This document shows positions 1 through 64,000 of a DNA stretch of 64,000 nt, one piece after another. The stretch comes from an uncultured Rhodospirillaceae bacterium. Its GTDB lineage: Bacteria > Pseudomonadota > Alphaproteobacteria > MPNO01 > UBA830. The notes under the pieces are model-generated. The model was not told the origin of the DNA and did no database searches. It was given only the letters and a program-made list of their open reading frames with translations. The translations under genes and the position numbers were made by a program. The stretch spans positions 191,471 to 255,470 of the forward strand of contig CAXBCP010000001.1 of the NCBI GenBank assembly GCA_963974055.1. The letters are read 5' to 3'. Positions within the stretch are counted from its first letter, which is position 1. Every line of letters begins with the position of its first letter.

Positions 1-2
1 AC

Positions 3-155
3 GATTCCGGGGGGTTCGGAACGTTCCTGATCGTTACCGGCAAAGACTGGGCGACCGCCGAAAAACGCGCCCGGTCGATGACCCGTTTCATGGAAGAAGT
101 CGCACCGCAACTGCGCGACCTCGAACCCGCAGAAGCATCCCTCGCGGCCGAATAA
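3..155 (+). CDS. 3' end of an unidentified protein-coding gene (partial; window starts inside it)
   Basis: An open frame runs from the window edge to TAA at 153-155. It translates to ...FGTFLIVTGKDWATAEKRARSMTRFMEEVAPQLRDLEPAEASLAAE* with non-repetitive composition. No family recognised. Confidence 0.35.
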   Translation, partial: DSGGFGTFLIVTGKDWATAEKRARSMTRFMEEVAPQLRDLEPAEASLAAE

Positions 156-264
156 CGGGTTCGTCGCATTTGCCGCGGCGCGTGAATGATCTAGACTGGA
201 CCGTCGCCGGTTGGCGGCAGCGTATTGCGGGCTTTTCCGCATTCCCTTTCACGGCGGCCATCCA

Positions 265-1140
265 TTGTTCCTGCAAATCTTTTCGGTCATCGCGCCCGTC
301 TTTGTCTGTGCCGGCATCGGGTTCGTCTGGGGACGGGCAGGAAGGCCGTTCGACACCCGTATGGTCGGCGCGCTCGCCCTGAACCTCGGCATGCCCTGCC
401 TGGCGTTTTCGGCCCTGACCAAGCTGAAGGTCAGCCCCGAGGCCTTTGCGGAAATGGCCGGCGCCTATGCCCTGGTCCTCGGGTGTTTCCTGGTAGTCGG
501 ACTGATTTCTATTACGGTCATGCGGCTTCCGGCTCATACGTTCCTGCCGGTTTTTACGTCGTCCAATACCGGCAATATGGGACTGCCGCTTTGCCTGTTC
601 GCTTTTGGCCCCGAGGGCCTGGCGCTCGGCATCTGCGTGTTCGTGTTGTCGTCGCTGTTCAGCTTCACCGTGGGGTGGAGCATCTATGCGGGCCGTGTCG
701 CAGCGGACGTTTTTTACAACAATCCGCTGATCTACGCGGTTGCCATCGCCCTGGTCTTTATGGTCACCGACACGCCGCCACCGGTCTGGCTCGCCAATAC
801 GACGGCGTTGATGGGCGGACTCGCCATTCCCCTGATGCTGATCTCGCTCGGTGTCGCGATCTCCAAAATGCGGGCCGAGGGTGCCGGCCGTATCATCATC
901 ATCTGCACGGTCAAGCTGATCGCGGGCTTTGCAGTCGGATACGGTATTGCCACCCTGCTCGGGCTCGAAGGGGCGGCCCGGGGCGCGCTGATTATCGAAT
1001 CCGCCATGCCGGTTGCGGTACATAACTATATGTTCGCCCAGAAATTCAACCGCAATACTGCTGACACCGCCAGCATGATTCTGGTTTCCACCGCCATTTC
1101 CCTGGCAAGCCTGCCATTGCTGATGCTGATCGTGCTGTAA
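265..1140 (+). CDS. AEC (auxin efflux carrier / MdcF-like) family membrane transporter, paralog 1
   Basis: About 290 aa polytopic membrane protein. The N-terminus (M)FLQIFSVIAPVFVCAGIGFVWGR and C-terminal IIESAMPVAVHNYMFAQKFN are typical of the AEC/Mem_trans family. Start is uncertain: TTG at 265 chosen by alignment with the downstream paralog; the ORF could start at TTG 211. Confidence 0.65.
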   Translation: MFLQIFSVIAPVFVCAGIGFVWGRAGRPFDTRMVGALALNLGMPCLAFSALTKLKVSPEAFAEMAGAYALVLGCFLVVGLISITVMRLPAHTFLPVFTSSNTGNMGLPLCLFAFGPEGLALGICVFVLSSLFSFTVGWSIYAGRVAADVFYNNPLIYAVAIALVFMVTDTPPPVWLANTTALMGGLAIPLMLISLGVAISKMRAEGAGRIIIICTVKLIAGFAVGYGIATLLGLEGAARGALIIESAMPVAVHNYMFAQKFNRNTADTASMILVSTAISLASLPLLMLIVL

Positions 1141-1153
1141 GGCCGTGCCGGGT

Positions 1154-2035
1154 ATGGACATCATTTCCCAGCTTGCCGGCGTGATCGTGCCGGTTTTTAT
1201 CTGCGTCGGTTTCGGCGTGTTGTGGTCGAAGATCGGGACCCCGTTCGATTCAGGGCTGATTACGTCGCTGGTCTACAATGTCGGCGCGCCCTGCCTGATC
1301 CTGGCAACGTTCCAGAAGGTTGAATTATCGCCCGCTGCGATGGGTGAAATCGCCCTTGCGACGCTCGCCTGCTATGCGGCGTTTACGGTGATCGGCTTCG
1401 GGCTGCTCCGATTATTGCGTCTCGATCTGCCGTCCTACCTGCCGTCGCTGATATTTCCGCTGACCGGCAGCATGGGATTGCCGGTTTCGTATTTCGCCTT
1501 TGGCGATGAAGGCCTGGCGCTGGCCATTGTCTATTTCACCTTCGGCGCCATCGGCACGTTCACCATCGGCGCCGCGATCGCCGAAGGAAAGCTGTCCTAT
1601 GCCAAGCTGGCGCGTGCGCCGGTATTGTATGCGGTCGTCATTGCCGTCACGCTGCAACTGACGGGCGGCCGTTTGCCGGAATGGATTTTCAATACGACGG
1701 ACCTTTTGGGCGGCATGGTGATCCCGGCCCAGCTTGTCGCCCTCGGCGTCTCGCTCCTCGATCTTCGGACAGGCGGCGCCACGCGCAGCGCCTTTCTCGG
1801 GGCCTTCCGTCTGGCGATGGGTGTCGCCGTGGGTGTCGCCATCGCCTGGGCTTTCGGGCTTGACGGCCCGGCCCGCGCCATCGTTATCATCCAGAGCGCA
1901 ATGCCGGTTGCAATTTCAAGCTATCTGTTTGCGCAGAAATTCGGCCGCAAGCCTGAAGAAGTCGCCGGTATGGTGGTCTCTTCGACGGCGCTGTCCTTTG
2001 TCACCCTGCCGTTTTTACTGTTGCTTGTACTGTAA
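1154..2035 (+). CDS. AEC family membrane transporter, paralog 2 (tandem duplicate)
   Basis: ATG at 1154 gives MDIISQLAGVIVPVFICVGFGVLW. It is collinear with the upstream paralog throughout (IIQSAMPVAISSYLFAQKFG versus IIESAMPVAVHNYMFAQKFN). It begins 14 nt after the stop of paralog 1. Confidence 0.7.
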   Translation: MDIISQLAGVIVPVFICVGFGVLWSKIGTPFDSGLITSLVYNVGAPCLILATFQKVELSPAAMGEIALATLACYAAFTVIGFGLLRLLRLDLPSYLPSLIFPLTGSMGLPVSYFAFGDEGLALAIVYFTFGAIGTFTIGAAIAEGKLSYAKLARAPVLYAVVIAVTLQLTGGRLPEWIFNTTDLLGGMVIPAQLVALGVSLLDLRTGGATRSAFLGAFRLAMGVAVGVAIAWAFGLDGPARAIVIIQSAMPVAISSYLFAQKFGRKPEEVAGMVVSSTALSFVTLPFLLLLVL

Positions 2036-2104
2036 CCCCGCAACACTACATATTGGTGGCGCCATTCGACTCGCCGCCCCGCCGCTTTCATCTACAGGCT
2101 CTTC

Positions 2105-2731
2105 ATGAATAATTCCCAGTTTTCCCTGCCGCCCGTCGCAATCAAGCTATTGGTTGCGCTTACCGGCGTTCAGGCGGTCCGGGCGATCCTGCCGCCTGAA
2201 TTCGATGCCTATCTGGTCGTGTTCCTGGGATTCGATCTGTTCCGCGGCGGCGAGCTTAACCTCTTCTGGGCCTATGGCGCTGTGACATCGGTCTTCGTCC
2301 ATGGCGGCTGGTTGCACCTGCTGGCGAACGCGACATGGATCGTGGTGCTGTCGCCCCAGATTTCGCCGCATCTTTCGGGCTGGCGCTTCGTGACGTTTTT
2401 CGTCGCCACCGGAACCGCGGGCGCCCTGACCCATGCGCTGATCAACTGGGGCCAAAGCCAGATCCTGGTCGGCGCGTCCGGCGCAGTCTTCGGCCTGCTG
2501 GGGGCCGGTGCCTATGTCATGATCCGCGGCCGCGACGGGTATTCGAAACCGAGTGCGAAGGACTTCGCGCAATACATTCTGGTGATGATGATCGTGAATA
2601 TCGGCTATGCCGTTCTCAGCGACGGGAACGTAAGCTGGGAAGCCCATGCCGGCGGTTTCTTCGCCGGGCTCGTCCTGTTCCCCTTTATGCGCAGCCGTCC
2701 CCCGTCTCCCGGGCTGACGGTCGTCCACTAA
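2105..2731 (+). CDS. rhomboid family intramembrane serine protease
   Basis: 208 aa, about 6 TM. It has the rhomboid catalytic motifs HGGWLHLLANATW, GASGAVFGLLG (Ser) and AHAGGFFAG (His). Confidence 0.75.
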   Translation: MNNSQFSLPPVAIKLLVALTGVQAVRAILPPEFDAYLVVFLGFDLFRGGELNLFWAYGAVTSVFVHGGWLHLLANATWIVVLSPQISPHLSGWRFVTFFVATGTAGALTHALINWGQSQILVGASGAVFGLLGAGAYVMIRGRDGYSKPSAKDFAQYILVMMIVNIGYAVLSDGNVSWEAHAGGFFAGLVLFPFMRSRPPSPGLTVVH

Positions 2732-2866
2732 AGCATATTCCGCTTAAGCGGAATCGCACCGGCCCGGTGCCGCCAAAACAGGAAATACTCTCAGCAACCG
2801 GACCGTATAGAAAAACGGGCGCAGAACCCGGCCTGCGCCCGTTGCTTTTCATAGGTTTTCAGCGCG

Positions 2867-3622
2867 TCAGTGCATTGCCGAGCCGCCATCGACGACCAGG
2901 GTCTGGCCGGTGATGAAATCCGAATCCGACGACGAGAAAAATACCAGGGCACCGATAAGGTCTTCGGGCATCTGTTCGCGTTTGATCGCGCGCGACGCGG
3001 TATTGCCGTCCTTGACCGCCGTCCATTGTGGGTCGTCGACGACCTTTTCGCTCATCGTCAGGCCGGGGGCGATGCAGTTGACCGTAATGCCGTCGTCGCC
3101 GACTTCGCGGGCGAGCGCTCGGGTGAAGGCGATCTGCGCGCCCTTGGAACTGACGTAGTGAAGCAGCATCGGCGTTCCCTTGAACACGGTGCCGGACGCG
3201 ATGTTTACGATCTTGCCGTAACCGTTCCTTTTCATTTCCGGCACGGCGGCCTTGACGCAACTGAACACACCGCGGGTGTTGATCTGCATCACCCGGTCCC
3301 ATTCGGCTTCGTCGATGTCCAGGAACGATCCCTGTTTCAGGTCGGCGAACAGGGCCGCGTTATTCACCAGGATATCGAGTTTGCCGAAGGTTGAAACGGT
3401 CTCTGCGACCATGGCTTTGATATTATCGGGATCGGTAACGTCGCAATGAACGCCGATGGCCTCGCCGCCGGCCTGCTTGATGATGTTGACCGTGGTTTCC
3501 GTATCCACAATGTCGGTGACCGCGACTTTCGCGCCTTCCGCAGCCAGCACCTTGGCGTATTCCACGCCAATGCCGCGTCCCGCGCCGGTGACAACGGCCA
3601 CCTGTCCGTCCAGTCTTCCCAT
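2867..3622 (-). CDS. SDR family NAD(P)-dependent oxidoreductase (3-oxoacyl-ACP reductase-like)
   Basis: The protein has the cofactor motif VVTGAGRGIG, NNAA, and the catalytic YxxxK (HYVSSKGAQ). ATG at 3622 is preceded by AGGGAGAAG; the ORF-track start at 3691 is rejected in favour of it. Last gene of the minus-strand liv-like operon. Confidence 0.85.
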   Translation of the reverse strand: MGRLDGQVAVVTGAGRGIGVEYAKVLAAEGAKVAVTDIVDTETTVNIIKQAGGEAIGVHCDVTDPDNIKAMVAETVSTFGKLDILVNNAALFADLKQGSFLDIDEAEWDRVMQINTRGVFSCVKAAVPEMKRNGYGKIVNIASGTVFKGTPMLLHYVSSKGAQIAFTRALAREVGDDGITVNCIAPGLTMSEKVVDDPQWTAVKDGNTASRAIKREQMPEDLIGALVFFSSSDSDFITGQTLVVDGGSAMH

Positions 3623-3650
3623 TATCTTCTCCCTTGATAGGCTGTTGGCA

Positions 3651-4358
3651 TTATTCCAGTCCGAGGAACTTGTTCGAAAATCCGGGATCATTCAAGAGCG
3701 CGTCTTTTGCACCGTCCAGCACGGTCCGCCCGTTTTCGATGACATAGGCGTGTTCGACGAAATCAAGGGCGCGGTGAATGTTCTGTTCGACCAGAAGCAT
3801 GGTCATGCCGTTGTCTGAAATCCCGCGCAGCGCCTCCATCACTTCGTCGACTAGGATCGGCGCGACCCCGAGGAATGGCTCGTCCAGCAGCAGCAGATCG
3901 GGAGACGACATCAGGGCGCGGCAGATCGCGAGCATCTGTTGCTGGCCACCCGACAGCGTGCCGGCCATGTCGCCGCTTTTCTGACTGAGAATCGGGAACA
4001 GCGAGAAGGCGCGGTCGATGCCGTCGTTCACCCCGGCGCGCGCCGATCTGGTATAGGCGCCCATTTCCAGGTTTTCGCGCACGGTCATTTCACCGAACAG
4101 CCGCCGTCCTTCCGGCACCAGCGCGATGCCGGCTTCGACGTTCTGCGGCGGGGCGACGCCCGCTATCGACTTTCCCTTGAAACCGATATCGCCCTCTGCC
4201 GGCGGATACAGGCCGAGAATTGCGCCGAGCGTGGTCGACTTGCCGGCACCGTTTGCGCCAAGCAGCCCGACCCGGCTGCCCTTTTCGACCTGCAGCGACA
4301 GATCCCAGATTGCACGCAGTTTGCCGTGATCGACGGCAAGGTTCTCGATCGTCAGCAT
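3651..4358 (-). CDS. livF: branched-chain amino acid-type ABC transporter ATP-binding protein (LivF-like)
   Basis: Starts MLTIENLAVDHGKLRAIWDLSL. Walker A is GANGAGKST, the signature is LSGGQQQM, and Walker B is LLLDEP. Its start overlaps the upstream gene by 7 nt. Confidence 0.85.
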   Translation of the reverse strand: MLTIENLAVDHGKLRAIWDLSLQVEKGSRVGLLGANGAGKSTTLGAILGLYPPAEGDIGFKGKSIAGVAPPQNVEAGIALVPEGRRLFGEMTVRENLEMGAYTRSARAGVNDGIDRAFSLFPILSQKSGDMAGTLSGGQQQMLAICRALMSSPDLLLLDEPFLGVAPILVDEVMEALRGISDNGMTMLLVEQNIHRALDFVEHAYVIENGRTVLDGAKDALLNDPGFSNKFLGLE

Positions 4359-6124
4359 CCCGCATCTCCCGGCGCCGCAGACCCGAGAGGCGCCGCAGAC
4401 CCGAGATAGGTGCTGAGCACGCGTTCGTCGCGCACGACCGTGTCGAGCGGGCCGTCGGCGATGATCGATCCCTGTTCGAGCACGATCACGCGATCGACCA
4501 CCTGGGCAAGCGCCGAAAAGATATGTTCGACCCAGATGATGGTGATGCCGTAATCGTCGCGCAGTTCGCGGATGTGGTTGACGAAAGTGCGGACCTCGAC
4601 CGGGGTCAGGCCCGATGCGACCTCGTCCACCAGCAGCAACCTGGGCCGGCATGCCAGCGCCCGCGCCAGTTCCAGCGCTTTCTTCTGTTGCAGGTTCAGT
4701 GAATCCGCGCGGTCCGTCAGGCGGTCCGTCAGGCCCACATAGGCGGCGAACTGTGTCGCCAGACCCAGCGAATCCGCCAGCGTCGCCGATGCGTCGCCGC
4801 GGTTCATCAGCGGCATCGCGATATTTTCGGCGACCGTCAGGTCCGAGAACGGCCGGGGAATCTGATAGGTCCGCCCGATCCCCAGCTTCGACGCCTCGTC
4901 GCGGCGGGCGCCCGCAAGGTCGTGGCCGAGAAAGACGATTTCGCCGGACTTCTGTTCGAACACCTTCGAAATGCAGTTGAACAAAGTCGTCTTGCCCGAC
5001 CCGTTGGTGCCGACAAGCCCCACGATTTCGCCCGCATTGATCGTCAGACTGACATTGTCGACCGCGACATTGCCGCCGAACGCCATGGTGAGGTTACGGC
5101 ATTCGAGCACCGGCGTGCCCGGCGCGACGGCGATTTTCGGCAGCGGCAGGTCGCCGGTATCCGGCGCGCCCGCAGTCGCCGTCACGAAGCGGTCGTGTTC
5201 CCGCCCGAGGAAGCCCGTCCATCGGTTGCCGCGTACGACGGCGCTGCGCAACAGGCCGCCAGGCATGTAGCGTCCGATCAGCAGCAGCAGCAGGCCGAAG
5301 ATAGCGGTCTGCAGGATCGGCAGGCTGACGATCAGCAACTGGTTGAACAGCGACAGAATGATCACGCCGACTACCGCTCCCCAGAGCAGGCCCGATCCGC
5401 CGAGCAGCGCCATCGCGATCGGCACCAGGGCGACGTCGAGGCCGAACACGGTCGTCGGATCGATATAGGAAAGCTGCCAGCCCTGCAGCGCACCGGCAAC
5501 GGACGCAAACCCCGCCGAAAGAATCAGCACTTTGGACTTGGCCGGGAATATACGGATTCCACTGATTTCAGCCGCTTCCTCGTCATTGCGAATCGCCTTG
5601 AGCGCATATCCGAACCGGGTGCGGATCAGCCACACCGTGGCGATCGCGGTCAGCCCCACCAGGCCTATGGCAATATAATAGGCCTCGAACAGCACATAGT
5701 TCGGCGGCAGCACGACACCGTCCGCCCCCCCGGTGAAATCGAAATTGAAGGCGAGCAATTCCGTCAGCGGCAGGATCGCGAGCGTCGCGAAGGCGAAGTA
5801 ATCACCGCTCAGGCGAAACAGCGGGAAGCTGACCACGAAGGCGACCGTTGACGTTACCGCGACGGCGATCGCGAAGCAGAGCGGGATCGGTACGTTGTTC
5901 AGCAGCGACAGGCAGAACGCGTAGGCGCCAATACCGTAAAATGCGAAATGGGCGAGGTTGATATAACCCGCTTCGCCGCCCACCCAGTCCCAGCTCTGCG
6001 CGAGGGCATAGGAGATCAGCATGGTGAAAAGCAGGGTCGTCGTATAGGCGCTGCCTGACGTCGGCACCAGGGCAAGAGCGGCGAGGACCATCCCGCCGCC
6101 GAGCCAGTAGCGGTAGTTGCTCAT
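4352..6124 (-). CDS. fused ABC permease (LivM-like) / ATP-binding (LivG-like) protein
   Basis: The N-terminal ~330 aa are polytopic (MSNYRYWLGGGMVLAALALVP..., LivM-like). The C-terminal ~250 aa carry a full ABC ATPase: GTNGSGKTT, the LSGGQ-type LNLQQKKALELARAL, and LLLVDE. The ATG at 6122-6124 overlaps the LivH stop (ATGA). Confidence 0.8.
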   Translation of the reverse strand: MSNYRYWLGGGMVLAALALVPTSGSAYTTTLLFTMLISYALAQSWDWVGGEAGYINLAHFAFYGIGAYAFCLSLLNNVPIPLCFAIAVAVTSTVAFVVSFPLFRLSGDYFAFATLAILPLTELLAFNFDFTGGADGVVLPPNYVLFEAYYIAIGLVGLTAIATVWLIRTRFGYALKAIRNDEEAAEISGIRIFPAKSKVLILSAGFASVAGALQGWQLSYIDPTTVFGLDVALVPIAMALLGGSGLLWGAVVGVIILSLFNQLLIVSLPILQTAIFGLLLLLIGRYMPGGLLRSAVVRGNRWTGFLGREHDRFVTATAGAPDTGDLPLPKIAVAPGTPVLECRNLTMAFGGNVAVDNVSLTINAGEIVGLVGTNGSGKTTLFNCISKVFEQKSGEIVFLGHDLAGARRDEASKLGIGRTYQIPRPFSDLTVAENIAMPLMNRGDASATLADSLGLATQFAAYVGLTDRLTDRADSLNLQQKKALELARALACRPRLLLVDEVASGLTPVEVRTFVNHIRELRDDYGITIIWVEHIFSALAQVVDRVIVLEQGSIIADGPLDTVVRDERVLSTYLGSAAPLGSAAPGDAGC

Positions 6125-6999
6125 GTCGTTTTCCGCCGCCCGAAGCCCTGCGGGAAGATCACCAGGATCACCAGCAACAGCACGATGGAAATGGCCGGCG
6201 CCCACTGGGTTGCCCAGAAGAACGACGTGAATCCTTCGGCGAGGCCGAGAAAGATTCCGGCCATCAGCGCGCCGATCAGGTTGCCGATCCCACCGAGAAT
6301 AATGATCGTGAACGCCTTTACCGTCAGCGAGAACCCGATATAGGGATCGACCGGGAACAGCATGGCGTAGAGTACGGCGGCGATCCCGACGATGCCGGAT
6401 CCGAAAGCGAAGGTCAGCGCATGCACCCGGTCCGCTTTTACGCCGCAGATCGTGGCGCCCGCATGGTCCTGGGTCACCGCCCGCATGGCGCGCCCGAACC
6501 AGCTTTTCCGGATGTAAAAGTGCAACGCGATGGTGAAGACGACGATGCCCCCCAGTATCCATGCCTGGGTGGTCGACAGGATCACGTTGCCGATTTCGAT
6601 GGCGTCGAAGCGCAGCGGAATATTGCGCGGCGCCGGCCCGGCGATCCAGGCGGCTACATCGGACAGGATCAGCAGCGCGCCGACCGTGACCAGCACCGAT
6701 CCCACCGTGTATTCGAAGTGGTTTCGTTTCGTCAGCGGCTGCAGCAGCTTGTCGTAGAAGACGTAGCCGAACACCGCGAGGACCGGCACCAGCAGGAGCA
6801 TGATGAGAAGCGGATTCCATGCCGTCGCCGCGAAAATACCGCTTGCCGCAACGCCGCCCACGGCAAGTAGCGTGCCATGGGAGAAGTTGAGTATTCGCGC
6901 GACGCCGTAGATCAGCGACAGGCCGAACGCGACCAGCGCATAGAGCCCGCCGATGAGGATACCGCCCAGCGCGATCTGGATGATGATGGAGGCGTCCAT
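6121..6999 (-). CDS. livH: branched-chain amino acid-type ABC transporter permease (LivH-like)
   Basis: Starts MDASIIIQIALGGILIGGLYALVAFGLSLIYGV, a classic LivH N-terminus. About 8 TM. Start chosen at ATG 6997-6999 rather than the TTG-initiated ORF-track start at 7029. Confidence 0.8.
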   Translation of the reverse strand: MDASIIIQIALGGILIGGLYALVAFGLSLIYGVARILNFSHGTLLAVGGVAASGIFAATAWNPLLIMLLLVPVLAVFGYVFYDKLLQPLTKRNHFEYTVGSVLVTVGALLILSDVAAWIAGPAPRNIPLRFDAIEIGNVILSTTQAWILGGIVVFTIALHFYIRKSWFGRAMRAVTQDHAGATICGVKADRVHALTFAFGSGIVGIAAVLYAMLFPVDPYIGFSLTVKAFTIIILGGIGNLIGALMAGIFLGLAEGFTSFFWATQWAPAISIVLLLVILVIFPQGFGRRKTT

Positions 7000-7047
7000 G
7001 GCGGTCAGGCCAGGGACGCCGAACGACAATATCCGTTCATATCGGCA

Positions 7048-8262
7048 CTACTGCCAGCTGGGGGACGGGTACTGATACTTGCCGGTTGCGATTTCCGGCG
7101 GCCACACGATCACCGGCTTGCCATTCTGTATCTGAAGGGTGAACGCGCCGTTCTTGTGTGCATAGCCGGCCTCGTTGAACGAAATCTGGCCGATCGGTGC
7201 GTCGAACACGCCTTTGAACAGGGCTTTCCGGACGGCTTCGCGGTCGACCTTTCCGGCGCGTTCGATCGCCTGCACCATGATCAGGTAGGCCGAAATCCGC
7301 GACATCGTCCACGGGTAATCGAACATGTCGACATTCGCCCGGCCGACCAGCTCTTCGGCGAAATCGCTATAGGGCCCTTTCACGCCGGGATACCAGGGAA
7401 TTTCACCCGTCACGCCGTCCAGATCGTCGCGGACCTGCTTGTACAGCGACCCCGACAGGATCGCATGATGGACGTCCTTCGCCCTGATCTTGAGGCGGCG
7501 CATCTGCTGGATCAGCGGTACGGACGGGCTGTCATAGGCTGAAATGTATACAATATCGGGACGTCGGATGCGCAGTTTGAGGACCAACGACGTGAAATCC
7601 TTCAGTTCTGCCGAAAACAGCTCGTTACCGAGAACGTTAAAGCCGAGCTCTTTTGCCTTCTTGCTCCAGAACCCGGTGATCGCCTTGGTGACCGGGTTGT
7701 CCTGGGTGACGAAATAGATCGTCTTCGGCTGGGGCGTCTGCTTCGACAACATGTCGAAATATCGGGTCGACCAGTTGGGCACGGTCGGCATCGGCGTGCC
7801 CCACATGTATTTCAGGCCACGCTTGAAAATCGGCGGCGCGGCGACATTGGCCATCACCATCGGAATTTTATGCCGCTCGGCGACCGGCGGTACCGGGAAG
7901 CCCATGGCCGACCAGTCCGGCCCGACGAAGAAATCGACCTTGTCGACCGTCGCCATGCGCTCATACAGGCTGACCGCGGTCGCCGGCACGCTCTGGTCGT
8001 CATAAATAACGATCTTCAGGGGAACCTTATTGCCGCAGTCTTTAAGGTTTATCCCGCCCTTTTCATTGATCATCTTGGCGAATTCGATGGTCATGTCGCG
8101 CCATTTGTCGGCCAGGGTCGAATACCTCCCGGTCGACGATATTGTTGTGCCGAACGTCACGGGGTCGGTACAGCTGCCGACCGTCGCCTGTGCCGGCGAT
8201 GTTGCCGAAATCGCGGCGAGTGCCGCGGCCCCGAGTGCGAATGCACCAATCGTATATTTCAT
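7048..8262 (-). CDS. ABC transporter substrate-binding protein (LivK / leucine-binding-protein family)
   Basis: MKYTIGAFALGAAALAAISATSPAQA is a signal peptide. The type-I periplasmic binding fold shows motifs such as IPMVMANVAAPPI and IVYISAYDSPSV. A strong SD (GGAGGAAAC) precedes ATG 8262. First gene of the minus-strand ABC operon. Confidence 0.8.
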   Translation of the reverse strand: MKYTIGAFALGAAALAAISATSPAQATVGSCTDPVTFGTTISSTGRYSTLADKWRDMTIEFAKMINEKGGINLKDCGNKVPLKIVIYDDQSVPATAVSLYERMATVDKVDFFVGPDWSAMGFPVPPVAERHKIPMVMANVAAPPIFKRGLKYMWGTPMPTVPNWSTRYFDMLSKQTPQPKTIYFVTQDNPVTKAITGFWSKKAKELGFNVLGNELFSAELKDFTSLVLKLRIRRPDIVYISAYDSPSVPLIQQMRRLKIRAKDVHHAILSGSLYKQVRDDLDGVTGEIPWYPGVKGPYSDFAEELVGRANVDMFDYPWTMSRISAYLIMVQAIERAGKVDREAVRKALFKGVFDAPIGQISFNEAGYAHKNGAFTLQIQNGKPVIVWPPEIATGKYQYPSPSWQ

Positions 8263-8563
8263 TTTTGTTTCCTCCAGGGCTGCGCGCTTGCGGTTTTTTG
8301 CTTTCCGGCGCAGCGTTGAACACACAGAATAGGGCGCTCCGACCGGAGACCCCGTCGAAGACAACTTACTCAGAAGCGTTTTTTTGAAATTCGAATTCGG
8401 TTGCGTCGTCAATTTCATCGTCCCTTCGCCGGCATTATCCGGTGCAGGTTCCAGGAGTCGTTCGCTTGCCGAACCTCTCAGCCGCATATGGCGGCTCCCC
8501 CCGATGGAAGACCGGATTATGCGCGGGCGGATTTGAGATGACAAGTCAGGAATAAAATTTTCG

Positions 8564-10270
8564 ATGAACGATACGGTTTACGACTACGTCATTGTCGGCG
8601 GCGGCTCCGCCGGGTGCGTGCTGGCCGGACGGTTGAGCGCGCGGTCGTCCAACCGTGTTCTGCTGGTCGAGGCCGGCACCGACTACGCACCCGACAATCT
8701 GCCGGACCAGTTGCAGGACGGCTTTGCCGGTGTTGCCTATAACGACCTGCGGTTCATCTGGGACAAGCTGCGCGTCACGGTTCCGCCGCGCCCGGGCAAT
8801 GCGCCGGATGCCCGCCCTGACAAGCTTTACCAGCAGGGCCGGGTCATGGGCGGCGGCTCGTCGATCAACGGCATGATGGCCAATAGGGGCAGCCCGCAGG
8901 ATTACGACGAATGGGTGGAGCGCGGGGCCGCTGGCTGGTCGTGGGAGGACGTTCTGCCGTTTTTCCTGAAACTGGAATCCGACCGCGATTTCAGCGGCCC
9001 GTATCACGGCATGGACGGCCCCATCGGGATCCGACGCCTCTTTCCCGATGTCTGGCCCGGCTATACGAAGGCCATCATGACGGCAGCGGACGATGCCGGT
9101 TTCGCTTATCTCGAAGACATGAATGCGGATTTCGCCGACGGCTATTTTCCCATTTCCATCTCCAATATCGACGACAAGCGGGTATCGGCGAACGTCGCCT
9201 ACCTGACGATGGACGTCCGCGCCCGGCCCAATTTCGAAATCCTCGACCGGGCGGAGGTACAGCAGCTCGTCTTCGACGGCAGGAAGATTGCAGGCCTTCG
9301 CGTGAAACGGCCCGACGGTATTCGCACGATCCGCGCGAAAGAAGTCATCGTGTCGGGCGGTGCGACCCATTCGCCGGCGATCCTGATGCGGTCCGGCATC
9401 GGGCCGGCTGCGCAACTGTCCCATCTCGGTATCGATATCGTCGCCGATCGGCCCGGGGTCGGCCAGAACCTGATGGAACATCCGGGTGTTTCGATGGCGT
9501 CCTATATGAAACCCGCCGCCCGCCTGCCGCCGGGAATGCGCCGCCAGATGATCGCGGCGATGCGGTTTTCGTCCGGCGTCGAAGGTTGCGGCGACAATGA
9601 TATGTTTATCGTGCCGACGAACAAATCCGTCTGGCACGCGCTCGGCGACCGCATCGGCGCAGTAATGGTGTGGATCAACAAGTCCTATTCGACCGGCGAA
9701 GTGACTCTGAATTCGGCGGACCCGGGGGTTGAACCCCGTGTCGATTTCAACATGTGCTCGGACGAGCGCGACCTGGTGCGCCTGGTCAGGGCGACACGTC
9801 TGCTCGCAAAGCTGCATGAAAACCCCGCCGTGACCGCCGCCGTGCACGATGTCTTTCCCGCCGCCTATTCCGAGCGGGTGCGCAAGGTCGGGGAATTCAA
9901 CAATTCGAACCGGATCAAGACCTGGATTGCGGCGCAATTGATGGATCTCAGCGGGCCGGTGCGGCGCGGTTTCATCAACAACGTGATTCTCGAAGGGCCG
10001 ACACTTGCCGAACTATTGCAGGACGACGACACCATCGCCGACTGGATCCGGAAAACCGTCACCGGCCACTGGCATGCATCCTGCACCTGCCGCATGGGGG
10101 CGGCGGACGACCCGGGCGCGGTGACCGATCCTTCGGCGCAAGTTTACGGGGTCGACGGCCTGCGGGTCTGCGACACCTCGATTATGCCCTGCGTGCCGCG
10201 CGCCAATACCAATATCCCGACCATCATGATGGCGGAGAAGGTAGCGGACACGATCCTGGCGGGGAATTAA
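8564..10270 (+). CDS. GMC family oxidoreductase (choline dehydrogenase-like flavoprotein)
   Basis: The N-terminal FAD motif is DYVIVGGGSAGCVLAGRLS. GMC signatures follow: GGGSSINGMMANRG and a C-terminal TCRMG...VDGLRVCDTSIMP. Confidence 0.85.
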   Translation: MNDTVYDYVIVGGGSAGCVLAGRLSARSSNRVLLVEAGTDYAPDNLPDQLQDGFAGVAYNDLRFIWDKLRVTVPPRPGNAPDARPDKLYQQGRVMGGGSSINGMMANRGSPQDYDEWVERGAAGWSWEDVLPFFLKLESDRDFSGPYHGMDGPIGIRRLFPDVWPGYTKAIMTAADDAGFAYLEDMNADFADGYFPISISNIDDKRVSANVAYLTMDVRARPNFEILDRAEVQQLVFDGRKIAGLRVKRPDGIRTIRAKEVIVSGGATHSPAILMRSGIGPAAQLSHLGIDIVADRPGVGQNLMEHPGVSMASYMKPAARLPPGMRRQMIAAMRFSSGVEGCGDNDMFIVPTNKSVWHALGDRIGAVMVWINKSYSTGEVTLNSADPGVEPRVDFNMCSDERDLVRLVRATRLLAKLHENPAVTAAVHDVFPAAYSERVRKVGEFNNSNRIKTWIAAQLMDLSGPVRRGFINNVILEGPTLAELLQDDDTIADWIRKTVTGHWHASCTCRMGAADDPGAVTDPSAQVYGVDGLRVCDTSIMPCVPRANTNIPTIMMAEKVADTILAGN

Positions 10271-10665
10271 CCGCGCCGCGTCGACGCCGCAATCATTTCC
10301 ACTTCGACCAGCAGGTTGGGGGCGGCGAGTCCGGCGACCACCAGCAGGGTGGATGCCGGGCGGTTCTCGCCGAGAAATTCCTCGCGGATCGCGTTATAGG
10401 CGGGAATATTGGCCGGATCGGTGATGAAATGGTTGATCTTCACCACGTCGCTGATCCGCAGCCGGTTATGTTCCAGGATTGCGATGCAGTTGTTCCACGC
10501 GTTTCGCGCCTGGGTTTCGAAATCGTCGGGGATATTGCCGTCGAAATCCATGCCGATCTGGCCCGCGGTAAAGGTGATCTTGGCGTCCTCGGGAATTTCC
10601 ACGCCATGGGCGTAGGGGCCGCCCGGCAGGGGCATCTTTTCGGGGTAAAAGGCGCGGTTTTCCAT
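10267..10665 (-). CDS. RidA/YjgF/TdcF family reactive-intermediate deaminase-like protein
   Basis: 132 aa from MENRAFYPEK, with the characteristic PGGPYAHGVEI...FTAGQIG motifs. AAGGATG SD precedes ATG 10665. The ORF-track upstream extension is rejected. Confidence 0.8.
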   Translation of the reverse strand: MENRAFYPEKMPLPGGPYAHGVEIPEDAKITFTAGQIGMDFDGNIPDDFETQARNAWNNCIAILEHNRLRISDVVKINHFITDPANIPAYNAIREEFLGENRPASTLLVVAGLAAPNLLVEVEMIAASTRRG

Positions 10666-10842
10666 GAAAGCATCCTTCGTGTTTCGACCGGAATTCGGTC
10701 CCTCTTCTATAGAAAGCCAGGGCCGCCGCGGCAAGGGGTGTGTAAAGCGGGGTTTGCAATAGAGAGCGGAAAGACCCTAAAATGCGCGTTCTGAACGGAT
10801 TTCAGGCGTCCGGAGCGGACGCCTACATATGGGAGAAACTGG

Positions 10843-11910
10843 ATGTTTCTGAAAAATACATGGTACGTCTGTGCCCAGCCGGAGGAAGTCACCCGGACGC
10901 CGATGGCGCGTACGATCTGCAATGAAAACCTGGTTTTCTGGCGCAAGGAAGACGGCACGCCGATCGTGTTCGAAGACCGCTGCTGTCACCGCCGGATGCC
11001 GCTGTCGAAGGCCAATCTCGTCGGCGACCAGATGGAATGCTATTATCACGGCCTGCGCTTCGACGAGGACGGCAAATGCGTTCACGTGCCCGGTCAGACC
11101 ACGATTCCGCCGGGGGCTCAGGTCCAGAAATATCCGATCGTCGAAAAATACAACTGGATGTGGATCTGGATGGGCGATCCGGCCCTCGCAGACGAAGACC
11201 TGATCGTCCCGTTCCCGTGGAAAACCGCGGATGACTGGGGCGACAAGGGCACCTATTTCTATGTCAAAGCCGACTACAGGCTGGTTATCGACAACCTGCT
11301 CGACCTGTCGCATCTCGGTTTCGTGCACCGGTCCACCATCGGCAATGCCGCGGTCGCTGAAGCGGCCCGTATCCGGACGCTGAAGGACGACGATTCCGTC
11401 ACCGTGGCGCGCTGGACCGTGGGGCAGCCCCCCGCGCCGACCTATCAGAAAATGGGCGGCTGGACCGAGGACGATATCGTTGATCGCTGGCAGATCATCG
11501 AATTCCAGATGCCGGGTGCGGTGCGCCTGTTCACCGGGGCGGCACCCGGGGCGGCAGAAGGCAAGGAATTCGGCTTCACCCAGATCGACCGGGAGGTGCC
11601 GAAGGGCGGATTCGGGTTCCACAATCTCAACTTCGTGACTCCGGAAACCGAGAACACGACTCATTATTTCTGGTCCAATGCCTATAACATTCCCGGCAAG
11701 CCGGTCACCCCGGAAATGACGGAATTGCAGTACAAGCAGATTTTCACGGCGTTCCACCAGGACTGGGAAGTCTTCAACAAGCAGCAGGAAAACTGGGACG
11801 ACAAGCCGACCATCGATACCATCCAGGACGCCGGCGCCATCGCCGCGCGCGCCATGATCGACCGCAAGATCGCGGAAGAACAGGGCCAGATGGCGGTCGC
11901 TGCCGAATAA
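10843..11910 (+). CDS. Rieske [2Fe-2S] non-heme iron oxygenase alpha subunit (VanA / phthalate-dioxygenase-like)
   Basis: Rieske motif CCHRRMPLS...CYYHGLRF. The C-terminal catalytic domain has the NLLDLSHLGFVH iron-binding region. Size and order match the VanA-like class IA oxygenases. GGGAGAAAC SD. Confidence 0.8.
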   Translation: MFLKNTWYVCAQPEEVTRTPMARTICNENLVFWRKEDGTPIVFEDRCCHRRMPLSKANLVGDQMECYYHGLRFDEDGKCVHVPGQTTIPPGAQVQKYPIVEKYNWMWIWMGDPALADEDLIVPFPWKTADDWGDKGTYFYVKADYRLVIDNLLDLSHLGFVHRSTIGNAAVAEAARIRTLKDDDSVTVARWTVGQPPAPTYQKMGGWTEDDIVDRWQIIEFQMPGAVRLFTGAAPGAAEGKEFGFTQIDREVPKGGFGFHNLNFVTPETENTTHYFWSNAYNIPGKPVTPEMTELQYKQIFTAFHQDWEVFNKQQENWDDKPTIDTIQDAGAIAARAMIDRKIAEEQGQMAVAAE

Positions 11911-11962
11911 TTTCGATTTCGGCGAAATGACAACGGCGGGCCTGTTCGGGTCCGCCGTTTTT

Positions 11963-12898
11963 CTATTTCGCGTTCAAGATCCGCCGGTAGACCGGCACGG
12001 CCACCAGCGGCAGCAGGTAGATCGGGAACTGGCCGACCACGAAATAGACCAGCAGATCATAGGGCGCGCTTTCGCTCAGCGCTGCCATGACGAGCGCCGT
12101 ATTGGTATTGCCGGTAATCAGGCCGACCGTCACCGCGGCACGGCGGCCGATCCGCCAGAACAGCGCGGCGGCGCATATCTGCAAAGCGATGTTGGTGGCG
12201 AAGGTCGTCGCCGTTACCAGGACCGTATAGGCCGGCTTGGACGCTGCGAAGTCCGGCAGGCCCGACATCAGCGACACCGCCACGCCCACCATGCCGAACA
12301 CCATGATACCGTCCATGCGCGGGGCCTGGGTTTTCAGGAATTCCGCGCTCAGAAAACGCCGCGCGACGAAGGCGATCAGAAAACTGGCCCCGACGATCCG
12401 CCCGAGCCGCCACATCAGTTCGAAAACGGTAACGTCAAGCTCGATGCCCAGCAGCCACAGGGCGAGCGGCGGCAGTGTGAACGGCACCAGCGCATAGGAT
12501 GCGACCGTAACGATCAGCGCCAGTGCCGCATCAAGCCCGAACAATATGCACAACGAAGCGCCCGACATGATCGGTGTCGCCAGGGCGTGAAATACGATCC
12601 CGGCCCCGATCGGCCCGTCGATTCCCGCCGCCCTTGTAAAACCCCACAGAATCAGCGGTGCCACGCCCATCGAAAAGACGAATATCGCGGCGAGCAATGC
12701 CGGGCGGCGGAGATAGTGGCGGAGCGCCGCAGGCTCGATCCGCATCATGGATAGTGACAGGTTCATCACGATCAGGACTTCGAGCCACGGCGCGAAAAAA
12801 TCCGCCAGCGGCTGCCAGGCTATCCCGGCAAAGACACCGCCCGCCAGCACCCAGGTCGTGCGCCGGGCGACGAGTTCGAGGCCCCGGGAAATCATCAT
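11963..12898 (-). CDS. BASS / SBF-like (bile acid:sodium symporter superfamily) membrane transporter, paralog A
   Basis: 312 aa from MMISRGLELVARR, about 10 TM. Motif GLITGNTNTALV. Family assignment rests on size and topology and is tentative. Its ATG overlaps the stop of paralog B (ATGA). Confidence 0.5.
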   Translation of the reverse strand: MMISRGLELVARRTTWVLAGGVFAGIAWQPLADFFAPWLEVLIVMNLSLSMMRIEPAALRHYLRRPALLAAIFVFSMGVAPLILWGFTRAAGIDGPIGAGIVFHALATPIMSGASLCILFGLDAALALIVTVASYALVPFTLPPLALWLLGIELDVTVFELMWRLGRIVGASFLIAFVARRFLSAEFLKTQAPRMDGIMVFGMVGVAVSLMSGLPDFAASKPAYTVLVTATTFATNIALQICAAALFWRIGRRAAVTVGLITGNTNTALVMAALSESAPYDLLVYFVVGQFPIYLLPLVAVPVYRRILNAK

Positions 12899-13827
12899 GT
12901 CCGCATCAGCCGGCGATAGACCGGCAGGGCGACCACCGGCAGGAAATACATCGGGACCTGCCCAAGAACGAAACAGAGCAGCAATTCCGGGGGTGCGGTA
13001 TCGGCAAGCGTCACCAGGACCAGGCCGAGATTGGTATTGCCGGTGATCAGGCCCACCGTCAGCGCTTCGCGGCGGCCCATCCGAAGGAACAGCAGCGCGC
13101 CGAATATCTGAAGGCCGATATTCAGGGCGAACGTGGCGGCCAGCGTCAGCAGCACGTAGTGTGGCCGCTCGATCGCGAAGGCCTGCAATCCGTCGACGAT
13201 ACCAAGACAAAAAACCACCACGAACAGGACGCCGAGTCCGTCGATCGCGCGGCCGTTGCGGACCAGTGTGGCGCGGGGGACCAGCCATATCCGGATTGCG
13301 ACGGCAAGTCCTGCGGCGATCGCGATGGTCGAAAACAGGCGGATAAACAGATCGAAAAACCCGACATTGAGGTCGAGGCCGAGCAGCCAGAGCGCCAGCG
13401 CCGGCAGGGTCAGCGGCACGAGGGCATAGCTGACCACCAGCACGGCGACGCCCAGTGCCGCATCAAGCCCCAGGATCGCCGCAATGGCGATGGCCGAACT
13501 GACCATGGGAGCGGCCGCAATCAGAATAAGCCCCTGTTCGAGGCCCGGGGGCAGGCCCAATGGGGTGACGACCAGCCAGGCGAATACCGGTGCGGCGACG
13601 ATATTGACGACGGTGATGGCGGCGATGAGCACGGGGCGCCGGGCGTAGCGGCGCAGGCGTTCGGTATCGAGCTGCACCATCGCAACCGCCAGGATGACCA
13701 CGATCGCATAGAGTATCCACGGCCGGAAGAATGCGGCGACCGGCTGGAAGATCACGCCGGCGACAAGCGCGCCTGCCATCAGCCAGGTGGCGCGGGTCGC
13801 AACGCCTTCGAGCGCGGTTCGGATCAA
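12895..13827 (-). CDS. BASS / SBF-like membrane transporter, paralog B (tandem duplicate)
   Basis: 310 aa, collinear with paralog A (GLITGNTNLGLV; LLPVVALPVYRRL versus LLPLVAVPVYRRI). TTG start at 13825-13827. Confidence 0.5.
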   Translation of the reverse strand: MIRTALEGVATRATWLMAGALVAGVIFQPVAAFFRPWILYAIVVILAVAMVQLDTERLRRYARRPVLIAAITVVNIVAAPVFAWLVVTPLGLPPGLEQGLILIAAAPMVSSAIAIAAILGLDAALGVAVLVVSYALVPLTLPALALWLLGLDLNVGFFDLFIRLFSTIAIAAGLAVAIRIWLVPRATLVRNGRAIDGLGVLFVVVFCLGIVDGLQAFAIERPHYVLLTLAATFALNIGLQIFGALLFLRMGRREALTVGLITGNTNLGLVLVTLADTAPPELLLCFVLGQVPMYFLPVVALPVYRRLMRT

Positions 13828-14303
13828 TATTGCGTGCCGTCCATACGCCGGAACGACCGTGCGCCGTCCGGTTTTTTTTCCAGCACCATGTCGTTGTCAG
13901 GGTAATGAACCTCTTCAGCTGGCGACCGGGTGCCGACCTCGATAAACCGGACAACGGTGTCAGACCTGTTTTCCAGAACGTGTGCATTTTCCGCTCCGGC
14001 GGGAAAACAGGCGCACATGCCGGGCGCCAGCACCTGTTCGCCCGTCTCGGTCACCAGCGTTGGCGTGCCGTCGGTGATGTAGATGAATTCGTCTTCCGCA
14101 CTATGCCAGTGGCGCAGCGCCGAAACCGCGCCCGGGGCCAGTTCCGTCAGGTTTACCCCGAACTGGGTCAGGCCGTTCGCATCGCCCAGCGCCCGGCGCG
14201 ATTTCCCGTTTAGCGCCGTGTCGTAAGGCGCGGGATATGGATTGCGGACTTCTGCGGGCAGGGTCAGGGGGTCGAATGCTGCGGTAACTTTTGCAGTGGG
14301 CAT
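13824..14303 (-). CDS. cupin domain protein
   Basis: 159 aa. It has a single cupin barrel with the conserved HWHSAEDEFIYITDG...L.PG motif. AGAGGAAC SD before ATG 14303. Confidence 0.65.
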   Translation of the reverse strand: MPTAKVTAAFDPLTLPAEVRNPYPAPYDTALNGKSRRALGDANGLTQFGVNLTELAPGAVSALRHWHSAEDEFIYITDGTPTLVTETGEQVLAPGMCACFPAGAENAHVLENRSDTVVRFIEVGTRSPAEEVHYPDNDMVLEKKPDGARSFRRMDGTQY

Positions 14304-14442
14304 GGCAGGTTCCTCTGATCAGATCGCAATTCGTCCGAACCGGTCGGACCGTTTTCTTCGCTTCTTTTCGGCGCCTCTCTTGGCGCATATTCGGCAAATC
14401 ATGTCATAATCACGCTGACGGCGCTATTGAACGGGGAGAGAT

Positions 14443-15021
14443 ATGTCCGGTACTTCGATCAGAAAAATTGTCACCATCGTTCAGGAAACCCGAACCGAGA
14501 TCGGGCAGAAGGTCGATCCGCCGACACGGCAATGCGCCGCGGTCGCCGTCATCAGGAATCCCTATGCCGGGCGCTATTCCGAGAAACTGCCCGAACTTGA
14601 AGCCGCCGGCGCCGAACTGGGCGACGAACTGGGGCGCCGTGCGATGGCGGCCCTCGGCATCGGTGCCGAGCAGGTTCAGAGTTTCGGCAAGGCGGCGATC
14701 GTCGGCGAAGACGGCGAAAAGGAACACGCCGCCGCCTGCATGCATCCGACCATGGGCAAGCCGCTGCGCGCTGCGGTGGGACCGGCACCATCGATCATCC
14801 CGTCCGCGAAGAAGGTCGGCGGCCCGGGAACTACCATCGATTGTCCGCTTCATCACAAGGAAGACGTCTGGACGTTTTCCCATTTCGACGCGATGGAAGT
14901 GTCGCTGGCGGATGCGCCCCGTGCCGATGAAATCGTGGTGATTGTCGCGATCACCGATTCCGGCCGACCGCTTCACCGCGTCGGCGAAGATAAGAGTTCT
15001 GCGGACGTGATGTCGGACTAG
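14443..15021 (+). CDS. 'amino acid synthesis' family protein (DUF1185)
   Basis: 192 aa. The RNPYAGRYSE...AIVGEDGE...HPTMGKP pattern matches the small alphaproteobacterial Amino_acid_synthesis / DUF1185 family. GGGGAGAG SD. Confidence 0.55.
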   Translation: MSGTSIRKIVTIVQETRTEIGQKVDPPTRQCAAVAVIRNPYAGRYSEKLPELEAAGAELGDELGRRAMAALGIGAEQVQSFGKAAIVGEDGEKEHAAACMHPTMGKPLRAAVGPAPSIIPSAKKVGGPGTTIDCPLHHKEDVWTFSHFDAMEVSLADAPRADEIVVIVAITDSGRPLHRVGEDKSSADVMSD

Positions 15022-15377
15022 CCCTTTATTTCGACGATCCGCTCGGGCGACGAATGTACGCCATAGGTGACCAGCGGGGCGTCGCCGGTGACGCGAAACC
15101 CGTGGGCGGTATTCGGCGGAAACACCATCGTCATGCCGGGGCCGATTTCGATATCGTCGGCTTCGCCGTCGATCCAGGCTTTGCCCGTGCCTTCGAGAAC
15201 GGTGACGATTTCGACATAGGGATGGGCATGGTTCGGCGTGGCGTAACCGGGTGGCGAGGTCTGAATGCCGCAGCGCACCGGCGTCGATCCGGCATCGTCG
15301 CCGACCAGTGTCTGGTAGGTTGCGCCGCCGGGAAATTCCTCCCTGTCGATCGCATCGTGACGGATAACGCTATTCAC
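15018..15377 (-). CDS. cupin domain protein
   Basis: 119 aa with a single cupin: G.P.HAHPYVEIVTVLEGTG ... G....FPPNTAHGF. Confidence 0.7.
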   Translation of the reverse strand: MNSVIRHDAIDREEFPGGATYQTLVGDDAGSTPVRCGIQTSPPGYATPNHAHPYVEIVTVLEGTGKAWIDGEADDIEIGPGMTMVFPPNTAHGFRVTGDAPLVTYGVHSSPERIVEIKG

Positions 15378-16057
15378 ACCGGTACCTCAATGCCGCCAGA
15401 ACGGACATACAGGATAGCACCTTTTTCGGATGTGATCTTGTGGGACGATCCCGGCGGGGAACGGACCCAGGTGCCGGCTGGGTACGTGCCGCACGTGTCC
15501 GAGAATTCCCCGTCGATGACGAAGACCTCTTCGCCGCCGGGATGACTGTGGTGGGGGCTTTCCGCCCCTGGGGCGAGCTTCAGCAGCACGGTCCATTCGC
15601 GGTAGCCGCCCTGCCGGTAAAGCGGTTTGTGCCAGACGCCGTTGTCATTGCGCGCCTGCCAGTCAAGAACACCGGTGTTCATTTCTACCTGTGTGCGCCC
15701 TTCACCCTTGTACTGGCGCAGTTTGACGAACAACGTGCAGCCGTCTTTTGAAAAAGGGGCATGGGACGTGCCGTCCGGGTTCAGCAGATACGTTCCCGCC
15801 GGATAGTCGCCGTGCTCGTCCGAAAACACGCCGTCGAGAACGAATATTTCCTCGCCGTCCGGATGTTGATGGGTCGGAAATGCACTGCCCGCATCGTAGC
15901 GTACGAGCGATGTGACAACCCCCGCTTCCGCCGGGCCGTCGCGGTAGAACCGCTTGCGCCATACCGTCGGGGACGGACTTGGCTGCCAGTCCATGTCGGC
16001 GGCCCGCATAACGACGCGGGTCGACATATCGGCATTCAGGTTTTGGTCGCCGCTCAT
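15374..16057 (-). CDS. bicupin protein (ChrR-like anti-sigma C-terminal cupin type)
   Basis: 227 aa with two repeated cupin units (FPTHQHPDGEEIFVLDG... and SPHHSHPGGEEVFVIDG...). Overlaps the downstream cupin by 4 nt. Confidence 0.65.
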   Translation of the reverse strand: MSGDQNLNADMSTRVVMRAADMDWQPSPSPTVWRKRFYRDGPAEAGVVTSLVRYDAGSAFPTHQHPDGEEIFVLDGVFSDEHGDYPAGTYLLNPDGTSHAPFSKDGCTLFVKLRQYKGEGRTQVEMNTGVLDWQARNDNGVWHKPLYRQGGYREWTVLLKLAPGAESPHHSHPGGEEVFVIDGEFSDTCGTYPAGTWVRSPPGSSHKITSEKGAILYVRSGGIEVPV

Positions 16058-16115
16058 CCGTGACCGTTCATCCGGGGGAAATGGTTTTCCGGTGCGGATG
16101 CGTCACTCCCGGTCC

Positions 16116-18005
16116 CTATTCCGCGGGTGCGACGTCGATCTGTTTGACGCTCCGGGTCACAAGATAGACGATTACCAGGCCTGCCGCTGCAACCACAAGC
16201 GTCAGCGGCGATTCATGGCCGAGCCAGATTGTCGACGACCCGACCGTGAGACAGGCGGCGTACATGCCGATCGACGACAGCCAGCCGGCGAAATTGCCCG
16301 ACCCGAGCACTGTCACCGTATGGGCGAGCAGCATGCCCGCCGACATGCAGGTCGCGATAACGTAGACGATGGCGACTGTCGTTCCTTCCAGCAGCAGGGC
16401 GGGGTTAAAGGCCCACAGATAGGGCAGCAGATACGCGGTTGCGGCAAGCTGAACGCCGACGAAGCCGGTTTTCCACATATCGGCGCCGGCCATCTCGGCG
16501 GCGACCATCGACGCGATGGCGACGGGCGGCGTGAGCATGCTTATCAGGCCGAAGTAGAACAGGAAGAGATGCGCGCCGATGGGCACCAGCCCCATTTTGA
16601 TCAGCGCGGGTCCGATCACCGACACGAGCACGATGTATACCGTCGCCGTCGGCATGCCCATGCCGAGAACGATGCAGATGAGCGACGTCATCAGCAGCAT
16701 CACCATGATGCCGTATTCCTCGCCGAGATGCGCCAGGATCAGGCTGAGCTGGAACGCGAGACCGGTGGAATTCATCACGCCGAGAATGATCCCGGCGGCG
16801 CCGCCGATCAGGATTAGCGGAATGAGAATTTCGCCGCTGCCGAGGAAGAAATTTCTCCAGTGTTCCATCGTGGGCAGACGCCGGTCGCGCACCGTCATCA
16901 GCACGACCATGCTGGCGGCGGAATACAATGCCGCAACGCCCGGCGGATAGCCGAGCCAGAACAGGAAATACATCAGGATGATGATCGGGATAATGAATAT
17001 CCAGCCGACCTTGAGCACGTCGATTATGATCGGCAACTCGGCCTTGGGCAGTCCGCGCAGCCGGAACCGGCGGGCGACCGCATCGACCTGCATGAAAAGG
17101 ACGAGGAAATAGAGGGCCGCCGGCACGGCCGCCGCGATAACGACATCCTGATAGGGAATTTCAAGGAACTCGGCGATGATGAATGCCGTCGCCCCCATTA
17201 CCGGCGGCGCAATCTGGCCGCCATTGGACGCGACCGCTTCGATCGCCCCGGCATATTCCGGTTTGAACCCGGTTTTTTTCATAAGCGGGATCGTCACAAT
17301 ACCGGTCGACATGATGTTGCCGACTGTCGAGCCCGAGATCGTGCCGAACGCGCTGGATGCGATGACCGCAACCTTGGCCGGTCCGCCGCGGCGATGGCCC
17401 ATCCAGCCCATGGCAAGATCGGTGAGGAAGGCGGTACCGCCGCTGACTTCCATCAGCTTGCCGAACAGGATGAAAGCGAGAACCAGGTTGACGATGACCT
17501 GCAGGACGAGGCCGGGAACGCCGTTATTATCCTGGTAGAAATAGGTGATTGTCTTGGTCGGCGGGAAAATCGACGCCTCAAGGGCGCCGGGGAGAATATC
17601 GCCGAAAAACGCATAGAGGATCAGAACCCAGACAAGGCTGGAGATAATTCGTCCGGCCGACTTGCGCAGGCCCTCCATCATTAACACCAGCGCGATAACA
17701 CCGGGTACCCATTTGTCGGGGGTGCGCAAATGCGCGGTGACGATCCAGTCCTCGAAATTGTAGGCCATCCAGAACCAGGACAGGAATGCGGCGAGGGCCA
17801 GAAGACATTCCAGCAATCCCGGTTTTTCGAAATAGGGGTAACGGAGAAGCGCGCCCGCACACGCGATTCCGAGAATAACGCCGACGACCTGCTGGAAGGT
17901 CAGGGCGATGCCAAAATAGTCGGTGAGTGCCAGAATCCAGGCAATCCCGAGTATCGGCATTGAGGCGAGGCAGACACGCAGGAGTATCCCGCTAAATCTT
18001 TCCAT
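16116..18005 (-). CDS. TRAP transporter fused permease subunit (TAXI-type, DctQ/DctM fusion)
   Basis: 629 aa with more than 16 TM. A small N-terminal DctQ-like region is fused to a DctM-like 12-TM domain. It lies immediately downstream of a TAXI solute-binding protein. Confidence 0.8.
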   Translation of the reverse strand: MERFSGILLRVCLASMPILGIAWILALTDYFGIALTFQQVVGVILGIACAGALLRYPYFEKPGLLECLLALAAFLSWFWMAYNFEDWIVTAHLRTPDKWVPGVIALVLMMEGLRKSAGRIISSLVWVLILYAFFGDILPGALEASIFPPTKTITYFYQDNNGVPGLVLQVIVNLVLAFILFGKLMEVSGGTAFLTDLAMGWMGHRRGGPAKVAVIASSAFGTISGSTVGNIMSTGIVTIPLMKKTGFKPEYAGAIEAVASNGGQIAPPVMGATAFIIAEFLEIPYQDVVIAAAVPAALYFLVLFMQVDAVARRFRLRGLPKAELPIIIDVLKVGWIFIIPIIILMYFLFWLGYPPGVAALYSAASMVVLMTVRDRRLPTMEHWRNFFLGSGEILIPLILIGGAAGIILGVMNSTGLAFQLSLILAHLGEEYGIMVMLLMTSLICIVLGMGMPTATVYIVLVSVIGPALIKMGLVPIGAHLFLFYFGLISMLTPPVAIASMVAAEMAGADMWKTGFVGVQLAATAYLLPYLWAFNPALLLEGTTVAIVYVIATCMSAGMLLAHTVTVLGSGNFAGWLSSIGMYAACLTVGSSTIWLGHESPLTLVVAAAGLVIVYLVTRSVKQIDVAPAE

Positions 18006-18047
18006 CGGTTCTACTCCTGCGTGTCAATCGTAATGCTGCGACCTTGC

Positions 18048-19058
18048 CTATTTCGTCAGCACCATGTCGTTCTTCATGTGGGCGTCGGTATAGATGCCGA
18101 CTTCCTTGTAGTATTTCGCCGCACCCGGATGGTAGGGGATCGGGTTGTTGGACGGCGCAATTGCGGATTTTTGCTGGCCGCGGAGCGGGGGATAATCCTT
18201 CTGCATCGCTCCCCAGTTCTCGTAAACCGCCTTGGCCATGGCGTAAGCATCCTCGTCGGATACCTGTGTGCCGGCATTCAGGTAGGAATCGAACGCGGGG
18301 ACCCTGATGTCGCTTTTGACGAAGGGTTTGCGCTTGCTGTTCTTTTCCGCGACCGTATAGAGGCCGGCCATTCCCTTACCCATAAACTCGTCGGTACCCA
18401 TGGGGCCGACCGGGATGATGCGCAGACCGCCGGGGACGGTCGCGTGCGCTTTGCGGAGTTGCGGCATGCCTGTGGCGATGGGCGCTGCGTCCACCCGGTC
18501 CTGAACGACCATGCCGATACTGGCGACGACGCCGCCGGATTCGACCGGGGTGACGTCGTTTTCGGTCAGTCCTGCGGATGCGAGAATGGTCCGGTTGGCC
18601 TGGGCCAGCGAGACGTTGGTCTTGAATTTGACGACGACGCGTTTGCCCTTCAGGTCCGCGAGCGTTTTTATGCCCGAGCTTTCCTTGACCATGTAGGCAT
18701 AGGGCAGAACCCAGATGCGCGCAATCGAGCGGACTTTCTTGGTCGCTGCCTTGTAGGGCGGCGTCGCGCTCCATGCCATACCGGAATCGAGCGACGAATT
18801 GATGCCGAGCGTGATCTCGCCGGCATCCATCAGCGGCAGGTAGACCGACGAGCCGGCATGCGGCTGTGCATTGGACCGCACGCCCAGTTTTTCCTGGAAC
18901 AGTTTGGCGAAACCGCTGCCCAGCAGAAAGTATGTCGAACCCTGCGGGTTGGTGCCGATCGTGATGCGTTTCAGTTTGGCGTCGGCGGTTCCGGCAGTCA
19001 CCGAGAATGCACCAACCGCTGCTGCAAACACAGCGGCTTTCACTACGTGATTTGTCAT
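18048..19058 (-). CDS. TAXI family TRAP transporter solute-binding subunit
   Basis: MTNHVVKAAVFAAAVGAFSVTAGTADA is a signal peptide. The TAXI/Imp-like motifs ITIGTNPQGSTYFLLGSGFAKL are present. Start taken at ATG 19058, 6 codons inside the ORF-track start. Confidence 0.8.
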   Translation of the reverse strand: MTNHVVKAAVFAAAVGAFSVTAGTADAKLKRITIGTNPQGSTYFLLGSGFAKLFQEKLGVRSNAQPHAGSSVYLPLMDAGEITLGINSSLDSGMAWSATPPYKAATKKVRSIARIWVLPYAYMVKESSGIKTLADLKGKRVVVKFKTNVSLAQANRTILASAGLTENDVTPVESGGVVASIGMVVQDRVDAAPIATGMPQLRKAHATVPGGLRIIPVGPMGTDEFMGKGMAGLYTVAEKNSKRKPFVKSDIRVPAFDSYLNAGTQVSDEDAYAMAKAVYENWGAMQKDYPPLRGQQKSAIAPSNNPIPYHPGAAKYYKEVGIYTDAHMKNDMVLTK

Positions 19059-19219
19059 GATTTGCTCCCTAAGCAATATCGTTGTTACAAGCGCATTTTT
19101 TTTTAATACGCGCCTGAATGAACCCTATCAGACGATTTGGTCGCCGTTAAGCGGCAAAATTTCGAATCAACGACGGGTGGGAGCGGCGTGTGCCGCGCCG
19201 AACGGGTTCGGTGGAAGCG

Positions 19220-20716
19220 CTACGGAACGGCCGTGATGCAGGGCTGTTTATCGTCGAGGAGAAACGGCCCTACCTGTGCGTGTTCGGTGGCGTAGTCGCG
19301 ACCGCAGAAGTCTCGTGCTGCATTGGAGATCGGGGTGCCGGAAGACCGGAGCGCCTTTTCATCCGTAACGGCGAGGTTCCCTTCGACGGGTTCGGCGAAA
19401 ACATCGGATGAAACTTTACGGTTCAGCGCGGCGTCAATATTCGAAACGATGTTGCCGCGTTCCGTATAGTTTCCATCGGTGCGCGCGAGGATGCGCCCGT
19501 CGATCACATTGTTCAGGATCGTGGCCGTGGTTTCGGGATACCGGACATCGATGCCGCGCGTGCCCGTCAGGAGATTGTTGTGGATCAGGGTGTCGGCACT
19601 TTTGTTGAGATATACGCCGACATCGTTCGGGCAATTCATCACGATATTGTTCCGCATAATGCCCCGGATGTGCTCGTCCCGGCATTTTCCGTCGCGGCAG
19701 GACCCTCGATCGGTGCCGCCGCCGCCGAATGAGAATCCGATCCGCGTTCCGCCGCGCTGGCGCCATTCGCAGCGCACCAGGTTGCGTTCGAATATATTAT
19801 CCTCGCCGGCGCCCTTGAAAAATGCGCCGTAGCTGATGCGGTCGCCCTGCGCCTTGGCGAAATCGGCAATGAAATTAGCCTCCACGACCCAGTTGCTGGC
19901 GGCGACGATGTCCAGCATTGTGACCGGGTTCGATGTTTGGCGGGGCCGATCGTTGATAAAAACGTTGTGCGCCACGGTGCCGCCGTCGGGAAACCGGCCG
20001 CTGGCGCCATTTACCTTCAACGACGCGTTGAAATTGGAAATCCAGTTGTTTCGAATGACTGTCGAGTGGGCGTTTCCGACGACATGAAAGGCGTGTTCAC
20101 ACCAGGAATCGCTGGAACATACCCCGTCTATAATCAGGTTCTCGAATATCCAGTTCGCGCCCCGAACGTGAAAGCCTTCCTGCAGATCGAATCGCAGCGT
20201 AACTGTCCCGAAAGCCTTCGCGCGGACGCTGATTGGCGCAGTATCTGTGCCGTTTGCAGCGACATCGATGGATTTTCCCGAAAATGTATACGTGCCCGGG
20301 GCGATGGTGATAACGTCTCCGGGTTCGGCGTTTCCGATTGCCGTAACAACGTCCGTCGCCGAGTTTACGACCGTGCGATTGTGCATGGGACTGTCGTTGG
20401 CGGGATTGGGCCCGGTTTGCGGTCCGATCGCGAAAACCGGCCAGTCCGCCGGACGTGCAGCGGCGGCCCTGCCGGAGACGGGTGCAAAAACATTCCGCGG
20501 ATCCGTTCTCCAGAACAGGTATTCGGCAATATCGAAACCGGGCTTCAGCGATGGATATTTGTTCTTTTGCCAAATGAATTCGGGGTGAAGCAACCGGGCC
20601 CATGAAACATGGAATGCTTCCTGAAATATGTACTGCGTGTAAAGCGCCCCTCCTGAAATTCCCAAAACGAATATCAGGAATACCACCCCTGCCAACCGAC
20701 CAATTTTTCGCCGCAT
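19220..20716 (-). CDS. membrane-anchored right-handed parallel beta-helix (pectin-lyase-fold) protein
   Basis: 498 aa. The N-terminus MRRKIGRLAGVVFLIFVLGISGGALY is a signal anchor. Repeated beta-helix coils follow (NNWISNF, HNVFIND, NNIVMNC, HNNLLTG, NNVIDG). AAGGAAAAG SD precedes ATG 20716. Confidence 0.7.
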   Translation of the reverse strand: MRRKIGRLAGVVFLIFVLGISGGALYTQYIFQEAFHVSWARLLHPEFIWQKNKYPSLKPGFDIAEYLFWRTDPRNVFAPVSGRAAAARPADWPVFAIGPQTGPNPANDSPMHNRTVVNSATDVVTAIGNAEPGDVITIAPGTYTFSGKSIDVAANGTDTAPISVRAKAFGTVTLRFDLQEGFHVRGANWIFENLIIDGVCSSDSWCEHAFHVVGNAHSTVIRNNWISNFNASLKVNGASGRFPDGGTVAHNVFINDRPRQTSNPVTMLDIVAASNWVVEANFIADFAKAQGDRISYGAFFKGAGEDNIFERNLVRCEWRQRGGTRIGFSFGGGGTDRGSCRDGKCRDEHIRGIMRNNIVMNCPNDVGVYLNKSADTLIHNNLLTGTRGIDVRYPETTATILNNVIDGRILARTDGNYTERGNIVSNIDAALNRKVSSDVFAEPVEGNLAVTDEKALRSSGTPISNAARDFCGRDYATEHAQVGPFLLDDKQPCITAVP

Positions 20717-20796
20717 CTTTTCCTTACGCACTCTTTCTGTCGACGGGATCAAAGAGCCTTTCTTTTAAAAAAACGCAGTCCACGCCGACGCTACCA

Positions 20797-20928
20797 TTTA
20801 ACCACCGGAAGGTTCTTCAGAAACCGGATTGTGCATGACCCCTTTGCTATCGTCACAGTTGATACCATACCCGGCCAGCGCCGACAGAATATTAATTGCC
20901 AGCGCCTGATCCGCTTCGGTTATCGGGG
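20797..20928 (-). repeat. orphan copy of the marR 3' end (left direct repeat of the low-GC island)
   Basis: This stretch is about 80% identical at the nucleotide level to 25419-25554. On the minus strand it encodes ...AINILSALAGYGINCDDSKGVMHNPVSEEPSGG*. The intact MarR ends ...AINILSALAGYEINPHDNKSVSCNPASEEISRD*. An in-frame TAA upstream truncates this copy. Confidence 0.75.
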
Positions 20929-21244
20929 ATTAATTCCGTGATATTGCATGATCGCCATGAGCCGAGACTCTTGGAGTGACTACCGAACTCCTCTTGGCTA
21001 CGCTCAATCATGTCGAGGGGACCCAGTATGGTGTGATTTGTATGGGATTATTTTCGCGAGACACTGTAATAATGCACAATAAACTGTCTAATGATTGATT
21101 GTGAATCGTCCTATCTGGACGACAGGGGCAGGGTCTTCGCAGGCTTGGTATCGCCCGCATGTGGACGTCATTTGTACCTCAGACGGATTGCCGCACTATT
21201 GTAAGTCACCATCGGAAGGCGGCTTCTGCAGGACAAAGAAAATT

Positions 21245-22870
21245 ATGAAAATTGATTACAACCTGAACGGCGAGGGTGCAAAATCCGTATTTTTTGTAAT
21301 TTGTGCTTTGGTCTTTTTCGCGTTCTTTGAGTTCTACTACAAAATTAATGCGGCTTACCCGTCGGCTCTTCCCCTCGGTTATATCTTGACGGTATTTGCA
21401 GGCATTGTTTTCTCGCGAGTGAAGTATGAAGATTTTTCACCTGCGTTTAAAATCTGCTTCCGGGGGCTTGCTGTCCTTATCGGGCTGTATGCCGCGTTCG
21501 TGTTTCCCGATTATCCGATCGTTGTTGATAAATATGGCGGTACCGAAGGCGCCATCGTGCTTGGCGGCTGGTTTTTGGGCGTCTTATGTTCCCTGCTAAC
21601 GCTATGGCGCCCTTCCTTTCTTCTCGCGAGCGGGTTCTATCTCTGGTGGAGCAAACAGATCGCTGGAACTGTTACCGGATTCCCGTATCACACCCTGCTC
21701 GACATTTTACCTGCAATTGAAATCTCCGCCTTTATGTCGACAGCCTTGTTTTTGCTCGTGCTGATGGGACAGCCTTGGGTTCTCTTGGGCAACAACCGGT
21801 TCGTTTCAGATATTCGCTCGTTCTTTACACAGCGCCGGCGGTATCTCGGCGACTTGATAGTATTCGTGGCAATTTCCATGCAGCTGGCTAATTATTTTAC
21901 GTCGGGCTTAGGTAAAGCCAGCTTGAATGGCGGCGTATTGTCGTGGTCGCTTGAAAATAACCTGGCCGATATTTTCGACGTAGCTGTCATAAACGGACAA
22001 CTTTTCTGGCAGGATTATCCATTCGCCGTTTCGACGTTTTCCGCGATCTTCGACTATCTGAAACACCCGATGTCGATTGGAGTGCTTGTATTTCAGCTTT
22101 TTGCAATCATCGCATTCCGCTCCAGAAATCTTCTGGTGTTTCTATTTCTCGTATTCGATCTGATGCATTTCGGCATTTTTGTTTCGGTCGGTGCGAATTT
22201 CGGACCCTGGTTCATCCTCAACCTGGTAATCTTGGCTGCCGCTGCGAGGCTTGACGATCGTTTCTTTTCGGTAACGGCGGCGAGCGCATCGGCTGCGTTG
22301 GTCATTATATTCGCCTTTGCGTCGCCGCCATTTTGGTCGGCTTGGTTGCGCTGGTACGATACGCCAGCCATCAACACCACGTATTTTGTTGCCGAAGACG
22401 TAACCGGAACGCAAACACGTGTTCCGGTCACCTATTTCGGATTTTACTCCTATCCGATTGCACATATGAGCTTCGGACTTCCGCCTGGGCAGTATCTGCC
22501 GGTGGGAACGAATGGCGGGGTGCTTGACTACAAAATCATGGTCAAGGCGCGGACTTGCGCCTTCACGGACGCCGATATGGTTTCTTCGCAGCACGCCGAG
22601 CGATGGTCGAACAGCGATATTCCCGAATTCATCAGGCATTATCACCGCCAGATGGTAACAAAGTACGGTCCGGGGCAGTCCCGTAATTTCAATATATACC
22701 CCCATCATTTCTGGACGCGTCCCAAGATTTCTAACGCTTTTCGCAGACTTGATAAGCGCAAGATCGTCGCCTATGTAATGAAAACAGATTCCCTCTGCCT
22801 GCGACGTAGTCCTACTGGCGTTGAATCCCGCCTCGTAGCCCACAATGAGATTCGTATAGATGTACGATGA
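21245..22870 (+). CDS. large polytopic integral membrane protein of unknown function (island cargo)
   Basis: Starts at ATG 21245 (MKIDYNLNG...). At least 10 predicted TM helices, then a soluble ~150 aa C-terminal domain. Low GC relative to the flanks. No motif recognised with confidence. Its ORF overlaps the DCC gene by 11 nt. Confidence 0.5.
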   Translation: MKIDYNLNGEGAKSVFFVICALVFFAFFEFYYKINAAYPSALPLGYILTVFAGIVFSRVKYEDFSPAFKICFRGLAVLIGLYAAFVFPDYPIVVDKYGGTEGAIVLGGWFLGVLCSLLTLWRPSFLLASGFYLWWSKQIAGTVTGFPYHTLLDILPAIEISAFMSTALFLLVLMGQPWVLLGNNRFVSDIRSFFTQRRRYLGDLIVFVAISMQLANYFTSGLGKASLNGGVLSWSLENNLADIFDVAVINGQLFWQDYPFAVSTFSAIFDYLKHPMSIGVLVFQLFAIIAFRSRNLLVFLFLVFDLMHFGIFVSVGANFGPWFILNLVILAAAARLDDRFFSVTAASASAALVIIFAFASPPFWSAWLRWYDTPAINTTYFVAEDVTGTQTRVPVTYFGFYSYPIAHMSFGLPPGQYLPVGTNGGVLDYKIMVKARTCAFTDADMVSSQHAERWSNSDIPEFIRHYHRQMVTKYGPGQSRNFNIYPHHFWTRPKISNAFRRLDKRKIVAYVMKTDSLCLRRSPTGVESRLVAHNEIRIDVR

Positions 22871-23282
22871 CGATCAGACCCCGCATAAAGGTATTTTCGT
22901 CGTTTACGATGGTGAATGTCCATTCTGCTCGCGATACGTTGCGATGCTCCGGCTCCGTGAAGCGGCTGGGTATGTTGAACTCATCGATGCTCGGTCGTCT
23001 CACCCGATGGTCGATGAAGTAGTGAGCTACGGCTTCGACCTCGACGATGGCATGGTTGCGAAAATTGGAGACGCCTATTACGCGGGTGCGGATTGCGTCA
23101 ACGTTCTAAGTCTTCTGAGCACCCGAACGAACGGGTTCAATCGCCTGAACTACTGGATGTTCCGGTCCCGGGCATTTTCGCGATTGCTTTACCCTGTTCT
23201 GCGTTTCGGCCGGAACCTCGTTCTGCGTTTGCTCGGCAGATCAAAGATTGGGAAGACATCTAAACCTAATAAGGCCGCCTGA
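22860..23282 (+). CDS. DCC1-like thiol-disulfide oxidoreductase family protein (DUF393)
   Basis: 140 aa. The N-terminal VVYDGECPFCSRYV motif is the defining CxxC signature of the DUF393/DCC family. Confidence 0.7.
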   Translation: MYDDDQTPHKGIFVVYDGECPFCSRYVAMLRLREAAGYVELIDARSSHPMVDEVVSYGFDLDDGMVAKIGDAYYAGADCVNVLSLLSTRTNGFNRLNYWMFRSRAFSRLLYPVLRFGRNLVLRLLGRSKIGKTSKPNKAA

Positions 23283-23378
23283 TCGGCGCGTATGCCCTCA
23301 CGGTCGGGGGAACTCGTTCGCATGAATTAATCATATATTTTGCGTCACAATTATCCGCCATCCGTTAAGAAGACTGCT

Positions 23379-25394
23379 ATGAAAAAATTCCTGGTACCGG
23401 GGTATAATGGATACCGTCCTGACGTAGATGGTCTCCGGGCCGTGGCGGTCCTCTCTGTAATTCTTTTTCATATCGACGAAACTCTCGTTCCAGGCGGATT
23501 TGTGGGAGTAGACATTTTTTTTGTCATCTCCGGATTCCTGATTTCGCGCAACATCATACAAGATATTCAGCAAGACCGGTTCACAATCCTGGACTTTTAC
23601 CGGCGGCGGATTAAGCGCATCGTGCCGCCGATGCTGCTTGTGGTCGCTGCGACCGTTGTCATTGCCCAGATTATTTTGTTGCCGTTGGATGCCGAATGGG
23701 TCGCGGATTCCGCCTTATGGTCACTCGCGTCACTGGCAAACGTCTATTTCTGGCAATTTCAGGATCTCAGTTACTTCGCGGCCGACAGTAAGGAACTTCC
23801 ACTTCTTCATTTGTGGTCGCTTGGTGTCGAAGAACAGTTTTATTTCATATGGCCGCTTCTGTTGCTCATGATCGGTGCGCTCCGTCGTCCGCGGCTTCTG
23901 ATCGTATGCATCGCCGCCATTATAGTTGGTTCGTTTGTCCTGGGTGAATTGATCTTCGAGCGATCTCCCATGTTTGCCTATTACATGCTGCCGTCGCGGG
24001 CCGGAGAATTGCTGTTTGGCGCTCTGGTGGCAGTTGCGATAATCAAGAATGTCGACCGATATATTTCAAAAATTGCTGCGTTCACGATAGCCTGGTCCGG
24101 TGTGGCACTTCTGATATGGAGTTTGTTCGCGCTATCGGAAATGGACCGGTTTCCTGGGTTTAATGCGATTCCGCCCACTCTTGGGACCGCCCTTATTATT
24201 TTTGCCGGGCATTGCCAGCGCGGCATTCTTTTCCAAGCCTTGTCGGTGCGGCCTGTAGTCTGGGTTGGGCTAGTGTCCTACTCGGCGTACCTTTGGCATT
24301 GGCCGCTTCTCGCTTTCGTTAGATATGGATTTGGCGAAGTCACGCCAATTTTTGGCTTGCTTGCCTTTCTTGCGACTTTTTTGCTCGCATGGATCACCTA
24401 TCGATATGTTGAACAGCCTGCGCGGCGCATAAACGCGGCGTTTGGACGGGTTCTTACTACTCAATATTTGATACCCGCCGGCGCTCTCGGCATGGTGTGT
24501 ATGATGGCAATGTACATTGACGGATACGGCTTCCGCAATCTGATCGGGGACTACAGGCAACGACTTGAAGACAGCAAGCGACTGACGCCTTCCACGTTTA
24601 CGTTCGATTTCGTCTGCCAAAAACAACGGATTGGCGCAAAAGATCTTCTGAACGGTAGTTGCGTCGTTGGGGCGCCATCGTCCGACCCGGCAAAGTTTAT
24701 AATGTGGGGCGATTCTAATTCCAGTCATTATGTCGGCATGGTGCGCCAGTTCGCCGAGCGGGGTGGGTTTAAAGTCAGGAACGTTGCTGTCGGCGCCTGT
24801 CCGCCGATCGATGACGACCCGGAACCATTCGTAAAGTCTAAACGCCTTGCGGACTGCAGGACGTCGCTTCGCGTTATTCGGTCGGTGATCGACAAATATC
24901 CGGCGGTCATAATGGCCGCGTCCTATCCGAGTTATCGCAGTAACCCGGAGTTTCTTGAATCGTTTATGAAAACTGCGGCTCGTCTGGCACGATCGGGTAA
25001 ACCAGTGATTGTTCTCGGAAAGGTTCCGTTACTTCACCGCTTCGATCATCTGTGCCAGCAAAAATCTATCAGTTTTCCGATGCTTGTTTGTGCAAACACC
25101 AGCAATGCAATCGATCCCGACGTCGCAAGGATTAATTCCAAGCTTAAGGAATTTGCCGGCCGAACGGACGTTGTCGAGTATTTCGATGCAAATGATTTGA
25201 TTTGTCCCCGCGGTATATGTTCTGCATACGCTTCAGACGGTAAACAAATTTATCACGACGGTGACCATATCACGATGAGCGCTTCTCAGGACGTCGGGCG
25301 CAAAGTGTTTGAAACCCAAGGTCTTCCAGCTCCGTTTGGCCAAGCACTGGATTATCTGTCACGTGCGACACGCCCCGCCGTCGAGGGGGGCTGA
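23379..25394 (+). CDS. acyltransferase family 3 O-acyltransferase with C-terminal SGNH/GDSL hydrolase-like domain (OatA-like)
   Basis: 671 aa. An N-terminal ~350 aa 10-TM acyltransferase_3 domain (RPDVDGLRAVAVLSVILFH...FFVISGFLISR) is followed by a periplasmic domain with a MWGDSNSSHYV SGNH-type block. Confidence 0.8.
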   Translation: MKKFLVPGYNGYRPDVDGLRAVAVLSVILFHIDETLVPGGFVGVDIFFVISGFLISRNIIQDIQQDRFTILDFYRRRIKRIVPPMLLVVAATVVIAQIILLPLDAEWVADSALWSLASLANVYFWQFQDLSYFAADSKELPLLHLWSLGVEEQFYFIWPLLLLMIGALRRPRLLIVCIAAIIVGSFVLGELIFERSPMFAYYMLPSRAGELLFGALVAVAIIKNVDRYISKIAAFTIAWSGVALLIWSLFALSEMDRFPGFNAIPPTLGTALIIFAGHCQRGILFQALSVRPVVWVGLVSYSAYLWHWPLLAFVRYGFGEVTPIFGLLAFLATFLLAWITYRYVEQPARRINAAFGRVLTTQYLIPAGALGMVCMMAMYIDGYGFRNLIGDYRQRLEDSKRLTPSTFTFDFVCQKQRIGAKDLLNGSCVVGAPSSDPAKFIMWGDSNSSHYVGMVRQFAERGGFKVRNVAVGACPPIDDDPEPFVKSKRLADCRTSLRVIRSVIDKYPAVIMAASYPSYRSNPEFLESFMKTAARLARSGKPVIVLGKVPLLHRFDHLCQQKSISFPMLVCANTSNAIDPDVARINSKLKEFAGRTDVVEYFDANDLICPRGICSAYASDGKQIYHDGDHITMSASQDVGRKVFETQGLPAPFGQALDYLSRATRPAVEGG

Positions 25395-25418
25395 GCGGTA
25401 ACTCCTCGGACTGGCGTT

Positions 25419-25554
25419 ACCAATTAATCGCGGGAAATTTCTTCAGAAGCCGGATTGCACGAGACACTTTTGTTATCGTGAGGGTTGATTTCATATCCGG
25501 CCAGTGCCGACAGAATATTAATTGCTGTGGCGCGGTCCGCTTCCGGTACCGGGG
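25419..25554 (-). repeat. right direct repeat of the island (native 3' end of marR)
   Basis: Partner of 20797-20928; see that entry. Continuous with the intact MarR CDS. Confidence 0.75.
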
Positions 25555-25912
25555 CCAGTATCCGGCGTTGGGCCCGATCGGCGGCCTCGAACGCTGATTC
25601 GAGTGCCAGGCGTCCCTCCTCGGTCAGGAACAGGGCGTTGGCGCGCTGGTCCGCCGGGGTTCGCGACCTGGATATCATCCCCCGGTCGACCATGCGGCGA
25701 AGAACTTCAGTCAGAGTGCTGCGGTCTATCCCGCTTGCTTCCACCAGGGCGGTCTGGCTCAGTCCCGGATTCTGAAAGACGCTGATCAGGACCGCAAATT
25801 GTCGTGGGTTCGGACCGTTTTCACCGACTTCTTCACAGAACAGATCGACCGCCCGCTGCTGGCACCGTCGTATCAAGTGGCCGGCGACCGAATCGAGCTC
25901 AAAGTTCTTCAT
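25424..25912 (-). CDS. MarR family transcriptional regulator
   Basis: 162 aa from MKNFELDSVAGHLIRRCQQRA. The winged-HTH core is FAVLISVFQNPGLSQTALVEASGIDRSTLTEVLRRM. Divergent from the LLM monooxygenase gene. The ORF-track 276-aa extension is rejected. Confidence 0.8.
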   Translation of the reverse strand: MKNFELDSVAGHLIRRCQQRAVDLFCEEVGENGPNPRQFAVLISVFQNPGLSQTALVEASGIDRSTLTEVLRRMVDRGMISRSRTPADQRANALFLTEEGRLALESAFEAADRAQRRILAPVPEADRATAINILSALAGYEINPHDNKSVSCNPASEEISRD

Positions 25913-26151
25913 GGATTGTTCGAGCGTATCGGCCAAGGCGGGACCACCTGATTTCTGACGGCTGCAAATTCTGTTTCGAGAGTCTATGGGAATGCATTTC
26001 ATCTGTACACGGATTAGTCGTCGGTGTAGGGTCGCGCCCCTCTGGAACAACGATTCCGGGCGGACGTTTTCGAGCGTGGGACATAACCTGGAGCCCGCCG
26101 GCATAGCCCGAAAGCTGCGCACATACGGGCAATAATTACGGGGAGAGCGAC

Positions 26152-27207
26152 ATGGAATTCGGACTGCAATACTTTCCCTGTGTCGGTCCCGACCAGAAAT
26201 CGGGTCAGCAATATTTTGATGAGTGTCTGCGGCTGACCGAATACGCCGATACATACGGTTATTCGCATGTCCGCACGGTCGAACACTATTTTCACCCTTA
26301 TGGCGGATACAGCCCGAACCCCATTGTCTTCCTGTCGGCGTTGTCCCAGCGCACGCAGAAGGCCCGGATCGTGACAGGCGCGATTCTGCCGGTCTTTAAC
26401 AATCCGCTGAAACTTGCCGGTGAGATCGGCATGCTCGACGCGATCTGCGGCGGCCGTGCCGAGATCGGTTTCGCCCGCGCGTTCCTGCCCCATGAATACG
26501 AGCGCTTCAATATAGACCTCGATGAGAGCGTTGCGCGTTTCGATGAAGGCATGGAGCAGATCGACCTGCTTCTGACCGGCGAAAATGTCTCTCACGACGG
26601 AGAATTTCACAGCTTCAGGAACGTGACGTCACTGCCCCGGCCGACCCAGCAGCCGCGTCCGAAGTTCTGGACCGCCGCATTCACCACCCCGGAATCGTTT
26701 GAAAAGGCGGGCCGGGTCGGCAACTACATTATGGCGATTCCCATTGGCGGCTCGCAGATGGCAGAACTGATCGGCATATACCGCGAAGCATGGAAATCGG
26801 CAGGTCATGGAGGCGAGGGGCGAATTATGCTCGCTTTTCAGATGTATTGTCACGAGGACGGCGCCGAGGCTGCGCGGATCGCCCGCGGGCCGGTCAATCG
26901 CTATCTCAAGTCCCTTGTAGATGCGGCGAAGGACTGGGTCGACGGCGCCACGTCCGACAACTACAAAGGCTATGGCAAGATGATCGAGGCGCTCGATCGC
27001 GAGACGTTCGAAAGCCAGGTAGAAAAAGGTGCCGCCTGGGTCGGAACGCCCGAGGAACTGGTCGAACGGATTCGGACTTACGATCAGGAAATCGGCGGCT
27101 TTGACGATGCCTCCCTGCAGGTCAATTTTAATGATCTGTCCTATGATGAGGCCGAACGTTCCGTGAAGCTGTTCGGTGAAAAGGTAATGCCGTCCTTTGC
27201 GGACTGA
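26152..27207 (+). CDS. LLM class (luciferase-like) flavin-dependent monooxygenase
   Basis: 351 aa with a TIM-barrel LLM pattern (MEFGLQYFP..., LDAICGGRAEIGFARAF, FWTAAFTTPESFEKAG). Confidence 0.8.
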   Translation: MEFGLQYFPCVGPDQKSGQQYFDECLRLTEYADTYGYSHVRTVEHYFHPYGGYSPNPIVFLSALSQRTQKARIVTGAILPVFNNPLKLAGEIGMLDAICGGRAEIGFARAFLPHEYERFNIDLDESVARFDEGMEQIDLLLTGENVSHDGEFHSFRNVTSLPRPTQQPRPKFWTAAFTTPESFEKAGRVGNYIMAIPIGGSQMAELIGIYREAWKSAGHGGEGRIMLAFQMYCHEDGAEAARIARGPVNRYLKSLVDAAKDWVDGATSDNYKGYGKMIEALDRETFESQVEKGAAWVGTPEELVERIRTYDQEIGGFDDASLQVNFNDLSYDEAERSVKLFGEKVMPSFAD

Positions 27208-27290
27208 CCCGGCGGCACATCGTGGGTAGACAAACGGACGGTCTGACGCGACAACACCCTGAGATGGGACATGCTTAATAGGGAAGTGTC

Positions 27291-28721
27291 GTGAAGGTAA
27301 CGTTTGTCGGACACGCTTCGATCCTTGTAGAAGCTGGCGGTCTGAACATTTTGTCGGATCCTTGGTGGGCCGGTTCCTGCTTCGGTACTCAATGGTGGCC
27401 TTACCCCAAACCCGCTGTAGATGCCGTCGATCCGGAGCGGCTCGACTATATTTATATTTCGCACGGACATGCCGATCATTTGCATAACGGGACGCTCAGC
27501 CGGTTGCCGAAGACGGCGGTCTGCCTTGTCGCGCAGGAACTGAACCTGTCTGAACCGCTAAAGGGGCTCGGTTTCGAGGTAATCGAGGTCGCACCGAAAA
27601 CCGACTATGCGCTGAACGAAAAGGTGACGATTGAAATTACGCCGACGGTAAGCGGGGACAGCTTTTCGGTTATCCGTGATGATCGGCAGATATGCATGAA
27701 CATGAACGACGCGCTTCATGCGGCGCCGCGGGATATACAGACGCAAATGATCGGTTACCTGAACGCCAAGTACGGGCAGGCGGATTATATGTTCTGCGGC
27801 TTCGGCATCGCTTCGCATTTTCCGATATGTATTGAGGTCCCCGGGCGCGATCGCGATCGCACGGCGGCGGAGCGCCAGAAACATTTTAACCGGGAATGGG
27901 CGTACATCGTTCACGGGCTTGGCCCCAAATACGCCTTTCCGTTTGCTGCAGATGTCATCTTTCTCGATGAAAATATTCGCTGGGCGAATTCCGCAGTTCA
28001 TAACGGCGAACGCCCCGTCGACGTGCTGACCGGCCCGTTTGCGACGCCGCAAACCAAAGCAATCGACATATATCCGGGCTTTTCGATAGACGGGGACAAT
28101 ATAGTTGTCGACGCTCGTCATCGGCCGGTCGTCGCGGCGGAGATCGACGCCGCATTCGAGTCCGAAACCAGGATGGCCAACCGGTCGACCGCCGTTAGCG
28201 CAGACGGGGTCGAAGATCTGGTTGTCCGTCTCCGTGAGAACCTTGAGACGTGCCGGCAGTATCTGTGCGAGATTGACAACAACTACCGGTTTCTCATCGA
28301 GTTCATCGGCAATGATGCCGGCATTGAAATTTGTAAAACAGGCAACCGGCTCGATGCTTTCAGTATCAAAATTTCGGATATCGACAAGACTGACTATGCC
28401 GTCGTATTTCTGACGAAATATTCATATCTGCGGCGGTCGTTGTCCGATGAGTTCGGTCACGAAGTTCTTTCGGTGGGCTCGGGAGGTGTATTCAGATACC
28501 GCAGCCGCGCCGAAGCGGATGCCAACCTTCATGGCGAATTAATGCTTGTTCTGCGGACCCATACCGCAGCGCCGCCCAGTCGTTTTGGGGATCAGTCAAA
28601 ACTTAGGTATCAGATGAAAACCCTGGTCAAGAAGGCGCTGCGGGTTGCACTTCGCCGCCCGGCAGCGGTCGATCTATACGATAACCGGCACTGGATCAGA
28701 TATGAAGATCATAATGGCTAA
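27291..28721 (+). CDS. MBL-fold metallo-hydrolase with extended C-terminal domain
   Basis: GTG start preceded by AGGGAAG. N-terminal beta-lactamase-fold motifs: HASILVEAGG, YIYISHGHADH. A ~250 aa C-terminal extension of unknown function follows. Confidence 0.65.
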   Translation: MKVTFVGHASILVEAGGLNILSDPWWAGSCFGTQWWPYPKPAVDAVDPERLDYIYISHGHADHLHNGTLSRLPKTAVCLVAQELNLSEPLKGLGFEVIEVAPKTDYALNEKVTIEITPTVSGDSFSVIRDDRQICMNMNDALHAAPRDIQTQMIGYLNAKYGQADYMFCGFGIASHFPICIEVPGRDRDRTAAERQKHFNREWAYIVHGLGPKYAFPFAADVIFLDENIRWANSAVHNGERPVDVLTGPFATPQTKAIDIYPGFSIDGDNIVVDARHRPVVAAEIDAAFESETRMANRSTAVSADGVEDLVVRLRENLETCRQYLCEIDNNYRFLIEFIGNDAGIEICKTGNRLDAFSIKISDIDKTDYAVVFLTKYSYLRRSLSDEFGHEVLSVGSGGVFRYRSRAEADANLHGELMLVLRTHTAAPPSRFGDQSKLRYQMKTLVKKALRVALRRPAAVDLYDNRHWIRYEDHNG

Positions 28722-28736
28722 ACCGGTCGTGCCTAT

Positions 28737-29324
28737 TTACTCCCCGCCGGTTTGATATTCGACCAGATAACTGGCGTAATACTTTTGAGGGCCGGGAGCC
28801 TGCCATCTGAAGCCCTTTGCTGTCGGTAGGTAATAAACCGGCATCCATTTGAAGTTATTGGTCGAGCATTTATATTTCGTGCGGTACCATTTCTTGGCCC
28901 AGACTTTAAACGCATTTCTTGGGTGCACTTCACCGTTCACCCATACGAGTTTACGAACACTGCAAAAGAATCGAAGGCCAATCCACACTTCTTCCTTGGC
29001 CTCGAAATTTGCTTTCAGAAAACTGTGGGTTTCAATGTCCTTGACTACTGCCAGGCGCCCCCGGACCCCCTTAAATATTCGCGTGCGCGCATATTTATTA
29101 GCTGTTGACCAATTCGGCGGCATTGGCAGATCGACCCGCAGTTCAAAGTAGCTCTTGGTGTGGGGATTATAAATCGGCTTAACTGGAACGGCCGAAGAAC
29201 CGGTCCTGTGATACGCCTCGCCGGTTTCGGCGGCGAGGGCCATCCTAGCTGTCGATGAGAGAAGCAAATATGCGACTGCTACGATGACGATCTTGAGTAG
29301 GGGCGCTCGAATAGGACTGAACAT
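28737..29324 (-). CDS. secreted C-type lectin-like domain protein (low-GC orphan gene)
   Basis: 195 aa from MFSPIRAPLLKIVIVAVAYLLLSSTARMALAAE, a signal peptide. CTLD-like blocks: WSTANKY...GRLAVVKDIETHSFL and EVWIGLRFF...WVNGE. The gene is conspicuously AT-rich compared with its neighbours. Confidence 0.5.
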   Translation of the reverse strand: MFSPIRAPLLKIVIVAVAYLLLSSTARMALAAETGEAYHRTGSSAVPVKPIYNPHTKSYFELRVDLPMPPNWSTANKYARTRIFKGVRGRLAVVKDIETHSFLKANFEAKEEVWIGLRFFCSVRKLVWVNGEVHPRNAFKVWAKKWYRTKYKCSTNNFKWMPVYYLPTAKGFRWQAPGPQKYYASYLVEYQTGGE

Positions 29325-29442
29325 CAGTTCTTCTGCGGTTAGCACGATGTCTCTAAGACAGAGTATATAACGCCACCCGAAATATGTTAAGAACGGAGTA
29401 GGAGTGTATATTGCAGTTTGATTTTGTCGGGACGCCCAATTT

Positions 29443-30423
29443 ATGAAAACGCTTGTCACCGGAGCCGCGGGATTTATCGGTTACCATACCGCAACCCGTT
29501 TGCTCGACCGGGGCGACGAGGTCGTTGGTATCGATATTGTGAACGACTATTACAGCGTGGCGCTTAAAAACGCCCGGCTGGAACGGCTGAAACAGAGAGA
29601 CGGGTTTACGTTCCACAAGCTCGATCTTTCCGACCGGCAGGCCTTCGACGAAACTCGTTCGGCGATCCGTGGCGTCACCCGTGCTGTGCATCTCGCGGCG
29701 CAGGCGGGCGTCCGGCATTCGATCGAGCGGCCGTTCGACTATGTCGATGCGAACCTGGTCGCCCATATGACCGTTCTGGAATTATGCCGTCATCAGCCGG
29801 ATTTCGAACATCTGGTTTATGCCAGTTCAAGTTCGGTCTATGGCGGGAACACCAAGCTTCCATTTGCCGTCGAAGACCGCGTCGATGCGCCGGTATCGCT
29901 CTATGCGGCGACCAAGCTGGCCAATGAACATATGAGTTACAGTTATAGCCACCTTTACGGTCTTGCGCAGACGGGCCTGCGGTTTTTCACCGTCTACGGA
30001 CCTTGGGGGCGGCCGGATATGGCGCTGTATATATTCGCGGATGCCATCCTCAAAGGGCGGCCTATCGAGGTTTTCAATCATGGCGACATGAAGCGCGATT
30101 TTACCTATGTCGACGATATTGTGACGGGGGTCGTGGCGGCGCACGACAATCCGCCCTCCGCCGACCCGGGGCCGCCCCACAGGGTCTACAATATCGGAAA
30201 CAACCAATCGGAACCGTTGCTCCGCCTCATCAGCGTGCTCGAAGAGTGCCTCGGGAAAAAAGCGGAAACGATCATGAAGCCGATGCAACTGGGCGATGTG
30301 AAAGAGAGCTTCGCAGATATCGAAGCGATCCGGCGCGATCTCGGATTCGAGCCGACAACCCCGATCGATGTCGGCGTGCCGAAATTCGTCGAATGGCTCA
30401 GATCCTATAACGGGAATTACTGA
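29443..30423 (+). CDS. NAD-dependent epimerase/dehydratase (UDP-glucuronate 4-epimerase-like)
   Basis: Starts MKTLVTGAAGFIGYH, a Rossmann fold. Catalytic YAATK is present. The overall pattern matches the UDP-GlcA/UDP-GalA 4-epimerase (Cap1J/LpsL) subfamily. Confidence 0.85.
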   Translation: MKTLVTGAAGFIGYHTATRLLDRGDEVVGIDIVNDYYSVALKNARLERLKQRDGFTFHKLDLSDRQAFDETRSAIRGVTRAVHLAAQAGVRHSIERPFDYVDANLVAHMTVLELCRHQPDFEHLVYASSSSVYGGNTKLPFAVEDRVDAPVSLYAATKLANEHMSYSYSHLYGLAQTGLRFFTVYGPWGRPDMALYIFADAILKGRPIEVFNHGDMKRDFTYVDDIVTGVVAAHDNPPSADPGPPHRVYNIGNNQSEPLLRLISVLEECLGKKAETIMKPMQLGDVKESFADIEAIRRDLGFEPTTPIDVGVPKFVEWLRSYNGNY

Positions 30424-30465
30424 AGACCACCGAAGTCTGTGCCGGCCGACACTCCGCCCTGTGCG

Positions 30466-31845
30466 TCAGCCCCGCTTGATCAGATACCCGGACGAACCCC
30501 CAAGGGCGGGATGTTGCCGATCCGTATTTTTTGCAGGGTTCCCGGGAGCCGCGGGGTCGGGATTCGCAACGTCTGAATCTGCAGCGTCCGGCATCGTCGT
30601 ACGCTCTTTCGCAAGCTCCTGGCCTACCATCCATCGCGTAACCACGATAATCGCCAGCACGTGGTAATACAGGTCAAAGGTGGCGACATTCAGAAACACG
30701 CCGGCGGTGGCATACCCGACAAGGCTGACCTGCGTCATCTTCGACAGGTCGCGGGCCCATTTCAAATTCGGGCTGCCGCGCGCGAGATGGTTCGTTCGCG
30801 AACACGTGAAGAAAGCGACCGTTCCCAGCATTAGAAACAGGGTAAGACCGGGATAACCGTGTTCGCCCAGGACTTCGAAATAGATGCTGTGCGGCGCCCT
30901 GACAACCGGGGATTCCGGGTTGTAGATCGGCCACAAACGTTCCTGCGTATTGACCTTGAAACCGCCTCCCAGAAGGCGGTCGTTAGCTAGATTGATCGCG
31001 AAAAGCCATGCATCGAAACGGCCGGAGGCGGATTCGTCTTCTTCGTAGGAATCGATCGTATCCATCCTGTCGAACCACTTTTGCGGCATGAACGACAATA
31101 CGCCGACAATACAGACCGCAGCGGCAAAGGCCACCGGCAGTTTTTTGCTCGATCTGAGCCACAGGAAAAAGCCCATGGTTGAAAGCGCAAGCAGCGCCCC
31201 GCGGGAATATGTCCCGATAATGGCGGCCAGCGTCAGAAGAATCATGACGCTCAACATGTGTCGCACCCACTTGTTGGTGGCCACCAGTTGCAGATAATGC
31301 ATCAGCGGCATCGTCATGATCAGCGTCAGCGCAAGCTGGTTGTTGTCCTCGAAAAAGCTGCCGGGAGGTCCCCAGACCCGGTAGTTGCCGCCCGTCATTA
31401 TCGAAAACAGACCGCCCCGGACACCGTAAAAACCGATCGAAAACACAATCATAGCGATTAGCCAATTCAGGCGGACCTTGGTTTTGATCATTGCCAGCGT
31501 CAGAATCGTCATGATCTGGATTTTGCCGAATTCAATAAAACGCGTTTCGGCACGATCCGGCGCGAGTGCGGTAATTGTTGTTATCGCGGTCCAGGTAACA
31601 AAGAGAAACAGTACCACCGATACGGGTGATATCGGTATTCTCTTGTTCTCCCGGCTGATGGTGAACGCGATAATGGTGACAACGGCCGCAATCAGCGCGA
31701 ACTGGAAACTATAGGCGAACCCATAAGTCAGCCGATGCGGGTTCATATAGGATATCCACGAGAACAGCAGAATCCCGGTCCACGGCTGCTTGAATATCAG
31801 AGGGATCGAGCCGAAAACGATAAGCGTAATCAGGATATCGCGCAT
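30466..31845 (-). CDS. O-antigen ligase / Wzy-like polymerase family protein (exosortase A-associated O-glycosylation ligase type)
   Basis: 459 aa, about 12 TM, with a periplasmic loop (YSRGALLALSTMGFF..., IYFEVLGEHGYPG). Architecture is as in the XrtA-locus ligase family. Divergent from the glycosyltransferase at 32028. Confidence 0.7.
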   Translation of the reverse strand: MRDILITLIVFGSIPLIFKQPWTGILLFSWISYMNPHRLTYGFAYSFQFALIAAVVTIIAFTISRENKRIPISPVSVVLFLFVTWTAITTITALAPDRAETRFIEFGKIQIMTILTLAMIKTKVRLNWLIAMIVFSIGFYGVRGGLFSIMTGGNYRVWGPPGSFFEDNNQLALTLIMTMPLMHYLQLVATNKWVRHMLSVMILLTLAAIIGTYSRGALLALSTMGFFLWLRSSKKLPVAFAAAVCIVGVLSFMPQKWFDRMDTIDSYEEDESASGRFDAWLFAINLANDRLLGGGFKVNTQERLWPIYNPESPVVRAPHSIYFEVLGEHGYPGLTLFLMLGTVAFFTCSRTNHLARGSPNLKWARDLSKMTQVSLVGYATAGVFLNVATFDLYYHVLAIIVVTRWMVGQELAKERTTMPDAADSDVANPDPAAPGNPAKNTDRQHPALGGSSGYLIKRG

Positions 31846-32027
31846 CGGTCAGTCGGTCTTTCCTGCAGGTTGACATGCGGAAAAAAGCCGTCGCGTTTCC
31901 GCTTTCATCCAAACGTCAGTTCCACTAAAGATAACGGGTTCCGCCAAAAATGTGTAATCGTTCGGAATTATATCGCTGATCCAGCTGTATATTATCACCA
32001 GTACGTATTGAATATGAATATCCTCGC

Positions 32028-33374
32028 ATGAAGATATTATTAGTCTCCTGGTATTTCCCTCCCTGCAGTACCATGGGTGCTCTTCGTGTCGGGAAATTCG
32101 CGAAATACCTCGTCGGCGAAGGACACGACGTCCGCATCGTCTGCGCCAAAGACCAGCCTTACGCGATGGATCATCCCGTCGAGGTTCCGGAAGATTTCAT
32201 TTACCGGACGATCTGGCGCGATATCAACTGGTTGCCCGCCAGCATCCAGCGGGTACGCGCAGGCATCAAGTCTTTACTTTCCGGGAAAACCCGCGCGCCT
32301 GGCGTCGGGGCGCAGGATGCACCGCCGGCTGCGGCAAACACGCCGCACCAACCGAATGGCATTCTCCGCCTGATTCTGAATTTCTATCAGAACCTGACGA
32401 ACATTCCCGACGGTATGATTGGCTGGCTGTTACCAGCCTTGCGGGCGGGGCGCAAGGCGACGAAGGGCTGGAAGCCGGATGTCGTTTTTGCCAGCGCGCC
32501 GCCATTCACGACCCTGATCGCAGGGCGTATTATTGCCAAACGCGCAAAGGCGCCGCTTGTGATCGAATATCGCGACCGGTGGATCGAAGATCCCTACGGT
32601 CTCGAAGACCCGAAATTCCGCCAGTGGCTCGATCGCAGAATCGAAGAATGGTGCGCCCGTCCGGCCGTCGGCGTGGTGACGGTCTCCGATCCCTGGGCGG
32701 AGGATTACCGCCAGCGGTGGGGAAAGCCCGTTGCGGTTGCGTATAACGGCTTCGATCCGGACGATGTTGCCAAACTCGACGACGTGCCGCCTTCAGGATC
32801 CGACAAACTGAAAATTCTGTATACGGGTATCATATACCCCGAGCGCCGTGACCCGACCCCTTTATTCGAGGCACTGTCCAGACTGGGCGCCCGGCGTGAC
32901 GAGATTTCCGTAGATTTTTACGGGGCAAATGTCGGCCGGCTCGAGGGGGCGGTTGCCGGACATGCGCAGCAGGACATCGTGTCGCTGCGGCCCGGCATAC
33001 CGTTTGCGGAGGCCCTGAAACTGCAGCGTCAGGCCGACGTTCTTCTGCTGTTGCAATGGAACGACCCGCTCGAAGCAGGGAATGTGCCGGGGAAACTGTT
33101 CGAATACCTGGCCGCCCGGCGTCCCGTGCTGGGTATTGGTTTCGAGCAGGGCGTACCGGCGCGTATTCTTAGGGAACGCAATGCCGGGCGTGTTCTAAAC
33201 GATCCCGATCAGATTGCCGCTTACCTTACCGAGCTTCTCGACCAGAAAAAACGGAATGGCAGCATAGACCTGCTGCCGGCCGATGTATCCGCCGGTCTTT
33301 CCCGGCCGGAGCAATACAGGCATATCGAACGCATGCTTGGAGACGCCGGCCAGTTACGCGCCGACGCGCGCTGA
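32028..33374 (+). CDS. glycosyltransferase (GT-B fold, GT4-like)
   Basis: Starts MKILLVSWYFPPCSTMGALRVGKFAKYL. The C-terminal sugar-donor half has the E..KLFEYLAARRPVLG motif. Confidence 0.7.
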   Translation: MKILLVSWYFPPCSTMGALRVGKFAKYLVGEGHDVRIVCAKDQPYAMDHPVEVPEDFIYRTIWRDINWLPASIQRVRAGIKSLLSGKTRAPGVGAQDAPPAAANTPHQPNGILRLILNFYQNLTNIPDGMIGWLLPALRAGRKATKGWKPDVVFASAPPFTTLIAGRIIAKRAKAPLVIEYRDRWIEDPYGLEDPKFRQWLDRRIEEWCARPAVGVVTVSDPWAEDYRQRWGKPVAVAYNGFDPDDVAKLDDVPPSGSDKLKILYTGIIYPERRDPTPLFEALSRLGARRDEISVDFYGANVGRLEGAVAGHAQQDIVSLRPGIPFAEALKLQRQADVLLLLQWNDPLEAGNVPGKLFEYLAARRPVLGIGFEQGVPARILRERNAGRVLNDPDQIAAYLTELLDQKKRNGSIDLLPADVSAGLSRPEQYRHIERMLGDAGQLRADAR

Positions 33375-33428
33375 TGTTGCGTATTTCCGCCGAATTGGGG
33401 GCGAACGTGACAGTTCCGGCGCAATAAA

Positions 33429-34880
33429 ATGAGTGTCCGGAAATCGCTGCTGATATCGTTCGGTGAAAAATACACCGTCCTTCTGATCTCGATCGCCTCG
33501 ACGATGATTCTGGCGCGCCTTTTGTCGCCGGCTGAAATCGGGATTTTTTCGGTCAGCGTGGCGGTTGTAGGCATAGCCCAGATGGTCCGCGACTTCGGCG
33601 TCACCCAGTATCTGATTGTCGAACGGGATTTGACGCGGGACCGAATCCGCGCGGCGTTCGGCATTACCATCGTTATTTCATGGTCGCTGGCGGCGGTGCT
33701 TTACTTTGGTCGCGACACCCTTGCTGATTTCTATTCGGAACCGAAGCTTCATACTGCGCTGTCCGTGCTGTGTTTCAATTTCATCCTGATTCCGTTCGGC
33801 AATCCCGTCCTTTCGCTGTTGCGCCGGGACATGGCGTTTGGAACGCTCTTCCGGATCAACACCCTGACGGCGATTATCCGGGAATCCACGGCGGTGGGTC
33901 TGGCATTTGGCGGTTTCGGGTTTATGAGTCTCGTTTGGGGTTCGTTTGCCGGGGTCGCCGCGACCGCCGCACTGGCGACACTCGCCCGGCCTTCCCAGGC
34001 CTGGGTGATGCCGGGGTTCCGGGAGTGGCGCCGGGTACTGAAATTCGGGCTCCCGGCCAGCGCCACCGCCTTCGTTTCGGAAATCGGCGCGAGCACGGCG
34101 GACCTGGCGCTTGGACGTATTCAGGGTTTCGCCGAAGTGGGCCTGTACAGCCGGGCCATGGGGCTGGTGAACCTGTTTCACCAGAACATCATGAGTGCGG
34201 TCAGGTGGGTATCTCTGCCGGCGTTTGCCGCCGACGAGCGCGACGGCAAGGCGCTTGAGGAAAATTATCTGAAGTCGGTCGGTTATGTTACCGCCGTGGC
34301 CTGGCCGTTCTACGGATTCCTCTGTCTGATGGCGTTTCCGATCATCCGGATTTTGTTCGGCGATCAATGGGATGAAAGTGTGCCGCTCGTCAGAATTCTG
34401 GCAATCGCCGGTATGATCGGCGCGACATGGAATCTCGCCGGGCAGGTGTTACTCGTGATCGGACTGGTCCGGAAAGTGTTCTGGGCGGAAGTGATTATCC
34501 AGAGCGCCCGCGTCCTGTTAATTATCGCGGCGGCGTTTCACAGTCTGGAACTCGTGGCGTGGGCGCAGGTCGTTACGTATTCAGTCGGTTTTTCCATCTA
34601 CCAGTTTTATCTGGGCCGCAATTTCAATATTACGCTGGTCGATGTGTTTCGAGCGGTCTGGAAGAGCCTGCTGGCGGCGATCTTCTCCGTGGTCGGCCCG
34701 GCGCTTGTCGTCCTGGCCTGGGGATTGACGCCGGACAATCTTTTTCTGTCGCTATTCGCCGCGTCCCTCGCCGCTGCGGTTGGCTGGCTGGCCGGGCTCT
34801 TCATCGTCAATCATCCGATGCGTATTGAAATACAATCGCTTATCATGCGGAAAACCAAATCCAGCCAAGGGGTCGATTAA
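33429..34880 (+). CDS. Wzx-type oligosaccharide flippase (MOP superfamily polysaccharide biosynthesis protein)
   Basis: 483 aa, about 12-14 TM, with a Wzx-like N-terminus (KYTVLLISIASTMILARLLSPAEIGIFSV). Confidence 0.75.
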   Translation: MSVRKSLLISFGEKYTVLLISIASTMILARLLSPAEIGIFSVSVAVVGIAQMVRDFGVTQYLIVERDLTRDRIRAAFGITIVISWSLAAVLYFGRDTLADFYSEPKLHTALSVLCFNFILIPFGNPVLSLLRRDMAFGTLFRINTLTAIIRESTAVGLAFGGFGFMSLVWGSFAGVAATAALATLARPSQAWVMPGFREWRRVLKFGLPASATAFVSEIGASTADLALGRIQGFAEVGLYSRAMGLVNLFHQNIMSAVRWVSLPAFAADERDGKALEENYLKSVGYVTAVAWPFYGFLCLMAFPIIRILFGDQWDESVPLVRILAIAGMIGATWNLAGQVLLVIGLVRKVFWAEVIIQSARVLLIIAAAFHSLELVAWAQVVTYSVGFSIYQFYLGRNFNITLVDVFRAVWKSLLAAIFSVVGPALVVLAWGLTPDNLFLSLFAASLAAAVGWLAGLFIVNHPMRIEIQSLIMRKTKSSQGVD

Positions 34881-34882
34881 CA

Positions 34883-35659
34883 GTGTTACCGCCAGTATTG
34901 GGATATGTCATCGGCTTTGCTCTGTTGGCCGTTCTTGTGTTGCTTTTATATGTGCTCTGGAAAGTCAGAGCAGTGCATTTAAAAGTCTATGACGTCATGG
35001 ATGCCGTTCGGCAAACTCAGGACAGAGACCTGGTAAATCATTTTCAGCAGTCCCAGCTGGTGCGTATTCTGGAGCATGAACTGGATCTGGACAGACCGCT
35101 GCCCGCATTGCGCGGGTGGGCGGCCTCTCCGGACTTTCTACTTGTCATAACACGGCATGCACGCGACCGGCGCCCGAAGATTGTCGTCGAATGCAGCTCA
35201 GGGGTTTCGACAATCGTTCTTGCGCGTGTCGCGCAACTCAACGGCCAAGGGCACGTTTATAGCCTGGAACACGATCCCGTTTTCGGTGCGCAGACCCGGC
35301 AGGAACTGCATGCCCGGGGCTTGGCGGAATGGGCGACGGTGATCGACGCTCCCCTTACGGAACATCGTATCGATGGCGATGCATGGCCGTGGTACAGCCT
35401 CGAAAATCTTCCCGTCGACGAAATCGATCAGATCGTCATTGACGGCCCACCCTACTCGGTAGGACCGCTCGCGCGCTATCCGGCCGGGCCGCTATTGTTC
35501 GGTAAGGTGCGAGAGGATGGCGCGGCGTTTCTGGATGATGCCGACCGGGTCGAGGAAACCGAAATTTCCGAACGCTGGGTGCGGGAATTGTCCGGGTGGA
35601 AAATGAACACGGAGTATTGCGAGAAAGGGTGCAGGCGGTTTACCCGGAGAGGCGATTAA
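34883..35659 (+). CDS. membrane-anchored class I SAM-dependent methyltransferase (Methyltransf_24-like)
   Basis: GTG start. An N-terminal TM helix (VLGYVIGFALLAVLVLLLYVLW). The MTase core is IVVECSSGVSTIVLARV...GHVYSLEHDP. Overlaps the next gene by 1 nt (TAATG). Confidence 0.55.
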   Translation: MLPPVLGYVIGFALLAVLVLLLYVLWKVRAVHLKVYDVMDAVRQTQDRDLVNHFQQSQLVRILEHELDLDRPLPALRGWAASPDFLLVITRHARDRRPKIVVECSSGVSTIVLARVAQLNGQGHVYSLEHDPVFGAQTRQELHARGLAEWATVIDAPLTEHRIDGDAWPWYSLENLPVDEIDQIVIDGPPYSVGPLARYPAGPLLFGKVREDGAAFLDDADRVEETEISERWVRELSGWKMNTEYCEKGCRRFTRRGD

Positions 35660-36612
35660 TGCCAGCAAGCTCTCCAGCAAAGGTTTCCGTCGTTATCCCG
35701 TGTTTCAATGACGGTGCCTATCTGGCGGAATCTGTCGGGTCCGTCCTGGCGCAACAGGGCGGTTTCGAACTGTGCGAGGTGCTTGTCGTCGACGACGGCA
35801 GCGACGATCCGCAGACGCTGGAGGCTCTTACCGAAATCGCAAAGCATCCAAAGGTAATAACAGCACCCAACGAAGAGCAGAAAGGCCCTGGAGGCGCCCG
35901 CAATACCGGAGTCAGACGCGCGACCGGCGACTGGATCGTATTTCTGGATTCCGACGACATCCTGTGCGACGGCAGTATCGATGCGCGACTGCGCGCCGCC
36001 GCCGGTTTTCCGGGGAGCCGTTGGGTGGGCGGGGATTTCATCATCCTGAACGAAGATGGCATCCTTGAATCGGAAACGTTTTTCAGAAGCCGCCCACAGC
36101 CGCGCAGGGTGGTGAACGCTGCATTCGAAACCGGCGCCCCGATACTGCTGTCTCGACCTGTGCGGGAATTCATTGAGAACCCGCCTACGAACATGTGTTG
36201 TACGATGGCGAAAAAAGACCTGATCGAGGCTGTTGGCGGGTTCGACCCGACGCAGCGCTTGCAGCAGGATTTTCATCTGTTTATTCGAATGGCGTATTAC
36301 GCTGATTTTGTCTTCGTCCCGCAGTCGGTGATGCATTACCGGCTGCACTCCGGAAATTCGACCCGGTCGTCACTGAATACGCTGCGCTGGCGGGAAACAG
36401 CCTGCCGGAAATTGCTGGCGGATGCGACGTTCGCGACATATGCGGCCGCGCTTAAACGAAAAATTTCGGAGGTTAACCGCGAGATCTCGGTTGAGCTTGC
36501 TGTCAGCGGATCGCAATGGTCGTCAATGCAGGCGGCCCTGCGGTCCCTTGTGGCCTGCCCGGAAAATATGGCGGGCTGGAAAAGGCTGGCAGCCAGCCTG
36601 ATTTTCAGATGA
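35659..36612 (+). CDS. glycosyltransferase family 2
   Basis: Starts VSVVIPCFNDGAYLAESVGSV. GT-A DxD-containing blocks are VVDDGSDD and IVFLDSDD. Confidence 0.8.
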   Translation: MPASSPAKVSVVIPCFNDGAYLAESVGSVLAQQGGFELCEVLVVDDGSDDPQTLEALTEIAKHPKVITAPNEEQKGPGGARNTGVRRATGDWIVFLDSDDILCDGSIDARLRAAAGFPGSRWVGGDFIILNEDGILESETFFRSRPQPRRVVNAAFETGAPILLSRPVREFIENPPTNMCCTMAKKDLIEAVGGFDPTQRLQQDFHLFIRMAYYADFVFVPQSVMHYRLHSGNSTRSSLNTLRWRETACRKLLADATFATYAAALKRKISEVNREISVELAVSGSQWSSMQAALRSLVACPENMAGWKRLAASLIFR

Positions 36613-36667
36613 TTGCCGGTTTTACGGCGGGGAATCTGCCTTTGTTAATGTTCTCGGGGTTTAGCCA

Positions 36668-37708
36668 ATGCGTGTAGCTTTCATTTCCTATCCAATGCTG
36701 CTCCAGCGTTATGGCGGGTTGCAGGTCCAGATGATCGAGAGCATGAACGCGCTCAACGGGATGGGGTTCGATGTATCGCTGTTCGACTGGCGGACCGAAA
36801 AGATAGAGGATTACGATCTTCTCCATATCTTTTCCGCGCTCAACAGCAATCACCGGATGGTCGAAGCCGCCAAGGCGGTTGGCGTGCCGGTGGTGATGTC
36901 GACTGTTGTGCATCCCCCGTTTCCGGCGCGTTACCGGCTGGCGTCGGAGATGCTCGGCAAAATCCTCGGTAAATTGACCAACTATTCGGTGACGACGACC
37001 TATCACCAGATCCGTGCCGGCGTCAGCACGTCAGACCAGATCATCGTCAACGGCGATATGGAGCTCGACATGATGGTCGGGCAGTTCGGCGCCTCCGCCG
37101 ACCGGGTATCGATTATTCCGAATGCCGTGGGGCAGCGTTTCTTCGATGCGACACCCGACCTGTTCGACACCCGGTTCGGCATTCCCCATCCGTTCGTCGT
37201 CTGCTCCGCCTCTGTGTCGCCGCACAAGAATCAGCTCGCGATCGCCAAGGCCCTGAAGGGAACCGACATCGGCATCGTCCTCGTCGGTAACTGCCACAAG
37301 CAGTATGAATCCTATCTTGAAGAGTGCAGATCCGTCGCCGGGGAAAACCTCCACTATCTTGGCGGCTTCGCGTTCGACGACCCTGTGCTGCCGTCGCTGT
37401 ATGCGGCCGCGGACGCGCTGGTTCTGCCCAGCCTGTCCGAAGTGATGCCGTTTGCCATGCTCGAATGTCTTGCGTCGGGTACGCCGGCGATCATTACCCG
37501 TCATCAAAGCGTCGATCTTGCCCAGACGCCCAATCTTTTCGAGGAAATCGATCCGCATGATTTTACCGGCCTGCGGGACATGACCGAGCGTTTCGTTGCG
37601 AACCCCGCCACCGTCCAGGCGTGCCGCGATTTCGTTGCGAGCTATACGTGGGAAAACGTCGCGCTGCAGATTCGCGAGGTCTACCGGCGGATCAATCCGG
37701 ACATCTGA
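36668..37708 (+). CDS. glycosyltransferase family 4 (GT-B)
   Basis: 346 aa. The C-terminal donor-binding region (LVLPSLSEVMPFAMLECLASGTPAI) is typical of GT4/RfaG-like enzymes. Confidence 0.75.
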   Translation: MRVAFISYPMLLQRYGGLQVQMIESMNALNGMGFDVSLFDWRTEKIEDYDLLHIFSALNSNHRMVEAAKAVGVPVVMSTVVHPPFPARYRLASEMLGKILGKLTNYSVTTTYHQIRAGVSTSDQIIVNGDMELDMMVGQFGASADRVSIIPNAVGQRFFDATPDLFDTRFGIPHPFVVCSASVSPHKNQLAIAKALKGTDIGIVLVGNCHKQYESYLEECRSVAGENLHYLGGFAFDDPVLPSLYAAADALVLPSLSEVMPFAMLECLASGTPAIITRHQSVDLAQTPNLFEEIDPHDFTGLRDMTERFVANPATVQACRDFVASYTWENVALQIREVYRRINPDI

Positions 37709-37753
37709 CCGGTTGCCCGATACGCCGGATATACGTTGCGGGCGCCCGGCGTT

Positions 37754-38848
37754 TCAGCCGAGCCGACGTTTCAGGTCGGCGACGATGCGGCCGGCGGTCT
37801 GGCCGTCCCAGAGATCCGGGCGCACGCCGCTCGGCCATTTGCCGTCGAGAATCTCCCCGACGAATCCGGGCAGGTCTGGAATTTTCGCGAGCCGGTTCGT
37901 GCCCTCGGTAACGGTGATGGGCCGTTCGGTGTTGTCGCGCAGGGTGATGCACGGAATATCGAGATAGGTGGTTTCTTCCTGGATGCCGCCTGAATCGGTG
38001 ATCACCAGGGCGGCTTCCCGCACCAGCCCCATGAACCGGATGTAATTGATCGGCTCGGCGACATGCACCCCGGGCGAGGTCAGGAAATCGTCCAGCAATC
38101 CGTGGGTTTCCAGGTTCTTGCGGGTGCGCGGGTGCAGCGGAAACAACAGCGGAATCCGCGAGGCTGCGGTTTTCAGCGCCTCGACCAGGGGGGCGAGCGT
38201 TTCTTTGCGGTCCACGTTGCTCGGCCGGTGCAGCGTGACGATCCCGTATCCGTTTCGGTCGAGCCCGAATGCCTCGCGCGGGCTGTCTGCCTCGATCCGC
38301 GGGCGCATCAATTCGTATGAATCCATCATCACGTTGCCGACGCGCGTAATGCGTTCCTTGGCGACGCCTTCGTTCAGAAGGTTTTCGTCGCCGTCGGGCG
38401 ACGGCGTCCACAGGATGTCCGAGATGGAATCGGTCACCAGCCGGTTGATTTCTTCAGGCATTTCCCAGTCGCGGCTGCGCAGGCCGGCTTCGAGATGGGC
38501 GACCGTCAGGCACAGTTTTTTGGCCGCCAGCGTGCAGGCGATCGTGGAATTGACATCGCCGACCACGATCGTCGCATCGGGCGGCGTGTCCATCAGGATT
38601 TTTTCATAGGCGATCATGACGGCGCCGGTTTGCTGCGCATGGGTGCCGCTGCCGACTTCGAGATTGTAATCCGGCTTCGGCAGGCGCAGGTCCTCGAAAA
38701 AACTGTCCGACATGTTTGCGTCGTAATGCTGGCCGGTATGGATGATAACCGGTTCGCACCAATCTGCGGCCTTCATGGCATGGTAGACCGGCGCGATCTT
38801 CATGAAATTGGGGCGCGCGGCGGCGATAAGATGGAATGTTCGGGTCAT
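37754..38848 (-). CDS. wecB: UDP-N-acetylglucosamine 2-epimerase (non-hydrolysing)
   Basis: 364 aa: MTRTFHLIAAARPNFMKIAPV...HTGQHYD...DSGGIQEE, the conserved WecB/MnaA pattern. Confidence 0.85.
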   Translation of the reverse strand: MTRTFHLIAAARPNFMKIAPVYHAMKAADWCEPVIIHTGQHYDANMSDSFFEDLRLPKPDYNLEVGSGTHAQQTGAVMIAYEKILMDTPPDATIVVGDVNSTIACTLAAKKLCLTVAHLEAGLRSRDWEMPEEINRLVTDSISDILWTPSPDGDENLLNEGVAKERITRVGNVMMDSYELMRPRIEADSPREAFGLDRNGYGIVTLHRPSNVDRKETLAPLVEALKTAASRIPLLFPLHPRTRKNLETHGLLDDFLTSPGVHVAEPINYIRFMGLVREAALVITDSGGIQEETTYLDIPCITLRDNTERPITVTEGTNRLAKIPDLPGFVGEILDGKWPSGVRPDLWDGQTAGRIVADLKRRLG

Positions 38849-38985
38849 ACTGTATTCCGGCTGGGATCGGATGAGTGTTGGAATAGGTCAGAAAACCTCG
38901 TGACGCAACGTCCGACGTCCTGATAACTGGTCGGGCCGTATATAGTTGGACTTGCATCCAGTGAACTTGGGTAGGAGAAAAGGCC

Positions 38986-40683
38986 ATGAAAACTTTGCCT
39001 GATCTGTGGCGTACCGTAATGCCGTTCGCGGCAATGCTGTTTGCCGTCCTTGCCGTCATTTTTTTCGGATCAGGTACCTCGGCCGATATGAGGGTGAAGC
39101 TCAAGGATGGGCGCGTCCTGAATTTGCCGGTCACGCCCGACCAGATCGATTCCGTGACCTTCGGTTCCGGTCCAGCCGGGCCGGTCCCGGCAGAATCGGG
39201 CGCAATGCGCCGGAAACAGCCGGTCGGCCGGGCGGCGGCTCAGATCAAGGCAGACGAAAAAAGTATCCGGACATCGCGGGATGCCGAAAAGCGGGCACTG
39301 GACGCGGCGAAGGCAGCCGGCGCGGCAGCCGATACCGCCCGCGCCGCCGCCGCCCTGGCGGAACGGGAAGCGGCGGCCGCCACAGCGGCGCGGAAATCGG
39401 CGGAAGAGGCAGCGCGCGCCGGCCCCGCTGCAACCCCCGGCCCGGCATCGGCCTTGAATTCGTCGCCGCCGGTTCGCCGCAGTACCGGTAAGCCGGTCAG
39501 GGCGGCGGGGCGTGTCCTGAATATCGGCCCCGGAAAAAAGTACAAACGCCCCAGCGACGCGGCCGGCGCGGCGCAGGACGGAGACACGGTTGAAATCGCC
39601 GCCGGCACCTATAAGGGAGATGTCGCGCAATGGACCGCCAGCAACCTGACGATCCGCGGCGTCGGCGGCCGCGTGCACCTGGATGCGGATGGCCGGTGTC
39701 AGGCGGGCAAGGCAATATGGGTTATCAGCGGCAATGACACCGCAGTCGACAATATCGAGTTTTCGAATTGCCGTGTTCCCGACCGGACCGGTGCCGGCCT
39801 TCTCTTTGAAGGCCGCAATCTGGCGGTGCGCAACAGTTTCTTTCACGACAACGATATGGGGCTTGTGACCGGCAACCGGCAGAAAGGCGACGTGCTGGTC
39901 GAAGGGTCCGAATTCGCCCGCAACATGGCGCCGGATAAAAATGGGCTCGGCCACAATATCTATATCGGCCGCGAGCGCAGCTTTATCCTGCGCAACAGCT
40001 ATGTACACGGAGCGGTCCGGGGCCATGACATCAAATCGCGCGCCCGCGAAAACCGGATATTGTATAACCGCATCGTCGATGGGCCGGCCGGCGCGGCGGG
40101 TTACCTGGTCGATATTGCCGAAGGCGGCCGCGCCTGGCTGGTGGGTAATGTGTTTCACAAGAGCGCCCGGGCGGGCAACCGTCCCGTGGTCAGCTTCGCC
40201 GCGGAGCGGCGGGCCGCCGCCGACCGGATCGCGCTGATCAACAATACGCTCGCCAACGAATTCGACGGCGGCGTCTTTATACAGAACAGGGGTGGCGCGG
40301 CGGCCATACTGATCAACAATATTCTGGCCGGTCCCGTCGATCCCGCAACGGGCCCGGCCGAACTCCGTAACAATCTGATCGTCCGCAACAATCCGATGAT
40401 CCGTCCGCCAACGGCATCGGGCGGCCAGCCGGTAAAGGCATCGGCCGGGAAAGGCCCGCTGTCGGGGAATTTCATCGCGCCCGAGGCGGGTTTCACGAAC
40501 CCCGGTCAAATGGACTTTTCTCTGTCCCGCCGCTCGCCGGCGCGCAATACCGGTGCGGAACCGGGGCTGGTAAATCGGTGGCCGGCGCGCCCGTCCGCGC
40601 ACTATCTTCATCCGCGCCGCCAGGCGCCGCGGCCGAATGACGGCAGGATCGATATCGGCGCCTATGAATATTCGGCCCCGTAG
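38986..40683 (+). CDS. secreted/membrane-anchored right-handed parallel beta-helix protein with Ala-rich coiled linker
   Basis: AGGAGA SD before the ATG. An N-terminal TM/signal (MPFAAMLFAVLAVIFFGSG) is followed by an Ala/Glu-rich ~100 aa segment, then beta-helix coils (NIEFSNC, RNSFFHDN, RNSYVHG, NNTLANE, NNILAG, RNNLIVRNN). The terminal IDIGAYEY motif is common in this fold. Confidence 0.7.
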   Translation: MKTLPDLWRTVMPFAAMLFAVLAVIFFGSGTSADMRVKLKDGRVLNLPVTPDQIDSVTFGSGPAGPVPAESGAMRRKQPVGRAAAQIKADEKSIRTSRDAEKRALDAAKAAGAAADTARAAAALAEREAAAATAARKSAEEAARAGPAATPGPASALNSSPPVRRSTGKPVRAAGRVLNIGPGKKYKRPSDAAGAAQDGDTVEIAAGTYKGDVAQWTASNLTIRGVGGRVHLDADGRCQAGKAIWVISGNDTAVDNIEFSNCRVPDRTGAGLLFEGRNLAVRNSFFHDNDMGLVTGNRQKGDVLVEGSEFARNMAPDKNGLGHNIYIGRERSFILRNSYVHGAVRGHDIKSRARENRILYNRIVDGPAGAAGYLVDIAEGGRAWLVGNVFHKSARAGNRPVVSFAAERRAAADRIALINNTLANEFDGGVFIQNRGGAAAILINNILAGPVDPATGPAELRNNLIVRNNPMIRPPTASGGQPVKASAGKGPLSGNFIAPEAGFTNPGQMDFSLSRRSPARNTGAEPGLVNRWPARPSAHYLHPRRQAPRPNDGRIDIGAYEYSAP

Positions 40684-40686
40684 AAC

Positions 40687-41532
40687 CTAACTGCCGAGAG
40701 TGTCGACCCAGTCGATCGTCAGCGTCGCAACCTCGTCGCGCCAGGCGCGGCGGGAAAACGTGTGGTCGGCGGCAGGCATGTCGCGCCGGGTCAGCCGGTG
40801 GGCGGCGACGAGCCTGCGCCACCGCGGCGAGGCCTTTACGGCGTCGTCGAATTCCCGCGCCGTCAGATCGTTTCCGCTCATGATCAGCAGGACCGGCTGC
40901 GCGAATTTTTCGAGCCCGTCCGCCATCCGGTCCGCCAGGGGGTTTCTGGCGGCGGTATCGGCGCCGCTTTCCGCATGTGCGGCTTTCACTGTGCCCATCA
41001 ACGAACCCGCCGAGCCCGTCAGGTCGAACCGTCCGCGAAGAATCTTGCCCCATAGCGCCCGGCTGAAAATCCGGCTGAGGTAATAGTGGCGAAGCTGGGT
41101 TTTGGCATACCCGCTTTCGCTGCGGACCCAGGGATTCAGCAGCACCGATCCTGCGATGCGACGATCGGCATGGGCGTAGAACAGGATCGCGGACGCGGCA
41201 TCGCACAGCCCCCACAATACGATTTCCTGTATCTCCGGGAGCGCGGCGGTAAAAGCATCCGCCGCGGCGCGAATGTCGTCGTCGATGTTTTCGAATCCGG
41301 CGAACGTGCCGCCGCTGTCGCCGAGCCCGCGATAGTCAAACCGCATTGCCGCAATGCCGTTCTCCGCCAGGGCGCGTGCGAGCAGCAGGAACTGGCGATG
41401 GCTGCCGGTTCGGTATTGCGGGCCGCCGACGACGATCAGCACACCGCGTTTGGCGGGCCGGCCGGGCCGGTGCACGATACCGACAAGGTCGGCATCGCGG
41501 CATTTGAAGGAAACCGGTATTTCTTCGGTCAT
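40687..41532 (-). CDS. alpha/beta hydrolase (exosortase A system-associated hydrolase type)
   Basis: 281 aa from MTEEIPVSFKC. Nucleophile elbow GLCDAAS; HTF near the C-terminus. Its start overlaps the stop of the upstream hydrolase by 4 nt. Confidence 0.7.
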   Translation of the reverse strand: MTEEIPVSFKCRDADLVGIVHRPGRPAKRGVLIVVGGPQYRTGSHRQFLLLARALAENGIAAMRFDYRGLGDSGGTFAGFENIDDDIRAAADAFTAALPEIQEIVLWGLCDAASAILFYAHADRRIAGSVLLNPWVRSESGYAKTQLRHYYLSRIFSRALWGKILRGRFDLTGSAGSLMGTVKAAHAESGADTAARNPLADRMADGLEKFAQPVLLIMSGNDLTAREFDDAVKASPRWRRLVAAHRLTRRDMPAADHTFSRRAWRDEVATLTIDWVDTLGS

Positions 41533-42344
41533 AGCTGCTGCAACGCCTGAAGCGTCCGGTCGATCATCTCCGGCGCCGTGGTGGTTTCCTGAATCGTCCA
41601 GAACGGTTCGCCGGGGCACAGCCGGATATCGATACGGATACCGCTTTCGGTCCAGGCGTCGATGATACGCTGGCTTGCCGGCATGGGCCCGCGTTCCGCG
41701 TCGCCGGTCTCTATCCAGATGACGGTGCTGCCCGGCCGGGGCGTCATATCCGCCAGCCGCAACACATCCAGATCCGCTGCCAGATCGGGATGAATTTCAT
41801 ACCCGGCGACCTCGACGCTTTCGCCTGCCTGCCACATTGCGCGCAGGTCCCTGGTGGTTTCTTTCGCACCGCTGCCCGCCGGACCGCCCGTCAGGCCGGC
41901 GGCCATACGGATGCGCAGGAACTGGTTCAGCATTGTTTCGCCATTGCCCACCGGCTGCCACAGGATCAGCGGTTGGGCCCGGTTGAGGCTCGCGGCGAGT
42001 AGCGCGCCTGCCCGCAGCCCGAAGGAAACCGGCATCTGTCCGGTTTTCTCGGCCAGCCAGAGACCCGCTGAACGGGCGTCTTCCTGCCAGGTTTGCCAGC
42101 GGGCGTCGTAGAAATCGCCGCTGCTGTCGCCGGTGCCCGTCAGGTCGAGCGCCAGGACGCCGTAGCCTGCACCCGCCAGAGCACGCCCGGTCAGATAGGT
42201 CATCCGCCGCGACATGTTCATTTCTTCGGCAAAGGGCGGCAGCAACAGGACGCTGCCCCGGGCCTCATTCTGAGCGGGGTGGTACAGCGCGAACAGCCGT
42301 CGGTCGCCGATCTCGATAAACAGGGGTTGGGGCGCTGCGGTCAT
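41529..42344 (-). CDS. alpha/beta hydrolase (exosortase A system-associated hydrolase type), second paralog
   Basis: 271 aa: LLLPPFAEEMNMSRR...GTGDSSGDF... Minimal alpha/beta hydrolase fold. Co-oriented downstream of the ACP gene. Confidence 0.7.
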   Translation of the reverse strand: MTAAPQPLFIEIGDRRLFALYHPAQNEARGSVLLLPPFAEEMNMSRRMTYLTGRALAGAGYGVLALDLTGTGDSSGDFYDARWQTWQEDARSAGLWLAEKTGQMPVSFGLRAGALLAASLNRAQPLILWQPVGNGETMLNQFLRIRMAAGLTGGPAGSGAKETTRDLRAMWQAGESVEVAGYEIHPDLAADLDVLRLADMTPRPGSTVIWIETGDAERGPMPASQRIIDAWTESGIRIDIRLCPGEPFWTIQETTTAPEMIDRTLQALQQL

Positions 42345-42378
42345 GGTGCAACCGGTATTACCGTTTGCCGCGCAGATG

Positions 42379-42630
42379 TCACGCGGCCAGCTTCTGGTCC
42401 ACGAATTCGGTCAGGCTGCCGACGGATTCAAATGATTCGGCCGAAATTTCGTCGTCTTCGACGAATATATCGAATTGTTCTTCCAGCGCCGTGATCACCG
42501 TGACGACGGCCATCGAGTCGAGTTCGGCTATACTGCCGAGCAGCGGCGTGGATGCCGTGAAATTGTCGACCCTGTCTCCGAGTTGAAGGGTTTCCCCCAA
42601 CACCTGCTTCACGACGTCGATAGTTGCCAT
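42379..42630 (-). CDS. acyl carrier protein
   Basis: 83 aa. The phosphopantetheine attachment motif is LGSIAELDSMAVV (DSM variant of DSL). Four-helix ACP-like composition. Confidence 0.75.
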   Translation of the reverse strand: MATIDVVKQVLGETLQLGDRVDNFTASTPLLGSIAELDSMAVVTVITALEEQFDIFVEDDEISAESFESVGSLTEFVDQKLAA

Positions 42631-42753
42631 TACATTTGCCCCGTACGCATAAATTCATCATTTCAATCAGGTCTTTATATTCCACGCGCGGCGTCTGGAC
42701 AAAGACCAATCGTGGTATCCTTACCGTTATCGGAGCGATCATCGGGAACTTTC

Positions 42754-43461
42754 ATGCGCGTCATTCGTAAATTCAGGGGGTTGGCCGCCGAGTTCGGCTT
42801 TGGCAATGCAGTGCTCTACGTCTTCGGGCTGGCGCTGCGGGGGATATGCCCCGGTGCATCCGTTTATCGCTATTACATCGTTGCGCAGCCGGTGCCGGAC
42901 AAAAACCTGCTGCCGGCCCGGCGCGGCAAGGCGATTGCGGTCCGCGAGCTGAAACCCGGCGATCCGGCGTTTTCGGCCCTGCCGCTCGATCAGGACGTTC
43001 TGGCCTACCGCTTTGCCCAGAACGTGGTCTGTCTCGGCGCGTTCCAGAACGAAAAGCCGATCGGCTGTCTGTGGATGTGTTTCGATTCCTATGACGAAGA
43101 CGAAATCAGGTGCACTTTCCGCCTCGCTCCCGTCGGGCGTGTCTCCTGGGATTTCGACGTTTATCTGCACCCCGACGCGCGGCTCGGTTTTGCCTTTCTG
43201 CGGCTATGGGACGAAGCGAACGCGATTTTGCGCGACCGGGGTATCGCCTGGTCGCTCAGCCGTATTTCCGGCTTCAACCCGGGGTCGATGGCGTCCCATG
43301 CCCGCATGGGGGCGGTTCGCGTGGGAAGTCTGATTGCGCTGAAAGGCCCGAAAAGGCAGCTCGTCTGGAGCACTTATTCGCCCGTTTTCAGCTTCCGGCG
43401 GCTCGACGGAAACCTGCCTTCCTATACCGTTTCTCCGCCCGGGCATGCGGAGACGCGTTGA
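42754..43461 (+). CDS. GNAT-fold acyltransferase-like protein (candidate N-acyl amino acid synthase type)
   Basis: 235 aa from MRVIRKF. Size and position match the small acyltransferase found with ACP and ligase genes in exosortase loci. No strong motif was seen, so the assignment is tentative. Confidence 0.45.
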   Translation: MRVIRKFRGLAAEFGFGNAVLYVFGLALRGICPGASVYRYYIVAQPVPDKNLLPARRGKAIAVRELKPGDPAFSALPLDQDVLAYRFAQNVVCLGAFQNEKPIGCLWMCFDSYDEDEIRCTFRLAPVGRVSWDFDVYLHPDARLGFAFLRLWDEANAILRDRGIAWSLSRISGFNPGSMASHARMGAVRVGSLIALKGPKRQLVWSTYSPVFSFRRLDGNLPSYTVSPPGHAETR

Positions 43462-43519
43462 TCCTGCCGCCATTTCTGCTATTCCCTACGCTGAGTCCAC
43501 TGCGTAAACGGCGCTGCCG

Positions 43520-45091
43520 ATGCTGCTACATGAACTAATCCGAGATTCCGCCCGGCGGACGCCGTCGGCCGACGCGTTGCAGTTCCGCGACGACGTGTGG
43601 AGTTATGGCCGCCTGCACGACGAAGTTCAGCGCTTCGCCGGGTGTCTGGCGGGCCTGGGCGTCGCGCGGTCCGACCGGGTGGCGGTGTTTCTCGACAAAC
43701 GTTTCGAGACGGTCGTCGGCACGTTCGGTGCGGCGGCGGCAGGCGCCGTGTTCGTGCCGGTCAATCCGATCCTCAAGCCGGCCCAGGTCGGCCATATCCT
43801 GACCGACTGCAATGTCCGGGTACTGGTGACCTCTGCGGCGCGCCTGACCGCGCTGGTGGAAACGCTCGGCGACTGCCCCGATCTCCGACACGTTATTCTG
43901 ACCGACGGCACGCCGGCCGATCACAGGGTCGCAGGCGTGGCAATTCACGGCTGGGACGATCTGAATCCCGGCGGCGTGCCCCATGCGGTGATCGACGACG
44001 ATATGGTGTCGATCCTGTATACGTCCGGCAGCACCGGGCGGCCCAAGGGCGTGGTGCTGTCGCACCGGAACATGGTGGCCGGCGCGGTCAGCGTCAGCAC
44101 CTATCTGGAGAACGTACCCGAAGACCGGATTCTCTGTGTCCTGCCGTTCAGTTTCGACGCCGGCTACAGCCAGCTGACGACCGCGTTCCGCGTGGGTGCC
44201 TGCGCCGTGCTGATGAACTACCTGTTGCCCAACGACGTGGTAAAAACCGCGGCGGCGCAGCGCATAACCGGGATCGGCGGCGTGCCGCCGCTCTGGAACC
44301 AGCTCGCCGGGCTGACCTGGCCCGAAGACGCGGTTGCGACCATGCGCTATTTCACCAATACCGGCGGCCACATGCCGCGCGCGACCCTTGACCGTCTGCG
44401 CGGGTCCCTCGTCAACGCGAAACCCTATCTGATGTACGGGCTGACCGAAGCGTTCCGGTCGACCTATCTGCCCCCGGAAGAGGTCGACAACCGGCCGGAT
44501 TCCATGGGCAAGGCGATCCCCAATGCCGAAATCCAGGTCGTCAACGAAAAGGGCGAAATCTGCGGCGCCGACGAGCCCGGCGAACTGGTGCATCGCGGCG
44601 CGCTTGTCTCGCTCGGCTACTGGAACGACCCGGAGCGCACCGCCGAACGGTTCAAGCCCGCACCGGGCCAGTTATCGGGTCTGCCGATGACCGAGTTCGC
44701 GGTCTGGTCCGGCGATACCGTCCGCAAGGATGCCGACGGCTTCCTCTATTTCGTCGGCCGCCGCGACGAGATGATCAAAAGTTCCGGTTACCGGATCAGT
44801 CCGACCGAGCTCGAAGAGGTGGTTTATTCCTCCGGTGCGGTCAGCGAAGCGGTGGCGCTGGGGCTGCCGCATCCGATGATCGGCCAGGGCATCGTGATTG
44901 TGGCGACCCCGCCGCCGGACGGTGCGCTGGATGCCGAGGCCGTCCTGAAAGCCTGCCGCGCGGACCTGCCGCAATTCATGGTGCCGCATGCGGTTGTCGA
45001 ACGGGCCTCGCTCGACAGGAACCCCAACGGTAAGATTGACCGCAAGAAGCTGTCCGAAGAACTGGCCGGCTTTTTCGAGGAGGAAGTGTGA
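43520..45091 (+). CDS. AMP-dependent acyl-CoA/acyl-ACP ligase (adenylate-forming enzyme)
   Basis: AMP-binding signature ILYTSGSTGRPKGVVLSH. Also YGLTE and the C-terminal GDTVRKDADGFLYFVGRRDEMIKSSGYRISPTELE. Confidence 0.85.
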   Translation: MLLHELIRDSARRTPSADALQFRDDVWSYGRLHDEVQRFAGCLAGLGVARSDRVAVFLDKRFETVVGTFGAAAAGAVFVPVNPILKPAQVGHILTDCNVRVLVTSAARLTALVETLGDCPDLRHVILTDGTPADHRVAGVAIHGWDDLNPGGVPHAVIDDDMVSILYTSGSTGRPKGVVLSHRNMVAGAVSVSTYLENVPEDRILCVLPFSFDAGYSQLTTAFRVGACAVLMNYLLPNDVVKTAAAQRITGIGGVPPLWNQLAGLTWPEDAVATMRYFTNTGGHMPRATLDRLRGSLVNAKPYLMYGLTEAFRSTYLPPEEVDNRPDSMGKAIPNAEIQVVNEKGEICGADEPGELVHRGALVSLGYWNDPERTAERFKPAPGQLSGLPMTEFAVWSGDTVRKDADGFLYFVGRRDEMIKSSGYRISPTELEEVVYSSGAVSEAVALGLPHPMIGQGIVIVATPPPDGALDAEAVLKACRADLPQFMVPHAVVERASLDRNPNGKIDRKKLSEELAGFFEEEV

Positions 45092-46353
45092 GCGACGCTC
45101 CCGAAGCCAGGAAACGCGAAAAACCGAAACCGGTCACGGCGCCGATAGAACAGTTCCCGGTCGAGAACGGGGACCTTGTCATCGGCGGCGTGCCGTTATC
45201 CCGTCTGGCCCGTCAGATCGGGGCGACGCCGTTTTTCGCCTATGACCGCGATCTGATCTCGCAACGGATCGCCCATCTGCGCGAAATCCTGCCCGATGGC
45301 GTGAACCTGAATTTCGCGATGAAGGCGAACCCCATGCCGGCCGTCGTGCAGCATGCCGCGGGACTGGTCGACGGAATTGACGTCGCCTCCGCCCTCGAAA
45401 TGAACGTGGCGCTCGACACCACCATGCCGCGCCATCGCATCAGTTTCGCCGGGCCCGGCAAGACCGAGGCGGAGATCGCGCGCGCCGTAGCGGCGGGGAT
45501 CGTGCTCAATCTTGAATCCGCGAACGAAATGGAAATCGTTGCCCGCCACGCCGCGGAACAGGGTGTCGTGGCGCCGGTCGCCGTTCGGGTGAATCCGGAT
45601 TTCGAACTCAAGACGTCCGGCATGAGGATGAGCGGCGGGCCGAAGCAGTTCGGTGTCGATGCCGAATGCGTGCCCGACATGCTCCGGCGCATGGGCGAAC
45701 TGCCGACCCTGGAATTTCATGGCTTTCATATATTCAGCGGTTCGCAGAATCTGCGGGCGGAAGCGCTGATCGAAGCCCAGACGAACACGGTCGATCTTGC
45801 AATCGCGCTGGCGGCCGTTGCGCCCGGACCCGTAAGACACCTCAATATCGGCGGCGGGTTCGGCATCCCGTATTTCCCCGGCGACACGCCGCTCGACCTC
45901 ACGCCGGTTGCCGAGAATCTCGACGGATTGATGGCGCGGATCAAAACCGAGCTGGGCGATGTCCGCGTCGTTATCGAACTCGGACGCTATATCGTCGGCG
46001 AGGCCGGCATCTATGTCAGCCGGATCGTCGACCGCAAGGAATCGCGCGGAAAGGTATTCCTGATCACCGATGGCGGGCTGCATCATCAGCTCGCTGCATC
46101 GGGCAATTTCGGGCAGGTGATCCGGAAGAACTATCCCGTCGCGATCGGCAATCGCATGGACGAGCCGGCGACCGAAACCGCGGACATCGTCGGCTGTTTG
46201 TGCACGCCGCTCGATCTTCTCGGCGACAAGGTGGACATACCGGCGGCCGCGGTCGGCGACCTTGTGGTGCTGTTTCAGTCGGGCGCCTATGGGCTGACGG
46301 CCAGTCCCACGGCTTTTCTCAGCCATCCGGTGCCGCTCGAGGTGCTGGTTTGA
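45088..46353 (+). CDS. PLP-dependent decarboxylase, Orn/DAP/Arg decarboxylase fold-III family
   Basis: GTG start overlaps the ligase stop (GTGA). Motifs as in diaminopimelate decarboxylase: NFAMKANP with the PLP-lysine, GGGFGIPY, and the C-terminal CTPLD. Confidence 0.85.
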   Translation: MSDAPEARKREKPKPVTAPIEQFPVENGDLVIGGVPLSRLARQIGATPFFAYDRDLISQRIAHLREILPDGVNLNFAMKANPMPAVVQHAAGLVDGIDVASALEMNVALDTTMPRHRISFAGPGKTEAEIARAVAAGIVLNLESANEMEIVARHAAEQGVVAPVAVRVNPDFELKTSGMRMSGGPKQFGVDAECVPDMLRRMGELPTLEFHGFHIFSGSQNLRAEALIEAQTNTVDLAIALAAVAPGPVRHLNIGGGFGIPYFPGDTPLDLTPVAENLDGLMARIKTELGDVRVVIELGRYIVGEAGIYVSRIVDRKESRGKVFLITDGGLHHQLAASGNFGQVIRKNYPVAIGNRMDEPATETADIVGCLCTPLDLLGDKVDIPAAAVGDLVVLFQSGAYGLTASPTAFLSHPVPLEVLV

Positions 46354-48233
46354 CGGGACTCGTCGGATGGGCCGGCGCGGGTCGGTCGGGCGACCACGTT
46401 TACGAGCTTTCTTCCCCCGATATCGTCGCCCGGATGCTCGATGCCGGACATGCGCATGAAGGATCGGCACGGCAGTCGGAAGCGGTTGCCGCTGCCGGTA
46501 TCGGCGCGCAGGGCTGGTCGTCCGACGTTTCCGTGCACAGCGCCGGGGATATCCTTGCCGTCGTTTACGGCCGGGCGCGGTGGCGCGGCGAAAAATACAG
46601 GCAGCGTGCGGTCGCGCAGGGCGGCGCAGCGGCCCTTATCGAAGCCTGGCGCGACAAGGGAATATCGCTGTTCGATATTGTCGGCGGTCCGGCGTCTTTT
46701 GCGATCGTCGATTCCGCCCGGCATGAAGCGCTGGTCGCTATCGATCGTATCGGTGTCCAGCAGATGTCGTTTGCAACAACCCCTGCCGGGGCATTTGTCT
46801 TTGCATCCGATGCGCGGGCTGTCTGCAGTCATCCGGCGCTCAACCCGGATATTTCCCGTCAGGCATTGTTCAATTATCTCTATTTTTATATCAGCCCGGG
46901 ACCGGCAACGGTTTTCGAGGATATCGAAAAGCTCCAGCCCGGACAGTATGCCCATTTCCGCAACGGCGCGGTGTCGCGGTCGTTCTATTGGCAGCCCGCA
47001 TATACCGAATTCTCCGACCGCGATGACGGGGCCTGTGCCGAGCAGGTGCGCGACAGCCTGAGGGACGGTGTCGGGGCGGCGGTGGCCGCGGTTCCCGGTG
47101 CAGAGCCGGGCGCCTTTCTGAGCGGCGGGCTCGACAGCACGTCGGTTGCGGGTTATCTGGCCGGCCACCGGCCCGGGGCGAAGGGTTTCACGATCGCCTT
47201 CCCGGAAGAAAAATACAACGAACTGCCCTGGGCGGAGGCGGGTGCCCGGCGGTTCGGCATTGATCATGTCACACATGTGCTGACGCCGGCGGAAACGGTG
47301 GACGCGATTCCGGGAATCGTCGAGGCGCATGACGAACCCTATGGCAACTCGTCGTCCGTGCCGGCTTATATCTGTGCGCGGGTGGCGCGGGATAACGGGG
47401 TCGGGCTTCTGCTTGCCGGCGACGGCGGCGACGAAATATTCGCCGGAAACGAGCGCTACGTCGAGCAGCGCCGCTACGATGCATGGCGCCGTATCCCGTC
47501 ACCGTTCCGCAGGTTACTGCACGGACTGCTGCTCAACGGGGCCGGCCGCAATACGGGCGACGGCGTGCTGGCGCGGGCCACCGCCTATGCAAACCGGGCG
47601 GAGACACCGCTGCCCGACAGGCTGCAGGCTTACAACATCATCGCGACATCTGGATTGTCGCGTCTGTTCCATCCCGATTTCCTGGCGGCGATCGACCCCG
47701 GAGAGCCGCTGCGGATCGCGCGCGAGATCTATCACCGGCCCGACGGCGCTACGGAGCTGAAACGTATGCAGTTTCTCGATCTCCACATAACGCTTGCGGA
47801 TAACGATCTGAGGAAGGTCAACAGGGCGTGCGAGCTCGCCGGCGTCCGCGTCGCCTATCCGATGCTTGACGAAGACCTCGTTTCGTTTGCGGCGGCGATC
47901 CCGTCGGCAACGTTGTTGCCCCAGCGCCGGCTGCGCGGCTTCTACAAGGACACGATGGCAGGGTTTTTGCCGCCGGAAATTCTGAGCAAACAAAAGCACG
48001 GCTTCGGCATGCCGTTTTCCGAATGGACCCGCGCGCCGGGCGATCTTCGCGATATGGCCGAAGAGGGGCTTCGGGCTTTTGCGACCCGCGATATTCTTGC
48101 GGACGGGATTATCGACGAGATCCGGTCCGATCTGACCGGCGTCCGAGAAAGCCGGTTCGGCGGGCTGATCTGGGACGTCATGATGCTGGAATTGTGGCTG
48201 TCGCGTCATTCAGATATTGCGACACTACATTGA
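46350..48233 (+). CDS. asparagine synthase (AsnB) family protein lacking the N-terminal catalytic cysteine
   Basis: TTG start overlaps the decarboxylase stop (TTGA). The N-terminus is (M)TGLVGWAG; canonical AsnB begins MCGIAGW. The C-terminal synthetase domain is intact (FLSGGLDSTSV PP-loop, ELPWAE..., YKDTMAGFLPPEIL). The 855-aa ORF-track frame is the same reading frame read through the preceding gene. Confidence 0.7.
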   Translation: MTGLVGWAGAGRSGDHVYELSSPDIVARMLDAGHAHEGSARQSEAVAAAGIGAQGWSSDVSVHSAGDILAVVYGRARWRGEKYRQRAVAQGGAAALIEAWRDKGISLFDIVGGPASFAIVDSARHEALVAIDRIGVQQMSFATTPAGAFVFASDARAVCSHPALNPDISRQALFNYLYFYISPGPATVFEDIEKLQPGQYAHFRNGAVSRSFYWQPAYTEFSDRDDGACAEQVRDSLRDGVGAAVAAVPGAEPGAFLSGGLDSTSVAGYLAGHRPGAKGFTIAFPEEKYNELPWAEAGARRFGIDHVTHVLTPAETVDAIPGIVEAHDEPYGNSSSVPAYICARVARDNGVGLLLAGDGGDEIFAGNERYVEQRRYDAWRRIPSPFRRLLHGLLLNGAGRNTGDGVLARATAYANRAETPLPDRLQAYNIIATSGLSRLFHPDFLAAIDPGEPLRIAREIYHRPDGATELKRMQFLDLHITLADNDLRKVNRACELAGVRVAYPMLDEDLVSFAAAIPSATLLPQRRLRGFYKDTMAGFLPPEILSKQKHGFGMPFSEWTRAPGDLRDMAEEGLRAFATRDILADGIIDEIRSDLTGVRESRFGGLIWDVMMLELWLSRHSDIATLH

Positions 48234-48299
48234 TCGTTTGCTTTTTGGGGCTATTATGCAGCCCGACATTTGGTGAGTTACGTTTGGTCGCGACAAAAA

Positions 48300-48935
48300 A
48301 TGGTGGGCGAAATGTTGTGGAATAGGTTTGGCGGAGCGCTGATGGTGCTGTGCGTGGCGGCTCTGGCAGGCTGTTCCTCGCTTGAGGAACTTCCGACGGC
48401 AAAGCCCGTTTCCGAGACGGAAGAGCTCGAGACCGAATACCGGATCGGCTCCGACGATTCGCTTCAGATATTCGTCTGGCGGAACCCGGAACTGTCGAAC
48501 AGCGTTGCGGTGCGTCCCGACGGCAAGATAACTATTCCGTTGATCGAGGACCTGCCTGCGACCGGCAAGACGCCGACCGAGCTGGCCCGCGATATCGAGA
48601 AACAGCTCAGCGTTTATATTCAGGACCCCATCGTCACCGTCATTATGCGGGGATTTGTCGGTCTGCCGAAGGACAGGGTCCGGGTCGTCGGCGAAGCGGC
48701 GCAGCCCCAGGCGCTGCCATACCGGTCGACGATGACGTTGCTCGATATCATGATCTCCGTCGGCGGGCTTACCGATTTTGCCGATGGCAACCGCGCCACC
48801 ATATCGCGGCTGGTCGACGAGGACTTGAAGCAGTTCCGGGTGCGGATCGACGACCTGCTTCGCGCCGGCGACATGTCGGCGAATGTCCGGATCATGCCGG
48901 GCGACGTTATCGTTATCCCCGAAGCGTGGTTCTGA
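48300..48935 (+). CDS. polysaccharide export outer-membrane lipoprotein (Wza/EpsE-like, PEP-CTERM-locus type)
   Basis: Lipoprotein signal ...VLCVAALAGC. Poly_export motif YRIGSDDSLQIFVW...PDGKITIPLI. A SLBB domain follows. Start could be ATG 48300 or 48312. Confidence 0.8.
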   Translation: MVGEMLWNRFGGALMVLCVAALAGCSSLEELPTAKPVSETEELETEYRIGSDDSLQIFVWRNPELSNSVAVRPDGKITIPLIEDLPATGKTPTELARDIEKQLSVYIQDPIVTVIMRGFVGLPKDRVRVVGEAAQPQALPYRSTMTLLDIMISVGGLTDFADGNRATISRLVDEDLKQFRVRIDDLLRAGDMSANVRIMPGDVIVIPEAWF

Positions 48936-49428
48936 TCCGACAGGACGGTGCCGTTGGCTGCAAAAATGTTGCAGTTTGTTGCAGCGATATCCATCTCCCA
49001 TTCTGCGCGGCTTTCCGTTTGCATATATATTACATGATTGGAAATTGTGTCCTGACGGTGAAAGTTGCATAAGCTGTTGATAAACAACAATATTCTGGGG
49101 CTGTTGGCTACCGCCCCGGCGCGGCGTTCCGGCCGGCCGCGGGGGCGACCGTCTCTCTTCATGGTTAACGGCGGCCCGATCATGTTATTGAATTTGTAGA
49201 GAATTGTTGCTAGTTTACGAATTGTAGGGTGATAGTGGGTTAGATGTGGACAGCTATCTATCTAGGTGAACTGGGCGCTGGCTGAATATCGGCGGCGCTC
49301 GCGTATTTGAGTAGGCAATGTGGTGTGTAGAGTGTCTGGGATCCGCGTATTGCGAATGAATGGGCCACGGAAGCAAGGCGTCCGTCGGTCGGCAGTTGTC
49401 TTAAGCCGTAAGTGGGGGGGGCACGTAG
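48936..49428. promoter_or_regulatory. 493-bp AT-rich intergenic region upstream of epsF with direct repeats (candidate regulatory region)
   Basis: GTTGCAG occurs twice, 3 nt apart, at 48964-48980. A TTGCATATATATTACATGA element lies at 49017-49035. Direct repeats GAATTTGTAGAG and GAATTGTAGGG occur at 49190-49201 and 49219-49229. A G8 tract precedes the epsF ATG. Confidence 0.3.
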
Positions 49429-51051
49429 ATGAGTGAATTATACGTACAAATCCTCGCTTATCTTACGTCTATCTGGCGCAGGCGGTGGTATGCGCTCGCA
49501 ATTTCTTGGCTGGTCTGCGGTGCCGGCTGGACAATGGTTGCCGGCCTTCCCGACAAGTATGAATCCCAGGCCCGTGTTTATGTCGACATGGATACGATGC
49601 TTGGCCCGCTGATGAAGGGCATCGCGGTCCAGGTCAACATGTTCCAGCAGATCGACATCATGCAGCGTACGCTGCTGAGCCGCCCCAATCTTGAAAAGGT
49701 CATTCTGATGACCGACCTCGACCTCAAGATAAAATCGGAAGGCGAGAAAGAAGCGCTGATCGAGAAACTCGCGAATTCGATTTCGATTCGCCAGCAGGGT
49801 CGCAACCTGTTCCGGGTCGCCTATGACGACCGTGAGCCCGCGATCACAAAGCGCGTCGTTCAGGCGGTGTTGCAGATTTTCGTCGAGAGTAATCTGGGGT
49901 CCAGCCGAAAGGATATGGATTCCACGCGGCGTTTCCTGTCCGACCAGATCAAGGATTACGAACGCCAGCTCGAACTTGCGGAAAACAAACTCGCGACCTT
50001 CAAACGCAAAAATCTCGGCATGCTCCCCGGCGAGGGAAACTATTATTCGCACATGCAGGCCATGCGGGCGCAGCACAAGCGTACCGAAGCCCAGATTGCG
50101 GAGGCATCGACCGTTCGCGACGAACTGAAGCAGCAACTGACTTCTGTGCCGCAGTTTCTCGAACTCGCGGGCGGCATGCCCGATATCGCGCTTGCGTCCT
50201 CTGCGGGGGAAGGTCCCGAATCGGATACCCAGATCAGGATCTTCGAGTTGCAGAAGGTCGTCGACAATCTGTTGACGCGCTACACCGACAAACATCCCGA
50301 TGTGGCAACCACGATCAAGCGGCTTGAGGTTCTCAAGAAAGAGCTTGCCGACGAACGCAAGGCCGAATTCGGCCCGACCGATCAGGCGCCCGTCGAACAG
50401 GCGGCTGAAGCCGGCAAGAACGTGGTGCCCAATCCGGTCTACGAACAGGTCAAGATACAGCTCGTCCAGCAGGAGGCGGCGATTGCCGCGTTCAAGCGGC
50501 GCGCCGAAAAGGAAGGCGTCGACGTTAAAAAGTGGGAACAGCTGGCCGGCCGCGTGCCGCAGGTCGAGGCCGAGCTTTCCCGGCTCTCGCGCGATTACGA
50601 AATCGTCAAGAGAGGTTACGAGGAATTGCGCCAGCGGCAGGAATCTGCCCGGCTTGCTTCGGACATGGAAACAAAGGCGCAAAAGGTCCAGTTCCGCATT
50701 GTCGATCCGCCCAAGCTTCCGCTTAAGCCCAGCGGTCCCAACCGGCCTCTTTTCATGGCCGTGGTCCTTGTTGCCGGACTCGGCGCCGGACTGGCATTTG
50801 CCTTCCTGCTGGGACAGGTCAATTCGACCTTCCAGACGGTGCAGCGCCTGCGCCTGACCTTCGCTCTGCCGGTGCTGGGTTGTGTGACCGCAATTACGTC
50901 GGTCGGCGAACGCCGCCGCCGGCGTCGCGAGTTGCTCGGTTTCGGGCTGGTTGCGGCAAGCTTGATCGTTGCTTTCGGTGGGCTCCTCATGGTTGAAGTT
51001 ATGGGGGCAAATGGCTTGCTAGCGACCGTCAAGGGGCTTAGCATCGTCTAA
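49429..51051 (+). CDS. polysaccharide chain length determinant protein (Wzz/EpsF-like, PEP-CTERM locus subfamily)
   Basis: 540 aa. An N-terminal TM (WYALAISWLVCGAGWTMVAGL) is followed by a long coiled-coil periplasmic region and a C-terminal TM (LFMAVVLVAGLGAGLAFAFLLG). Confidence 0.8.
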   Translation: MSELYVQILAYLTSIWRRRWYALAISWLVCGAGWTMVAGLPDKYESQARVYVDMDTMLGPLMKGIAVQVNMFQQIDIMQRTLLSRPNLEKVILMTDLDLKIKSEGEKEALIEKLANSISIRQQGRNLFRVAYDDREPAITKRVVQAVLQIFVESNLGSSRKDMDSTRRFLSDQIKDYERQLELAENKLATFKRKNLGMLPGEGNYYSHMQAMRAQHKRTEAQIAEASTVRDELKQQLTSVPQFLELAGGMPDIALASSAGEGPESDTQIRIFELQKVVDNLLTRYTDKHPDVATTIKRLEVLKKELADERKAEFGPTDQAPVEQAAEAGKNVVPNPVYEQVKIQLVQQEAAIAAFKRRAEKEGVDVKKWEQLAGRVPQVEAELSRLSRDYEIVKRGYEELRQRQESARLASDMETKAQKVQFRIVDPPKLPLKPSGPNRPLFMAVVLVAGLGAGLAFAFLLGQVNSTFQTVQRLRLTFALPVLGCVTAITSVGERRRRRRELLGFGLVAASLIVAFGGLLMVEVMGANGLLATVKGLSIV

Positions 51052-51066
51052 CTTCGGGGTAGGCGA

Positions 51067-52905
51067 TTGACCGATAATGATTCACCGCGTCGCGGGGCGA
51101 CCGAGGGCGGAAATTCTTCTTCGCCCCCATCTTCGTCTGTTGAAAAAGCGGCCGAACGGATGACCCGTGATCCCGGGGCAGACCGGAAAACAGGCGTTGG
51201 GAACGACTCTCCTCCGCAACGGCAGAACCCGGCGAGCAGCATAGAGCGTTTTCTGGATACGGCTGACGGCGGCGTCGCCGACGAGGGGCCCTCCGGCCCG
51301 GCCCGGTTCCAGGATCCCGGCGCCGACTCGGATGTGCCCGCCCGGAACACCCACATTCCGCAGGACGAGCCCGGACCCGGTTTGGATGCCGATTCAGCAT
51401 GGCGTGGTCCTGCCGCCGCCCCGCCTCCGCCACAGGGGCTTCCGGAGCATGGACAGCCGCCGCAATATGCGCCGCCGCCCGGGGCGGGAGATTCGTCTTA
51501 TCCGCAACCCAATCCGGAATCGGTGGAGGGGCCGCCTCCCGGTGCCCGGCCTGACGAGACGCCGCCTGCCGCTCCCGATTACCCCGAACATGCTCCGGCG
51601 CAGTCACCGGTAACGGATCCCGCGGCCGCTGCCGCGGCAGCGATGACCCCCGCCGTAAAACGGAAAGGACTGCTCAGGCGTCGGAGGAAAGCGACGAAGC
51701 CCTGGCATCGCGATCATGCCGCCGACGCGGCTTCAGCGGATGAGGCCGTCGGCAGCGTCCCGCCCGGCGATCCGCGCGATGTGGCACGTTCCGGCAACCC
51801 TGCCGCTGCTGCCGCTCCGCGCCGTCGTGGGATATTCGGTCTGTTCTGGGCCATGATCCGTTTTCTTCTGATCGGTAAAAAGCGCTTAAATGCGCCCAGG
51901 CCGGCCACACCCCGCGGCACGCCGCGTCTTCCGAAATTGGGGCGGCTCCCGGGGTTGTCGCGGCTCAGGGGCATGGGTATTCCCGTTTTGGCTCTTGCGG
52001 GGCGGGTGCCCGGATTCGGAAAGTTAAGACGATCCGCGGCTTCCGCTGTTTCCGCGGTATCAGACAGCGCGTCCGGAAACCCGCGTCCCGCGCCCGTCGA
52101 AACGGCAATGCAGATCCGGCGAAACGCGGCCGGGTCGCATATTCATCGGCCGCTCGATATGAGCCGGCGCGTTGGCCGGTCGGTCGAAATCGACCTCGAA
52201 AAGATCCAGGCGGCCGGCATGGTCACGCCGTTCGGCGAACGCACGCATATCGCGGAGGAATTCCGCCTTATCAAGCGCCCGCTCCTGCTGAACGCCTTCG
52301 AAAAAGGACCCAACGCCATCCGCAACGGGAATGTCATCATGGTCGCGAGTTCGCGTTCCGGTGAAGGCAAGACGTTCATGGCGGTGAACCTCGCCATGAG
52401 CATTGCTTCTGAACGCGATCTGACGGTTCTGTTGATCGACGCCGACGTTGCGAAACCCGATATTCCGAACGTTCTCGGGTTCGAAGCCGATCTCGGCCTA
52501 GTCGATCTGATTGCCGATGACCGCATCGATATGTCCGATGTGATCATGCGAACCAATATCGAGAATCTCAGCGTGATGCCGGCCGGCCGGCCACATCACC
52601 TCGCGACGGAACTGCTGGCCAGCGAACGGATGGGCAATCTGGTATCGGAGCTTTCCCTCCGGTATCCCGAGCGTGTCGTCATTATGGATTCCCCGCCCGC
52701 ATTGCTCAGCAGCGTGGCGGGAGTTTTGGCGCTCAATGTCGGCCAGACGTTGTTCGTCGTCGAGGCCGAGCGGACCTCCCAAACGGCGGTCGATAGTGCG
52801 ATAGGTCTTGTTAGTGCTTGCAAAAACATCAACCTCTTGCTCAATAAGAGTCGCCCGCTTGGGGGCGGCGAACGTTTTGGGTCCTATCAGAACAGCTACT
52901 ATTGA
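51067..52905 (+). CDS. BY-kinase-type P-loop ATPase (EpsG-like tyrosine autokinase) with ~330-aa proline-rich insert
   Basis: TTG start with a GGGGTAGG SD. N-terminal SSVEKAAERM motif. A proline-rich low-complexity region spans roughly aa 40-370. The C-terminal kinase has Walker A SRSGEGKTF, A' VLLIDADV, Walker B VIMDSPP, and a terminal Tyr cluster YQNSYY. Confidence 0.7.
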   Translation: MTDNDSPRRGATEGGNSSSPPSSSVEKAAERMTRDPGADRKTGVGNDSPPQRQNPASSIERFLDTADGGVADEGPSGPARFQDPGADSDVPARNTHIPQDEPGPGLDADSAWRGPAAAPPPPQGLPEHGQPPQYAPPPGAGDSSYPQPNPESVEGPPPGARPDETPPAAPDYPEHAPAQSPVTDPAAAAAAAMTPAVKRKGLLRRRRKATKPWHRDHAADAASADEAVGSVPPGDPRDVARSGNPAAAAAPRRRGIFGLFWAMIRFLLIGKKRLNAPRPATPRGTPRLPKLGRLPGLSRLRGMGIPVLALAGRVPGFGKLRRSAASAVSAVSDSASGNPRPAPVETAMQIRRNAAGSHIHRPLDMSRRVGRSVEIDLEKIQAAGMVTPFGERTHIAEEFRLIKRPLLLNAFEKGPNAIRNGNVIMVASSRSGEGKTFMAVNLAMSIASERDLTVLLIDADVAKPDIPNVLGFEADLGLVDLIADDRIDMSDVIMRTNIENLSVMPAGRPHHLATELLASERMGNLVSELSLRYPERVVIMDSPPALLSSVAGVLALNVGQTLFVVEAERTSQTAVDSAIGLVSACKNINLLLNKSRPLGGGERFGSYQNSYY

Positions 52906-52932
52906 CCCGTAGCGGTTCGGGCGGAGGGTCGG

Positions 52933-54429
52933 TTGGGCGACGACGGCAAGGGATATAACAGAATCGGCACGGTCGCCTGCAGCGCCGTTGCAGTCCCTGT
53001 GCTGTTCGCAGTTTCGCTGTTGCCGACGATTTTTGCGGCGGCGCCGGCCCATGCAGGCGATTGGTCCATATCCCCTGCAATCGGCACAACGGGCACCTTT
53101 TCCGATAACGCAAATGGCGCGACGGACAGGGAAGACCGGAATTCGGATCAGCTATTTACCGTTTCGCCGGCAATCAATGTCCGGGGCAGCGGCGGGCGGG
53201 TATCGCTGAACCTCGCCTATAGCCATAACCGCTTTTATTCCCGCCAGGATACGGCGCAGGGCTCGTCGACAAACAACCTCAGTGCAAACGGCCAGGCGGA
53301 AATTTGGGAGCGCTCTGCATTCGTGAACGTGACGTCGTCGATCACCCGCCAGGTTGTCGATCCGGCAGAGTCGGTGTCGACAACGGATACCGGGTCCGAC
53401 GCGAACAGGACGACGGTCCGGACGGTGTCGATCCAGCCGTTTTTCCTGCATCATTTCGGCAACTGGCTGGAGACGGAATCGCGGACGTCGTTCAATTTCA
53501 CGCAGAGCGAATCCGATGAGATCACGAATACCGAGTCTCTCGGCGAAACATTTACCGTCAATAGCGGAAACCGGTTCACGCTGTTCACGTTCGGCGGTTC
53601 GCTGAACCGCCAGAAAGAAATACGTGCAAACGGCGAACCGCGGTCGATTTCGACCACGCTGAATACGAATTACCGGTACCAGGTCAGCCGCAAGCTGTCG
53701 TTGATCAGTTCGGTCGGCTGGGAAACCATCGACGATCCCGCGCTCAGCGAGGAGCCCAACGGCATTATCTGGGAAGTCGGGTTCTCCGCGCAGCCCAGTT
53801 CGCGGTCGTCGCTGGAATTCACGGTCGGCGACCGATTCGAAACCACGACCTACGGGTTGAGCGCAAGCTATCGCCTTTCGGTCCGTTCCAACGTTTCCGC
53901 GTCCTATAACGAATCGATCACGACGTCCCAGGAACAACTGAACGAAGACCTCAGTTTTATCGGTACCGATGCCAATGGGCAGCAGATCGACCTGCGGACA
54001 TTGCAGCCATTCGACGCGTCGGCCAGCGAACTCGGTTTCCAGACGTCCCTTTTCCGCCAGAAGGTTCTGTCGGTCGATTTCAACACAACCCGGCGCCGCG
54101 GCAGCTATTCGGCGGGATTTAACTGGGAAAGGCGGACGACCGATTCCACGGGTGTCCTCGAAAGGGTGCTGGGGATGAACCTGTCGGCATCCCGGACGCT
54201 GTCTTCACGCCTGTCGACATCGGTTTCGACCGCGCTCCGTTTTATCGACCGCGGCACCCCGGACCAGCGTGAGGATATCACCCACAGTTTAACTGGTTCC
54301 TTGACTTACCGGTTGATGGAAAATACCAATGCTGCGTTAAGTTACGCACGCAGCCAGACAAGATCGACCGAAGGCAGCAATAACTTTCGGGACAATACGG
54401 TTACAATAAACCTTACCCGCAATTTTTGA
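52933..54429 (+). CDS. outer-membrane beta-barrel protein (PEP-CTERM-locus uncharacterised porin-like family)
   Basis: TTG start with a GGAGGG SD. Signal peptide ...PTIFAAAPAHA. Amphipathic alternating beta-strand pattern rich in S/T/N. C-terminal aromatic ...INLTRNF. Confidence 0.6.
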   Translation: MGDDGKGYNRIGTVACSAVAVPVLFAVSLLPTIFAAAPAHAGDWSISPAIGTTGTFSDNANGATDREDRNSDQLFTVSPAINVRGSGGRVSLNLAYSHNRFYSRQDTAQGSSTNNLSANGQAEIWERSAFVNVTSSITRQVVDPAESVSTTDTGSDANRTTVRTVSIQPFFLHHFGNWLETESRTSFNFTQSESDEITNTESLGETFTVNSGNRFTLFTFGGSLNRQKEIRANGEPRSISTTLNTNYRYQVSRKLSLISSVGWETIDDPALSEEPNGIIWEVGFSAQPSSRSSLEFTVGDRFETTTYGLSASYRLSVRSNVSASYNESITTSQEQLNEDLSFIGTDANGQQIDLRTLQPFDASASELGFQTSLFRQKVLSVDFNTTRRRGSYSAGFNWERRTTDSTGVLERVLGMNLSASRTLSSRLSTSVSTALRFIDRGTPDQREDITHSLTGSLTYRLMENTNAALSYARSQTRSTEGSNNFRDNTVTINLTRNF

Positions 54430-54439
54430 GCGCCAGTAC

Positions 54440-55375
54440 ATGTACGCATCGCATTACAACCTTCGAGGACGGCCGTTTCAGCTAAGCCCTGATCACCGGT
54501 TCTATTATCCGAGCCGGGGCCACAAAAAAGCGATGGCCTATCTGACCTATGGCATGAACGAGCGCGACGGTTTTATCGTTATCACGGGCCATGTCGGCGC
54601 CGGCAAGACGACGATCGTCGGCCAGCTTCTGAGCCAGATCGACCAGAGCAAATTCGTGTCCGCGAATATTGTCACCACCCAGTTGGGATCCGACGATACA
54701 TTGCGCATGGTCGCGCGGGCATTCGGCCTGCCTGCCGAAAGCCGAGACAAGGCGTCGATCCTGAAAGACATTGAGGGGTTTCTTGCCGCCCGGCGCGGAG
54801 AGGGCAAGCACGTCGTGCTGGTTATCGACGAAGTCCAGAACATGCCGCTCGAGGCGATCGAAGAATTGCGGATGCTGTCGAATTTCCAGATGGACAACCG
54901 GCCGCTGGTGCAATGTTTCCTGCTCGGACAACCCGAATTCCGGGAAAAACTGGCCCGCCCCGAGATGGAGCAGATTCGACAGCGCGTTATTGCGACCTGC
55001 CATCTCGAACCCCTCGCCGCCGATGAGACAAAGGGCTATATCGAACATCGCCTGAAGCTGGTCGGCTGGGAAGGCGATCCGGAATTCACCGACGAGGCGT
55101 TCGATCGTATTCACCGGGTGACCAATGGCGTGCCGCGCCGGATCAACTCGCTCTGCGGCCGCCTGCTTTTGTATGGTTCCCTCGAAAATACGCATGTGAT
55201 CGACGATGCCGTCGTCCAGGACGTCGCGCGCGAAATCTCTGAAGAAGCCGGAACCGGTTCCGGTTATCGCCCCGCCCCTGCGCCCGGCGCATTGATAGAG
55301 GATTTCGATCCCGATGGCGGAGAATCTCTTGCCGATCTCGACCGCAGGGTTGCCGTTCTTCGCGGCGCCGGTTGA
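54440..55375 (+). CDS. ExeA-like AAA ATPase (XrtA/PEP-CTERM system-associated secretion ATPase type)
   Basis: MYASHYNLRGRPFQLSPDHRFYYPSRGHKKAMAYL...ITGHVGAGKTT (Walker A); Walker B VVLVIDEVQ. Confidence 0.8.
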   Translation: MYASHYNLRGRPFQLSPDHRFYYPSRGHKKAMAYLTYGMNERDGFIVITGHVGAGKTTIVGQLLSQIDQSKFVSANIVTTQLGSDDTLRMVARAFGLPAESRDKASILKDIEGFLAARRGEGKHVVLVIDEVQNMPLEAIEELRMLSNFQMDNRPLVQCFLLGQPEFREKLARPEMEQIRQRVIATCHLEPLAADETKGYIEHRLKLVGWEGDPEFTDEAFDRIHRVTNGVPRRINSLCGRLLLYGSLENTHVIDDAVVQDVAREISEEAGTGSGYRPAPAPGALIEDFDPDGGESLADLDRRVAVLRGAG

Positions 55376-55422
55376 GCCGGGCAGGGAACCGGCAGATAAC
55401 CTTGGCAGATCGTTCGAACGCC

Positions 55423-56241
55423 ATGACGGTCGACGTGGAAGATTATTTCCAGGTCAGCGCCTTTTCAGCCCGCATTTCGCGTGACGACTGGGGAAACCTG
55501 CCCTGTCGTGTCGAACAGAACACCAACCGGGTTCTCGACATCTTCGCCGAAGGCGGCGCCAAGGCGACTTTTTTTACACTCGGCTGGGTGGCGGAGCGCT
55601 ATCCGCAGTTGATCCGCCGTATCGCGGACGAAGGTCATGAAGTGGCAAGCCATGGAATGGCGCATTTCCGGGTTGGAGACCAGACGCCTGACCAGTTCCT
55701 TGAGGATATCTCCAAAACCCGCAAAATCCTGCAGGATGTAAGTGGCCAGCCCGTCATCGGATACCGGGCGGCCAGTTTCTCGATCGGTGTGGACACCCTG
55801 TGGGCGCATGACGTCCTGGCGGAAGCGGGGTACTCCTACAGCTCCAGCGTTTATCCGGTACGCCACGATCATTACGGGATTCCGGATGCGCCGCGGTTTC
55901 GGTATGTCCCGAATGCCGGCACGGCGCTCACCGAACTGCCGATGACTACGGTCAAGCTGTTCAACCGGAACCTGCCCTGCTCGGGCGGCGGTTTTTTCCG
56001 GCTGCTGCCCTATGGGTATTTCCGCTGGGCAATCGGCAAGGTGAACCGCGAAGAACAGCAATCGACAATATTTTATTTTCACCCCTGGGAAATCGATACC
56101 GACCAGCCGCGCCAGGACGGCCTCAGCGCGAAAACCCGTTTCCGGCATTATGTGAATATCAGCCGGATGGCACCGCGGCTGCGCAGGATGCTGAAGGATT
56201 TTTCCTGGGACCGTATGGACAGGGTCTTTGACGTCGCCTGA
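55423..56241 (+). CDS. polysaccharide deacetylase (NodB-fold, XrtA-associated type)
   Basis: Starts MTVDVEDYFQV. NodB motifs: TFFTLGWVAERYP, HEVASHGMAHF. An alternative GTG start lies at 55372. Confidence 0.8.
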   Translation: MTVDVEDYFQVSAFSARISRDDWGNLPCRVEQNTNRVLDIFAEGGAKATFFTLGWVAERYPQLIRRIADEGHEVASHGMAHFRVGDQTPDQFLEDISKTRKILQDVSGQPVIGYRAASFSIGVDTLWAHDVLAEAGYSYSSSVYPVRHDHYGIPDAPRFRYVPNAGTALTELPMTTVKLFNRNLPCSGGGFFRLLPYGYFRWAIGKVNREEQQSTIFYFHPWEIDTDQPRQDGLSAKTRFRHYVNISRMAPRLRRMLKDFSWDRMDRVFDVA

Positions 56242-56246
56242 AATGC

Positions 56247-57284
56247 ATGAGTGATTCGCTGACCGTCAAGGAACTCGACCCCGCCGGAATCGCGGCCTGG
56301 GATGCGTTCGTCGAGTCCTGTCCCGATGCGACTTTCTATCATCGCGCCGGCTGGAAAGAGGTCATCGAGAAGACGTTCGGCCACCGGTGCTATTTCCTCC
56401 AGGCGGAACGGGACGGAGAGATCAGGGGCGTGCTGCCGCTGGTGCTGGCGAAAAGCCTAATTTTCGGGAAAAGCCTTGTCTCGACCGGGTTTACCGTCGG
56501 CGGCGGTCCCGCGGTGCTCGACCGCGAGGCGCTGGCGGCGCTCGATGACAGGGCGATAGAGATTGCCGAGACCCATAATATCGATGCCATCGAATATCGC
56601 GGGAAGACGCCGCTGCACGACGACTGGGCACACAAGACCGGCCTGTATGCCGGGTTCCGGCGCGAGATCGAAAGCGACGCCGAGAAGAACATGCTCGCGA
56701 TCCCGCGCAAGCAGCGGGCGATGGTGCGCAAGGGCATAAAGACCGGGCTGGAAAGCGAAATCGAGACCGATCCCGCCCGGCTCTACCATATCTACGCGGT
56801 TAGCGTGCGGAACCTCGGCACGCCGGTATACCCGCGTCGCTATTTCGACCATTTGATGCGGGTCTTTGGCGACGTGCTCGACATCGTGACCATCACCAAG
56901 GACGGGCGTGCCGTCGCGAGTGTCCTGAATTTTTACTTCCGCGACGAAGTGCTGCCCTATTACGGCGGCGGGCTGACCGAAGCGCGTGCCCTGGCGGCGA
57001 ACGATTTCATGTACTGGGAGGTGATGCGCCGGGCCGGCGAACGCGGGTATCGCTGGTTCGATTTCGGCCGCAGCAAGGAAGGCACCGGCGCCTATTCCTT
57101 CAAGAAAAACTGGGGATTCGAGCCGGAACCGTGGACGTACGAATATTATCTCCGCACCGGCGGGGAAATTCCCGAAATCAATCCGCTGAATCCCAAATAC
57201 CGGTATTTCATTGCGGCGTGGAAGAAAATGCCTGTCGGGCTGGCCAAGCGGCTGGGACCGCTGATCGTTCGCGGAATCAGCTGA
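56247..57284 (+). CDS. FemAB-family (GNAT-fold) protein, PEP-CTERM system-associated type
   Basis: 345 aa: MSDSLTVKELDPAGIAAWDAFVESCPDATFYHRAGWKEVIEKTF... This is the characteristic FemAB-related N-terminus. Confidence 0.75.
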   Translation: MSDSLTVKELDPAGIAAWDAFVESCPDATFYHRAGWKEVIEKTFGHRCYFLQAERDGEIRGVLPLVLAKSLIFGKSLVSTGFTVGGGPAVLDREALAALDDRAIEIAETHNIDAIEYRGKTPLHDDWAHKTGLYAGFRREIESDAEKNMLAIPRKQRAMVRKGIKTGLESEIETDPARLYHIYAVSVRNLGTPVYPRRYFDHLMRVFGDVLDIVTITKDGRAVASVLNFYFRDEVLPYYGGGLTEARALAANDFMYWEVMRRAGERGYRWFDFGRSKEGTGAYSFKKNWGFEPEPWTYEYYLRTGGEIPEINPLNPKYRYFIAAWKKMPVGLAKRLGPLIVRGIS

Positions 57285-57288
57285 CCGC

Positions 57289-58527
57289 ATGCAGGATCTT
57301 CTCTTCCTTGTGCACCGGATTCCCTTTCCGCCCAATAAAGGCGACAAGATACGGTCGTGGAATATTCTCGAATATCTGGCCGGTCGGTATCGCGTTCATG
57401 TCGGCTGTTTCGTGGACGATCCGCATGACTGGCAGTTTACCGGCCGTATCGAGGATATCGCGGCGTCGACATTCTTCAGAAAACTGGACCGCCGGCGCGG
57501 GCTGGTCCGGTCTTTCGCAAACCTGCTGACCGGCGATCCACTGACCTGCGGGTATTATCGCGATCGCGCGATGGCATGCTGGGTCGATGAGACGGTGAAG
57601 CAGAACAGGATTTCACGCGTCTTCGTGTATTCGTCGTCCATGGCGCAGTATATTCCCGACAACCCGGCTGCGGACGCGCGCGTTGTCGTCGATTTCGTCG
57701 ATATCGATTCCGACAAGTGGCGGCAATATGCCGAACGGAAACCGTGGCCGATGAAACAGGTCTATGCGCGTGAAGCACGGACCCTGTTCACGGTCGAAAA
57801 ACGGGTTGCTGCCGCTGCGGATGCGGCTGTGTTCGTGTCGGAAGACGAAGCGGCTCTTTTCAGGACCATGTCGCCTGATACCGCGGCAAACGTTCATGGA
57901 ATCGCCAACGGTGTCGATTGTGTGTTTTTCGATCCCGCTTGCGGTTCCGGGTCACCCTATGATCCGGGCCAGACGACCCTCGTCTTTACAGGGGCGATGG
58001 ATTACTGGGCGAATGTCGATGCGGTCTGCTGGTTTGCAGATGATGTCTTTCCACGAATCCGCGCTGCCCTTCCGGCGTGTGAATTCGTAATTGTCGGTGC
58101 CAATCCCACGCCCGATGTCGTGAAATTGGGTACCCGGGCCGGGATTACAGTCACCGGGCGCGTCGCCGATGTCCGTCCCTATATCGTCCATGCGACAATA
58201 TCGGTCGCCCCGCTTCGGGTGGCGCGTGGTATACAGAACAAAGTACTGGAGGCGATGGCCCTTGAAAAGGCCGTCGTCGCAACGCTCCAGGCCATGGAAG
58301 GCATCGATGCGACGGATGGCGAAGAAGTCTTCGTCGCCGAAGATGCAGCCGAATTTGCTGACACCGTGCTGTCGCTGGCGGCGGCGTCAGATCGACATAT
58401 TGCCGGTGGTCGCGCGCGGCGGCGTGTGCTCGAATCCTATGGCTGGTTAACCAGTCTTCAGAAATTCGAGAGTATTTTGGAGGGTAACGCGTCGGGTGAT
58501 AAGCTCTCCGGCGTTTCAGGGAATTAG
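57289..58527 (+). CDS. GT4 glycosyltransferase (sugar transferase, PEP-CTERM/EpsH1 system-associated type)
   Basis: Starts MQDLLFLVHRIPFPPNKGDKIRSWNILEYL, characteristic of this subfamily. C-terminal donor-binding GT-B half is present. Confidence 0.8.
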   Translation: MQDLLFLVHRIPFPPNKGDKIRSWNILEYLAGRYRVHVGCFVDDPHDWQFTGRIEDIAASTFFRKLDRRRGLVRSFANLLTGDPLTCGYYRDRAMACWVDETVKQNRISRVFVYSSSMAQYIPDNPAADARVVVDFVDIDSDKWRQYAERKPWPMKQVYAREARTLFTVEKRVAAAADAAVFVSEDEAALFRTMSPDTAANVHGIANGVDCVFFDPACGSGSPYDPGQTTLVFTGAMDYWANVDAVCWFADDVFPRIRAALPACEFVIVGANPTPDVVKLGTRAGITVTGRVADVRPYIVHATISVAPLRVARGIQNKVLEAMALEKAVVATLQAMEGIDATDGEEVFVAEDAAEFADTVLSLAAASDRHIAGGRARRRVLESYGWLTSLQKFESILEGNASGDKLSGVSGN

Positions 58528-58540
58528 TAGAGTGAGTCAA

Positions 58541-60124
58541 ATGCAGTCCGGCACCGATGGCGAAGACGTCGAAGCGACCGCTTCGGCAACGGCGTCGCCT
58601 GTCAGCGATATGGCCGTTTCGGAACGATGGCGCTTGGCATTGATCGCCGTGTCGGTCGCGATCGTCGGATTGTGCGCCGTCTTCTGGGGCACCGCCAGCC
58701 AGATGGTCGAAACGTGGTACGAATCCGCGACGTTCAACCATGGCTTCATGATCGTTCCGATATGCGGCTGGCTTATCTGGGAGCGCCGGGAGGCGATCGT
58801 GAAATATGTCCCGAAACCCGATTTCCGGGGTCTTGGGATTATTGCGGTCTGCATGGTCATATGGACCGTCGCGGATGCGGCAAGCGTTCAGTCCATCATG
58901 CAGTTCGCGCTGGTCGGAATGATCCAGGGGGCCGTACTGACCGTGCTCGGCTGGCGCCTGGTCCGGGCGATGCTGTTTCCGCTCGTGTTCCTGTTTTTTG
59001 CCGTTCCGTTCGGCGACTTTCTGATTCCGACATTGCAGGACGTGACCGCGGCGATGGTCGTCGAGGGTCTGCGGATAATCGACATCCCGGTCTTTATCGA
59101 CGGCGTTTTTCTGTCGATTCCAAGCGGCAACTTCGAAGTCGCCGAGGCCTGTTCCGGGGTGCGTTTCCTTATCGCGACGATCGCGCTGGGCTGTCTGTTT
59201 GCCAATCTCAGCTTCCGCACCCCGCTGCGCAGGTCGATCATCCTGTTTCTCGCCGTCCTTGTGCCGATTGTCGCCAACGGGATTCGCGCCTTCGGCATCG
59301 TTTATATCGCACACATCACCGATCATACGGTTGCCGTCGGGGTCGATCACCTGGTGTACGGGTGGATATTCTTCGCGTTCGTCACGATCGTATTGCTGGC
59401 GATCGGGATGACGTTTCGCGAAACCGATGGCGACAATGAAATTTACATGCCGACCGACGATGACCGCGTTGCCGGCCGGTTCAGCAATCCGAAAGGGCTG
59501 ATCGCCGGTGCGGTAGCGTCTCTGGCAATTGCGGTGGTCGGTCCGGCCTATGCCGGTGTGATGCTTGAACGCGGCGTGGTAAGGGTTATTGCGCCGCTGG
59601 CGGCGCCCGCCGTCGGGAACGGCTGGGAGCCGGTCGGCAAGGCGGAGACTGCGTGGCGGCCGAAATTTATCGGCGCAGATGCCGAACTGATGACGTCGTA
59701 CCGGAAGTCGGGCGCGCGGGTGCATCTGTATATGGCCTATTACACCCATCAACGGCAGGGCGCGGAGCTCGTCAATTTCGCCAATACATCCGTCGATCGG
59801 AACTGGCAGCGGTCGGGAAGCGGATTCACCCCGGTCCAGATCGGCAGTACCGACCAGGTGGTGAAATCGACCCGGTTGCTGGGGCGCAACAGTCGTCGTC
59901 TGGTCTGGGAATGGTACTGGATCGGCGGGAATTTCACCTCGGACCGGTATTTTGCGAAGGTTTACGAAGCGATTGCCAAACTTTTCGGTCGGCACAAGGA
60001 AGCCGCGGCCATCGTCGTGGCTGCCGATTTCGACGAAAGCGTCGCCGACGCCGACCGAACCCTGCGGGACTTTCTCGCCAATCTCGGCAGCATCGAAGAG
60101 ACGCTGCATAAATCAACGCGATGA
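58541..60124 (+). CDS. xrtA: exosortase A (XrtA) fused to EpsI domain
   Basis: 8-TM exosortase domain with the conserved ATFNHGF block, the catalytic Cys motif EACSGVRFLI and Arg motif ANGIRAFG. C-terminal ~220 aa: EpsI/DUF3485-like periplasmic domain. Start ambiguous (GTG 58496 or ATG 58541). Confidence 0.8.
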   Translation: MQSGTDGEDVEATASATASPVSDMAVSERWRLALIAVSVAIVGLCAVFWGTASQMVETWYESATFNHGFMIVPICGWLIWERREAIVKYVPKPDFRGLGIIAVCMVIWTVADAASVQSIMQFALVGMIQGAVLTVLGWRLVRAMLFPLVFLFFAVPFGDFLIPTLQDVTAAMVVEGLRIIDIPVFIDGVFLSIPSGNFEVAEACSGVRFLIATIALGCLFANLSFRTPLRRSIILFLAVLVPIVANGIRAFGIVYIAHITDHTVAVGVDHLVYGWIFFAFVTIVLLAIGMTFRETDGDNEIYMPTDDDRVAGRFSNPKGLIAGAVASLAIAVVGPAYAGVMLERGVVRVIAPLAAPAVGNGWEPVGKAETAWRPKFIGADAELMTSYRKSGARVHLYMAYYTHQRQGAELVNFANTSVDRNWQRSGSGFTPVQIGSTDQVVKSTRLLGRNSRRLVWEWYWIGGNFTSDRYFAKVYEAIAKLFGRHKEAAAIVVAADFDESVADADRTLRDFLANLGSIEETLHKSTR

Positions 60125-60177
60125 TGACCGCCGGGCCGGATAGCCGCCTATCCCGCGGCAATGGAGACAAATTGTAA

Positions 60178-62112
60178 ATGTGCGGAATTACAGGCCTGTT
60201 CGACACCGTCGGTCGCAGCGAGATCGATCGCGGTTTGTTGACGCGCATGAATGACAGCCATCGTCACAGGGGCCCGGACGGAGACGGTGTGTTCCTGGAC
60301 GACGGTATCGGCCTGGGACACCGCCGGCTTTCGATTATCGACCTTTCGGGCGGCGCGCAGCCGTTGTTCAACGAAGACGAATCCGTCGTCGTCGTCTTTA
60401 ACGGCGAGATCTATAATTTTCAGGAGCTTTCCAAGGAGCTGATCGAAGCCGGTCACCGGTTCCGGACCCACAGCGACACCGAAGTCATCGTGCATGCCTG
60501 GGAAGAATGGGGACAGGCCTGCGTCGACCGTTTCCGCGGCATGTTCGCCTTTGCGCTTTGGGACCGGAAGAAAGAAACGCTGTTCCTGGTGCGCGACCGT
60601 CTCGGGATCAAGCCCCTGTATTATGCGGTCCTCCCCAACGGGACCCTTATTTTCGGTTCCGAGCTGAAATCGCTGCTGCTGCATCCGGCCTTCGAGCGGA
60701 AACTGGACCCGACCGCGGTCGAGGAGTATTTCGCCTATGGATACGTTCCCGACCCGAAAACCATCTATGCCGGCGCGCACAAGCTTGCTCCCGGCCATCT
60801 GATCAAGTGGCGCCGGGGCGACAGCCGCCCGCGGCCGCAAAAGTACTGGGATATCAGCTTCGATCCGTCGGACCACCGGGACGAAGGCGAAATCTGCGAA
60901 GACCTGATCGAACAGATGCGCGAAGCGGTAAAACTGCGGATGATCGCCGATGTGCCGCTCGGCGCGTTCCTGTCCGGCGGGGTGGATTCCAGCGCCGTTG
61001 TCGCGATGATGGCGGGCGAGGACAGCGATCCGGTGAATTCCTGCTCGATATCCTTCGCAGACCCGAAGTTCGACGAATCCCGATATGCCCAGACGGTGGC
61101 CGACCGGTACGGAACGGATCATTTCGTCGACCAGGTCGATCCCGACGCCTTCGATCTCGTAGACCGTCTGGCGAATATGTATGACGAACCGTTCGCGGAT
61201 TCATCCGCGATGCCGACTTACCGGGTATGCGAACTGGCCCGCAAACGGGTTACCGTCGCCCTTTCCGGCGATGGCGGCGACGAAATCTTCGCCGGTTACC
61301 GCCGCTACCGATGGCATGATTATGAGGAACGGGTCAGAGGGATTTTACCCGATGCGATCCGCAAGCCGCTCTTCGGGTTTCTCGGCGCCGCCTATCCGAA
61401 AATGGATTGGGCGCCGAAACCGCTGCGGGCGAAATCGACCCTTCAGGCGATCGGGCGCGATACGGTAGGCGGTTTTTTCCACAGCGTGTCCGTGTTGTAC
61501 GACGGCGTCCGGCAGCCCATCTACAGCGATGCGTTTCGCAACGATCTCCAAGGGTACCACGCGCGGGAGGTGCTCGATAACGTCATGGCAGATGCGCCGG
61601 CCGACGACCATACGTCCCGCGTGCAATACGCCGATCTCAAGACCTATTTGCCGGGCGATATTCTGACCAAGGTCGACCGGGCGAGCATGGCACATTCGCT
61701 GGAAGTGCGTGTGCCGTTGCTCGATCACAAATTCGTCGAATGGTCGGCGCGGCTTCCGTCCGCGCTCAAGCTGCGTGGCCGCGAAGGGAAGTATATTTTC
61801 AAGAAAGCGCTGGAACCGCATCTCGGCAATGACATCCTCTACCGTTCCAAGATGGGATTTTCCGTACCGCTGGGCACCTGGTTCAGGGGACCGCTCAGGG
61901 AACGGGTCGAGACGGCGCTGTGCGGAGAGACACTGGCGGATACGGGCATGTTCGACGTAAACCAGTTGAAGACAATCGTTTCCGAGCACCAGTCGGGCGT
62001 GCGCGAACATTCTGCGGTCATGTGGGCGCTGCTGATGTTTGAGAGTTTTCTCCGGCAGGTGCACAATGAGGCTGGAATACCGGAAAATGTTTCGAACCCG
62101 GCGGATGCCTGA
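60178..62112 (+). CDS. asnB: asparagine synthase (glutamine-hydrolysing), XrtA/PEP-CTERM system amidotransferase type
   Basis: Starts MCGITGLFD with the Cys2 nucleophile. PP-loop FLSGGVDSSAV. 644 aa. Confidence 0.9.
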   Translation: MCGITGLFDTVGRSEIDRGLLTRMNDSHRHRGPDGDGVFLDDGIGLGHRRLSIIDLSGGAQPLFNEDESVVVVFNGEIYNFQELSKELIEAGHRFRTHSDTEVIVHAWEEWGQACVDRFRGMFAFALWDRKKETLFLVRDRLGIKPLYYAVLPNGTLIFGSELKSLLLHPAFERKLDPTAVEEYFAYGYVPDPKTIYAGAHKLAPGHLIKWRRGDSRPRPQKYWDISFDPSDHRDEGEICEDLIEQMREAVKLRMIADVPLGAFLSGGVDSSAVVAMMAGEDSDPVNSCSISFADPKFDESRYAQTVADRYGTDHFVDQVDPDAFDLVDRLANMYDEPFADSSAMPTYRVCELARKRVTVALSGDGGDEIFAGYRRYRWHDYEERVRGILPDAIRKPLFGFLGAAYPKMDWAPKPLRAKSTLQAIGRDTVGGFFHSVSVLYDGVRQPIYSDAFRNDLQGYHAREVLDNVMADAPADDHTSRVQYADLKTYLPGDILTKVDRASMAHSLEVRVPLLDHKFVEWSARLPSALKLRGREGKYIFKKALEPHLGNDILYRSKMGFSVPLGTWFRGPLRERVETALCGETLADTGMFDVNQLKTIVSEHQSGVREHSAVMWALLMFESFLRQVHNEAGIPENVSNPADA

Positions 62113-62967
62113 ATGACCCAAGAACTTTTCGCCACTGTTTACCGCATGTATGCGCCGTCGGCATGTCGCGCGGCGAAACTTCTTCGCCAGGTGTTGGCGG
62201 GAGCGGCGACCTGTTTGTGCATTTTGGTCGCTTCGGGGGCGCCGGTTGCCGCTGACGACGCGCTGGTGGATACGATCGTGCAGATCAAACCGAGCATTGT
62301 GGGTGTCGGCACTTTCCAGGAAATCCGCCGTCCGCCGTCCAATCTGCTTGGCACCGGTTTCAACGTGATCGACGACCGGCACATCCTGACGAATTCCCAT
62401 GTTCTGCCCAAATCGATTAAAAATTCCCGGCGCGAATATTACTGCATTTTCGTTGGCACTGGCCGAAGCGCGAAAATCGTGCGGGTCAGCGTTGTCATGC
62501 GCGACGAGGCGCATGACCTTGCGCTGCTGCGGGCGGACCGGCCCCTTACGTCCAAACCGCTCCGGTTGCGGTCGGCGGTCAACGCCAGGGAAGGGATGTC
62601 CGTGGCGTTTACCGGCTTTCCGATCGGGGCGGTGCTCGGTCTTTATCCGGTAACCCACCGCGGCATGATTTCGGCGAAAACCCCCATTGCGATTCCGCAG
62701 GCATCGCCAAAGCGGCTCGATCCCAAAATGATAAAGCGGCTGCGGGGCAGTTTCGAGGTCTTTCAACTCGACGCGACCGCCTATCCCGGCAATAGCGGCA
62801 GCCCGTTATACGACCCGAACAATGGCGACGTCGTGGGCATCGTCAGCAGCGTTTTTGTAAAGTCTTCCAAGGAAAAGGCGCTGTCCGATCCCAGCGGCAT
62901 AACCTATGCCATCCCGTCGGACGTCGCTATTCAGCTCCTGCAAAGAGCAGGTTTGCTCAAACCCTGA
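62113..62967 (+). CDS. trypsin-like (S1 family) serine protease, catalytic domain only
   Basis: Signal peptide LAGAATCLCILVASGAPVAA. Catalytic triad contexts: TNSHV (His), DLALL (Asp), GNSGSP (Ser). No PDZ domain. The ATG abuts the asnB stop. Confidence 0.75.
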   Translation: MTQELFATVYRMYAPSACRAAKLLRQVLAGAATCLCILVASGAPVAADDALVDTIVQIKPSIVGVGTFQEIRRPPSNLLGTGFNVIDDRHILTNSHVLPKSIKNSRREYYCIFVGTGRSAKIVRVSVVMRDEAHDLALLRADRPLTSKPLRLRSAVNAREGMSVAFTGFPIGAVLGLYPVTHRGMISAKTPIAIPQASPKRLDPKMIKRLRGSFEVFQLDATAYPGNSGSPLYDPNNGDVVGIVSSVFVKSSKEKALSDPSGITYAIPSDVAIQLLQRAGLLKP

Positions 62968-63010
62968 AGCATTGCGGGGCTGCCGGCCAATCGTCCAGTT
63001 CGAACCGGTA

Positions 63011-63964
63011 TCAGGCCTGTGCACTCAGCCGCCAGATAATCCAGATGATCGAAAACAGACCGAGCGCTGCCAGTGTAATCGGCGACTGGATGAACGGCAG
63101 TATGTTGTCTTCCAGAAAGGCGATGACGCGTTGCAGCGCGTTCGATTTTCCGCCGAGCTGTTTCGGCGGTTCTTTACCGCCGGCGCCGCCGGTTGTCCGC
63201 TGGACTGTGCCGGAGGGCCTCAGGGGCTGATCGCCCTGGGCGAATTTGATCGCAGTGCCCCCGTTCAGGTCTACGACGAAGAAGCTGTTATTTTCCTGCA
63301 GGTGCAACAGCGCGAAATCGCCGAATCCGGCGATCGAAAAGGTCACCATGCCGTCAGTCGTCTGTTCAGGGTTGAGAAGCGTGACGACCAGGTCGGTCAC
63401 CGTCGCATCGATCACCGAAGCGATCAGCCCGCCGCTGGCGCTTTGCCCGCCCCCGCTTTCGCCGCCCGGTGCGGCTTCGCCGGGCACGGAATTTACAAGT
63501 GCGCGCACGATATCTGCCGTCGAGCCGGTCGATTCCCCGGCCGTTGCACCGGTATTTTCCCGGGGGTCGGAAAGCGCCTGGTTTTCCGCGCCGCCGGTCA
63601 GTTCGTCACGGACCGTCCGCGTCAGGTCATTGTCCTCGGCCCCCTGCAGTCCGCTCGTGCCCTGATCGCCGATAATCGTGAAGCCGGAACCGGCCGCCCC
63701 GCCGATTTCCGTATTATTCGAGATTTCGGGCGGTGTGGCGCCCAGGCTTCCGGCGGGCGGCACCCGTGGGGCCGTCAGCGGGGCCTGAAGACCCGGTTGC
63801 GCCGATTGCAGGATTGTGGGTCCGGACAGGACGGTATTCTGAACTGCCGTAAGCATCATCGATACTGCGATCGCCTGCAGCGGGAGGATCAAACCCCGCA
63901 CCTTTAGTTTCAGCTCATTGAAAATGGCTGTAGCTGTTATTTTCGACTGGTTGTCTTGGCGCAT
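63011..63964 (-). CDS. secreted Gly/Thr/Ala-rich protein with degenerate PEP-CTERM-like C-terminal anchor (candidate exosortase substrate)
   Basis: N-terminal signal-like segment (KLKVRGLILPLQAIAVSMMLTA). Long G/T/A/S-rich low-complexity middle. C-terminus ...PFIQSPITLAALGLFSIIWIIWRLSAQA: a Pro-containing turn, a ~16-residue hydrophobic helix, then a short polar tail with a single Arg. Confidence 0.45.
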   Translation of the reverse strand: MRQDNQSKITATAIFNELKLKVRGLILPLQAIAVSMMLTAVQNTVLSGPTILQSAQPGLQAPLTAPRVPPAGSLGATPPEISNNTEIGGAAGSGFTIIGDQGTSGLQGAEDNDLTRTVRDELTGGAENQALSDPRENTGATAGESTGSTADIVRALVNSVPGEAAPGGESGGGQSASGGLIASVIDATVTDLVVTLLNPEQTTDGMVTFSIAGFGDFALLHLQENNSFFVVDLNGGTAIKFAQGDQPLRPSGTVQRTTGGAGGKEPPKQLGGKSNALQRVIAFLEDNILPFIQSPITLAALGLFSIIWIIWRLSAQA

Positions 63965-64000
63965 TTTGATAGGAATTCGTGATCCTGTAATTTTTACAGC

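Follow-up and report, generated by a model that had tools for sequence, protein, structure and literature searches.

Two beta-helix proteins inside and beside an XrtA/PEP-CTERM exopolysaccharide locus as putative membrane-anchored glycan-processing proteins

The analysed DNA, referred to below as the window, is a stretch of 64,000 nucleotides from an uncultured Rhodospirillaceae bacterium. According to a family-library scan of its ORFs, the window carries a complete XrtA/PEP-CTERM exopolysaccharide (EPS) locus around one of two genes encoding beta-helix proteins, designated here ORF1 and ORF2. The main features are as follows:

19220–20716, minus strand: ORF1, 498 aa, putatively membrane-anchored Pel9A-like beta-helix protein of a family with a CEHAFH motif
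20789–20928, minus strand: remnant of a marR 3' end with some 43 codons and the stop, direct repeat of 25415–25554
29443–62112, no strand assigned: XrtA/PEP-CTERM exopolysaccharide locus
38986–40683, plus strand: ORF2, 565-aa beta-helix protein within the XrtA locus
40687–41619, minus strand: hydr1_PEP, exosortase A-associated alpha/beta hydrolase (hydrolase 1, TIGR03100)
41529–42344, minus strand: hydr2_PEP, exosortase A-associated alpha/beta hydrolase (hydrolase 2, TIGR03101)

The first part of the XrtA locus contains genes for an epimerase, PEP_O_lig_1, glycosyltransferases, Wzx, WecB, ORF2, hydr1/2, an acyl-CoA ligase, and a decarboxylase, in this order; these are followed by genes for a chain-length determinant, tyrosine kinase, outer-membrane protein, ATPase, deacetylase, FemAB, stp1, XrtA-EpsI, and amidotransferase. 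The preliminary description of this DNA had placed one beta-helix protein inside the polysaccharide region and the other on its flank, and this arrangement was confirmed. ORF2 is located between wecB and hydr1_PEP and is convergent to hydr1/hydr2, its stop codon ending 3 nt short of that of hydr1. ORF1 lies about 10 kb to the left of the first XrtA marker, PEP_O_lig_1 at 30466, and is neighboured by a TRAP transporter on the side away from the locus. Comparison of the 541-aa membrane protein beside ORF1 with the 576-aa protein found beside ORF2 orthologues revealed no homology. No UDP-sugar dehydrogenase was detected among the window ORFs scanned against the family libraries; beta-elimination on a uronic-acid substrate can therefore not be taken as established. 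The presence of WecB suggests sugars of the ManNAc type.

The start of ORF1 was assigned to the ATG at 20716, which has AAGGAAAAG directly upstream; a database protein (P0001) identical to the 498-aa product supports this choice. The 140-nt repeat at 20789–20928 is situated 73 nt upstream of this ATG. ORF1 was previously said to abut the left repeat of an island; the adjacency is real, but the repeat does not delimit an island. Its partner is located at 25415–25554 and hence not beyond the polysaccharide region; the two copies are 77% identical along the 140 nt (mean column identity 83% in a 191-nt alignment including the repeat), and the pair is a duplicated marR 3' end that brackets only a 4.6 kb insertion. 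The repeat was accordingly rejected as an island boundary.

Within the two proteins, the following segments were distinguished:

20639–20695, minus strand: ORF1 hydrophobic segment, residues 8–26, LAGVVFLIFVLGISGGALY, after MRRKIGR (hydropathy; model helix at 2–31)
19457–20377, minus strand: ORF1 right-handed beta-helix, residues 114–420 (model and family alignment)
39013–39069, plus strand: ORF2 hydrophobic anchor or signal peptide, residues 10–28, TVMPFAAMLFAVLAVIFFG, followed by GTSADM
39220–39417, plus strand: ORF2 Ala-rich helix (stalk or spacer), residues 79–144, predicted as a single long helix
39514–40395, plus strand: ORF2 right-handed beta-helix, residues 177–470 (model and family alignment)
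40471–40680, plus strand: ORF2 C-terminal cap, residues 496–565, ending in IDIGAYEY

Each protein possesses a sole hydrophobic segment near its N-terminus, with a Kyte-Doolittle 19-residue mean of 2.23 in ORF1 and 2.33 in ORF2, in line with the N-terminal anchors reported for both. Residues 8–26 of ORF1 are interpreted as a signal anchor that leaves the N-terminus on the cytoplasmic side, and in ORF2 a possible signal-peptidase site (between TSA and DM) occurs just after residues 10–28. The Ala-rich spacer and the IDIGAYEY tail recorded earlier for ORF2 were likewise recovered. The former is predicted to form one 66-residue helix containing 28 Ala (A, E, K, and R together make up 71%), flanked in the model by disordered linkers at residues 58–77 and 146–166; the latter closes the C-terminal cap, which matches the NCBIfam "choice-of-anchor Q" domain below its threshold, and the protein ends in GRIDIGAYEYSAP (...IDIGAYEYSAP). 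An equivalent cap with the consensus DIGPxQY is present in ORF1, which terminates in DDKQPCITAVP. Neither C-terminus carries the PEP-CTERM signal of XrtA substrates, as no PEP motif, hydrophobic helix, or basic tail was found. In addition to the N-terminal hydrophobic segments, an extracytoplasmic location is supported by eight Cys residues in ORF1, each invariant or at least 90% conserved across the family and together putatively forming four disulfides, and by MYXO-CTERM or T9SS sorting domains in relatives of ORF2.

According to the AlphaFold2 models, both proteins have a right-handed parallel beta-helix of Pel9A topology (mean pLDDT 93.9 for ORF1 and 86.9 for ORF2, >95 within the beta-helix), and the originally proposed fold is also indicated by the Pfam scan, which returned Beta_helix for ORF2 (E 1.8e-10) and the N-terminus of Chondroitinase_B, plus a weak NosD match, for ORF1. 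The repeated N-N-x-I/V-x-N coils ascribed to both sequences are evident in ORF1, where the strict motif [NG]N.[ILVF].[NDGTSA] occurs five times versus 0.75 expected (0 of 2000 shuffles reach five); the coils of ORF2 are looser than claimed, with only two strict occurrences, a number reached by a fraction of 0.115 of shuffles.

Assignment to a curated family was not achieved. The match of ORF1 to Chondroitinas_B scored 26.1 bits (cut-off 24) and covered just profile positions 1–111 of 426, and ORF2 gave no match to this profile in the Pfam scan. Besides this marginal N-terminal match, no hit of either ORF passes the threshold of a curated family; PF22842 (Pel9A-like_beta_helix) is given for ORF1 by the precomputed annotation of the source and not by the local Pfam scan, and no curated NCBIfam model covers either family. 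PDB searches with single ORF sequences yielded one marginal match (alginate lyase 8bwk, E 0.023) or none. The weak NosD match raises the question of whether both proteins are NosD-like beta-helix proteins handling metals or cofactors in the periplasm. This function is very improbable and was rejected: scores were about 20 bits for TIGR04247 (cut-off 300) and 21.6 for PF05048 (cut-off 23.6), NosD ranks well under the lyases, and neither nosZ nor nosFY lies beside the genes in any locus examined.

Comparison at the level of families and structures points to a fold like that of polysaccharide lyases. In the Foldseek search with ORF2, all 13 matches at E ≤ 1e-3 were PL9, PL6, or PL31 lyases, and the top structural neighbours of both proteins are enzymes. 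According to hhalign, the ORF1 and ORF2 families are related to each other (probability 93.8%, E 1.7e-7, 331 columns), and the PL9 alignment matches the ORF1 family with a probability of 98.6% (E 4.8e-16, 134 columns only) and the ORF2 family with 93.4% (E 2.5e-7, 155 columns). Both PL9 matches cover the cap plus those coils that precede the catalytic region. Sequence profiles thus show a remote relationship of the two families to each other and to the N-terminal part of PL9. The N-terminal cap (V.V..eL..Ai..A.PGD.I.L..G.Y) is also common to PL6 lyases such as chondroitinase B and AlyGC (profile E 1e-10 to 1e-7) and to PL31 alginate lyase; beyond the cap, the match is not significant (7.7 bits). 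CAZy-family sequence similarity of both ORFs does not extend past the cap and the initial coils at the N-terminus.

The fold topology is that of the pectate lyase Pel9A/PelL (PL9; 1ru4; PF22842), in which four Ca2+-binding Asp residues and the Lys273 base lie in the motifs ADGF, SDDGFD, and NGFKLGGN. These motifs were recovered from an alignment of 1ru4 (residues 29–309), which was obtained by querying the PDB with a PL9 homologue from a clostridial plasmid; PL9 homologues of clostridia conserve the motifs. The residues were mapped in sequence register by coil counting, a register that is ambiguous by one coil for ORF1. In this register, PL9 D209, D233, D234, D237, and K273 correspond to D269, Y296/G297, F300/K301, and S329 of ORF1 and to N324, H347, N/D348, S351, and a non-Lys position of ORF2. 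Of the Ca2+ ligands, ORF1 would retain D269 only (Asp in 72 and Asn in 18 of 90 family members). At the position of K273, coil counting places IGFS329FGGGG in ORF1, with an invariant Ser, and the invariant K301 one coil before it; the ORF2 sequence there reads GY373LVD376I, without Lys, and K350 precedes it by one coil. An alternative hhalign register, which skips one PL9 coil and sets K301 on K273, was put aside in favour of coil counting, although the ambiguity stays. A coil deletion is disfavoured because of the similarity in PB2/PB3 (HNTFENTAF versus HSTVIRNNWI, and NTVINSDAYRN versus GTVAHNVFIND) and that between IGFSFGGGG and NGFKLGGN. Judged by this mapping, the PL9 Ca2+ ligands Asp209, Asp233, Asp234, and Asp237 and the Lys273 base are not conserved in either family.

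The catalytic set of PL6 appears to be matched only in part. The stretch NCPND365VGVYLNK372S...RGIDVR392 of ORF1 resembles the catalytic coil of AlyGC, in which we take K220 to be the Lys base, R241 the Arg acid (cross-checked via the R241A chain 5gkq), and an Asn/Glu/Glu triad the Ca2+ site. Within this segment, whose alignment is itself not significant, K372 aligns with K220 (Lys in 58 and Arg in 26 of 90 members), R392 is one residue off register from R241, and D365 is placed opposite the first Glu ligand, with an invariant Gly at the position of the second Glu.

It was also considered that both proteins are polymer-modifying enzymes, such as AlgG/AlgE-type C5-epimerases altering the composition of the EPS in the periplasm. 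Such an activity is quite improbable: direct reading of both translations revealed no DPH(D/E) motif, which is characteristic of these mannuronan epimerases, AlgE4 ranks far below the lyases in Foldseek (E about 1e-2 versus about 1e-6), no alginate gene context surrounds ORF1 or ORF2, and nothing was found to indicate that the polymer contains uronic acids.

Each family has its own set of invariant polar residues. In the central coils of ORF1, these are E207, H208, H211, K234, T261, S295, K301, N312, and S329, and at least 80% conservation was noted for D269, D285, K288, Y296, E310, and R325. The ORF2 family is characterized by invariant E306, H323, R352, and N388 and near-invariant N324, Y326, H341, H347, K350, N361, R362, D365, and Y373. 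Since conserved Asp, Lys, Arg, and His residues sit on equivalent coils in both families, an enzymatic role for both proteins stays plausible. Judged by the refuting condition in the preliminary description, membership of a known CAZy family fails, given that the PL9 set is not conserved, that of AlgG is absent, and that of PL6 is partial; the polar residues on equivalent coils are nevertheless conserved. The candidate catalytic residues are E207, H208, H211, K234, D269, D285, K288, Y296, K301, R325, and S329 of ORF1 and H323, N324, Y326, H341, H347, K350, R352, R362, and D365 of ORF2. The ORF2 of this species has T268 and L273 at near-invariant positions occupied in the family by Asn and Arg; these two substitutions (N268T and R273L) may have changed or abolished its activity.

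Beta-helix proteins do not always act as enzymes: AlgG has a structural role in the alginate complex, and PfbA is a beta-helix surface adhesin. By analogy, ORF1 and ORF2 could be non-catalytic glycan-binding or scaffold proteins guiding or protecting the periplasmic polymer, or surface adhesins. We consider this unlikely, as the invariant or near-invariant charged and His residues on consecutive central coils (E207, H208, H211, K234, and K301 in ORF1; H323, H347, K350, and R352 in ORF2) are more typical of active sites, and the closest structural neighbours named above also speak for catalysis. Both proteins are therefore discussed below as plausible periplasmic glycan-processing enzymes outside the assigned families.

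More evidence was obtained from the gene neighbourhoods. In ORF2 orthologues with 46–56% identity, the order wecB, ORF2, hydr1, hydr2, ligase, decarboxylase is preserved. Among loci flanked by 5 kb or more of sequence, XrtA markers were detected in 21 of 65 genome loci of the ORF2 family and in 20 of 39 metagenome loci of the ORF1 family, and hydr1 or hydr2 in 16 of these 39; the XrtA co-occurrence figures are raw counts, given without a formal background rate. The XrtA-linked loci of the ORF2 family span Proteobacteria, Acidobacteriota, KSB1, and Fibrobacteria. In the ORF1 family, a total of seven loci have a convergent hydr1 at a distance below 300 bp, and clustering of the 26 XrtA-associated loci of ORF1 type (25 from the scan plus L091) gave 16 clusters at 70% identity and 11 at 60%. 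The slot of ORF2, convergent to hydr1/hydr2, is filled by relatives of ORF1 in many other XrtA loci. Methylobacillus sp. MM3 (locus L036) is one organism with a homologue in an XrtA setting. The neighbourhood shared by the beta-helix genes is that of the XrtA accessory families (TIGR03097-03101, TIGR03006-03019, TIGR03087, and TIGR03108), and co-occurrence is especially frequent with hydr1 and hydr2, in many lineages. Both families are recurrent accessory genes of XrtA/PEP-CTERM EPS loci in diverged lineages, and the synteny with hydr1/hydr2 is the main new result of this work.

For ORF1, the evidence is divided. Its closest named orthologues (Denitrobaculum and others, 42–54% identity) are found among trp, tRNA-synthetase, and lipid A genes, and the closest full-length orthologues lie near trpFBA, LysR/M48 peptidase, DUF885, and xanthine-dehydrogenase genes. 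Together with the TRAP transporter on one side and the distance of about 10 kb to the locus core on the other, including the 4.6 kb insertion, this would fit a stand-alone periplasmic beta-helix enzyme acting on a cell-envelope or nutrient glycan and unrelated to the EPS locus. Independence of ORF1 from the locus is nevertheless somewhat unlikely, since about half of the sampled family members with enough flank are in XrtA loci, often adjoining hydr1, and the GC3 of ORF1 (0.68) is close to that of the variable EPS genes, unlike that of the TRAP genes (0.76–0.78). Because the two families often adjoin hydr1/hydr2 in XrtA loci, ORF1 and ORF2 probably process the exopolysaccharide. The preliminary description had proposed lyases, epimerases, or depolymerases that tailor EPS; the connection with EPS is upheld by the XrtA synteny of both families, and the catalytic residues of known families were not found.

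The preferred reading, to which we assign a probability of roughly 0.5, is that ORF1 and ORF2 are membrane-anchored, periplasm-facing beta-helix proteins that bind the nascent EPS and cleave or trim it. The periplasmic topology, the glycan cleavage, and the stalk function in ORF2 are what we infer from the features described above. Both proteins would be anchored in the inner membrane, or ORF2 may alternatively be cleaved and released; the nascent polymer would be bound along the beta-helix groove before cleavage or trimming. In ORF2, the helix of some 66 residues, with a length of roughly 10 nm, would act as a stalk that holds the catalytic domain off the inner membrane. The role would be of the lyase or depolymerase type, as for RbmB, AlgL, or PslG, serving in chain-length control or in the clearing of mis-exported polymer.

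A precedent is RbmB, a periplasmic beta-helix lyase with a Lys base that is encoded in the Vibrio polysaccharide (VPS) locus (PMC12993940). This lyase of Vibrio cholerae (9ozd; catalytic K227/E253) has no detectable sequence homology to ORF1 or ORF2, and its Wzy-type locus lacks an exosortase, in contrast to the XrtA locus described here. Pel9A, in turn, is secreted and belongs to a pectin-degradation regulon, whereas ORF1 and ORF2 are putatively membrane-anchored and their families occur in EPS-biosynthesis loci. A more far-reaching reading is advanced tentatively: the two families may be an interchangeable and so far unrecognised periplasmic component of XrtA systems, partnered with the hydr1/hydr2/ACP/acyl-CoA-ligase/decarboxylase module. 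Their catalytic sets would lie outside CAZy (CEHxxH, K, D, K in the ORF1 family versus H, N, Y, H, K, R in the ORF2 family) and would found one or two new lyase or depolymerase families specific for exosortase-dependent EPS.

The words lyase and hydrolase are absent from the founding description of the XrtA system (PMC1569441), and none of the six occurrences of "helix" inspected there concerns a beta-helix protein. Literature searches for PEP-CTERM loci with beta-helix or pectate-lyase genes gave no relevant result. For this window, the two proteins represent an expected type of component and no surprise. XrtA/PEP-CTERM systems drive the formation of flocs and biofilms in many bacteria of the environment. 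A recurrent beta-helix protein with a lyase-like fold beside hydr1/hydr2 is a concrete candidate for a trimming or releasing enzyme of the XrtA polymer. If active, such proteins would provide tools to analyse or disperse XrtA matrices and could define new CAZy families.

The two frames earlier proposed to encode anchored beta-helix proteins were both found to be real in an ORF scan:

19220-20716, minus strand: ORF1, ATG start, 498 aa
38986-40683, plus strand: ORF2, 565 aa

The sequence directly 5′ of the ORF1 ATG is AAGGAAAAG; a TTG lying 36 nt further upstream is an alternative start that would lengthen the protein by 12 residues, and the 498-aa database record P0001 is identical to ORF1. Each protein contains exactly one strongly hydrophobic segment, which is N-terminal and bears out the anchors claimed in the preliminary description (residues 8-26 of ORF1, after MRRKIGR; residues 10-28 of ORF2, followed by a possible signal-peptidase site between TSA and DM). 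All eight cysteines of ORF1 are conserved, consistent with periplasmic disulfides. ORF2 ends in GRIDIGAYEYSAP, and the C-termini of both proteins lack a PEP-CTERM tail, indicating that they are not exosortase substrates. The repeated coil motif described for both proteins is clear in ORF1 (five strict matches versus 0.75 expected; 0 of 2000 shuffles reach five) and weak in ORF2 (two matches; the fraction of shuffles reaching two is 0.115). The beta-helix of ORF2 stands despite this, given a match to Pfam Beta_helix (E 1.8e-10) and the structure prediction. The Ala-rich spacer noted in ORF2 was also recovered: residues 79-144 (28/66 Ala) are predicted to form a single long helix with disordered linkers on either side. 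This helix of about 66 residues would keep the catalytic domain at a distance from the inner membrane.

AlphaFold2 models built with the family alignments had mean pLDDT values of 93.9 (ORF1) and 86.9 (ORF2); in the ORF2 model, pLDDT was >95 throughout the helix domain and low in the linkers only. Structural neighbours include the PL31 alginate lyase 6kfn, AlgE-type epimerase/lyase structures 8ja4 and 2pyg, RbmB (9ozd), PL6 lyases, GH110 and GH87 enzymes, and phage depolymerases. For ORF2, all 13 Foldseek matches at E ≤ 1e-3 were PL9, PL6 or PL31 lyases, and AlgE4 appeared at E of about 1e-2. The ORF1 and ORF2 families aligned with each other in hhalign (93.8%, E 1.7e-7) over 331 columns spanning the whole helix and are remote homologues. 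Against a small PL9 alignment, the ORF1 family (98.6%, E 4.8e-16) and the ORF2 family (93.4%, E 2.5e-7) matched in the N-terminal cap and first coils, and PDB profile searches likewise showed similarity to PL6, PL9 and PL31 chains in that region alone.

Residues 29-309 of the PL9 reference Pel9A were retrieved through a PDB query with a PL9 homologue from a clostridial plasmid. The Ca2+ ligands of Pel9A, D209, D233, D234 and D237, and its base K273 match the recovered sequence exactly at a 25-residue offset (motifs ADGF, SDDGFD and NGFKLGGN); the motifs are kept in clostridial PL9 homologues. Equivalent positions were assigned from sequence, by counting coils from the well-aligned first three.

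Positions of ORF1 and ORF2 corresponding to PL9 catalytic residues
PL9 ADGF (D209): ORF1 TMLD269IV; ORF2 GH323N324IY326
PL9 SDDGFD (D233, D234, D237): ORF1 SY296GAFFK301; ORF2 GH347(N/D)348IK350SR352
PL9 NGFKLGGN (K273): ORF1 IGFS329FGGGG; ORF2 GY373LVD376I

ORF1 keeps at most one PL9 Asp residue, D269 (D in 72/90 members, N in 18/90), and in the coil-counting register the position of the Lys base holds an invariant Ser in ORF1 and a residue other than Lys in ORF2. For ORF1, hhalign offers a one-coil shift that would place K301 on K273; this register appears less likely. The ORF1 stretch ND365VGVYLNK372S...RGIDVR392 resembles the catalytic coil of the PL6 lyase AlyGC, but this segment falls short of significance, residue 372 is K or R across members, and an invariant Gly occupies one of the Glu-ligand positions. 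Both ORFs lack the C5-epimerase motif DPH(D/E); an epimerase or other polymer-modifying role for both proteins is improbable. Membership in PL9 and in AlgG/AlgE fails on the catalytic signature, and membership in PL9, PL6 or AlgG/AlgE is not established. In both families the central coils are densely populated with invariant polar residues, which argues for a putative active site of its own in each family. A non-catalytic scaffold or binding role for both proteins would leave these invariant residues to be explained; it is considered unlikely.

ORF2 of this species has T268 and L273, where relatives have N (99/101) and R (100/101), so that 39787-39804 (residues 268-273) encodes TGAGLL versus the family NGAGIR. 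Four population variants share TGAGLL, and the change is therefore real. The comparison points to loss, in this lineage only, of a near-invariant Arg on the conserved groove ladder; T268 and L273 may alter ORF2 activity.

According to NCBIfam scans, the window contains a complete XrtA/PEP-CTERM exopolysaccharide locus, each gene listed here scoring above the curated cut-off of its family.

Genes of the XrtA/PEP-CTERM locus
start 30466: PEP_O_lig_1
40687-42344: hydr1_PEP and hydr2_PEP (hydrolases 1 and 2, exosortase A-associated; hydr1 and hydr2 below)
start 43520: acyl-CoA ligase
start 45088: decarboxylase
start 49429: chain-length determinant
start 51067: tyrosine kinase
start 52933: outer-membrane protein
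start 54440: ATPase
start 55372: deacetylase
start 56247: FemAB
start 57289: stp1
start 58496: XrtA-EpsI
start 60178: amidotransferase

ORF2 is flanked by wecB and by hydr1, which is convergent to it with 3 nt between the stop codons. ORF1 sits at the left edge of a lower-GC stretch at about 20-38 kb (48-58% GC versus 60-65% in the flanks), and a TAXI-TRAP transporter adjoins it on the side away from this stretch. A UDP-sugar dehydrogenase was not found among the scanned ORFs of the window, which leaves a uronic-acid substrate unproven.

Two asparagine-synthase-type amidotransferases are encoded: the canonical XrtA/PEP-CTERM one (60178-62112, plus strand; 1068 bits), followed by a trypsin-like protease gene (62113-62967), and a diverged paralogue under the cut-off (about 46350-48233, plus strand; 254 bits), which immediately follows the decarboxylase, an arrangement also seen in related loci. 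Three ORFs of 281-333 aa within or bordering the locus (42475-43461, plus; 48225-49070, minus; 62906-63907, plus) have no Pfam match; the first two have no NCBIfam match either, and for the third the scan covered Pfam alone. A 240-aa ORF (28737-29459, minus strand) in the variable portion of the EPS region has a Pfam Lectin_C (C-type lectin) match barely over the cut-off (E 4e-5).

Near ORF1, a 140-nt direct repeat (20789-20928 and 25415-25554) is a duplicated marR 3′ end of 43 codons plus stop, with translations containing AINILSALAGYGIN and AINILSALAGYEIN. Between the copies lies a three-gene module (21245-25394; GC 50-53%) that looks like an insertion beside marR. It encodes a 541-aa multi-pass membrane protein (21245-22870, plus strand, divergent from ORF1; no Pfam or NCBIfam match), a DCC1-like thiol-disulfide oxidoreductase, whose gene follows that of the membrane protein and overlaps it by 11 nt, and an AT3+SGNH O-acyltransferase. 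The 541-aa protein was compared with a 576-aa protein encoded beside ORF2 orthologues and is not homologous to it. Elsewhere, the two direct-repeat pairs 11981-12212/12910-13141 and 12416-12538/13348-13470 (72% identity; copies separated by about 930 nt in each pair) suggest that genes upstream of the studied region were duplicated in tandem.

Long-form ORF2 orthologues (46-56% identity) keep the position: Epimerase_2, one gene, ORF2-like gene, hydr1, hydr2, ACP, ligase, decarboxylase. A search of species-representative genomes gave 379 relatives and 79 retained loci, 65 of them flanked by 5 kb or more on one side; XrtA-system markers (at least 35% identity) occurred in 21 of these 65, a raw fraction without a background rate. 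The marked loci belong to Alpha-, Beta-, Gamma- and Deltaproteobacteria, Acidobacteriota, KSB1, Fibrobacteria and others. Stalkless short forms (about 380 aa) are found in unrelated contexts as well.

In the metagenome scan for the ORF1 family, XrtA markers were present in 20 of the 39 loci whose flank extended 5 kb or more (again a raw fraction without a background rate) and hydr1 or hydr2 in 16. Seven loci in total have a convergent hydr1 less than 300 bp downstream of the ORF1-like gene, the slot occupied by ORF2 in the window. The 26 associated loci (25 from the scan plus L091) group into 16 clusters at an identity of 70% and into 11 at 60%, and hence are not a single lineage sampled repeatedly. 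One homologue each from Halioglobus and Hyphomicrobiales lies in an XrtA locus and a glycan cluster, respectively; the closest full-length orthologues of ORF1 lie amid housekeeping genes. The XrtA association of ORF1 is strong at the family level, but its link to the locus in the window is weaker, the local basis being proximity alone. That ORF1 is an unrelated periplasmic enzyme would fit its closest orthologues and sits poorly with the family-level association; it is rather doubtful. Members of both families occur together in some loci (L090, L140, L155 and L169; ORF2-like genes 32-35% identical to ORF2), so the families may not be functionally redundant. Of these, L140 and L155 contain hydr1 and hydr2 as well. 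L090 belongs to a glycan-biosynthesis cluster that includes an stp1-like glycosyltransferase, and its two beta-helix genes are immediate neighbours.

The evidence best supports ORF1 and ORF2 as lyase-fold proteins that face the periplasm and are linked to EPS production of the XrtA type. Most likely they would cut or trim the polymer, on the model of locus-encoded enzymes such as RbmB (PMC12993940). The earlier observation is borne out, and its reading as lyases, epimerases or depolymerases of EPS is supported in part: the proteins have a lyase-like fold and an XrtA tie, and they lack the PL9 and AlgG/AlgE catalytic signatures. A beta-helix component of XrtA loci has no record in NCBIfam or in the literature searched. 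ORF1 and ORF2 are beta-helix glycan-processing proteins encoded in EPS loci, a kind already known; the alternation of two related beta-helix families in a fixed slot of XrtA loci is apparently a detail unrecorded so far.

Follow-up and report, generated by a model that had tools for sequence, protein, structure and literature searches.

The window, a stretch of 64,000 nt from an uncultured marine alphaproteobacterium, contains a three-gene island of 4.6 kb and of foreign composition that was inserted at the 3' end of a marR gene. The insertion duplicated this end. One copy now completes the intact marR gene on the right side of the island, and the native copy lies stranded as an orphan on the left side. 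Our preferred reading, which we hold at a little under an even chance, is that the island is the relic of a small CIME-like integrative element, possibly the conversion-gene end of a prophage. Almost equally compatible with the footprint is a homology-anchored recombination in which one end was joined illegitimately.

The duplicated marR end and its empty site

A repeat search of the window revealed a direct repeat of 140 nt (20789-20928 and 25415-25554) with 77% identity and a spacing of 4626 nt. In a blastn comparison of the marR 3' end with 18 kb of the window, the repeat was detected with E=4.4e-27, and every other match had an E value of at least 0.5. The direct repeat described in an earlier note on this DNA was thus recovered in the self-comparison, with corrections to its figures: the identity is 77% rather than about 80%, each copy encodes the last 43 codons of MarR plus the stop codon rather than about 40, and the repeat begins about 9 nt past the stop codon and not at 20797. 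Including the stop codons (20798-20800 and 25424-25426), the identity is 76.5% over 132 nt. In register, the two copies are 78% identical for the 9 nt beyond the stop, 76% for the 82 nt between stop and core, 100% over the 20-nt core (20880-20899 and 25506-25525) and 66% for the next 29 nt, after which the identity falls to background. The identical block is a candidate crossover site, reads GCAATTAATATTCTGTCGGC on the minus strand and encodes AINILSA. In simulations, an identical run of 20 nt at background identity was obtained with P of about 0.06.

Both copies lie on the minus strand. The left, attL-like copy is translated as SPITEADQALAINILSALAGYGINCDDSKGVMHNPVSEEPSGG, followed by the stop codon, and is directly preceded by an in-frame TAA. 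The intact marR gene (25424-25912) ends in the right, attR-like copy. It is divergent from a luciferase-like monooxygenase (LLM) gene and encodes a protein of 162 aa with a full MarR Pfam domain. This protein ends in APVPEADRATAINILSALAGYEINPHDNKSVSCNPASEEISRD before its stop, and the tail that was brought in reads GYEINPHDNKSVSCNPASEEISRD. The distinction between an intact right copy and a left copy shut by a stop codon therefore stands as first described.

Four related lineages (a P0034 contig, L105, L106/L107 and L093/L094) show the empty site that had been predicted for this locus, with marR directly adjoining a beta-helix gene. In these relatives, this gene lies 83-121 nt downstream of marR and is split in L093/L094. 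In the window, the same Pel9A/chondroitinase-B-like gene (19220-20716, minus strand, 498 aa) flanks the insertion on the left and natively follows marR on its downstream side. Its start is 81 nt away from the orphan, compared to 83-121 nt between marR and this gene in the relatives; the orphan is therefore the native marR end. The orphan aligns colinearly with the marR 3' end, the spacer and the beta-helix gene of the empty-site relatives. In the colinear alignments, one stretch of a relative's marR 3' end matches both copies in the window with an overlap of 53-71 nt, and for L105 and L106 the colinear homology on the side of the orphan begins at 20899/20900. The last part of the incoming copy diverges more from the type-1 orthologues than the orphan does: counted by hand from the alignment, it is 78% identical to L106 over 37 nt, compared to 86% for the orphan. 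The intact marR gene is thus completed by the incoming, more divergent end. The empty sites and the orphan at the native position give good support to an insertion with a rebuilt target gene.

The structure occurs, in full or in part, on at least seven independent metagenome contigs with 99.66-100% identity, from Tara Oceans as well as other ENA/Logan assemblies, and is therefore not an assembly artefact. An empty site was not found in the organism's own population, in which all assembled contigs of sufficient length show the integrated form.

It is highly unlikely that the island is ancestral and that the empty sites of the relatives are deletions between the two repeats. Recombination between direct repeats would indeed restore a single marR and an empty site, and the island, present in every sampled population contig that is long enough, does not differ from its flanks in SNP density. 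However, at least four independent precise losses would be needed in lineages that keep marR adjacent to the beta-helix gene, the GC3 of the cargo is far below that of the neighbouring genes, and the membrane-protein cargo has no relative with more than 56% identity or in a syntenic position. The duplication itself would need the same explanation anyway.

It is extremely unlikely that the orphan is left over from a second full marR paralogue or from a segmental duplication and has nothing to do with how the cargo arrived. The in-register similarity upstream of the orphan, weak and extending over at most about 70 nt, would suit such a remnant. However, the match of a marR DNA profile that was built without the window (20928-20845, E=2.5e-12) ends at 20928, with an envelope to 20948, and the orphan is found exactly where the native marR end is expected. 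A tandem marR at this position occurs in none of the relatives compared. Nothing else is duplicated according to the repeat search, which speaks against the larger segmental duplication considered in the earlier note.

Composition, cargo and search for mobility genes

The GC content is about 0.50, with values of 0.45-0.55 across 20.6-25.4 kb, compared to 0.56-0.63 in the flanks, and the cargo genes have GC3 values of 0.55-0.59, compared to 0.68-0.79 in the neighbouring core genes. The composition of the insert is foreign to the host, and its description as AT-richer than the flanks is correct for GC as well as GC3. The left arm of the insert (20929-21244) consists of 316 nt of AT-rich, non-coding DNA upstream of the membrane-protein gene, and its small ORFs have no Pfam match. 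It is weakly marR-like in register (38-43%, e.g., 43% over 30 nt; P=0.01-0.02), which was not confirmed by nhmmer.

The three cargo genes agree with the earlier description and lie on the plus strand. The first (21245-22870) encodes a polytopic membrane protein of 541 aa, which belongs to a rare family without a Pfam model and possibly has a GGCX/HTTM-like fold. Its closest non-self relatives show 53-56% identity, one of them being located in an unrelated polysaccharide cluster; relatives with more than 56% identity were not found, and none of the relatives is syntenic. The second gene (22860-23282) overlaps the first by 11 nt and encodes a DCC1-like thiol-disulfide oxidoreductase. This gene pair recurs, conserved, elsewhere. 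The third gene (23379-25394) encodes a two-domain O-acyltransferase (Acyl_transf_3 plus SGNH, AT3-SGNH) with an OafA/OafB-like architecture. It is convergent with marR, and 29 nt separate the two stop codons. The cargo is predicted to be a cassette for the modification of surface polysaccharides. On one viral contig (L109), a pair of DCC1-like and membrane-protein genes adjoins terminase, head and portal genes, and relatives of the AT3(-SGNH) protein were found on 10 IMG/VR contigs, several of them close to contig ends. The identity of these viral copies to the cargo is only 29-41%.

An integrase or transposase domain was found neither in the three cargo genes, nor in the small ORFs of the left arm, nor in the window ORFs scanned, which comprise nearly all of the long, likely-coding ones. 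This agrees with the initial description of the island. In the island, there was no match to a tRNA or Rfam RNA and no phage gene or remnant. No transposase was detected, the two ends do not form terminal inverted repeats, and the diverged 140-nt repeat, in place of a short identical target-site duplication, rules against an IS element or transposon. Among about 30 related marR loci, neither an integrase nor an orphan was present; 14 related loci searched contained no orphan marR end, and the related marR-TAXI slots inspected no integrase-like ORF. In the protein collection searched, the incoming tail is unique to the MarR of the window. Viral contigs of IMG/VR gave no attP-like, core or marR-3'-like match. 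A related autonomous element (ICE, IME or phage) sharing the att site was not found in the related loci, the protein collection or IMG/VR.

Possible routes of entry

The interval between marR and the TAXI genes is a hypervariable surface-glycan slot. Among the relatives it has at least six contents, all of them related to the cell envelope: nothing, a 56-aa ORF, the beta-helix gene, the beta-helix gene with a GT2 gene, a VanZ-like gene with or without GT2, and a gene for an 821-aa protein. The slot types each come with a marR 3' end of their own. Through LLM and marR as far as about codon 108, L096 shares 92-95% identity with L093; beyond this point, it resembles L097 and has a VanZ-type slot. 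The switch is a homologous-recombination breakpoint inside marR, about 60 nt from the core of the window. The window itself is a mosaic, its TRAP/TAXI genes being 91-97% identical to L002/L049 and its marR and LLM genes being nearest to L088/L093/L105, and SNP clusters mark ongoing recombination tracts in the population. The surrounding cluster contains genes for Wzy, Wzx, glycosyltransferases (GTs), epimerases and Wzz, and the cassette was added at the edge of this large EPS/O-antigen-type gene cluster.

With such a locus, a homology-anchored, one-ended recombination in the hypervariable slot, in which an integrase never took part, is a possibility of real weight, although we rate it below probable. 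A linear donor from a related lineage would have carried its own marR, followed by the AT3, DCC1-like and membrane-protein genes as its own slot content. Its right side would have recombined homologously in LLM or within the conserved portion of marR, and its left end would have been joined illegitimately at about codon 120 of the resident marR gene (20928/20929). The 5' two-thirds of the resident marR would have been replaced and its last 43 codons left as the orphan. A RecA-mediated Campbell insertion of a circularised fragment would be a variant of the same event. The diversity of slot contents with their own marR 3' ends and with no integrase-like ORF in the slots inspected, the L096 breakpoint in marR, the mosaic structure of the window and the SNP-cluster tracts all favour this reading, and it accounts for the absent integrase and the uniqueness of the orphan. 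Such one-ended events, known as homology-facilitated illegitimate recombination (HFIR), have been demonstrated experimentally (PMC6382021 and references therein), and replacement flexible islands are swapped by homologous recombination at their flanks (PMC4033161). However, the whole orphan should then be native and the whole intact copy foreign, while the polarised counts 5' of the core lean in the opposite direction (6:1). No marR-like signal would be expected left of 20928, where the in-register identity of the arm is 38-43% (P=0.01-0.02). A rare illegitimate joint is required as well, and a donor lineage with the cargo beside marR was not found.

The integrative element that we prefer would have carried a marR-3'-like segment of about 135 nt and entered through a single reciprocal crossover of this segment with the marR 3' end of the chromosome, most likely in or beside the 20-nt identical block. 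In the present marR gene, the part that follows the block and includes the stop (25424-25505) would be derived from the element and would keep the last helix and the tail of MarR intact, while the native end (20798-20879) would be left stranded beside the beta-helix gene. The recombinase would have been deleted or may act in trans. Whereas the insertion itself, the duplication, the native status of the orphan and the foreign composition are shown by the data, we infer that the intermediate was circular and that a site-specific recombinase made the crossover at the core.

Several observations count for such an element: direct repeats that span the 3' end of a rebuilt target gene, the empty sites of four related lineages with a marR stretch that matches both copies, the position of the orphan next to the native spacer and beta-helix gene, relatives of both cargo types on viral contigs, the low GC3 of the cargo together with the distant relatives of its first gene, and the precedents of CIMEs and of e14 in icd. 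For RecA in transformation, a MEPS of 25-35 bp and a divergence limit are reported (PMC6382021). The repeat of 135 nt is 23% divergent, beyond this limit, and has only 20 identical bases in a row, below this MEPS, and an exchange inside it therefore favours a site-specific enzyme. The sequence around the core gives hints of a chimeric structure. On its 5' side the intact copy matches the outgroups 6:1, and on its 3' side the orphan does so by about 12:8 (Fisher P=0.08); the asymmetry in GC and strong/weak bases also flips across the core (P=0.09), and the identical run of 20 nt has P of about 0.06. These signals each have only P=0.06-0.09 and are not independent of each other. The weak marR-like identity in the left arm (P=0.01-0.02) is a further hint of this kind. 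Among orthologues, the stretch of 29 nt on the 5' side of the core is highly variable (52-72%), and the divergence of the orphan is unexceptional there. The AT3 and marR stop codons are only 29 nt apart, which leaves too little space on the reconstituted side for an int gene that has since been lost. The missing integrase or remnant, the lack of a second instance of the element and the history of homologous recombination at the locus count against an integrative element. Of the site-specific integration proposed at first, the insertion, the native orphan, the rebuilt target and the foreign composition are retained; the site-specific integrase would be a putative agent, as no recombinase was found in the window ORFs scanned and no integrase at the about 30 loci.

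It is very unlikely that integrase-less surface-glycan cassettes use the marR 3' end as a dedicated docking site, with each cassette bringing its own marR C-terminus and a chromosomal recombinase swapping or stacking them at the AINIL core. One contig (L103) is 99.95% identical to the window and departs from it 7 nt from the core. If the marR end were such a site, this contig would represent a second, recent event at the same point, and the locus would be a cassette-exchange system for glycotype diversification in a marine alphaproteobacterial clade.

Comparison with known systems

Marine flexible genomic islands of the replacement and additive types, which are glycotype islands exchanged by homologous recombination (PMC4033161), resemble the island in several respects: lineage-specific surface-glycan genes differ at one and the same position, recombination breakpoints and divergence are located in flanking core genes, and the hosts are marine and free-living. 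Replacement islands arise by a double crossover without duplication of the flank, whereas here the resident beta-helix gene is still in place and the marR 3' end is present twice. An extra step is therefore needed, either illegitimate or site-specific. HFIR provides an illegitimate one, with one homologous anchor, one illegitimate joint and no mobile-element enzymes (PMC6382021 and references therein). It is known from laboratory transformation, and natural cases in which a gene end was left stranded have seldom been described.

CIMEs (cis-mobilizable elements), which are att-flanked remnants of ICEs or IMEs after loss of the genes for integration and transfer, retain attL and attR without an integrase (PMC5704250). 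The island likewise has the repeats and only cargo, with no recombinase or transfer genes. CIMEs are recognized through related ICEs or IMEs at the same att site that are able to mobilise them; neither such a partner nor another element at the marR end was found for the island. Serotype-converting prophages carry O-antigen acetyltransferase or glucosylation genes beside their att site (Sf6 oac, SfV gtr, Salmonella OafB). Similarly, the island has an AT3-family O-acyltransferase, predicted to act on surface polysaccharide, beside an att-like repeat, and both cargo types have viral relatives. In contrast to these modules, it lacks phage genes, its target is marR and not a tRNA gene, and its proteins share 29-41% identity with the viral copies.

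The island shares attB-like empty sites, deviant GC and GC3 and a repeat that rebuilds a MarR of 162 aa with site-specifically integrated islands; an element-encoded integrase was not found in its genes, its left arm or the window ORFs scanned. It resembles in layout e14 (and phage 21) in the 3' end of E. coli icd, where the target is protein-coding, the element supplies the 3' end and the gene is functional. According to PMC6379469, which cites Hill et al. (1989), a 163-bp orphan icd' is left on the far side, compared to about 135 bp here. Unlike the island with its three cargo genes, e14 has its own integrase as well as phage genes, and its excision is known; the two copies in the island are much more divergent (77% identity) than in the icd case. 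A protein-coding attachment site had been regarded as unusual; however, 3' ends of protein genes are common att sites (PMC5704250), and e14 in icd is one example (PMC6379469). The feature belongs to a known kind.

Repeated marR ends and the island between them

A repeat search of the window recovered a direct repeat of 140 nt (20789-20928 and 25415-25554), whose two copies are 77% identical and lie 4626 nt apart. When the marR 3' end was compared with 18 kb of the window by blastn, the second copy was recovered at E = 4.4e-27 and no further match was better than E = 0.5. On the minus strand, each copy encodes MarR's final 43 codons and a stop codon (20798-20800 and 25424-25426). The right copy completes an intact marR (25424-25912), and its translation, APVPEADRATAINILSALAGYEINPHDNKSVSCNPASEEISRD*, is part of a protein of 162 aa whose MarR domain is complete. 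The left copy, the orphan, is translated as SPITEADQALAINILSALAGYGINCDDSKGVMHNPVSEEPSGG* and is preceded directly by an in-frame TAA. The repeat described in an earlier note on this DNA is therefore confirmed, as is the nature of both copies as MarR 3' ends, the left one being an orphan closed by an in-frame stop.

By segment, the copies are 78% identical over about 9 nt past the stop, 76% over the 82 nt from the stop to a core, 100% over the 20 nt of this core (20880-20899 = 25506-25525; GCAATTAATATTCTGTCGGC, encoding AINILSA) and 66% over the 29 nt beyond it, with background level farther on. Codon differences between the copies are non-synonymous at 16 of 44 codons and synonymous at 4 of 44. 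MarR residues 5-137 show homology to PcaV (4FHT) and CouR (6C28), and the duplicated part includes the last helix common to these solved relatives. In MarR-family structures, the last conserved helix is part of the dimer interface. A marR cut at codon 120 would lose this helix and would probably be non-functional.

The tail of both MarR copies (20798-20845 and 25424-25471) is about 14 residues longer than in the closest orthologues. In four of these, on the related contigs L093, L088, L105 and L106, a TGA follows directly after ...DD(A/T)K. Since the sequence past that TGA is homologous to the window tail, the extra tail arose through loss of this stop.

The interval between the copies has a GC content of about 0.50 vs 0.56-0.63 outside, and a GC3 of 0.55-0.59 vs 0.68-0.79 in neighbouring core genes. 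It carries three genes on the plus strand. The first (21245-22870) encodes a polytopic membrane protein of 541 aa with no Pfam match, which belongs to a family of 29 members with a best non-self match of 56%. It is overlapped by 11 nt by a gene for a DCC1-like protein (22860-23282). The third gene (23379-25394) encodes an Acyl_transf_3 and SGNH O-acyltransferase protein, and only 29 nt separate its stop from that of marR. A non-coding arm of 316 nt (20929-21244) lies upstream of the first gene. Neither the three cargo genes nor the small ORFs of the arm nor the window ORFs scanned gave a match to an integrase or transposase domain. The AT-richness, the three cargo genes and the lack of an integrase or transposase had all been seen correctly in the earlier note.

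A tRNA or other RNA gene as the real target was ruled out, since the site has neither a tRNA gene nor an Rfam match. The only candidates for terminal inverted or arm-type repeats were short two-copy matches that may be due to chance, for example GGGATTAATTCCGTGA at 20926 and 21044, or GCCAGCGCC on both sides of the core in the orphan only. Promoter and terminator scans gave scores no higher than the shuffled expectation.

The native site in relatives and populations

Relatives were identified by scanning GTDB representative genomes for the luciferase-like monooxygenase (LLM) gene that is divergent from marR, and comprise marine Rhodospirillaceae and alphaproteobacterial MAGs. Their conserved gene order is TRAP permease, TAXI receptor, a variable stretch, marR, LLM, a second variable stretch and epimerase. 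Empty-site contexts were taken from closer MarR relatives (79-86% identical). On the P0034 contig, marR is followed by a 121-nt gap, a 494-aa Pel9A-like beta-helix gene and then TAXI. The gap from marR to the beta-helix gene is 83 nt in L105 and 93 nt in L106 and L107; L093 and L094 carry the same gene downstream of marR, but split. In the window, 81 nt lie between the orphan stop and the start of the beta-helix gene (19220-20716, minus strand). The empty site that the earlier note had suggested looking for in related genomes is thus present.

L093 aligns colinearly in two parts, 5254-6960 with window 27191-25484 and 6890-11564 with window 20928-16219. As these alignments overlap, L093 6890-6960 matches both window copies. 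L106 likewise gives two colinear alignments, with a 53-nt overlap, and its homology on the orphan side begins at 20900, the core edge. In multiple alignments, the native spacer and the beta-helix start are continuous with the orphan, and similarity to the intact copy runs out about 10-19 nt past the stop. In the 37 nt that follow the core, identity to L106 is 86% for the orphan and 78% for the intact copy, and type-1 orthologues are 86-89% identical among themselves (all hand counts from the alignment). A clade-consensus GYGINSDD-like motif is kept in the orphan protein and not in the intact copy. Colinearity, identities and motif together indicate that the orphan is the native end and that the present end of marR came with the insert. 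We consider an insertion with duplication and rebuilding of the marR end to be very probable. Orphan marR ends were absent from all 14 loci of relatives. Because donor and native versions of the marR end were both kept, the direction of the event and its junctions can be read directly.

The island, whole or in part, is present on at least seven independent contigs (99.66-100% identical) that were assembled from Tara Oceans and other ENA/Logan metagenomes. Exact-protein look-ups (MarR, membrane protein, beta-helix protein and TAXI), a JGI metagenome 30-mer scan and an orphan-tail peptide search returned island-bearing contigs only and no empty site of the same population. The protein collection searched contained no full-length MarR with an orphan-type tail. 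The population contig L087 differs by 8 SNPs in the 4.6 kb island vs 6 in 2.7 kb of flanks. Since this is the same density, the island is fixed and not recent relative to the coalescence of the population. SNP density was also tried as a marker of a recently imported tract; no boundary was visible, since polymorphism in the island equals that of its flanks.

Contig L103 (3885 nt) matches window 20906-17069 at 99.95% identity, and its first 46 nt diverge, starting 7 nt 5' of the core. These 46 nt matched neither the window nor any of the other loci compared, and weakly resemble marR (P = 0.04). They may represent a further junction at the core or an artefact of the contig end.

Candidate routes of insertion

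The earlier note had proposed site-specific integration with reconstitution of the target. Insertion, duplication and the rebuilt marR end hold; no recombinase to account for them was found in the cargo, arm and window ORFs scanned. A decayed or trans-mobilised integrative element is a plausible origin of the island, in which we place a little less than even confidence. A circular element with a marR-3'-like segment would integrate into chromosomal marR by a single reciprocal crossover at the 20-nt block; marR would be rebuilt from the copy of the element and the native end pushed aside.

Differences between the copies were polarised with four outgroups. On the 5' side of the core the intact copy is native-like (6:1), and on the 3' side the orphan is (about 12:8), which is not significant (Fisher P = 0.08). 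The GC and strong/weak-base bias reverses across the core (P = 0.09), and a 20-nt identical run at background identity has P ~0.06. These chimerism signals fit a crossover at the core; each is weak, and they are suggestive. In-register marR identity runs on weakly into the arm, with 43% over 30 nt (P = 0.02) and 38% over 72 nt (P = 0.011); the marR DNA profile (nhmmer) ends at 20928. GC3 along marR was uninformative as a boundary between donor and recipient, because GC3 is low at the 3' end in all orthologues. The minimal efficient length (MEPS) is 25-35 bp, and above 15% divergence there is a steep barrier to RecA recombination (PMC6382021). For RecA, recombining within a stretch of 135 nt that is 23% divergent and offers just 20 identical bases would be very unfavourable.

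The duplicated 3' end with a rebuilt target is the classic site-specific footprint, and could in principle also come from homology-anchored recombination at a flexible-island flank. A linear donor with its own marR and the cassette would be anchored by homology in LLM or the conserved part of marR, and an illegitimate joint would place the opposite end of the donor inside resident marR at codon 120. We would sooner doubt than accept this route, but it would give exactly the structure seen and account for the absent integrase and the one-off orphan. It expects the core to be free of chimerism and no sequence left of 20928 to resemble marR, so the weak core signals (P = 0.08, 0.09 and 0.06) and the weak in-register identity speak weakly against it. 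In its favour, the slot between marR and TAXI is hypervariable among relatives, holding nothing, a 56-aa ORF, a beta-helix gene, a beta-helix gene with GT2, a VanZ-like protein of about 745 aa with or without GT2, or an 821-aa protein. An own marR C-terminus accompanies every slot type, and the related slots inspected contain neither an integrase-like ORF nor an orphan. Replacement flexible islands behave like this slot (PMC4033161). The marR of contig L096, from a sister lineage, is itself recombinant (L096 3057-3491): it is 92-95% L093-like through LLM and marR to about codon 108, and thereafter resembles L097 with a VanZ-type slot. The switch marks a breakpoint of homologous recombination within marR, some 60 nt away from the position of the window's core. 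The window is also a mosaic, with TRAP/TAXI 91-97% identical to L002/L049, and marR and LLM closest to L088/L093/L105 (79-85% and 90-93%) and only 69% and 86% identical to L002; 16116-19076 and 25424-27207 are phylogenetically incongruent. SNP clusters in the MBL-fold and epimerase genes mark ongoing recombination tracts. Most of the small probability left beside these two routes goes to an ancestral island that was lost repeatedly and to the remnant of a paralogue.

On the IMG/VR contig L109, a DCC1-like gene and a 34%-identical membrane-protein homologue (1189-3229) lie directly upstream of terminase large subunit, major head and portal genes (4555-9863); phages can therefore bear this pair, which has a moron-like position there. 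AT3(-SGNH) relatives occur on ten viral contigs, several near contig ends, so viruses can bear both cargo types. This pattern is known from O-antigen-converting phages. A second copy of the element was not recovered, as the core and the degenerate marR-3' pattern had no match in IMG/VR. The incoming MarR tail occurs in no other MarR of the protein collection searched.

Polysaccharide setting and known systems

marR is located at the border of a large surface-polysaccharide region. The region encodes a Wzy-like protein, GT4, Wzx flippase, methyltransferase, GT2, GT1, UDP-GlcNAc 2-epimerase, beta-helix proteins, Wzz/GNVR, a P-loop AAA_31/ParA-type ATPase, DUF3473 deacetylase, a FemAB-like protein and two asparagine synthases. 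The AAA_31/ParA-type ATPase may be the kinase partner of the polysaccharide co-polymerase. The stretch 43520-62112 resembles an exosortase/PEP-CTERM-type EPS locus, with Wzz/GNVR, AAA_31/ParA-type and AAA_22 ATPases, DUF3473 polysaccharide deacetylase, FemAB-like acetyltransferase, two asparagine synthases and an AMP-binding enzyme.

A second variable slot (27291-29459) lies between LLM and the epimerase gene. Its MBL-fold gene (27291-28721) is missing from every GTDB relative, and L105 was the one place where it was found (74% identical); only some relatives have the C-type-lectin-like gene (28737-29459). The population contigs L100 and L101 show about 30 SNPs inside about 1 kb of the MBL gene, a recombination tract. 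In another contig, L081, 112 nt of the LLM gene (window 26366-26478) are missing, and the rest is 99.4-100% identical, which reflects a deletion variant or an assembly gap.

A membrane-protein homologue and a DCC1-like gene are paired again in an unrelated cluster with glycosyltransferases, Wzx and a sulfotransferase, and the cargo suits the polysaccharide setting of the locus. It predicts an O-acylated variant of the exopolysaccharide or O-antigen of the organism, with relevance to phage susceptibility. In this uncultured marine bacterium, the island is a clean natural case of additive gene gain, at the border of a surface-polysaccharide locus that is hypervariable. It also advises caution, in that integrase-less islands should not be counted automatically as decayed mobile elements.

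Were excision shown, marR would count among the att sites in protein-coding genes, and it would follow that a recombinase acts in trans. The earlier note had called such a site unusual, which is incorrect: many IMEs occupy the 3' ends of protein genes (PMC5704250), and e14 integrates in icd (PMC6379469). The closest class is the CIME, an element that retains attL and attR after loss of the integrase (PMC5704250), from which the island differs in that no related autonomous element using the marR site was found. The closest textbook case is e14, whose integration leaves a 163-bp icd' (PMC6379469) and has the same footprint, with the gene rebuilt from the copy of the element and the native end displaced. 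Beside these systems, the island at the marR end is a well resolved case of an integrase-less glycan-modification island in an uncultured marine alphaproteobacterium.

Follow-up and report, generated by a model that had tools for sequence, protein, structure and literature searches.

Genomic setting of the gene

The window, that is, the whole 64-kb stretch of DNA that was analyzed, is dominated by a super-locus for exopolysaccharide (EPS) of the XrtA/PEP-CTERM type, and a gene for a C-type lectin-like domain (CTLD) protein lies inside it. The features that frame this gene were as follows:

19220..62112, no strand: XrtA/PEP-CTERM exopolysaccharide super-locus, ~43 kb (NCBIfam matches above cut-off)
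19220-20716: chondroitinase-B/Pel9A-like lyase
23379-25394: Acyl_transf_3-SGNH O-acyltransferase
27291-28721: MBL-fold gene adjoining the CTLD gene
28737..29324, minus strand: coding sequence of the CTLD protein, 195 aa plus stop, ATG at 29324 (ORF list and translation)
29443..30423, plus strand: NAD-dependent sugar-nucleotide epimerase/dehydratase-family gene, divergent and conserved immediate neighbour (Pfam Epimerase/GDP_Man_Dehyd)
30466..31845, minus strand: TIGR03097, [quoted passage not shown] (DUF5935 + Wzy_C; 520.7 bits vs 188)
37754..38848, minus strand: WecB, non-hydrolysing UDP-GlcNAc 2-epimerase (TIGR00236, 277.6 bits vs a cut-off of 210)
58541..60124, plus strand: exosortase A (XrtA) fused to an EpsI-family C-terminal domain (TIGR03109, 331.9 vs 208)

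Two parts could be distinguished in the super-locus, a variable one with lower GC3 (~19-38 kb) and the conserved XrtA core (40.7-62.1 kb), and a TRAP transporter abuts its left edge. Matches above the NCBIfam cut-offs were obtained for TIGR03100, 03101, 03098, 03099, 03027, 03007, 03018, 03015, 03006, 03019, 03087, 03109 and 03108; the XrtA-EpsI gene also scored 124.8 bits with TIGR02914 (cut-off 42.8), and the NCBIfam matches of the epimerase gene fell under the equivalog cut-offs. The preliminary description had placed the CTLD gene at the boundary of the locus, before the first EPS gene. This position was not borne out, as polysaccharide genes were found on both sides: the lyase and the O-acyltransferase on one, and on the other the epimerase, the TIGR03097 ligase, glycosyltransferases, Wzx and WecB, along with the complete XrtA system, which extends to 62.1 kb.

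A simple tail search detected no PEP-CTERM tail in any ORF of the window, and for this reason no substrate gene in it could be paired with the CTLD gene. A known plasmid was also considered as the replicon and was rejected, given that megablast of the 26.0-33.5 kb segment returned no match among PLSDB plasmids. The host is a marine, uncultured bacterium resembling Rhodospirillaceae.

Gene call and start site

The open reading frame fills exactly 28737-29324 on the minus strand in the ORF list and its translation, as initially described. The product and the public protein P0001 share 100% identity; the latter has 202 aa since public gene callers start it at a GTG seven codons upstream of the ATG. 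Two features were annotated upstream:

29343..29345, minus strand: alternative GTG start giving the 202-aa form, with in-frame codons VLTAEEL ahead of the ATG
29362..29390, minus strand: sigma-70-like promoter match TTAACA-17-TATACT, 10/12 (consensus scan, pattern match only)

The ATG was preferred over the GTG because a purine-rich GAAGAA, read from the sequence, lies 4-10 nt upstream of it. The sigma-70-like match is located ~38 nt upstream of the ATG, within the 118-bp divergent intergenic region common with the epimerase gene, and was one of 3 sites returned by the consensus scan vs 1.2 expected in the scanned region. Inspection by eye of the same intergenic region gave only a weak partial match to a promoter of the sigma-54 type. 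The overlapping ORFs of the plus strand are regarded as spurious, as the conserved protein frame is that of the minus strand. An identical CTLD gene was found on several independent metagenome contigs.

Predicted export signal

29232..29324, minus strand: predicted Sec signal peptide, residues 1-31 (MFSPIRAPLLKIVIVAVAYLLLSSTARMALA) (sequence features)

The signal peptide proposed in the preliminary description was confirmed at the level of sequence features: R6 and K11 precede a hydrophobic core (I12-L22), A29-L30-A31 stand before the likely cleavage point, and a hydrophobic N-terminus was present in 53/56 members of the family. In the AF2 model, residues 8-31 form a helix that is followed by a low-confidence linker. 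The protein is thus predicted to be exported by the Sec route and cleaved after A-L-A, leaving a mature form of ~17 kDa. The lipobox cysteine was absent from the N-terminus as read from the sequence, and neither a PEP-CTERM tail nor a lipobox or other secretion signal was found in the protein. It ends in ...LVEYQTGGE directly after the domain, with no PEP motif, transmembrane helix or basic tail, and its relatives terminate in EYPTGK or in low-complexity tails rich in K/P/A/E.

C-type lectin-like fold

28746..29183, minus strand: C-type lectin-like domain, residues 48-193
28974..28985, minus strand: WIGL motif, residues 114-117, CTLD core hallmark (family alignment)
28962..28964, minus strand: Cys121, just after WIGL, at a non-canonical position (56/56 sequences)
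28866..28868, minus strand: Cys153, close to canonical position C2, where the long-loop region ends (56/56; profile alignment)

The match to Pfam PF00059 (Lectin_C) was marginal (25.1 bits vs a gathering cut-off of 22.6; E=3.1e-5; residues 87-156), and a precomputed match to this model is on record for many homologs. No NCBIfam model matched the protein and no dedicated Pfam model was found for the family; the second Pfam match, to Lpp-LpqN (E=0.075), was discarded as noise. The sequence blocks pointed out in the preliminary description were recovered (WIGL at 114-117, W128-V-N-G, W72..A75 and G89-R-L-A), the spacing quoted there being only approximate. Across an alignment of 56 family sequences, W114 and G116 of the WIGL motif were invariant, I occurred in 54/56 and L in 51/56, and among the core tryptophans W128 and W174 were invariant and W72 nearly so. 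The structure model matched CTLDs only, so that a non-lectin fold was not seen, and displayed two helices, two antiparallel sheets and the long-loop region. The model shows a single domain with the canonical long-form C-type lectin-like fold.

The cysteine pattern is particular to the family. Exactly two cysteines were present in 55/56 sequences, C121 and C153 being the only ones of the protein studied here, and the four canonical cysteines (C1-C4 and C2-C3 pairs) were not present in the protein; by the inferred mapping, A79 stands at C1 and V188 at C4. Some CTLDs are known to do without the canonical disulfides. C121 and C153 are predicted to form a disulfide.

Loss of calcium- and sugar-binding residues

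28869..28889, minus strand: residues 146-152, W-Y-R-T-K-Y-K, where the EPN/QPD triplet of canonical CTLDs aligns (alignments)
28797..28805, minus strand: W174-Q175-A176 at the canonical WND position, the Ca2+-ligand Asp being replaced by Ala

The search for calcium- and carbohydrate-binding residues suggested in the preliminary description was negative. The EPN triplet falls on W146-Y-R in the alignment with SIGNR1, and the QPD falls on K150-Y-K in the hhalign comparison with a QPD-bearing bacterial repeat, so that W-x-R or K-Y-K takes the place of the triplet; no conserved acidic or amide ligand was found in columns 143-152 of the 56-sequence alignment. In the WND columns, W was present in 56/56 sequences, followed by Q in 40 or N in 14, and by A in 55/56. 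Sister bacterial CTLD repeats still have QPD...WND. These alignments show that the residues with which true C-type lectins ligate Ca2+ and carbohydrate have been lost in the family. A family-specific aromatic and basic surface is strongly conserved in the long-loop region (W142, W146, R148, M-P-V-Y-Y 161-165, W174 and K181). The domain is very basic (pI about 10, net charge about +13 to +17), the family medians being a pI of 9.96, a net charge of +13 and a content of 17% W/Y/F.

Distribution and association with exosortase A loci

The gene had been described as an orphan, a label that could not be sustained: a word-indexed search returned 111 homologs, and an exhaustive search retrieved 233 cluster representatives at E<=1e-30, 408 at E<=1e-10 and 1458 at E<=1e-3. 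All taxonomically assigned genome loci with homologs were alphaproteobacterial (one labelled only "Proteobacteria bacterium"), and one homolog (WP_043642760.1) belongs to the cultured Caenispirillum salinarum AK4. A literature search on bacterial C-type lectins and on lectins in exosortase/PEP-CTERM systems found nothing relevant to the family.

The neighbourhoods of homologs were surveyed in 28 loci with 10-kb flanks. At least one core XrtA marker was present within 10 kb of the homolog in 21/28 loci, where near-duplicate loci (L005/L006, L008/L009, L016/L018) reduce the independent lineages to about 24 or fewer, not 28; the binomial probability of 21/28 is 2e-30 against a generous chance rate of 2%. 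Four further loci share WecB, epimerase or lyase genes, L012 and L027 had no XrtA marker within reach, and L030 was an exception, with its homolog in an unrelated nucleoside-catabolism context. The independent, Pfam-labelled contexts of L028 and L029 agreed with the XrtA association. The usual neighbours were a TIGR03097 Wzy_C-type ligase, WecB or GT4: a TIGR03097-like gene occurred within 10 kb in 14/28 loci (10/10 of the neighbours tested passed the cut-off of the model), and a WecB-like gene in 13/28, often 33-265 bp from the CTLD gene. The gene immediately adjacent varied among loci (epimerase, WecB, GT4, TIGR03097, FemAB or AsnS-like). A gene of ~580 aa, present in 10 loci and directly downstream of the homologs in L008, L009, L028 and L029, was considered as an obligate partner and rejected, being absent from the 64-kb window.

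At closer range, 160-219 bp separate the epimerase (75-89% identity) from the CTLD gene in L003-L006, and the order epimerase-CTLD-luciferase-like-MarR is kept in relatives with CTLDs of only 49-65% identity; the MBL-fold gene at 27291-28721 is missing from these syntenic relatives. For the CTLD, identity to L003 was 65%, vs 67% for TIGR03097 and 55% for the lyase in L005. The epimerase and the luciferase-like protein of L003 were 89% and 86% identical, and the luciferase-like protein and WecB of L005 84% and 87%. These values indicate that divergence of the CTLD has kept pace with that of the glycan-specific genes, while the flanking enzymes stay at 84-89%.

The family is associated with XrtA loci, recurrently and across divergent genomes. 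It is a sizeable, unstudied alphaproteobacterial family within XrtA/PEP-CTERM exopolysaccharide clusters and, apparently confined to Alphaproteobacteria, is a lineage-specific accessory rather than a core XrtA component.

Proposed role and alternatives

The reading we favour, to which we give about an even chance, is that the protein, very basic and rich in aromatic residues, is an accessory of the XrtA EPS systems of Alphaproteobacteria that binds glycan independently of Ca2+. We infer its ligand, final location and physiological role as follows. After export, C121 and C153 would form a disulfide. The basic domain would then bind the polysaccharide made by its own locus without Ca2+, by aromatic stacking and charge, either in the periplasm or in the cell-surface matrix. 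Finally, the protein would assist in handling or retaining the polymer, so that more of the EPS stays with the cell and less is released, or alternatively would present it to the TIGR03097 ligase. Such a putative, Ca2+-independent binding of the cell's own XrtA-linked polysaccharide is plausible, and specificity for a glycan is indirectly favoured by the divergence rate of the CTLD, which matches that of the glycan-specific genes. The polymer is probably anionic, which is only a guess made because of the basic domain and the sugar-nucleotide epimerase genes of the locus. In floc-forming bacteria, secreted proteins make the EPS of XrtA systems cell-bound (PMC9850573).

A domain of this kind could have a protein rather than a glycan as its partner within the XrtA pathway, as in the CTLDs of NK receptors, tetranectin or CD93. 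Candidates would be PEP-CTERM substrates en route to the exosortase, the TIGR03097 ligase at its periplasmic face, or the co-occurring glycanases of the beta-helix/Pel9A-like type, of which the CTLD would be a regulator or inhibitor. Where the Ca2+ site is missing, the ligands of CTLDs are often proteins, lipids or minerals and not sugars, which weighs against the glycan reading. We nevertheless consider this reading rather unlikely, given that no protein partner was constant across loci, where the immediate neighbour varies, that the very basic, Trp/Tyr-rich surface is more typical of carbohydrate or polyanion binding, and that the simple tail search disclosed no PEP-CTERM substrate gene in the window. 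Distinctly doubtful, too, is the bolder proposal that the family is an unrecognised, lineage-specific XrtA component with a new Ca2+-independent site on the CTLD scaffold, acting as a lectin-like adaptor that physically couples EPS to the cell surface or to PEP-CTERM proteins, or as a glycan-recognition subunit that sets the substrate specificity of TIGR03097.

Binding to an envelope glycan that is not specific to the EPS, such as peptidoglycan or LPS, would make the protein an anchor or spacer for the trans-envelope EPS export apparatus. This idea is modelled on lectins of the RegIII type, which bind peptidoglycan, and is quite improbable: an invariant ligand like peptidoglycan predicts slow evolution, whereas the CTLD evolves as fast as glycan-specific genes, and the EPS export genes (TIGR03027, 03007 and 03018) are usually not its immediate neighbours.

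Base composition and proposed horizontal transfer

The GC content of the CTLD gene was 0.503, vs 0.593 for the window, and 588-bp windows as low in GC amounted to 4.0% (1.2% when 20.4-25.4 kb was left out). The lower GC noted in the preliminary description therefore stood, while the implied singularity did not, since the ORFs at 21245-22870 (0.496) and 23379-25394 (0.515) are equally low and GC3 is depressed across the whole 19-38 kb part of the super-locus. With the 40 genes of the window as reference, composition remained outlying once computed, the gene having the second lowest GC3 (0.561) and the third lowest CAI (0.516). In a comparison restricted to the CTLD domain, homologs were GC-poorer than their flanks in 22/25 loci (mean -4.5 points, p=4e-6). 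The GC3 deficit against flanks was -12.7 points for the gene in the window and -3.2 points as the family norm; because the former exceeds the latter, recombination may have replaced the variable region in the window by another allele.

These values could also be read as the trace of a horizontally acquired orphan lectin or adhesin for foreign (host or prey) glycans, placed beside the EPS locus by chance. Besides GC, GC3 and CAI among the lowest in the window and a GC3 deficit above the family norm, this reading can draw on the absence of the MBL-fold gene from syntenic relatives, which implies that the junction has seen an insertion, and on the predominantly eukaryotic occurrence of CTLDs. Against it, the family is large and alphaproteobacterial, its low GC is family-wide, the epimerase/luciferase-like synteny persists at 49-65% CTLD identity, 21/28 loci are XrtA-linked, and the canonical sugar-binding residues are absent. 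Hallmarks of mobility were also lacking: scans near the gene found no tRNA, no mobile-element genes and no flanking repeat (only short two-copy chance matches), and Rfam returned nothing over 27-31 kb. Horizontal acquisition, as first proposed, is thus very improbable, conservation of synteny and the link to XrtA having largely refuted it; the best explanation is that the gene is vertically maintained as an accessory to alphaproteobacterial XrtA loci.

That 28737-29324 could be a chance ORF or a decaying remnant has next to no probability, atypical codon usage being all that speaks for it, and is ruled out by full-length conservation of the protein across hundreds of clusters with invariant core residues, along with a confident structure model, identical copies on several independent metagenome contigs and the promoter-like site and purine-rich stretch upstream: it is a real gene.

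Relation to known systems

Environmental and wastewater bacteria form flocs and biofilms by means of exosortase/PEP-CTERM systems (PMC9850573). The workings of these systems are largely conjecture, including the attachment target of XrtA, the action of the TIGR03097 "ligase" and what decides between binding of EPS to the cell and its release. A small, soluble, easily expressed lectin-fold protein of XrtA loci would offer an experimental handle, as a probe for the polymer, a bait for partners or a target for deletion, and cultured carriers of the family exist, e.g. Caenispirillum salinarum or Pelagibius sp. The family would also add a well-populated bacterial branch to a domain family known mainly from work on animals, and a branch with a different disulfide and a lost Ca2+ site bears on the evolution of CTLD binding sites. 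Should the protein prove to be merely a generic periplasmic one, the gain would be a modest improvement in annotation.

Like the XrtA-associated families (TIGR03097-03101, 03006, 03007, 03015, 03018, 03019, 03087 and 03108), the CTLD family is defined by co-location with exosortase A EPS loci, yet the protein itself is not a PEP-CTERM protein. Matrix lectins that hold the cell's own EPS include LecB and CdrA, both with Psl in P. aeruginosa, and RapA with acidic EPS in Rhizobium leguminosarum. They are only functional analogies to the role proposed here, with unrelated folds; LecB and RapA are Ca2+-dependent, and none of the three is known to be encoded inside an XrtA locus.

Compared with animal C-type lectins (collectin-11, langerin, ASGPR, DC-SIGN/SIGNR1, Mincle and CD23; PF00059), the protein lacks EPN/QPD, has W-Q/N-A in place of WND and two cysteines (C121 and C153) instead of the C1-C4/C2-C3 pairs, and is bacterial, single-domain, without neck or stalk, very basic and encoded in an EPS locus. 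The Ca2+-independent CTLDs (Dectin-1, RegIIIalpha, SPL-2, NKp80 and NKR-P1) share only 13-20% identity with it and differ in cysteine pattern, and none of them is bacterial or linked to polysaccharide synthesis. Among bacteria and phages, CTLD-related folds without a Ca2+ site are found in the C-terminal domains of intimin/invasin, in DGR proteins such as Mtd and in FGE-sulfatase.

The exhaustive search also retrieved bacterial Cys-free CTLD repeat proteins (P0112, 960 aa; P0239, 555 aa; P0172, 1128 aa). These share with the protein an N-terminal strand of bacterial type (NP..G.YYE vs YNP.TKSYFEL), G.RG.LA, WIGL and a C-terminal GY.(I/V)EY(P) strand, but they keep QPD/EPN and WND, have no cysteines and are arranged in tandem, whereas the protein is single-domain, motif-degenerate and has two cysteines. 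It is also highly basic and without a sorting tail, unlike P0172, which carries the PEP-CTERM signal as two tails; CTLDs therefore also serve as exosortase cargo. Comparison with these repeats by hhalign gave probabilities of 98.6% and 96.7%.

Genomic context of the CTLD gene

A complete exosortase A (XrtA)/PEP-CTERM exopolysaccharide (EPS) system was identified at 40687-62112 of the window, its genes being called by NCBIfam matches above cut-off. The gene for a protein with a C-type lectin-like domain (CTLD) was located to its left, among the following features:

21245-22870: 541-aa protein (GC 0.496, CAI 0.513)
23379-25394: Acyl_transf_3-SGNH acyltransferase (GC 0.515, CAI 0.497)
27291-28721, plus strand: MBL-fold protein, 476 aa
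28737-29324, minus strand: CTLD gene, ATG at 29324, 195 aa
29443-30423, plus strand: epimerase, divergent from the CTLD gene
30466-31845: Wzy_C gene (TIGR03097, a putative O-glycosylation ligase associated with exosortase A), one gene from the CTLD gene, 520.7 bits against a cut-off of 188
40687-62112: XrtA core, with hydrolases 1 and 2 (TIGR03100, TIGR03101), acyl-CoA ligase (TIGR03098), PLP decarboxylase (TIGR03099), export protein (TIGR03027), chain-length determinant (TIGR03007), tyrosine autokinase (TIGR03018), ATPase (TIGR03015), deacetylase (TIGR03006), FemAB-family protein (TIGR03019), stp1 glycosyltransferase (TIGR03087) and amidotransferase (TIGR03108)
58541-60124: XrtA fused to an EpsI-family domain

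Genes for a GT4, a Wzx flippase, a methyltransferase, a GT2, a GT1, WecB and a beta-helix protein occupy the interval between the TIGR03097 gene and the XrtA core. The other side of the CTLD gene carries the MBL-fold protein, a luciferase-like monooxygenase, a MarR regulator, the acyltransferase, a DCC1-like protein, the family-less 541-aa protein and a chondroitinase-B/Pel9A-like beta-helix lyase, up to a left edge at approximately 19.2 kb marked by a TRAP transporter. Since polysaccharide genes flank it on both sides, the CTLD gene is an internal member of a super-locus of about 43 kb and does not mark the boundary of the EPS locus, where the preliminary description had placed it. A simple tail search detected no ORF for a PEP-CTERM substrate in the 64-kb window, and the CTLD protein itself, as it has no such tail, is not one. 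Within the core, hydrolase 2 and the acyl-CoA ligase are separated by a 235-aa ORF (42754-43461, plus strand) without a Pfam or NCBIfam match, and a stretch of about 1.5 kb between the tyrosine kinase and the ATPase (52906-54439) was unannotated; the equivalent position in one related locus (L028) encodes a 493-aa product with only faint Pfam hits to BBP2_2 and Porin_4 (outer-membrane beta-barrel).

Association of CTLD homologs with XrtA loci

Twenty-eight loci, recovered solely through the CTLD protein, were compared with the neighbour proteins of the window over a reach of 10 kb. At least one core marker of the XrtA system was found in 21 of them; if any gene is generously allowed a 2% chance of falling within 10 kb of such a locus, the binomial probability of this count is about 2e-30. 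Three pairs of loci were near-duplicates, leaving about 24 independent loci, and the conclusion was unchanged. Within the same reach, a TIGR03097-like gene was present in 14/28 loci and a WecB-like gene in 13/28, and all ten TIGR03097-like neighbours that were tested scored above the curated cut-off (360-536 bits). The immediate neighbour of the CTLD gene was the epimerase in L003-L006 (160-219 bp), WecB in L013, L014, L015, L017, L020 and L025 (33-265 bp), TIGR03097 in L010, L019, L021, L023 and L026 (146-229 bp), a GT4 in L008, L009, L016, L018 and L029, and FemAB in L024. Among the loci with no core marker in reach, L005, L006, L014 and L017 share the WecB, epimerase or lyase genes of the window, L012 contained only a Wzx, and L027 is a 6.5-kb contig. 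The real exception was L030 (NCBI GCA_028277845.1), whose CTLD homolog (10001-10549, 42% identity) has genes for radical-SAM proteins, purine biosynthesis and nucleoside catabolism around it; polysaccharide genes were absent over the 10-kb reach.

In four loci (L008, 10459-12204; L009, 10477-12216; L028, 10713-12458; L029, 10560-12293), the next gene downstream of the CTLD gene shares its strand and encodes a conserved protein of some 580 aa, which was also found in L004, L005, L006, L016, L018 and L025, ten loci in total. The protein is absent from the window and resembles asparagine synthase only faintly (TIGR01536, E=9e-7, well short of the cut-off).

Predicted export signal, fold and binding site

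Public gene callers start the CTLD protein at a GTG seven codons upstream of the ATG, giving a 202-aa product (P0001) that is 100% identical across the shared part. The N-terminus (MFSPIRAPLLKIVIVAVAYLLLSSTARMALA/AE) resembles a Sec signal peptide, as had been proposed, with basic residues at positions 6 and 11, a hydrophobic core of 11 residues and A-L-A preceding the likely cleavage point; no lipobox cysteine could be read in it. A hydrophobic N-terminus was found in 53 of 56 relatives, and in the AF2 model residues 8-31 are helical and followed by a low-confidence linker.

The domain scored barely above the curated cut-off of Pfam Lectin_C (25.1 vs. 22.6 bits, E=3e-5), and no NCBIfam model matched the protein. 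The best PDB sequence matches were SIGNR1/CD209b, CD23 and NK-receptor CTLDs, weak with a single sequence (E=0.04), the SIGNR1 match reaching E=3e-5 with the family profile. As to the motif blocks quoted in the preliminary description, WIGL (114-117), W128-V-N-G, W72..A75 and G89-R-L-A were recovered, although the quoted spacing was merely approximate. By profile, fold and core motifs, the protein is thus a CTLD, and this assignment, taken alone with the association with XrtA loci, is held with high confidence.

The Ca2+/carbohydrate-binding residues, which had been singled out for checking, were located by two independent alignments. In the SIGNR1 alignment with the family profile, the last aligned position pairs W142 with the Trp of "YWNRGEPN", so that EPN falls on W146-Y147-R148; the profile alignment to a QPD-bearing bacterial CTLD repeat (P0112; probability 98.6%) sets QPD on K150-Y151-K152 and WND on W174-Q175-A176, the latter position agreeing with an alignment to an EPN-bearing repeat of P0172. 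In the family columns (n=56), W146 was conserved in 55 members, R148 in 44 and A176 in 55, column 175 held Q in 40 and N in 14, and no conserved acidic residue was found in columns 143-152. Under either alignment, the ligands of Ca2+ site 2 (Glu/Gln, Asn/Asp, Asp) are gone in the family, while sister bacterial CTLDs retain them. The cysteine pattern also departs from the canonical one: the only two cysteines, C121 (four residues past WIGL) and C153 (near canonical C2), are invariant, exactly these two being present in 55/56 members, and A79 and V188 seem to occupy the places of canonical C1 and C4. A C121-C153 disulfide may form instead, which would fit export. The protein is a CTLD by fold and, lacking the EPN/QPD and WND motifs, does not qualify as a Ca2+-dependent C-type lectin.

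The family is strongly basic (median pI 9.96, net charge +13; +17 in the window protein), rich in aromatic residues (approximately 17-19%, including 6-8 Trp), and carries a conserved, family-specific long-loop segment (W142, W146, R148, M-P-V-Y-Y, W174, K181). In some close homologs (P0009, P0013, P0016 and L003 9896-10603), the EYPTG domain end is followed by a C-terminal extension, 30-60 residues of low complexity with abundant Lys, Pro, Ala and Glu; the window protein has no such extension.

Proposed role

Following Sec export and disulfide formation, the CTLD protein would bind the polysaccharide of its own locus independently of Ca2+, through aromatic stacking and charge, and would help to retain or hand over the polymer, so that EPS is kept cell-bound or presented to the TIGR03097 ligase. 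As a whole, this explanation is given an even chance. The polymer is probably anionic, a guess from the basic domain and the sugar-nucleotide epimerases of the locus. Functional parallels, with unrelated folds, are offered by LecB with Psl and by RapA with acidic EPS. In floc-forming bacteria, secreted proteins make the EPS of XrtA systems cell-bound (PMC9850573). Among the rival readings, binding of proteins, namely those of the XrtA pathway or co-occurring glycanases, is considered unlikely, and binding of peptidoglycan or LPS to anchor the apparatus distinctly improbable.

Distant relatives show other architectures: P0112 (960 aa) and P0239 (555 aa) are Cys-free tandem CTLD-repeat proteins keeping QPD...WND motifs, and P0172 (1128 aa), perhaps a gene-caller fusion of two neighbouring genes, has canonical EPN/WND CTLD repeats, dockerin-like segments and two PEP-CTERM tails, an instance of canonical CTLDs serving as exosortase cargo. 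Neither Pfam nor NCBIfam has a family dedicated to the CTLD clade, and full-text literature searches found no paper linking C-type lectins with exosortase or PEP-CTERM systems. The family has a known fold, a changed binding site and putative disulfide, and a genomic role that is new and consistent, and offers an accessible entry point to a secretion and EPS system that is still poorly understood.

Distribution, base composition and history

The preliminary description read the gene as an orphan, possibly a lectin of foreign origin. A word-indexed search nevertheless recovered 111 homologs, down to 31% identity and nearly all of 170-250 aa, a few named "C-type lectin domain-containing protein" by NCBI (Caenispirillum salinarum, Rhodospirillales and Alphaproteobacteria MAGs), and an exhaustive profile search of 1.84 billion cluster representatives yielded 233 at E<=1e-30, 408 at E<=1e-10 and 1458 at E<=1e-3. 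The 25 loci from GTDB species genomes were all alphaproteobacterial except L018, labelled only "Proteobacteria bacterium"; named groups were Rhodospirillales, Kordiimonas, Emcibacter, Pelagibius, Caenispirillum, and Sphingomonadales and Hyphomicrobiales MAGs. The window organism is an uncultured marine Rhodospirillaceae-like bacterium, and its CTLD protein has identical counterparts in ENA, Tara and NCBI MAG data.

The low GC content that had been noticed was confirmed, the gene remaining an outlier when composition was properly computed: GC was 0.503 (0.593 in the window), only 4.0% of 588-bp windows being as low (1.2% excluding the 20.4-25.4 kb block), and GC3 (0.561) and CAI (0.516) were the second and third lowest among 40 window genes, which served as codon-usage reference. 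It was not the single such gene, ORFs 21245-22870 and 23379-25394 being equally atypical, and GC3 was approximately 0.55-0.72 across the whole 19-38 kb part of the locus vs. 0.70-0.82 elsewhere. Such depression of GC3 is typical of the variable, structure-specific part of polysaccharide loci. The domain was also lower than flanking ORFs in GC in 22/25 genomes (mean -4.5 points, Wilcoxon p=4e-6) and in GC3 in 17/25 (mean -3.2 points, p=0.012); the GC deficit is thus a property of the family, in keeping with the abundance of Lys, Tyr, Phe, Asn and Trp in the protein. The window copy exceeds this norm (GC -8.3 points, GC3 -12.7 points), so the variable region, including the CTLD allele, may have been exchanged by recombination at some time.

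Recent horizontal acquisition was contradicted by gene order: epimerase, CTLD, luciferase-like and MarR genes are conserved in L003-L006, where the CTLD proteins are just 49-65% identical, and near the CTLD gene there were no significant flanking repeats and no integrase or transposase genes, nor any tRNA in the whole window. The order is broken in the window by the MBL-fold gene, convergent with the CTLD gene across a 15-bp gap; it has no counterpart in L003-L006, in which the CTLD and luciferase-like genes are direct neighbours, and looks like a lineage-specific insertion. Identity was 65% for the CTLD protein relative to L003, 67% for TIGR03097 and 55% for the Pel9A-like lyase of L005, whereas the epimerase (89%) and luciferase-like protein (86%) of L003 and the luciferase-like protein (84%) and WecB (87%) of L005 were better conserved. 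The CTLD protein is thus as diverged as glycan-specific genes while flanking enzymes stay at 84-89%, an indirect argument for a specificity tracking polymer structure. The foreign-lectin reading is accordingly very doubtful, and the gene itself is no anomaly; that it is a non-functional ORF has a negligible probability.

In the 118-bp region between the CTLD and epimerase genes, a sigma-70-like sequence precedes the ATG by 38 nt (pattern match only), and Rfam gave no matches on either strand. Plus-strand ORFs overlapping the CTLD gene were regarded as spurious, since protein-level conservation follows the minus-strand frame. GC is lowest in the window at 20400-25400 (GC 0.47-0.53; CAI 0.50-0.51), and composition makes this block a stronger candidate for recent import than the CTLD gene; neither Pfam nor NCBIfam matched its 541-aa protein, and none of the related loci carried a homolog.
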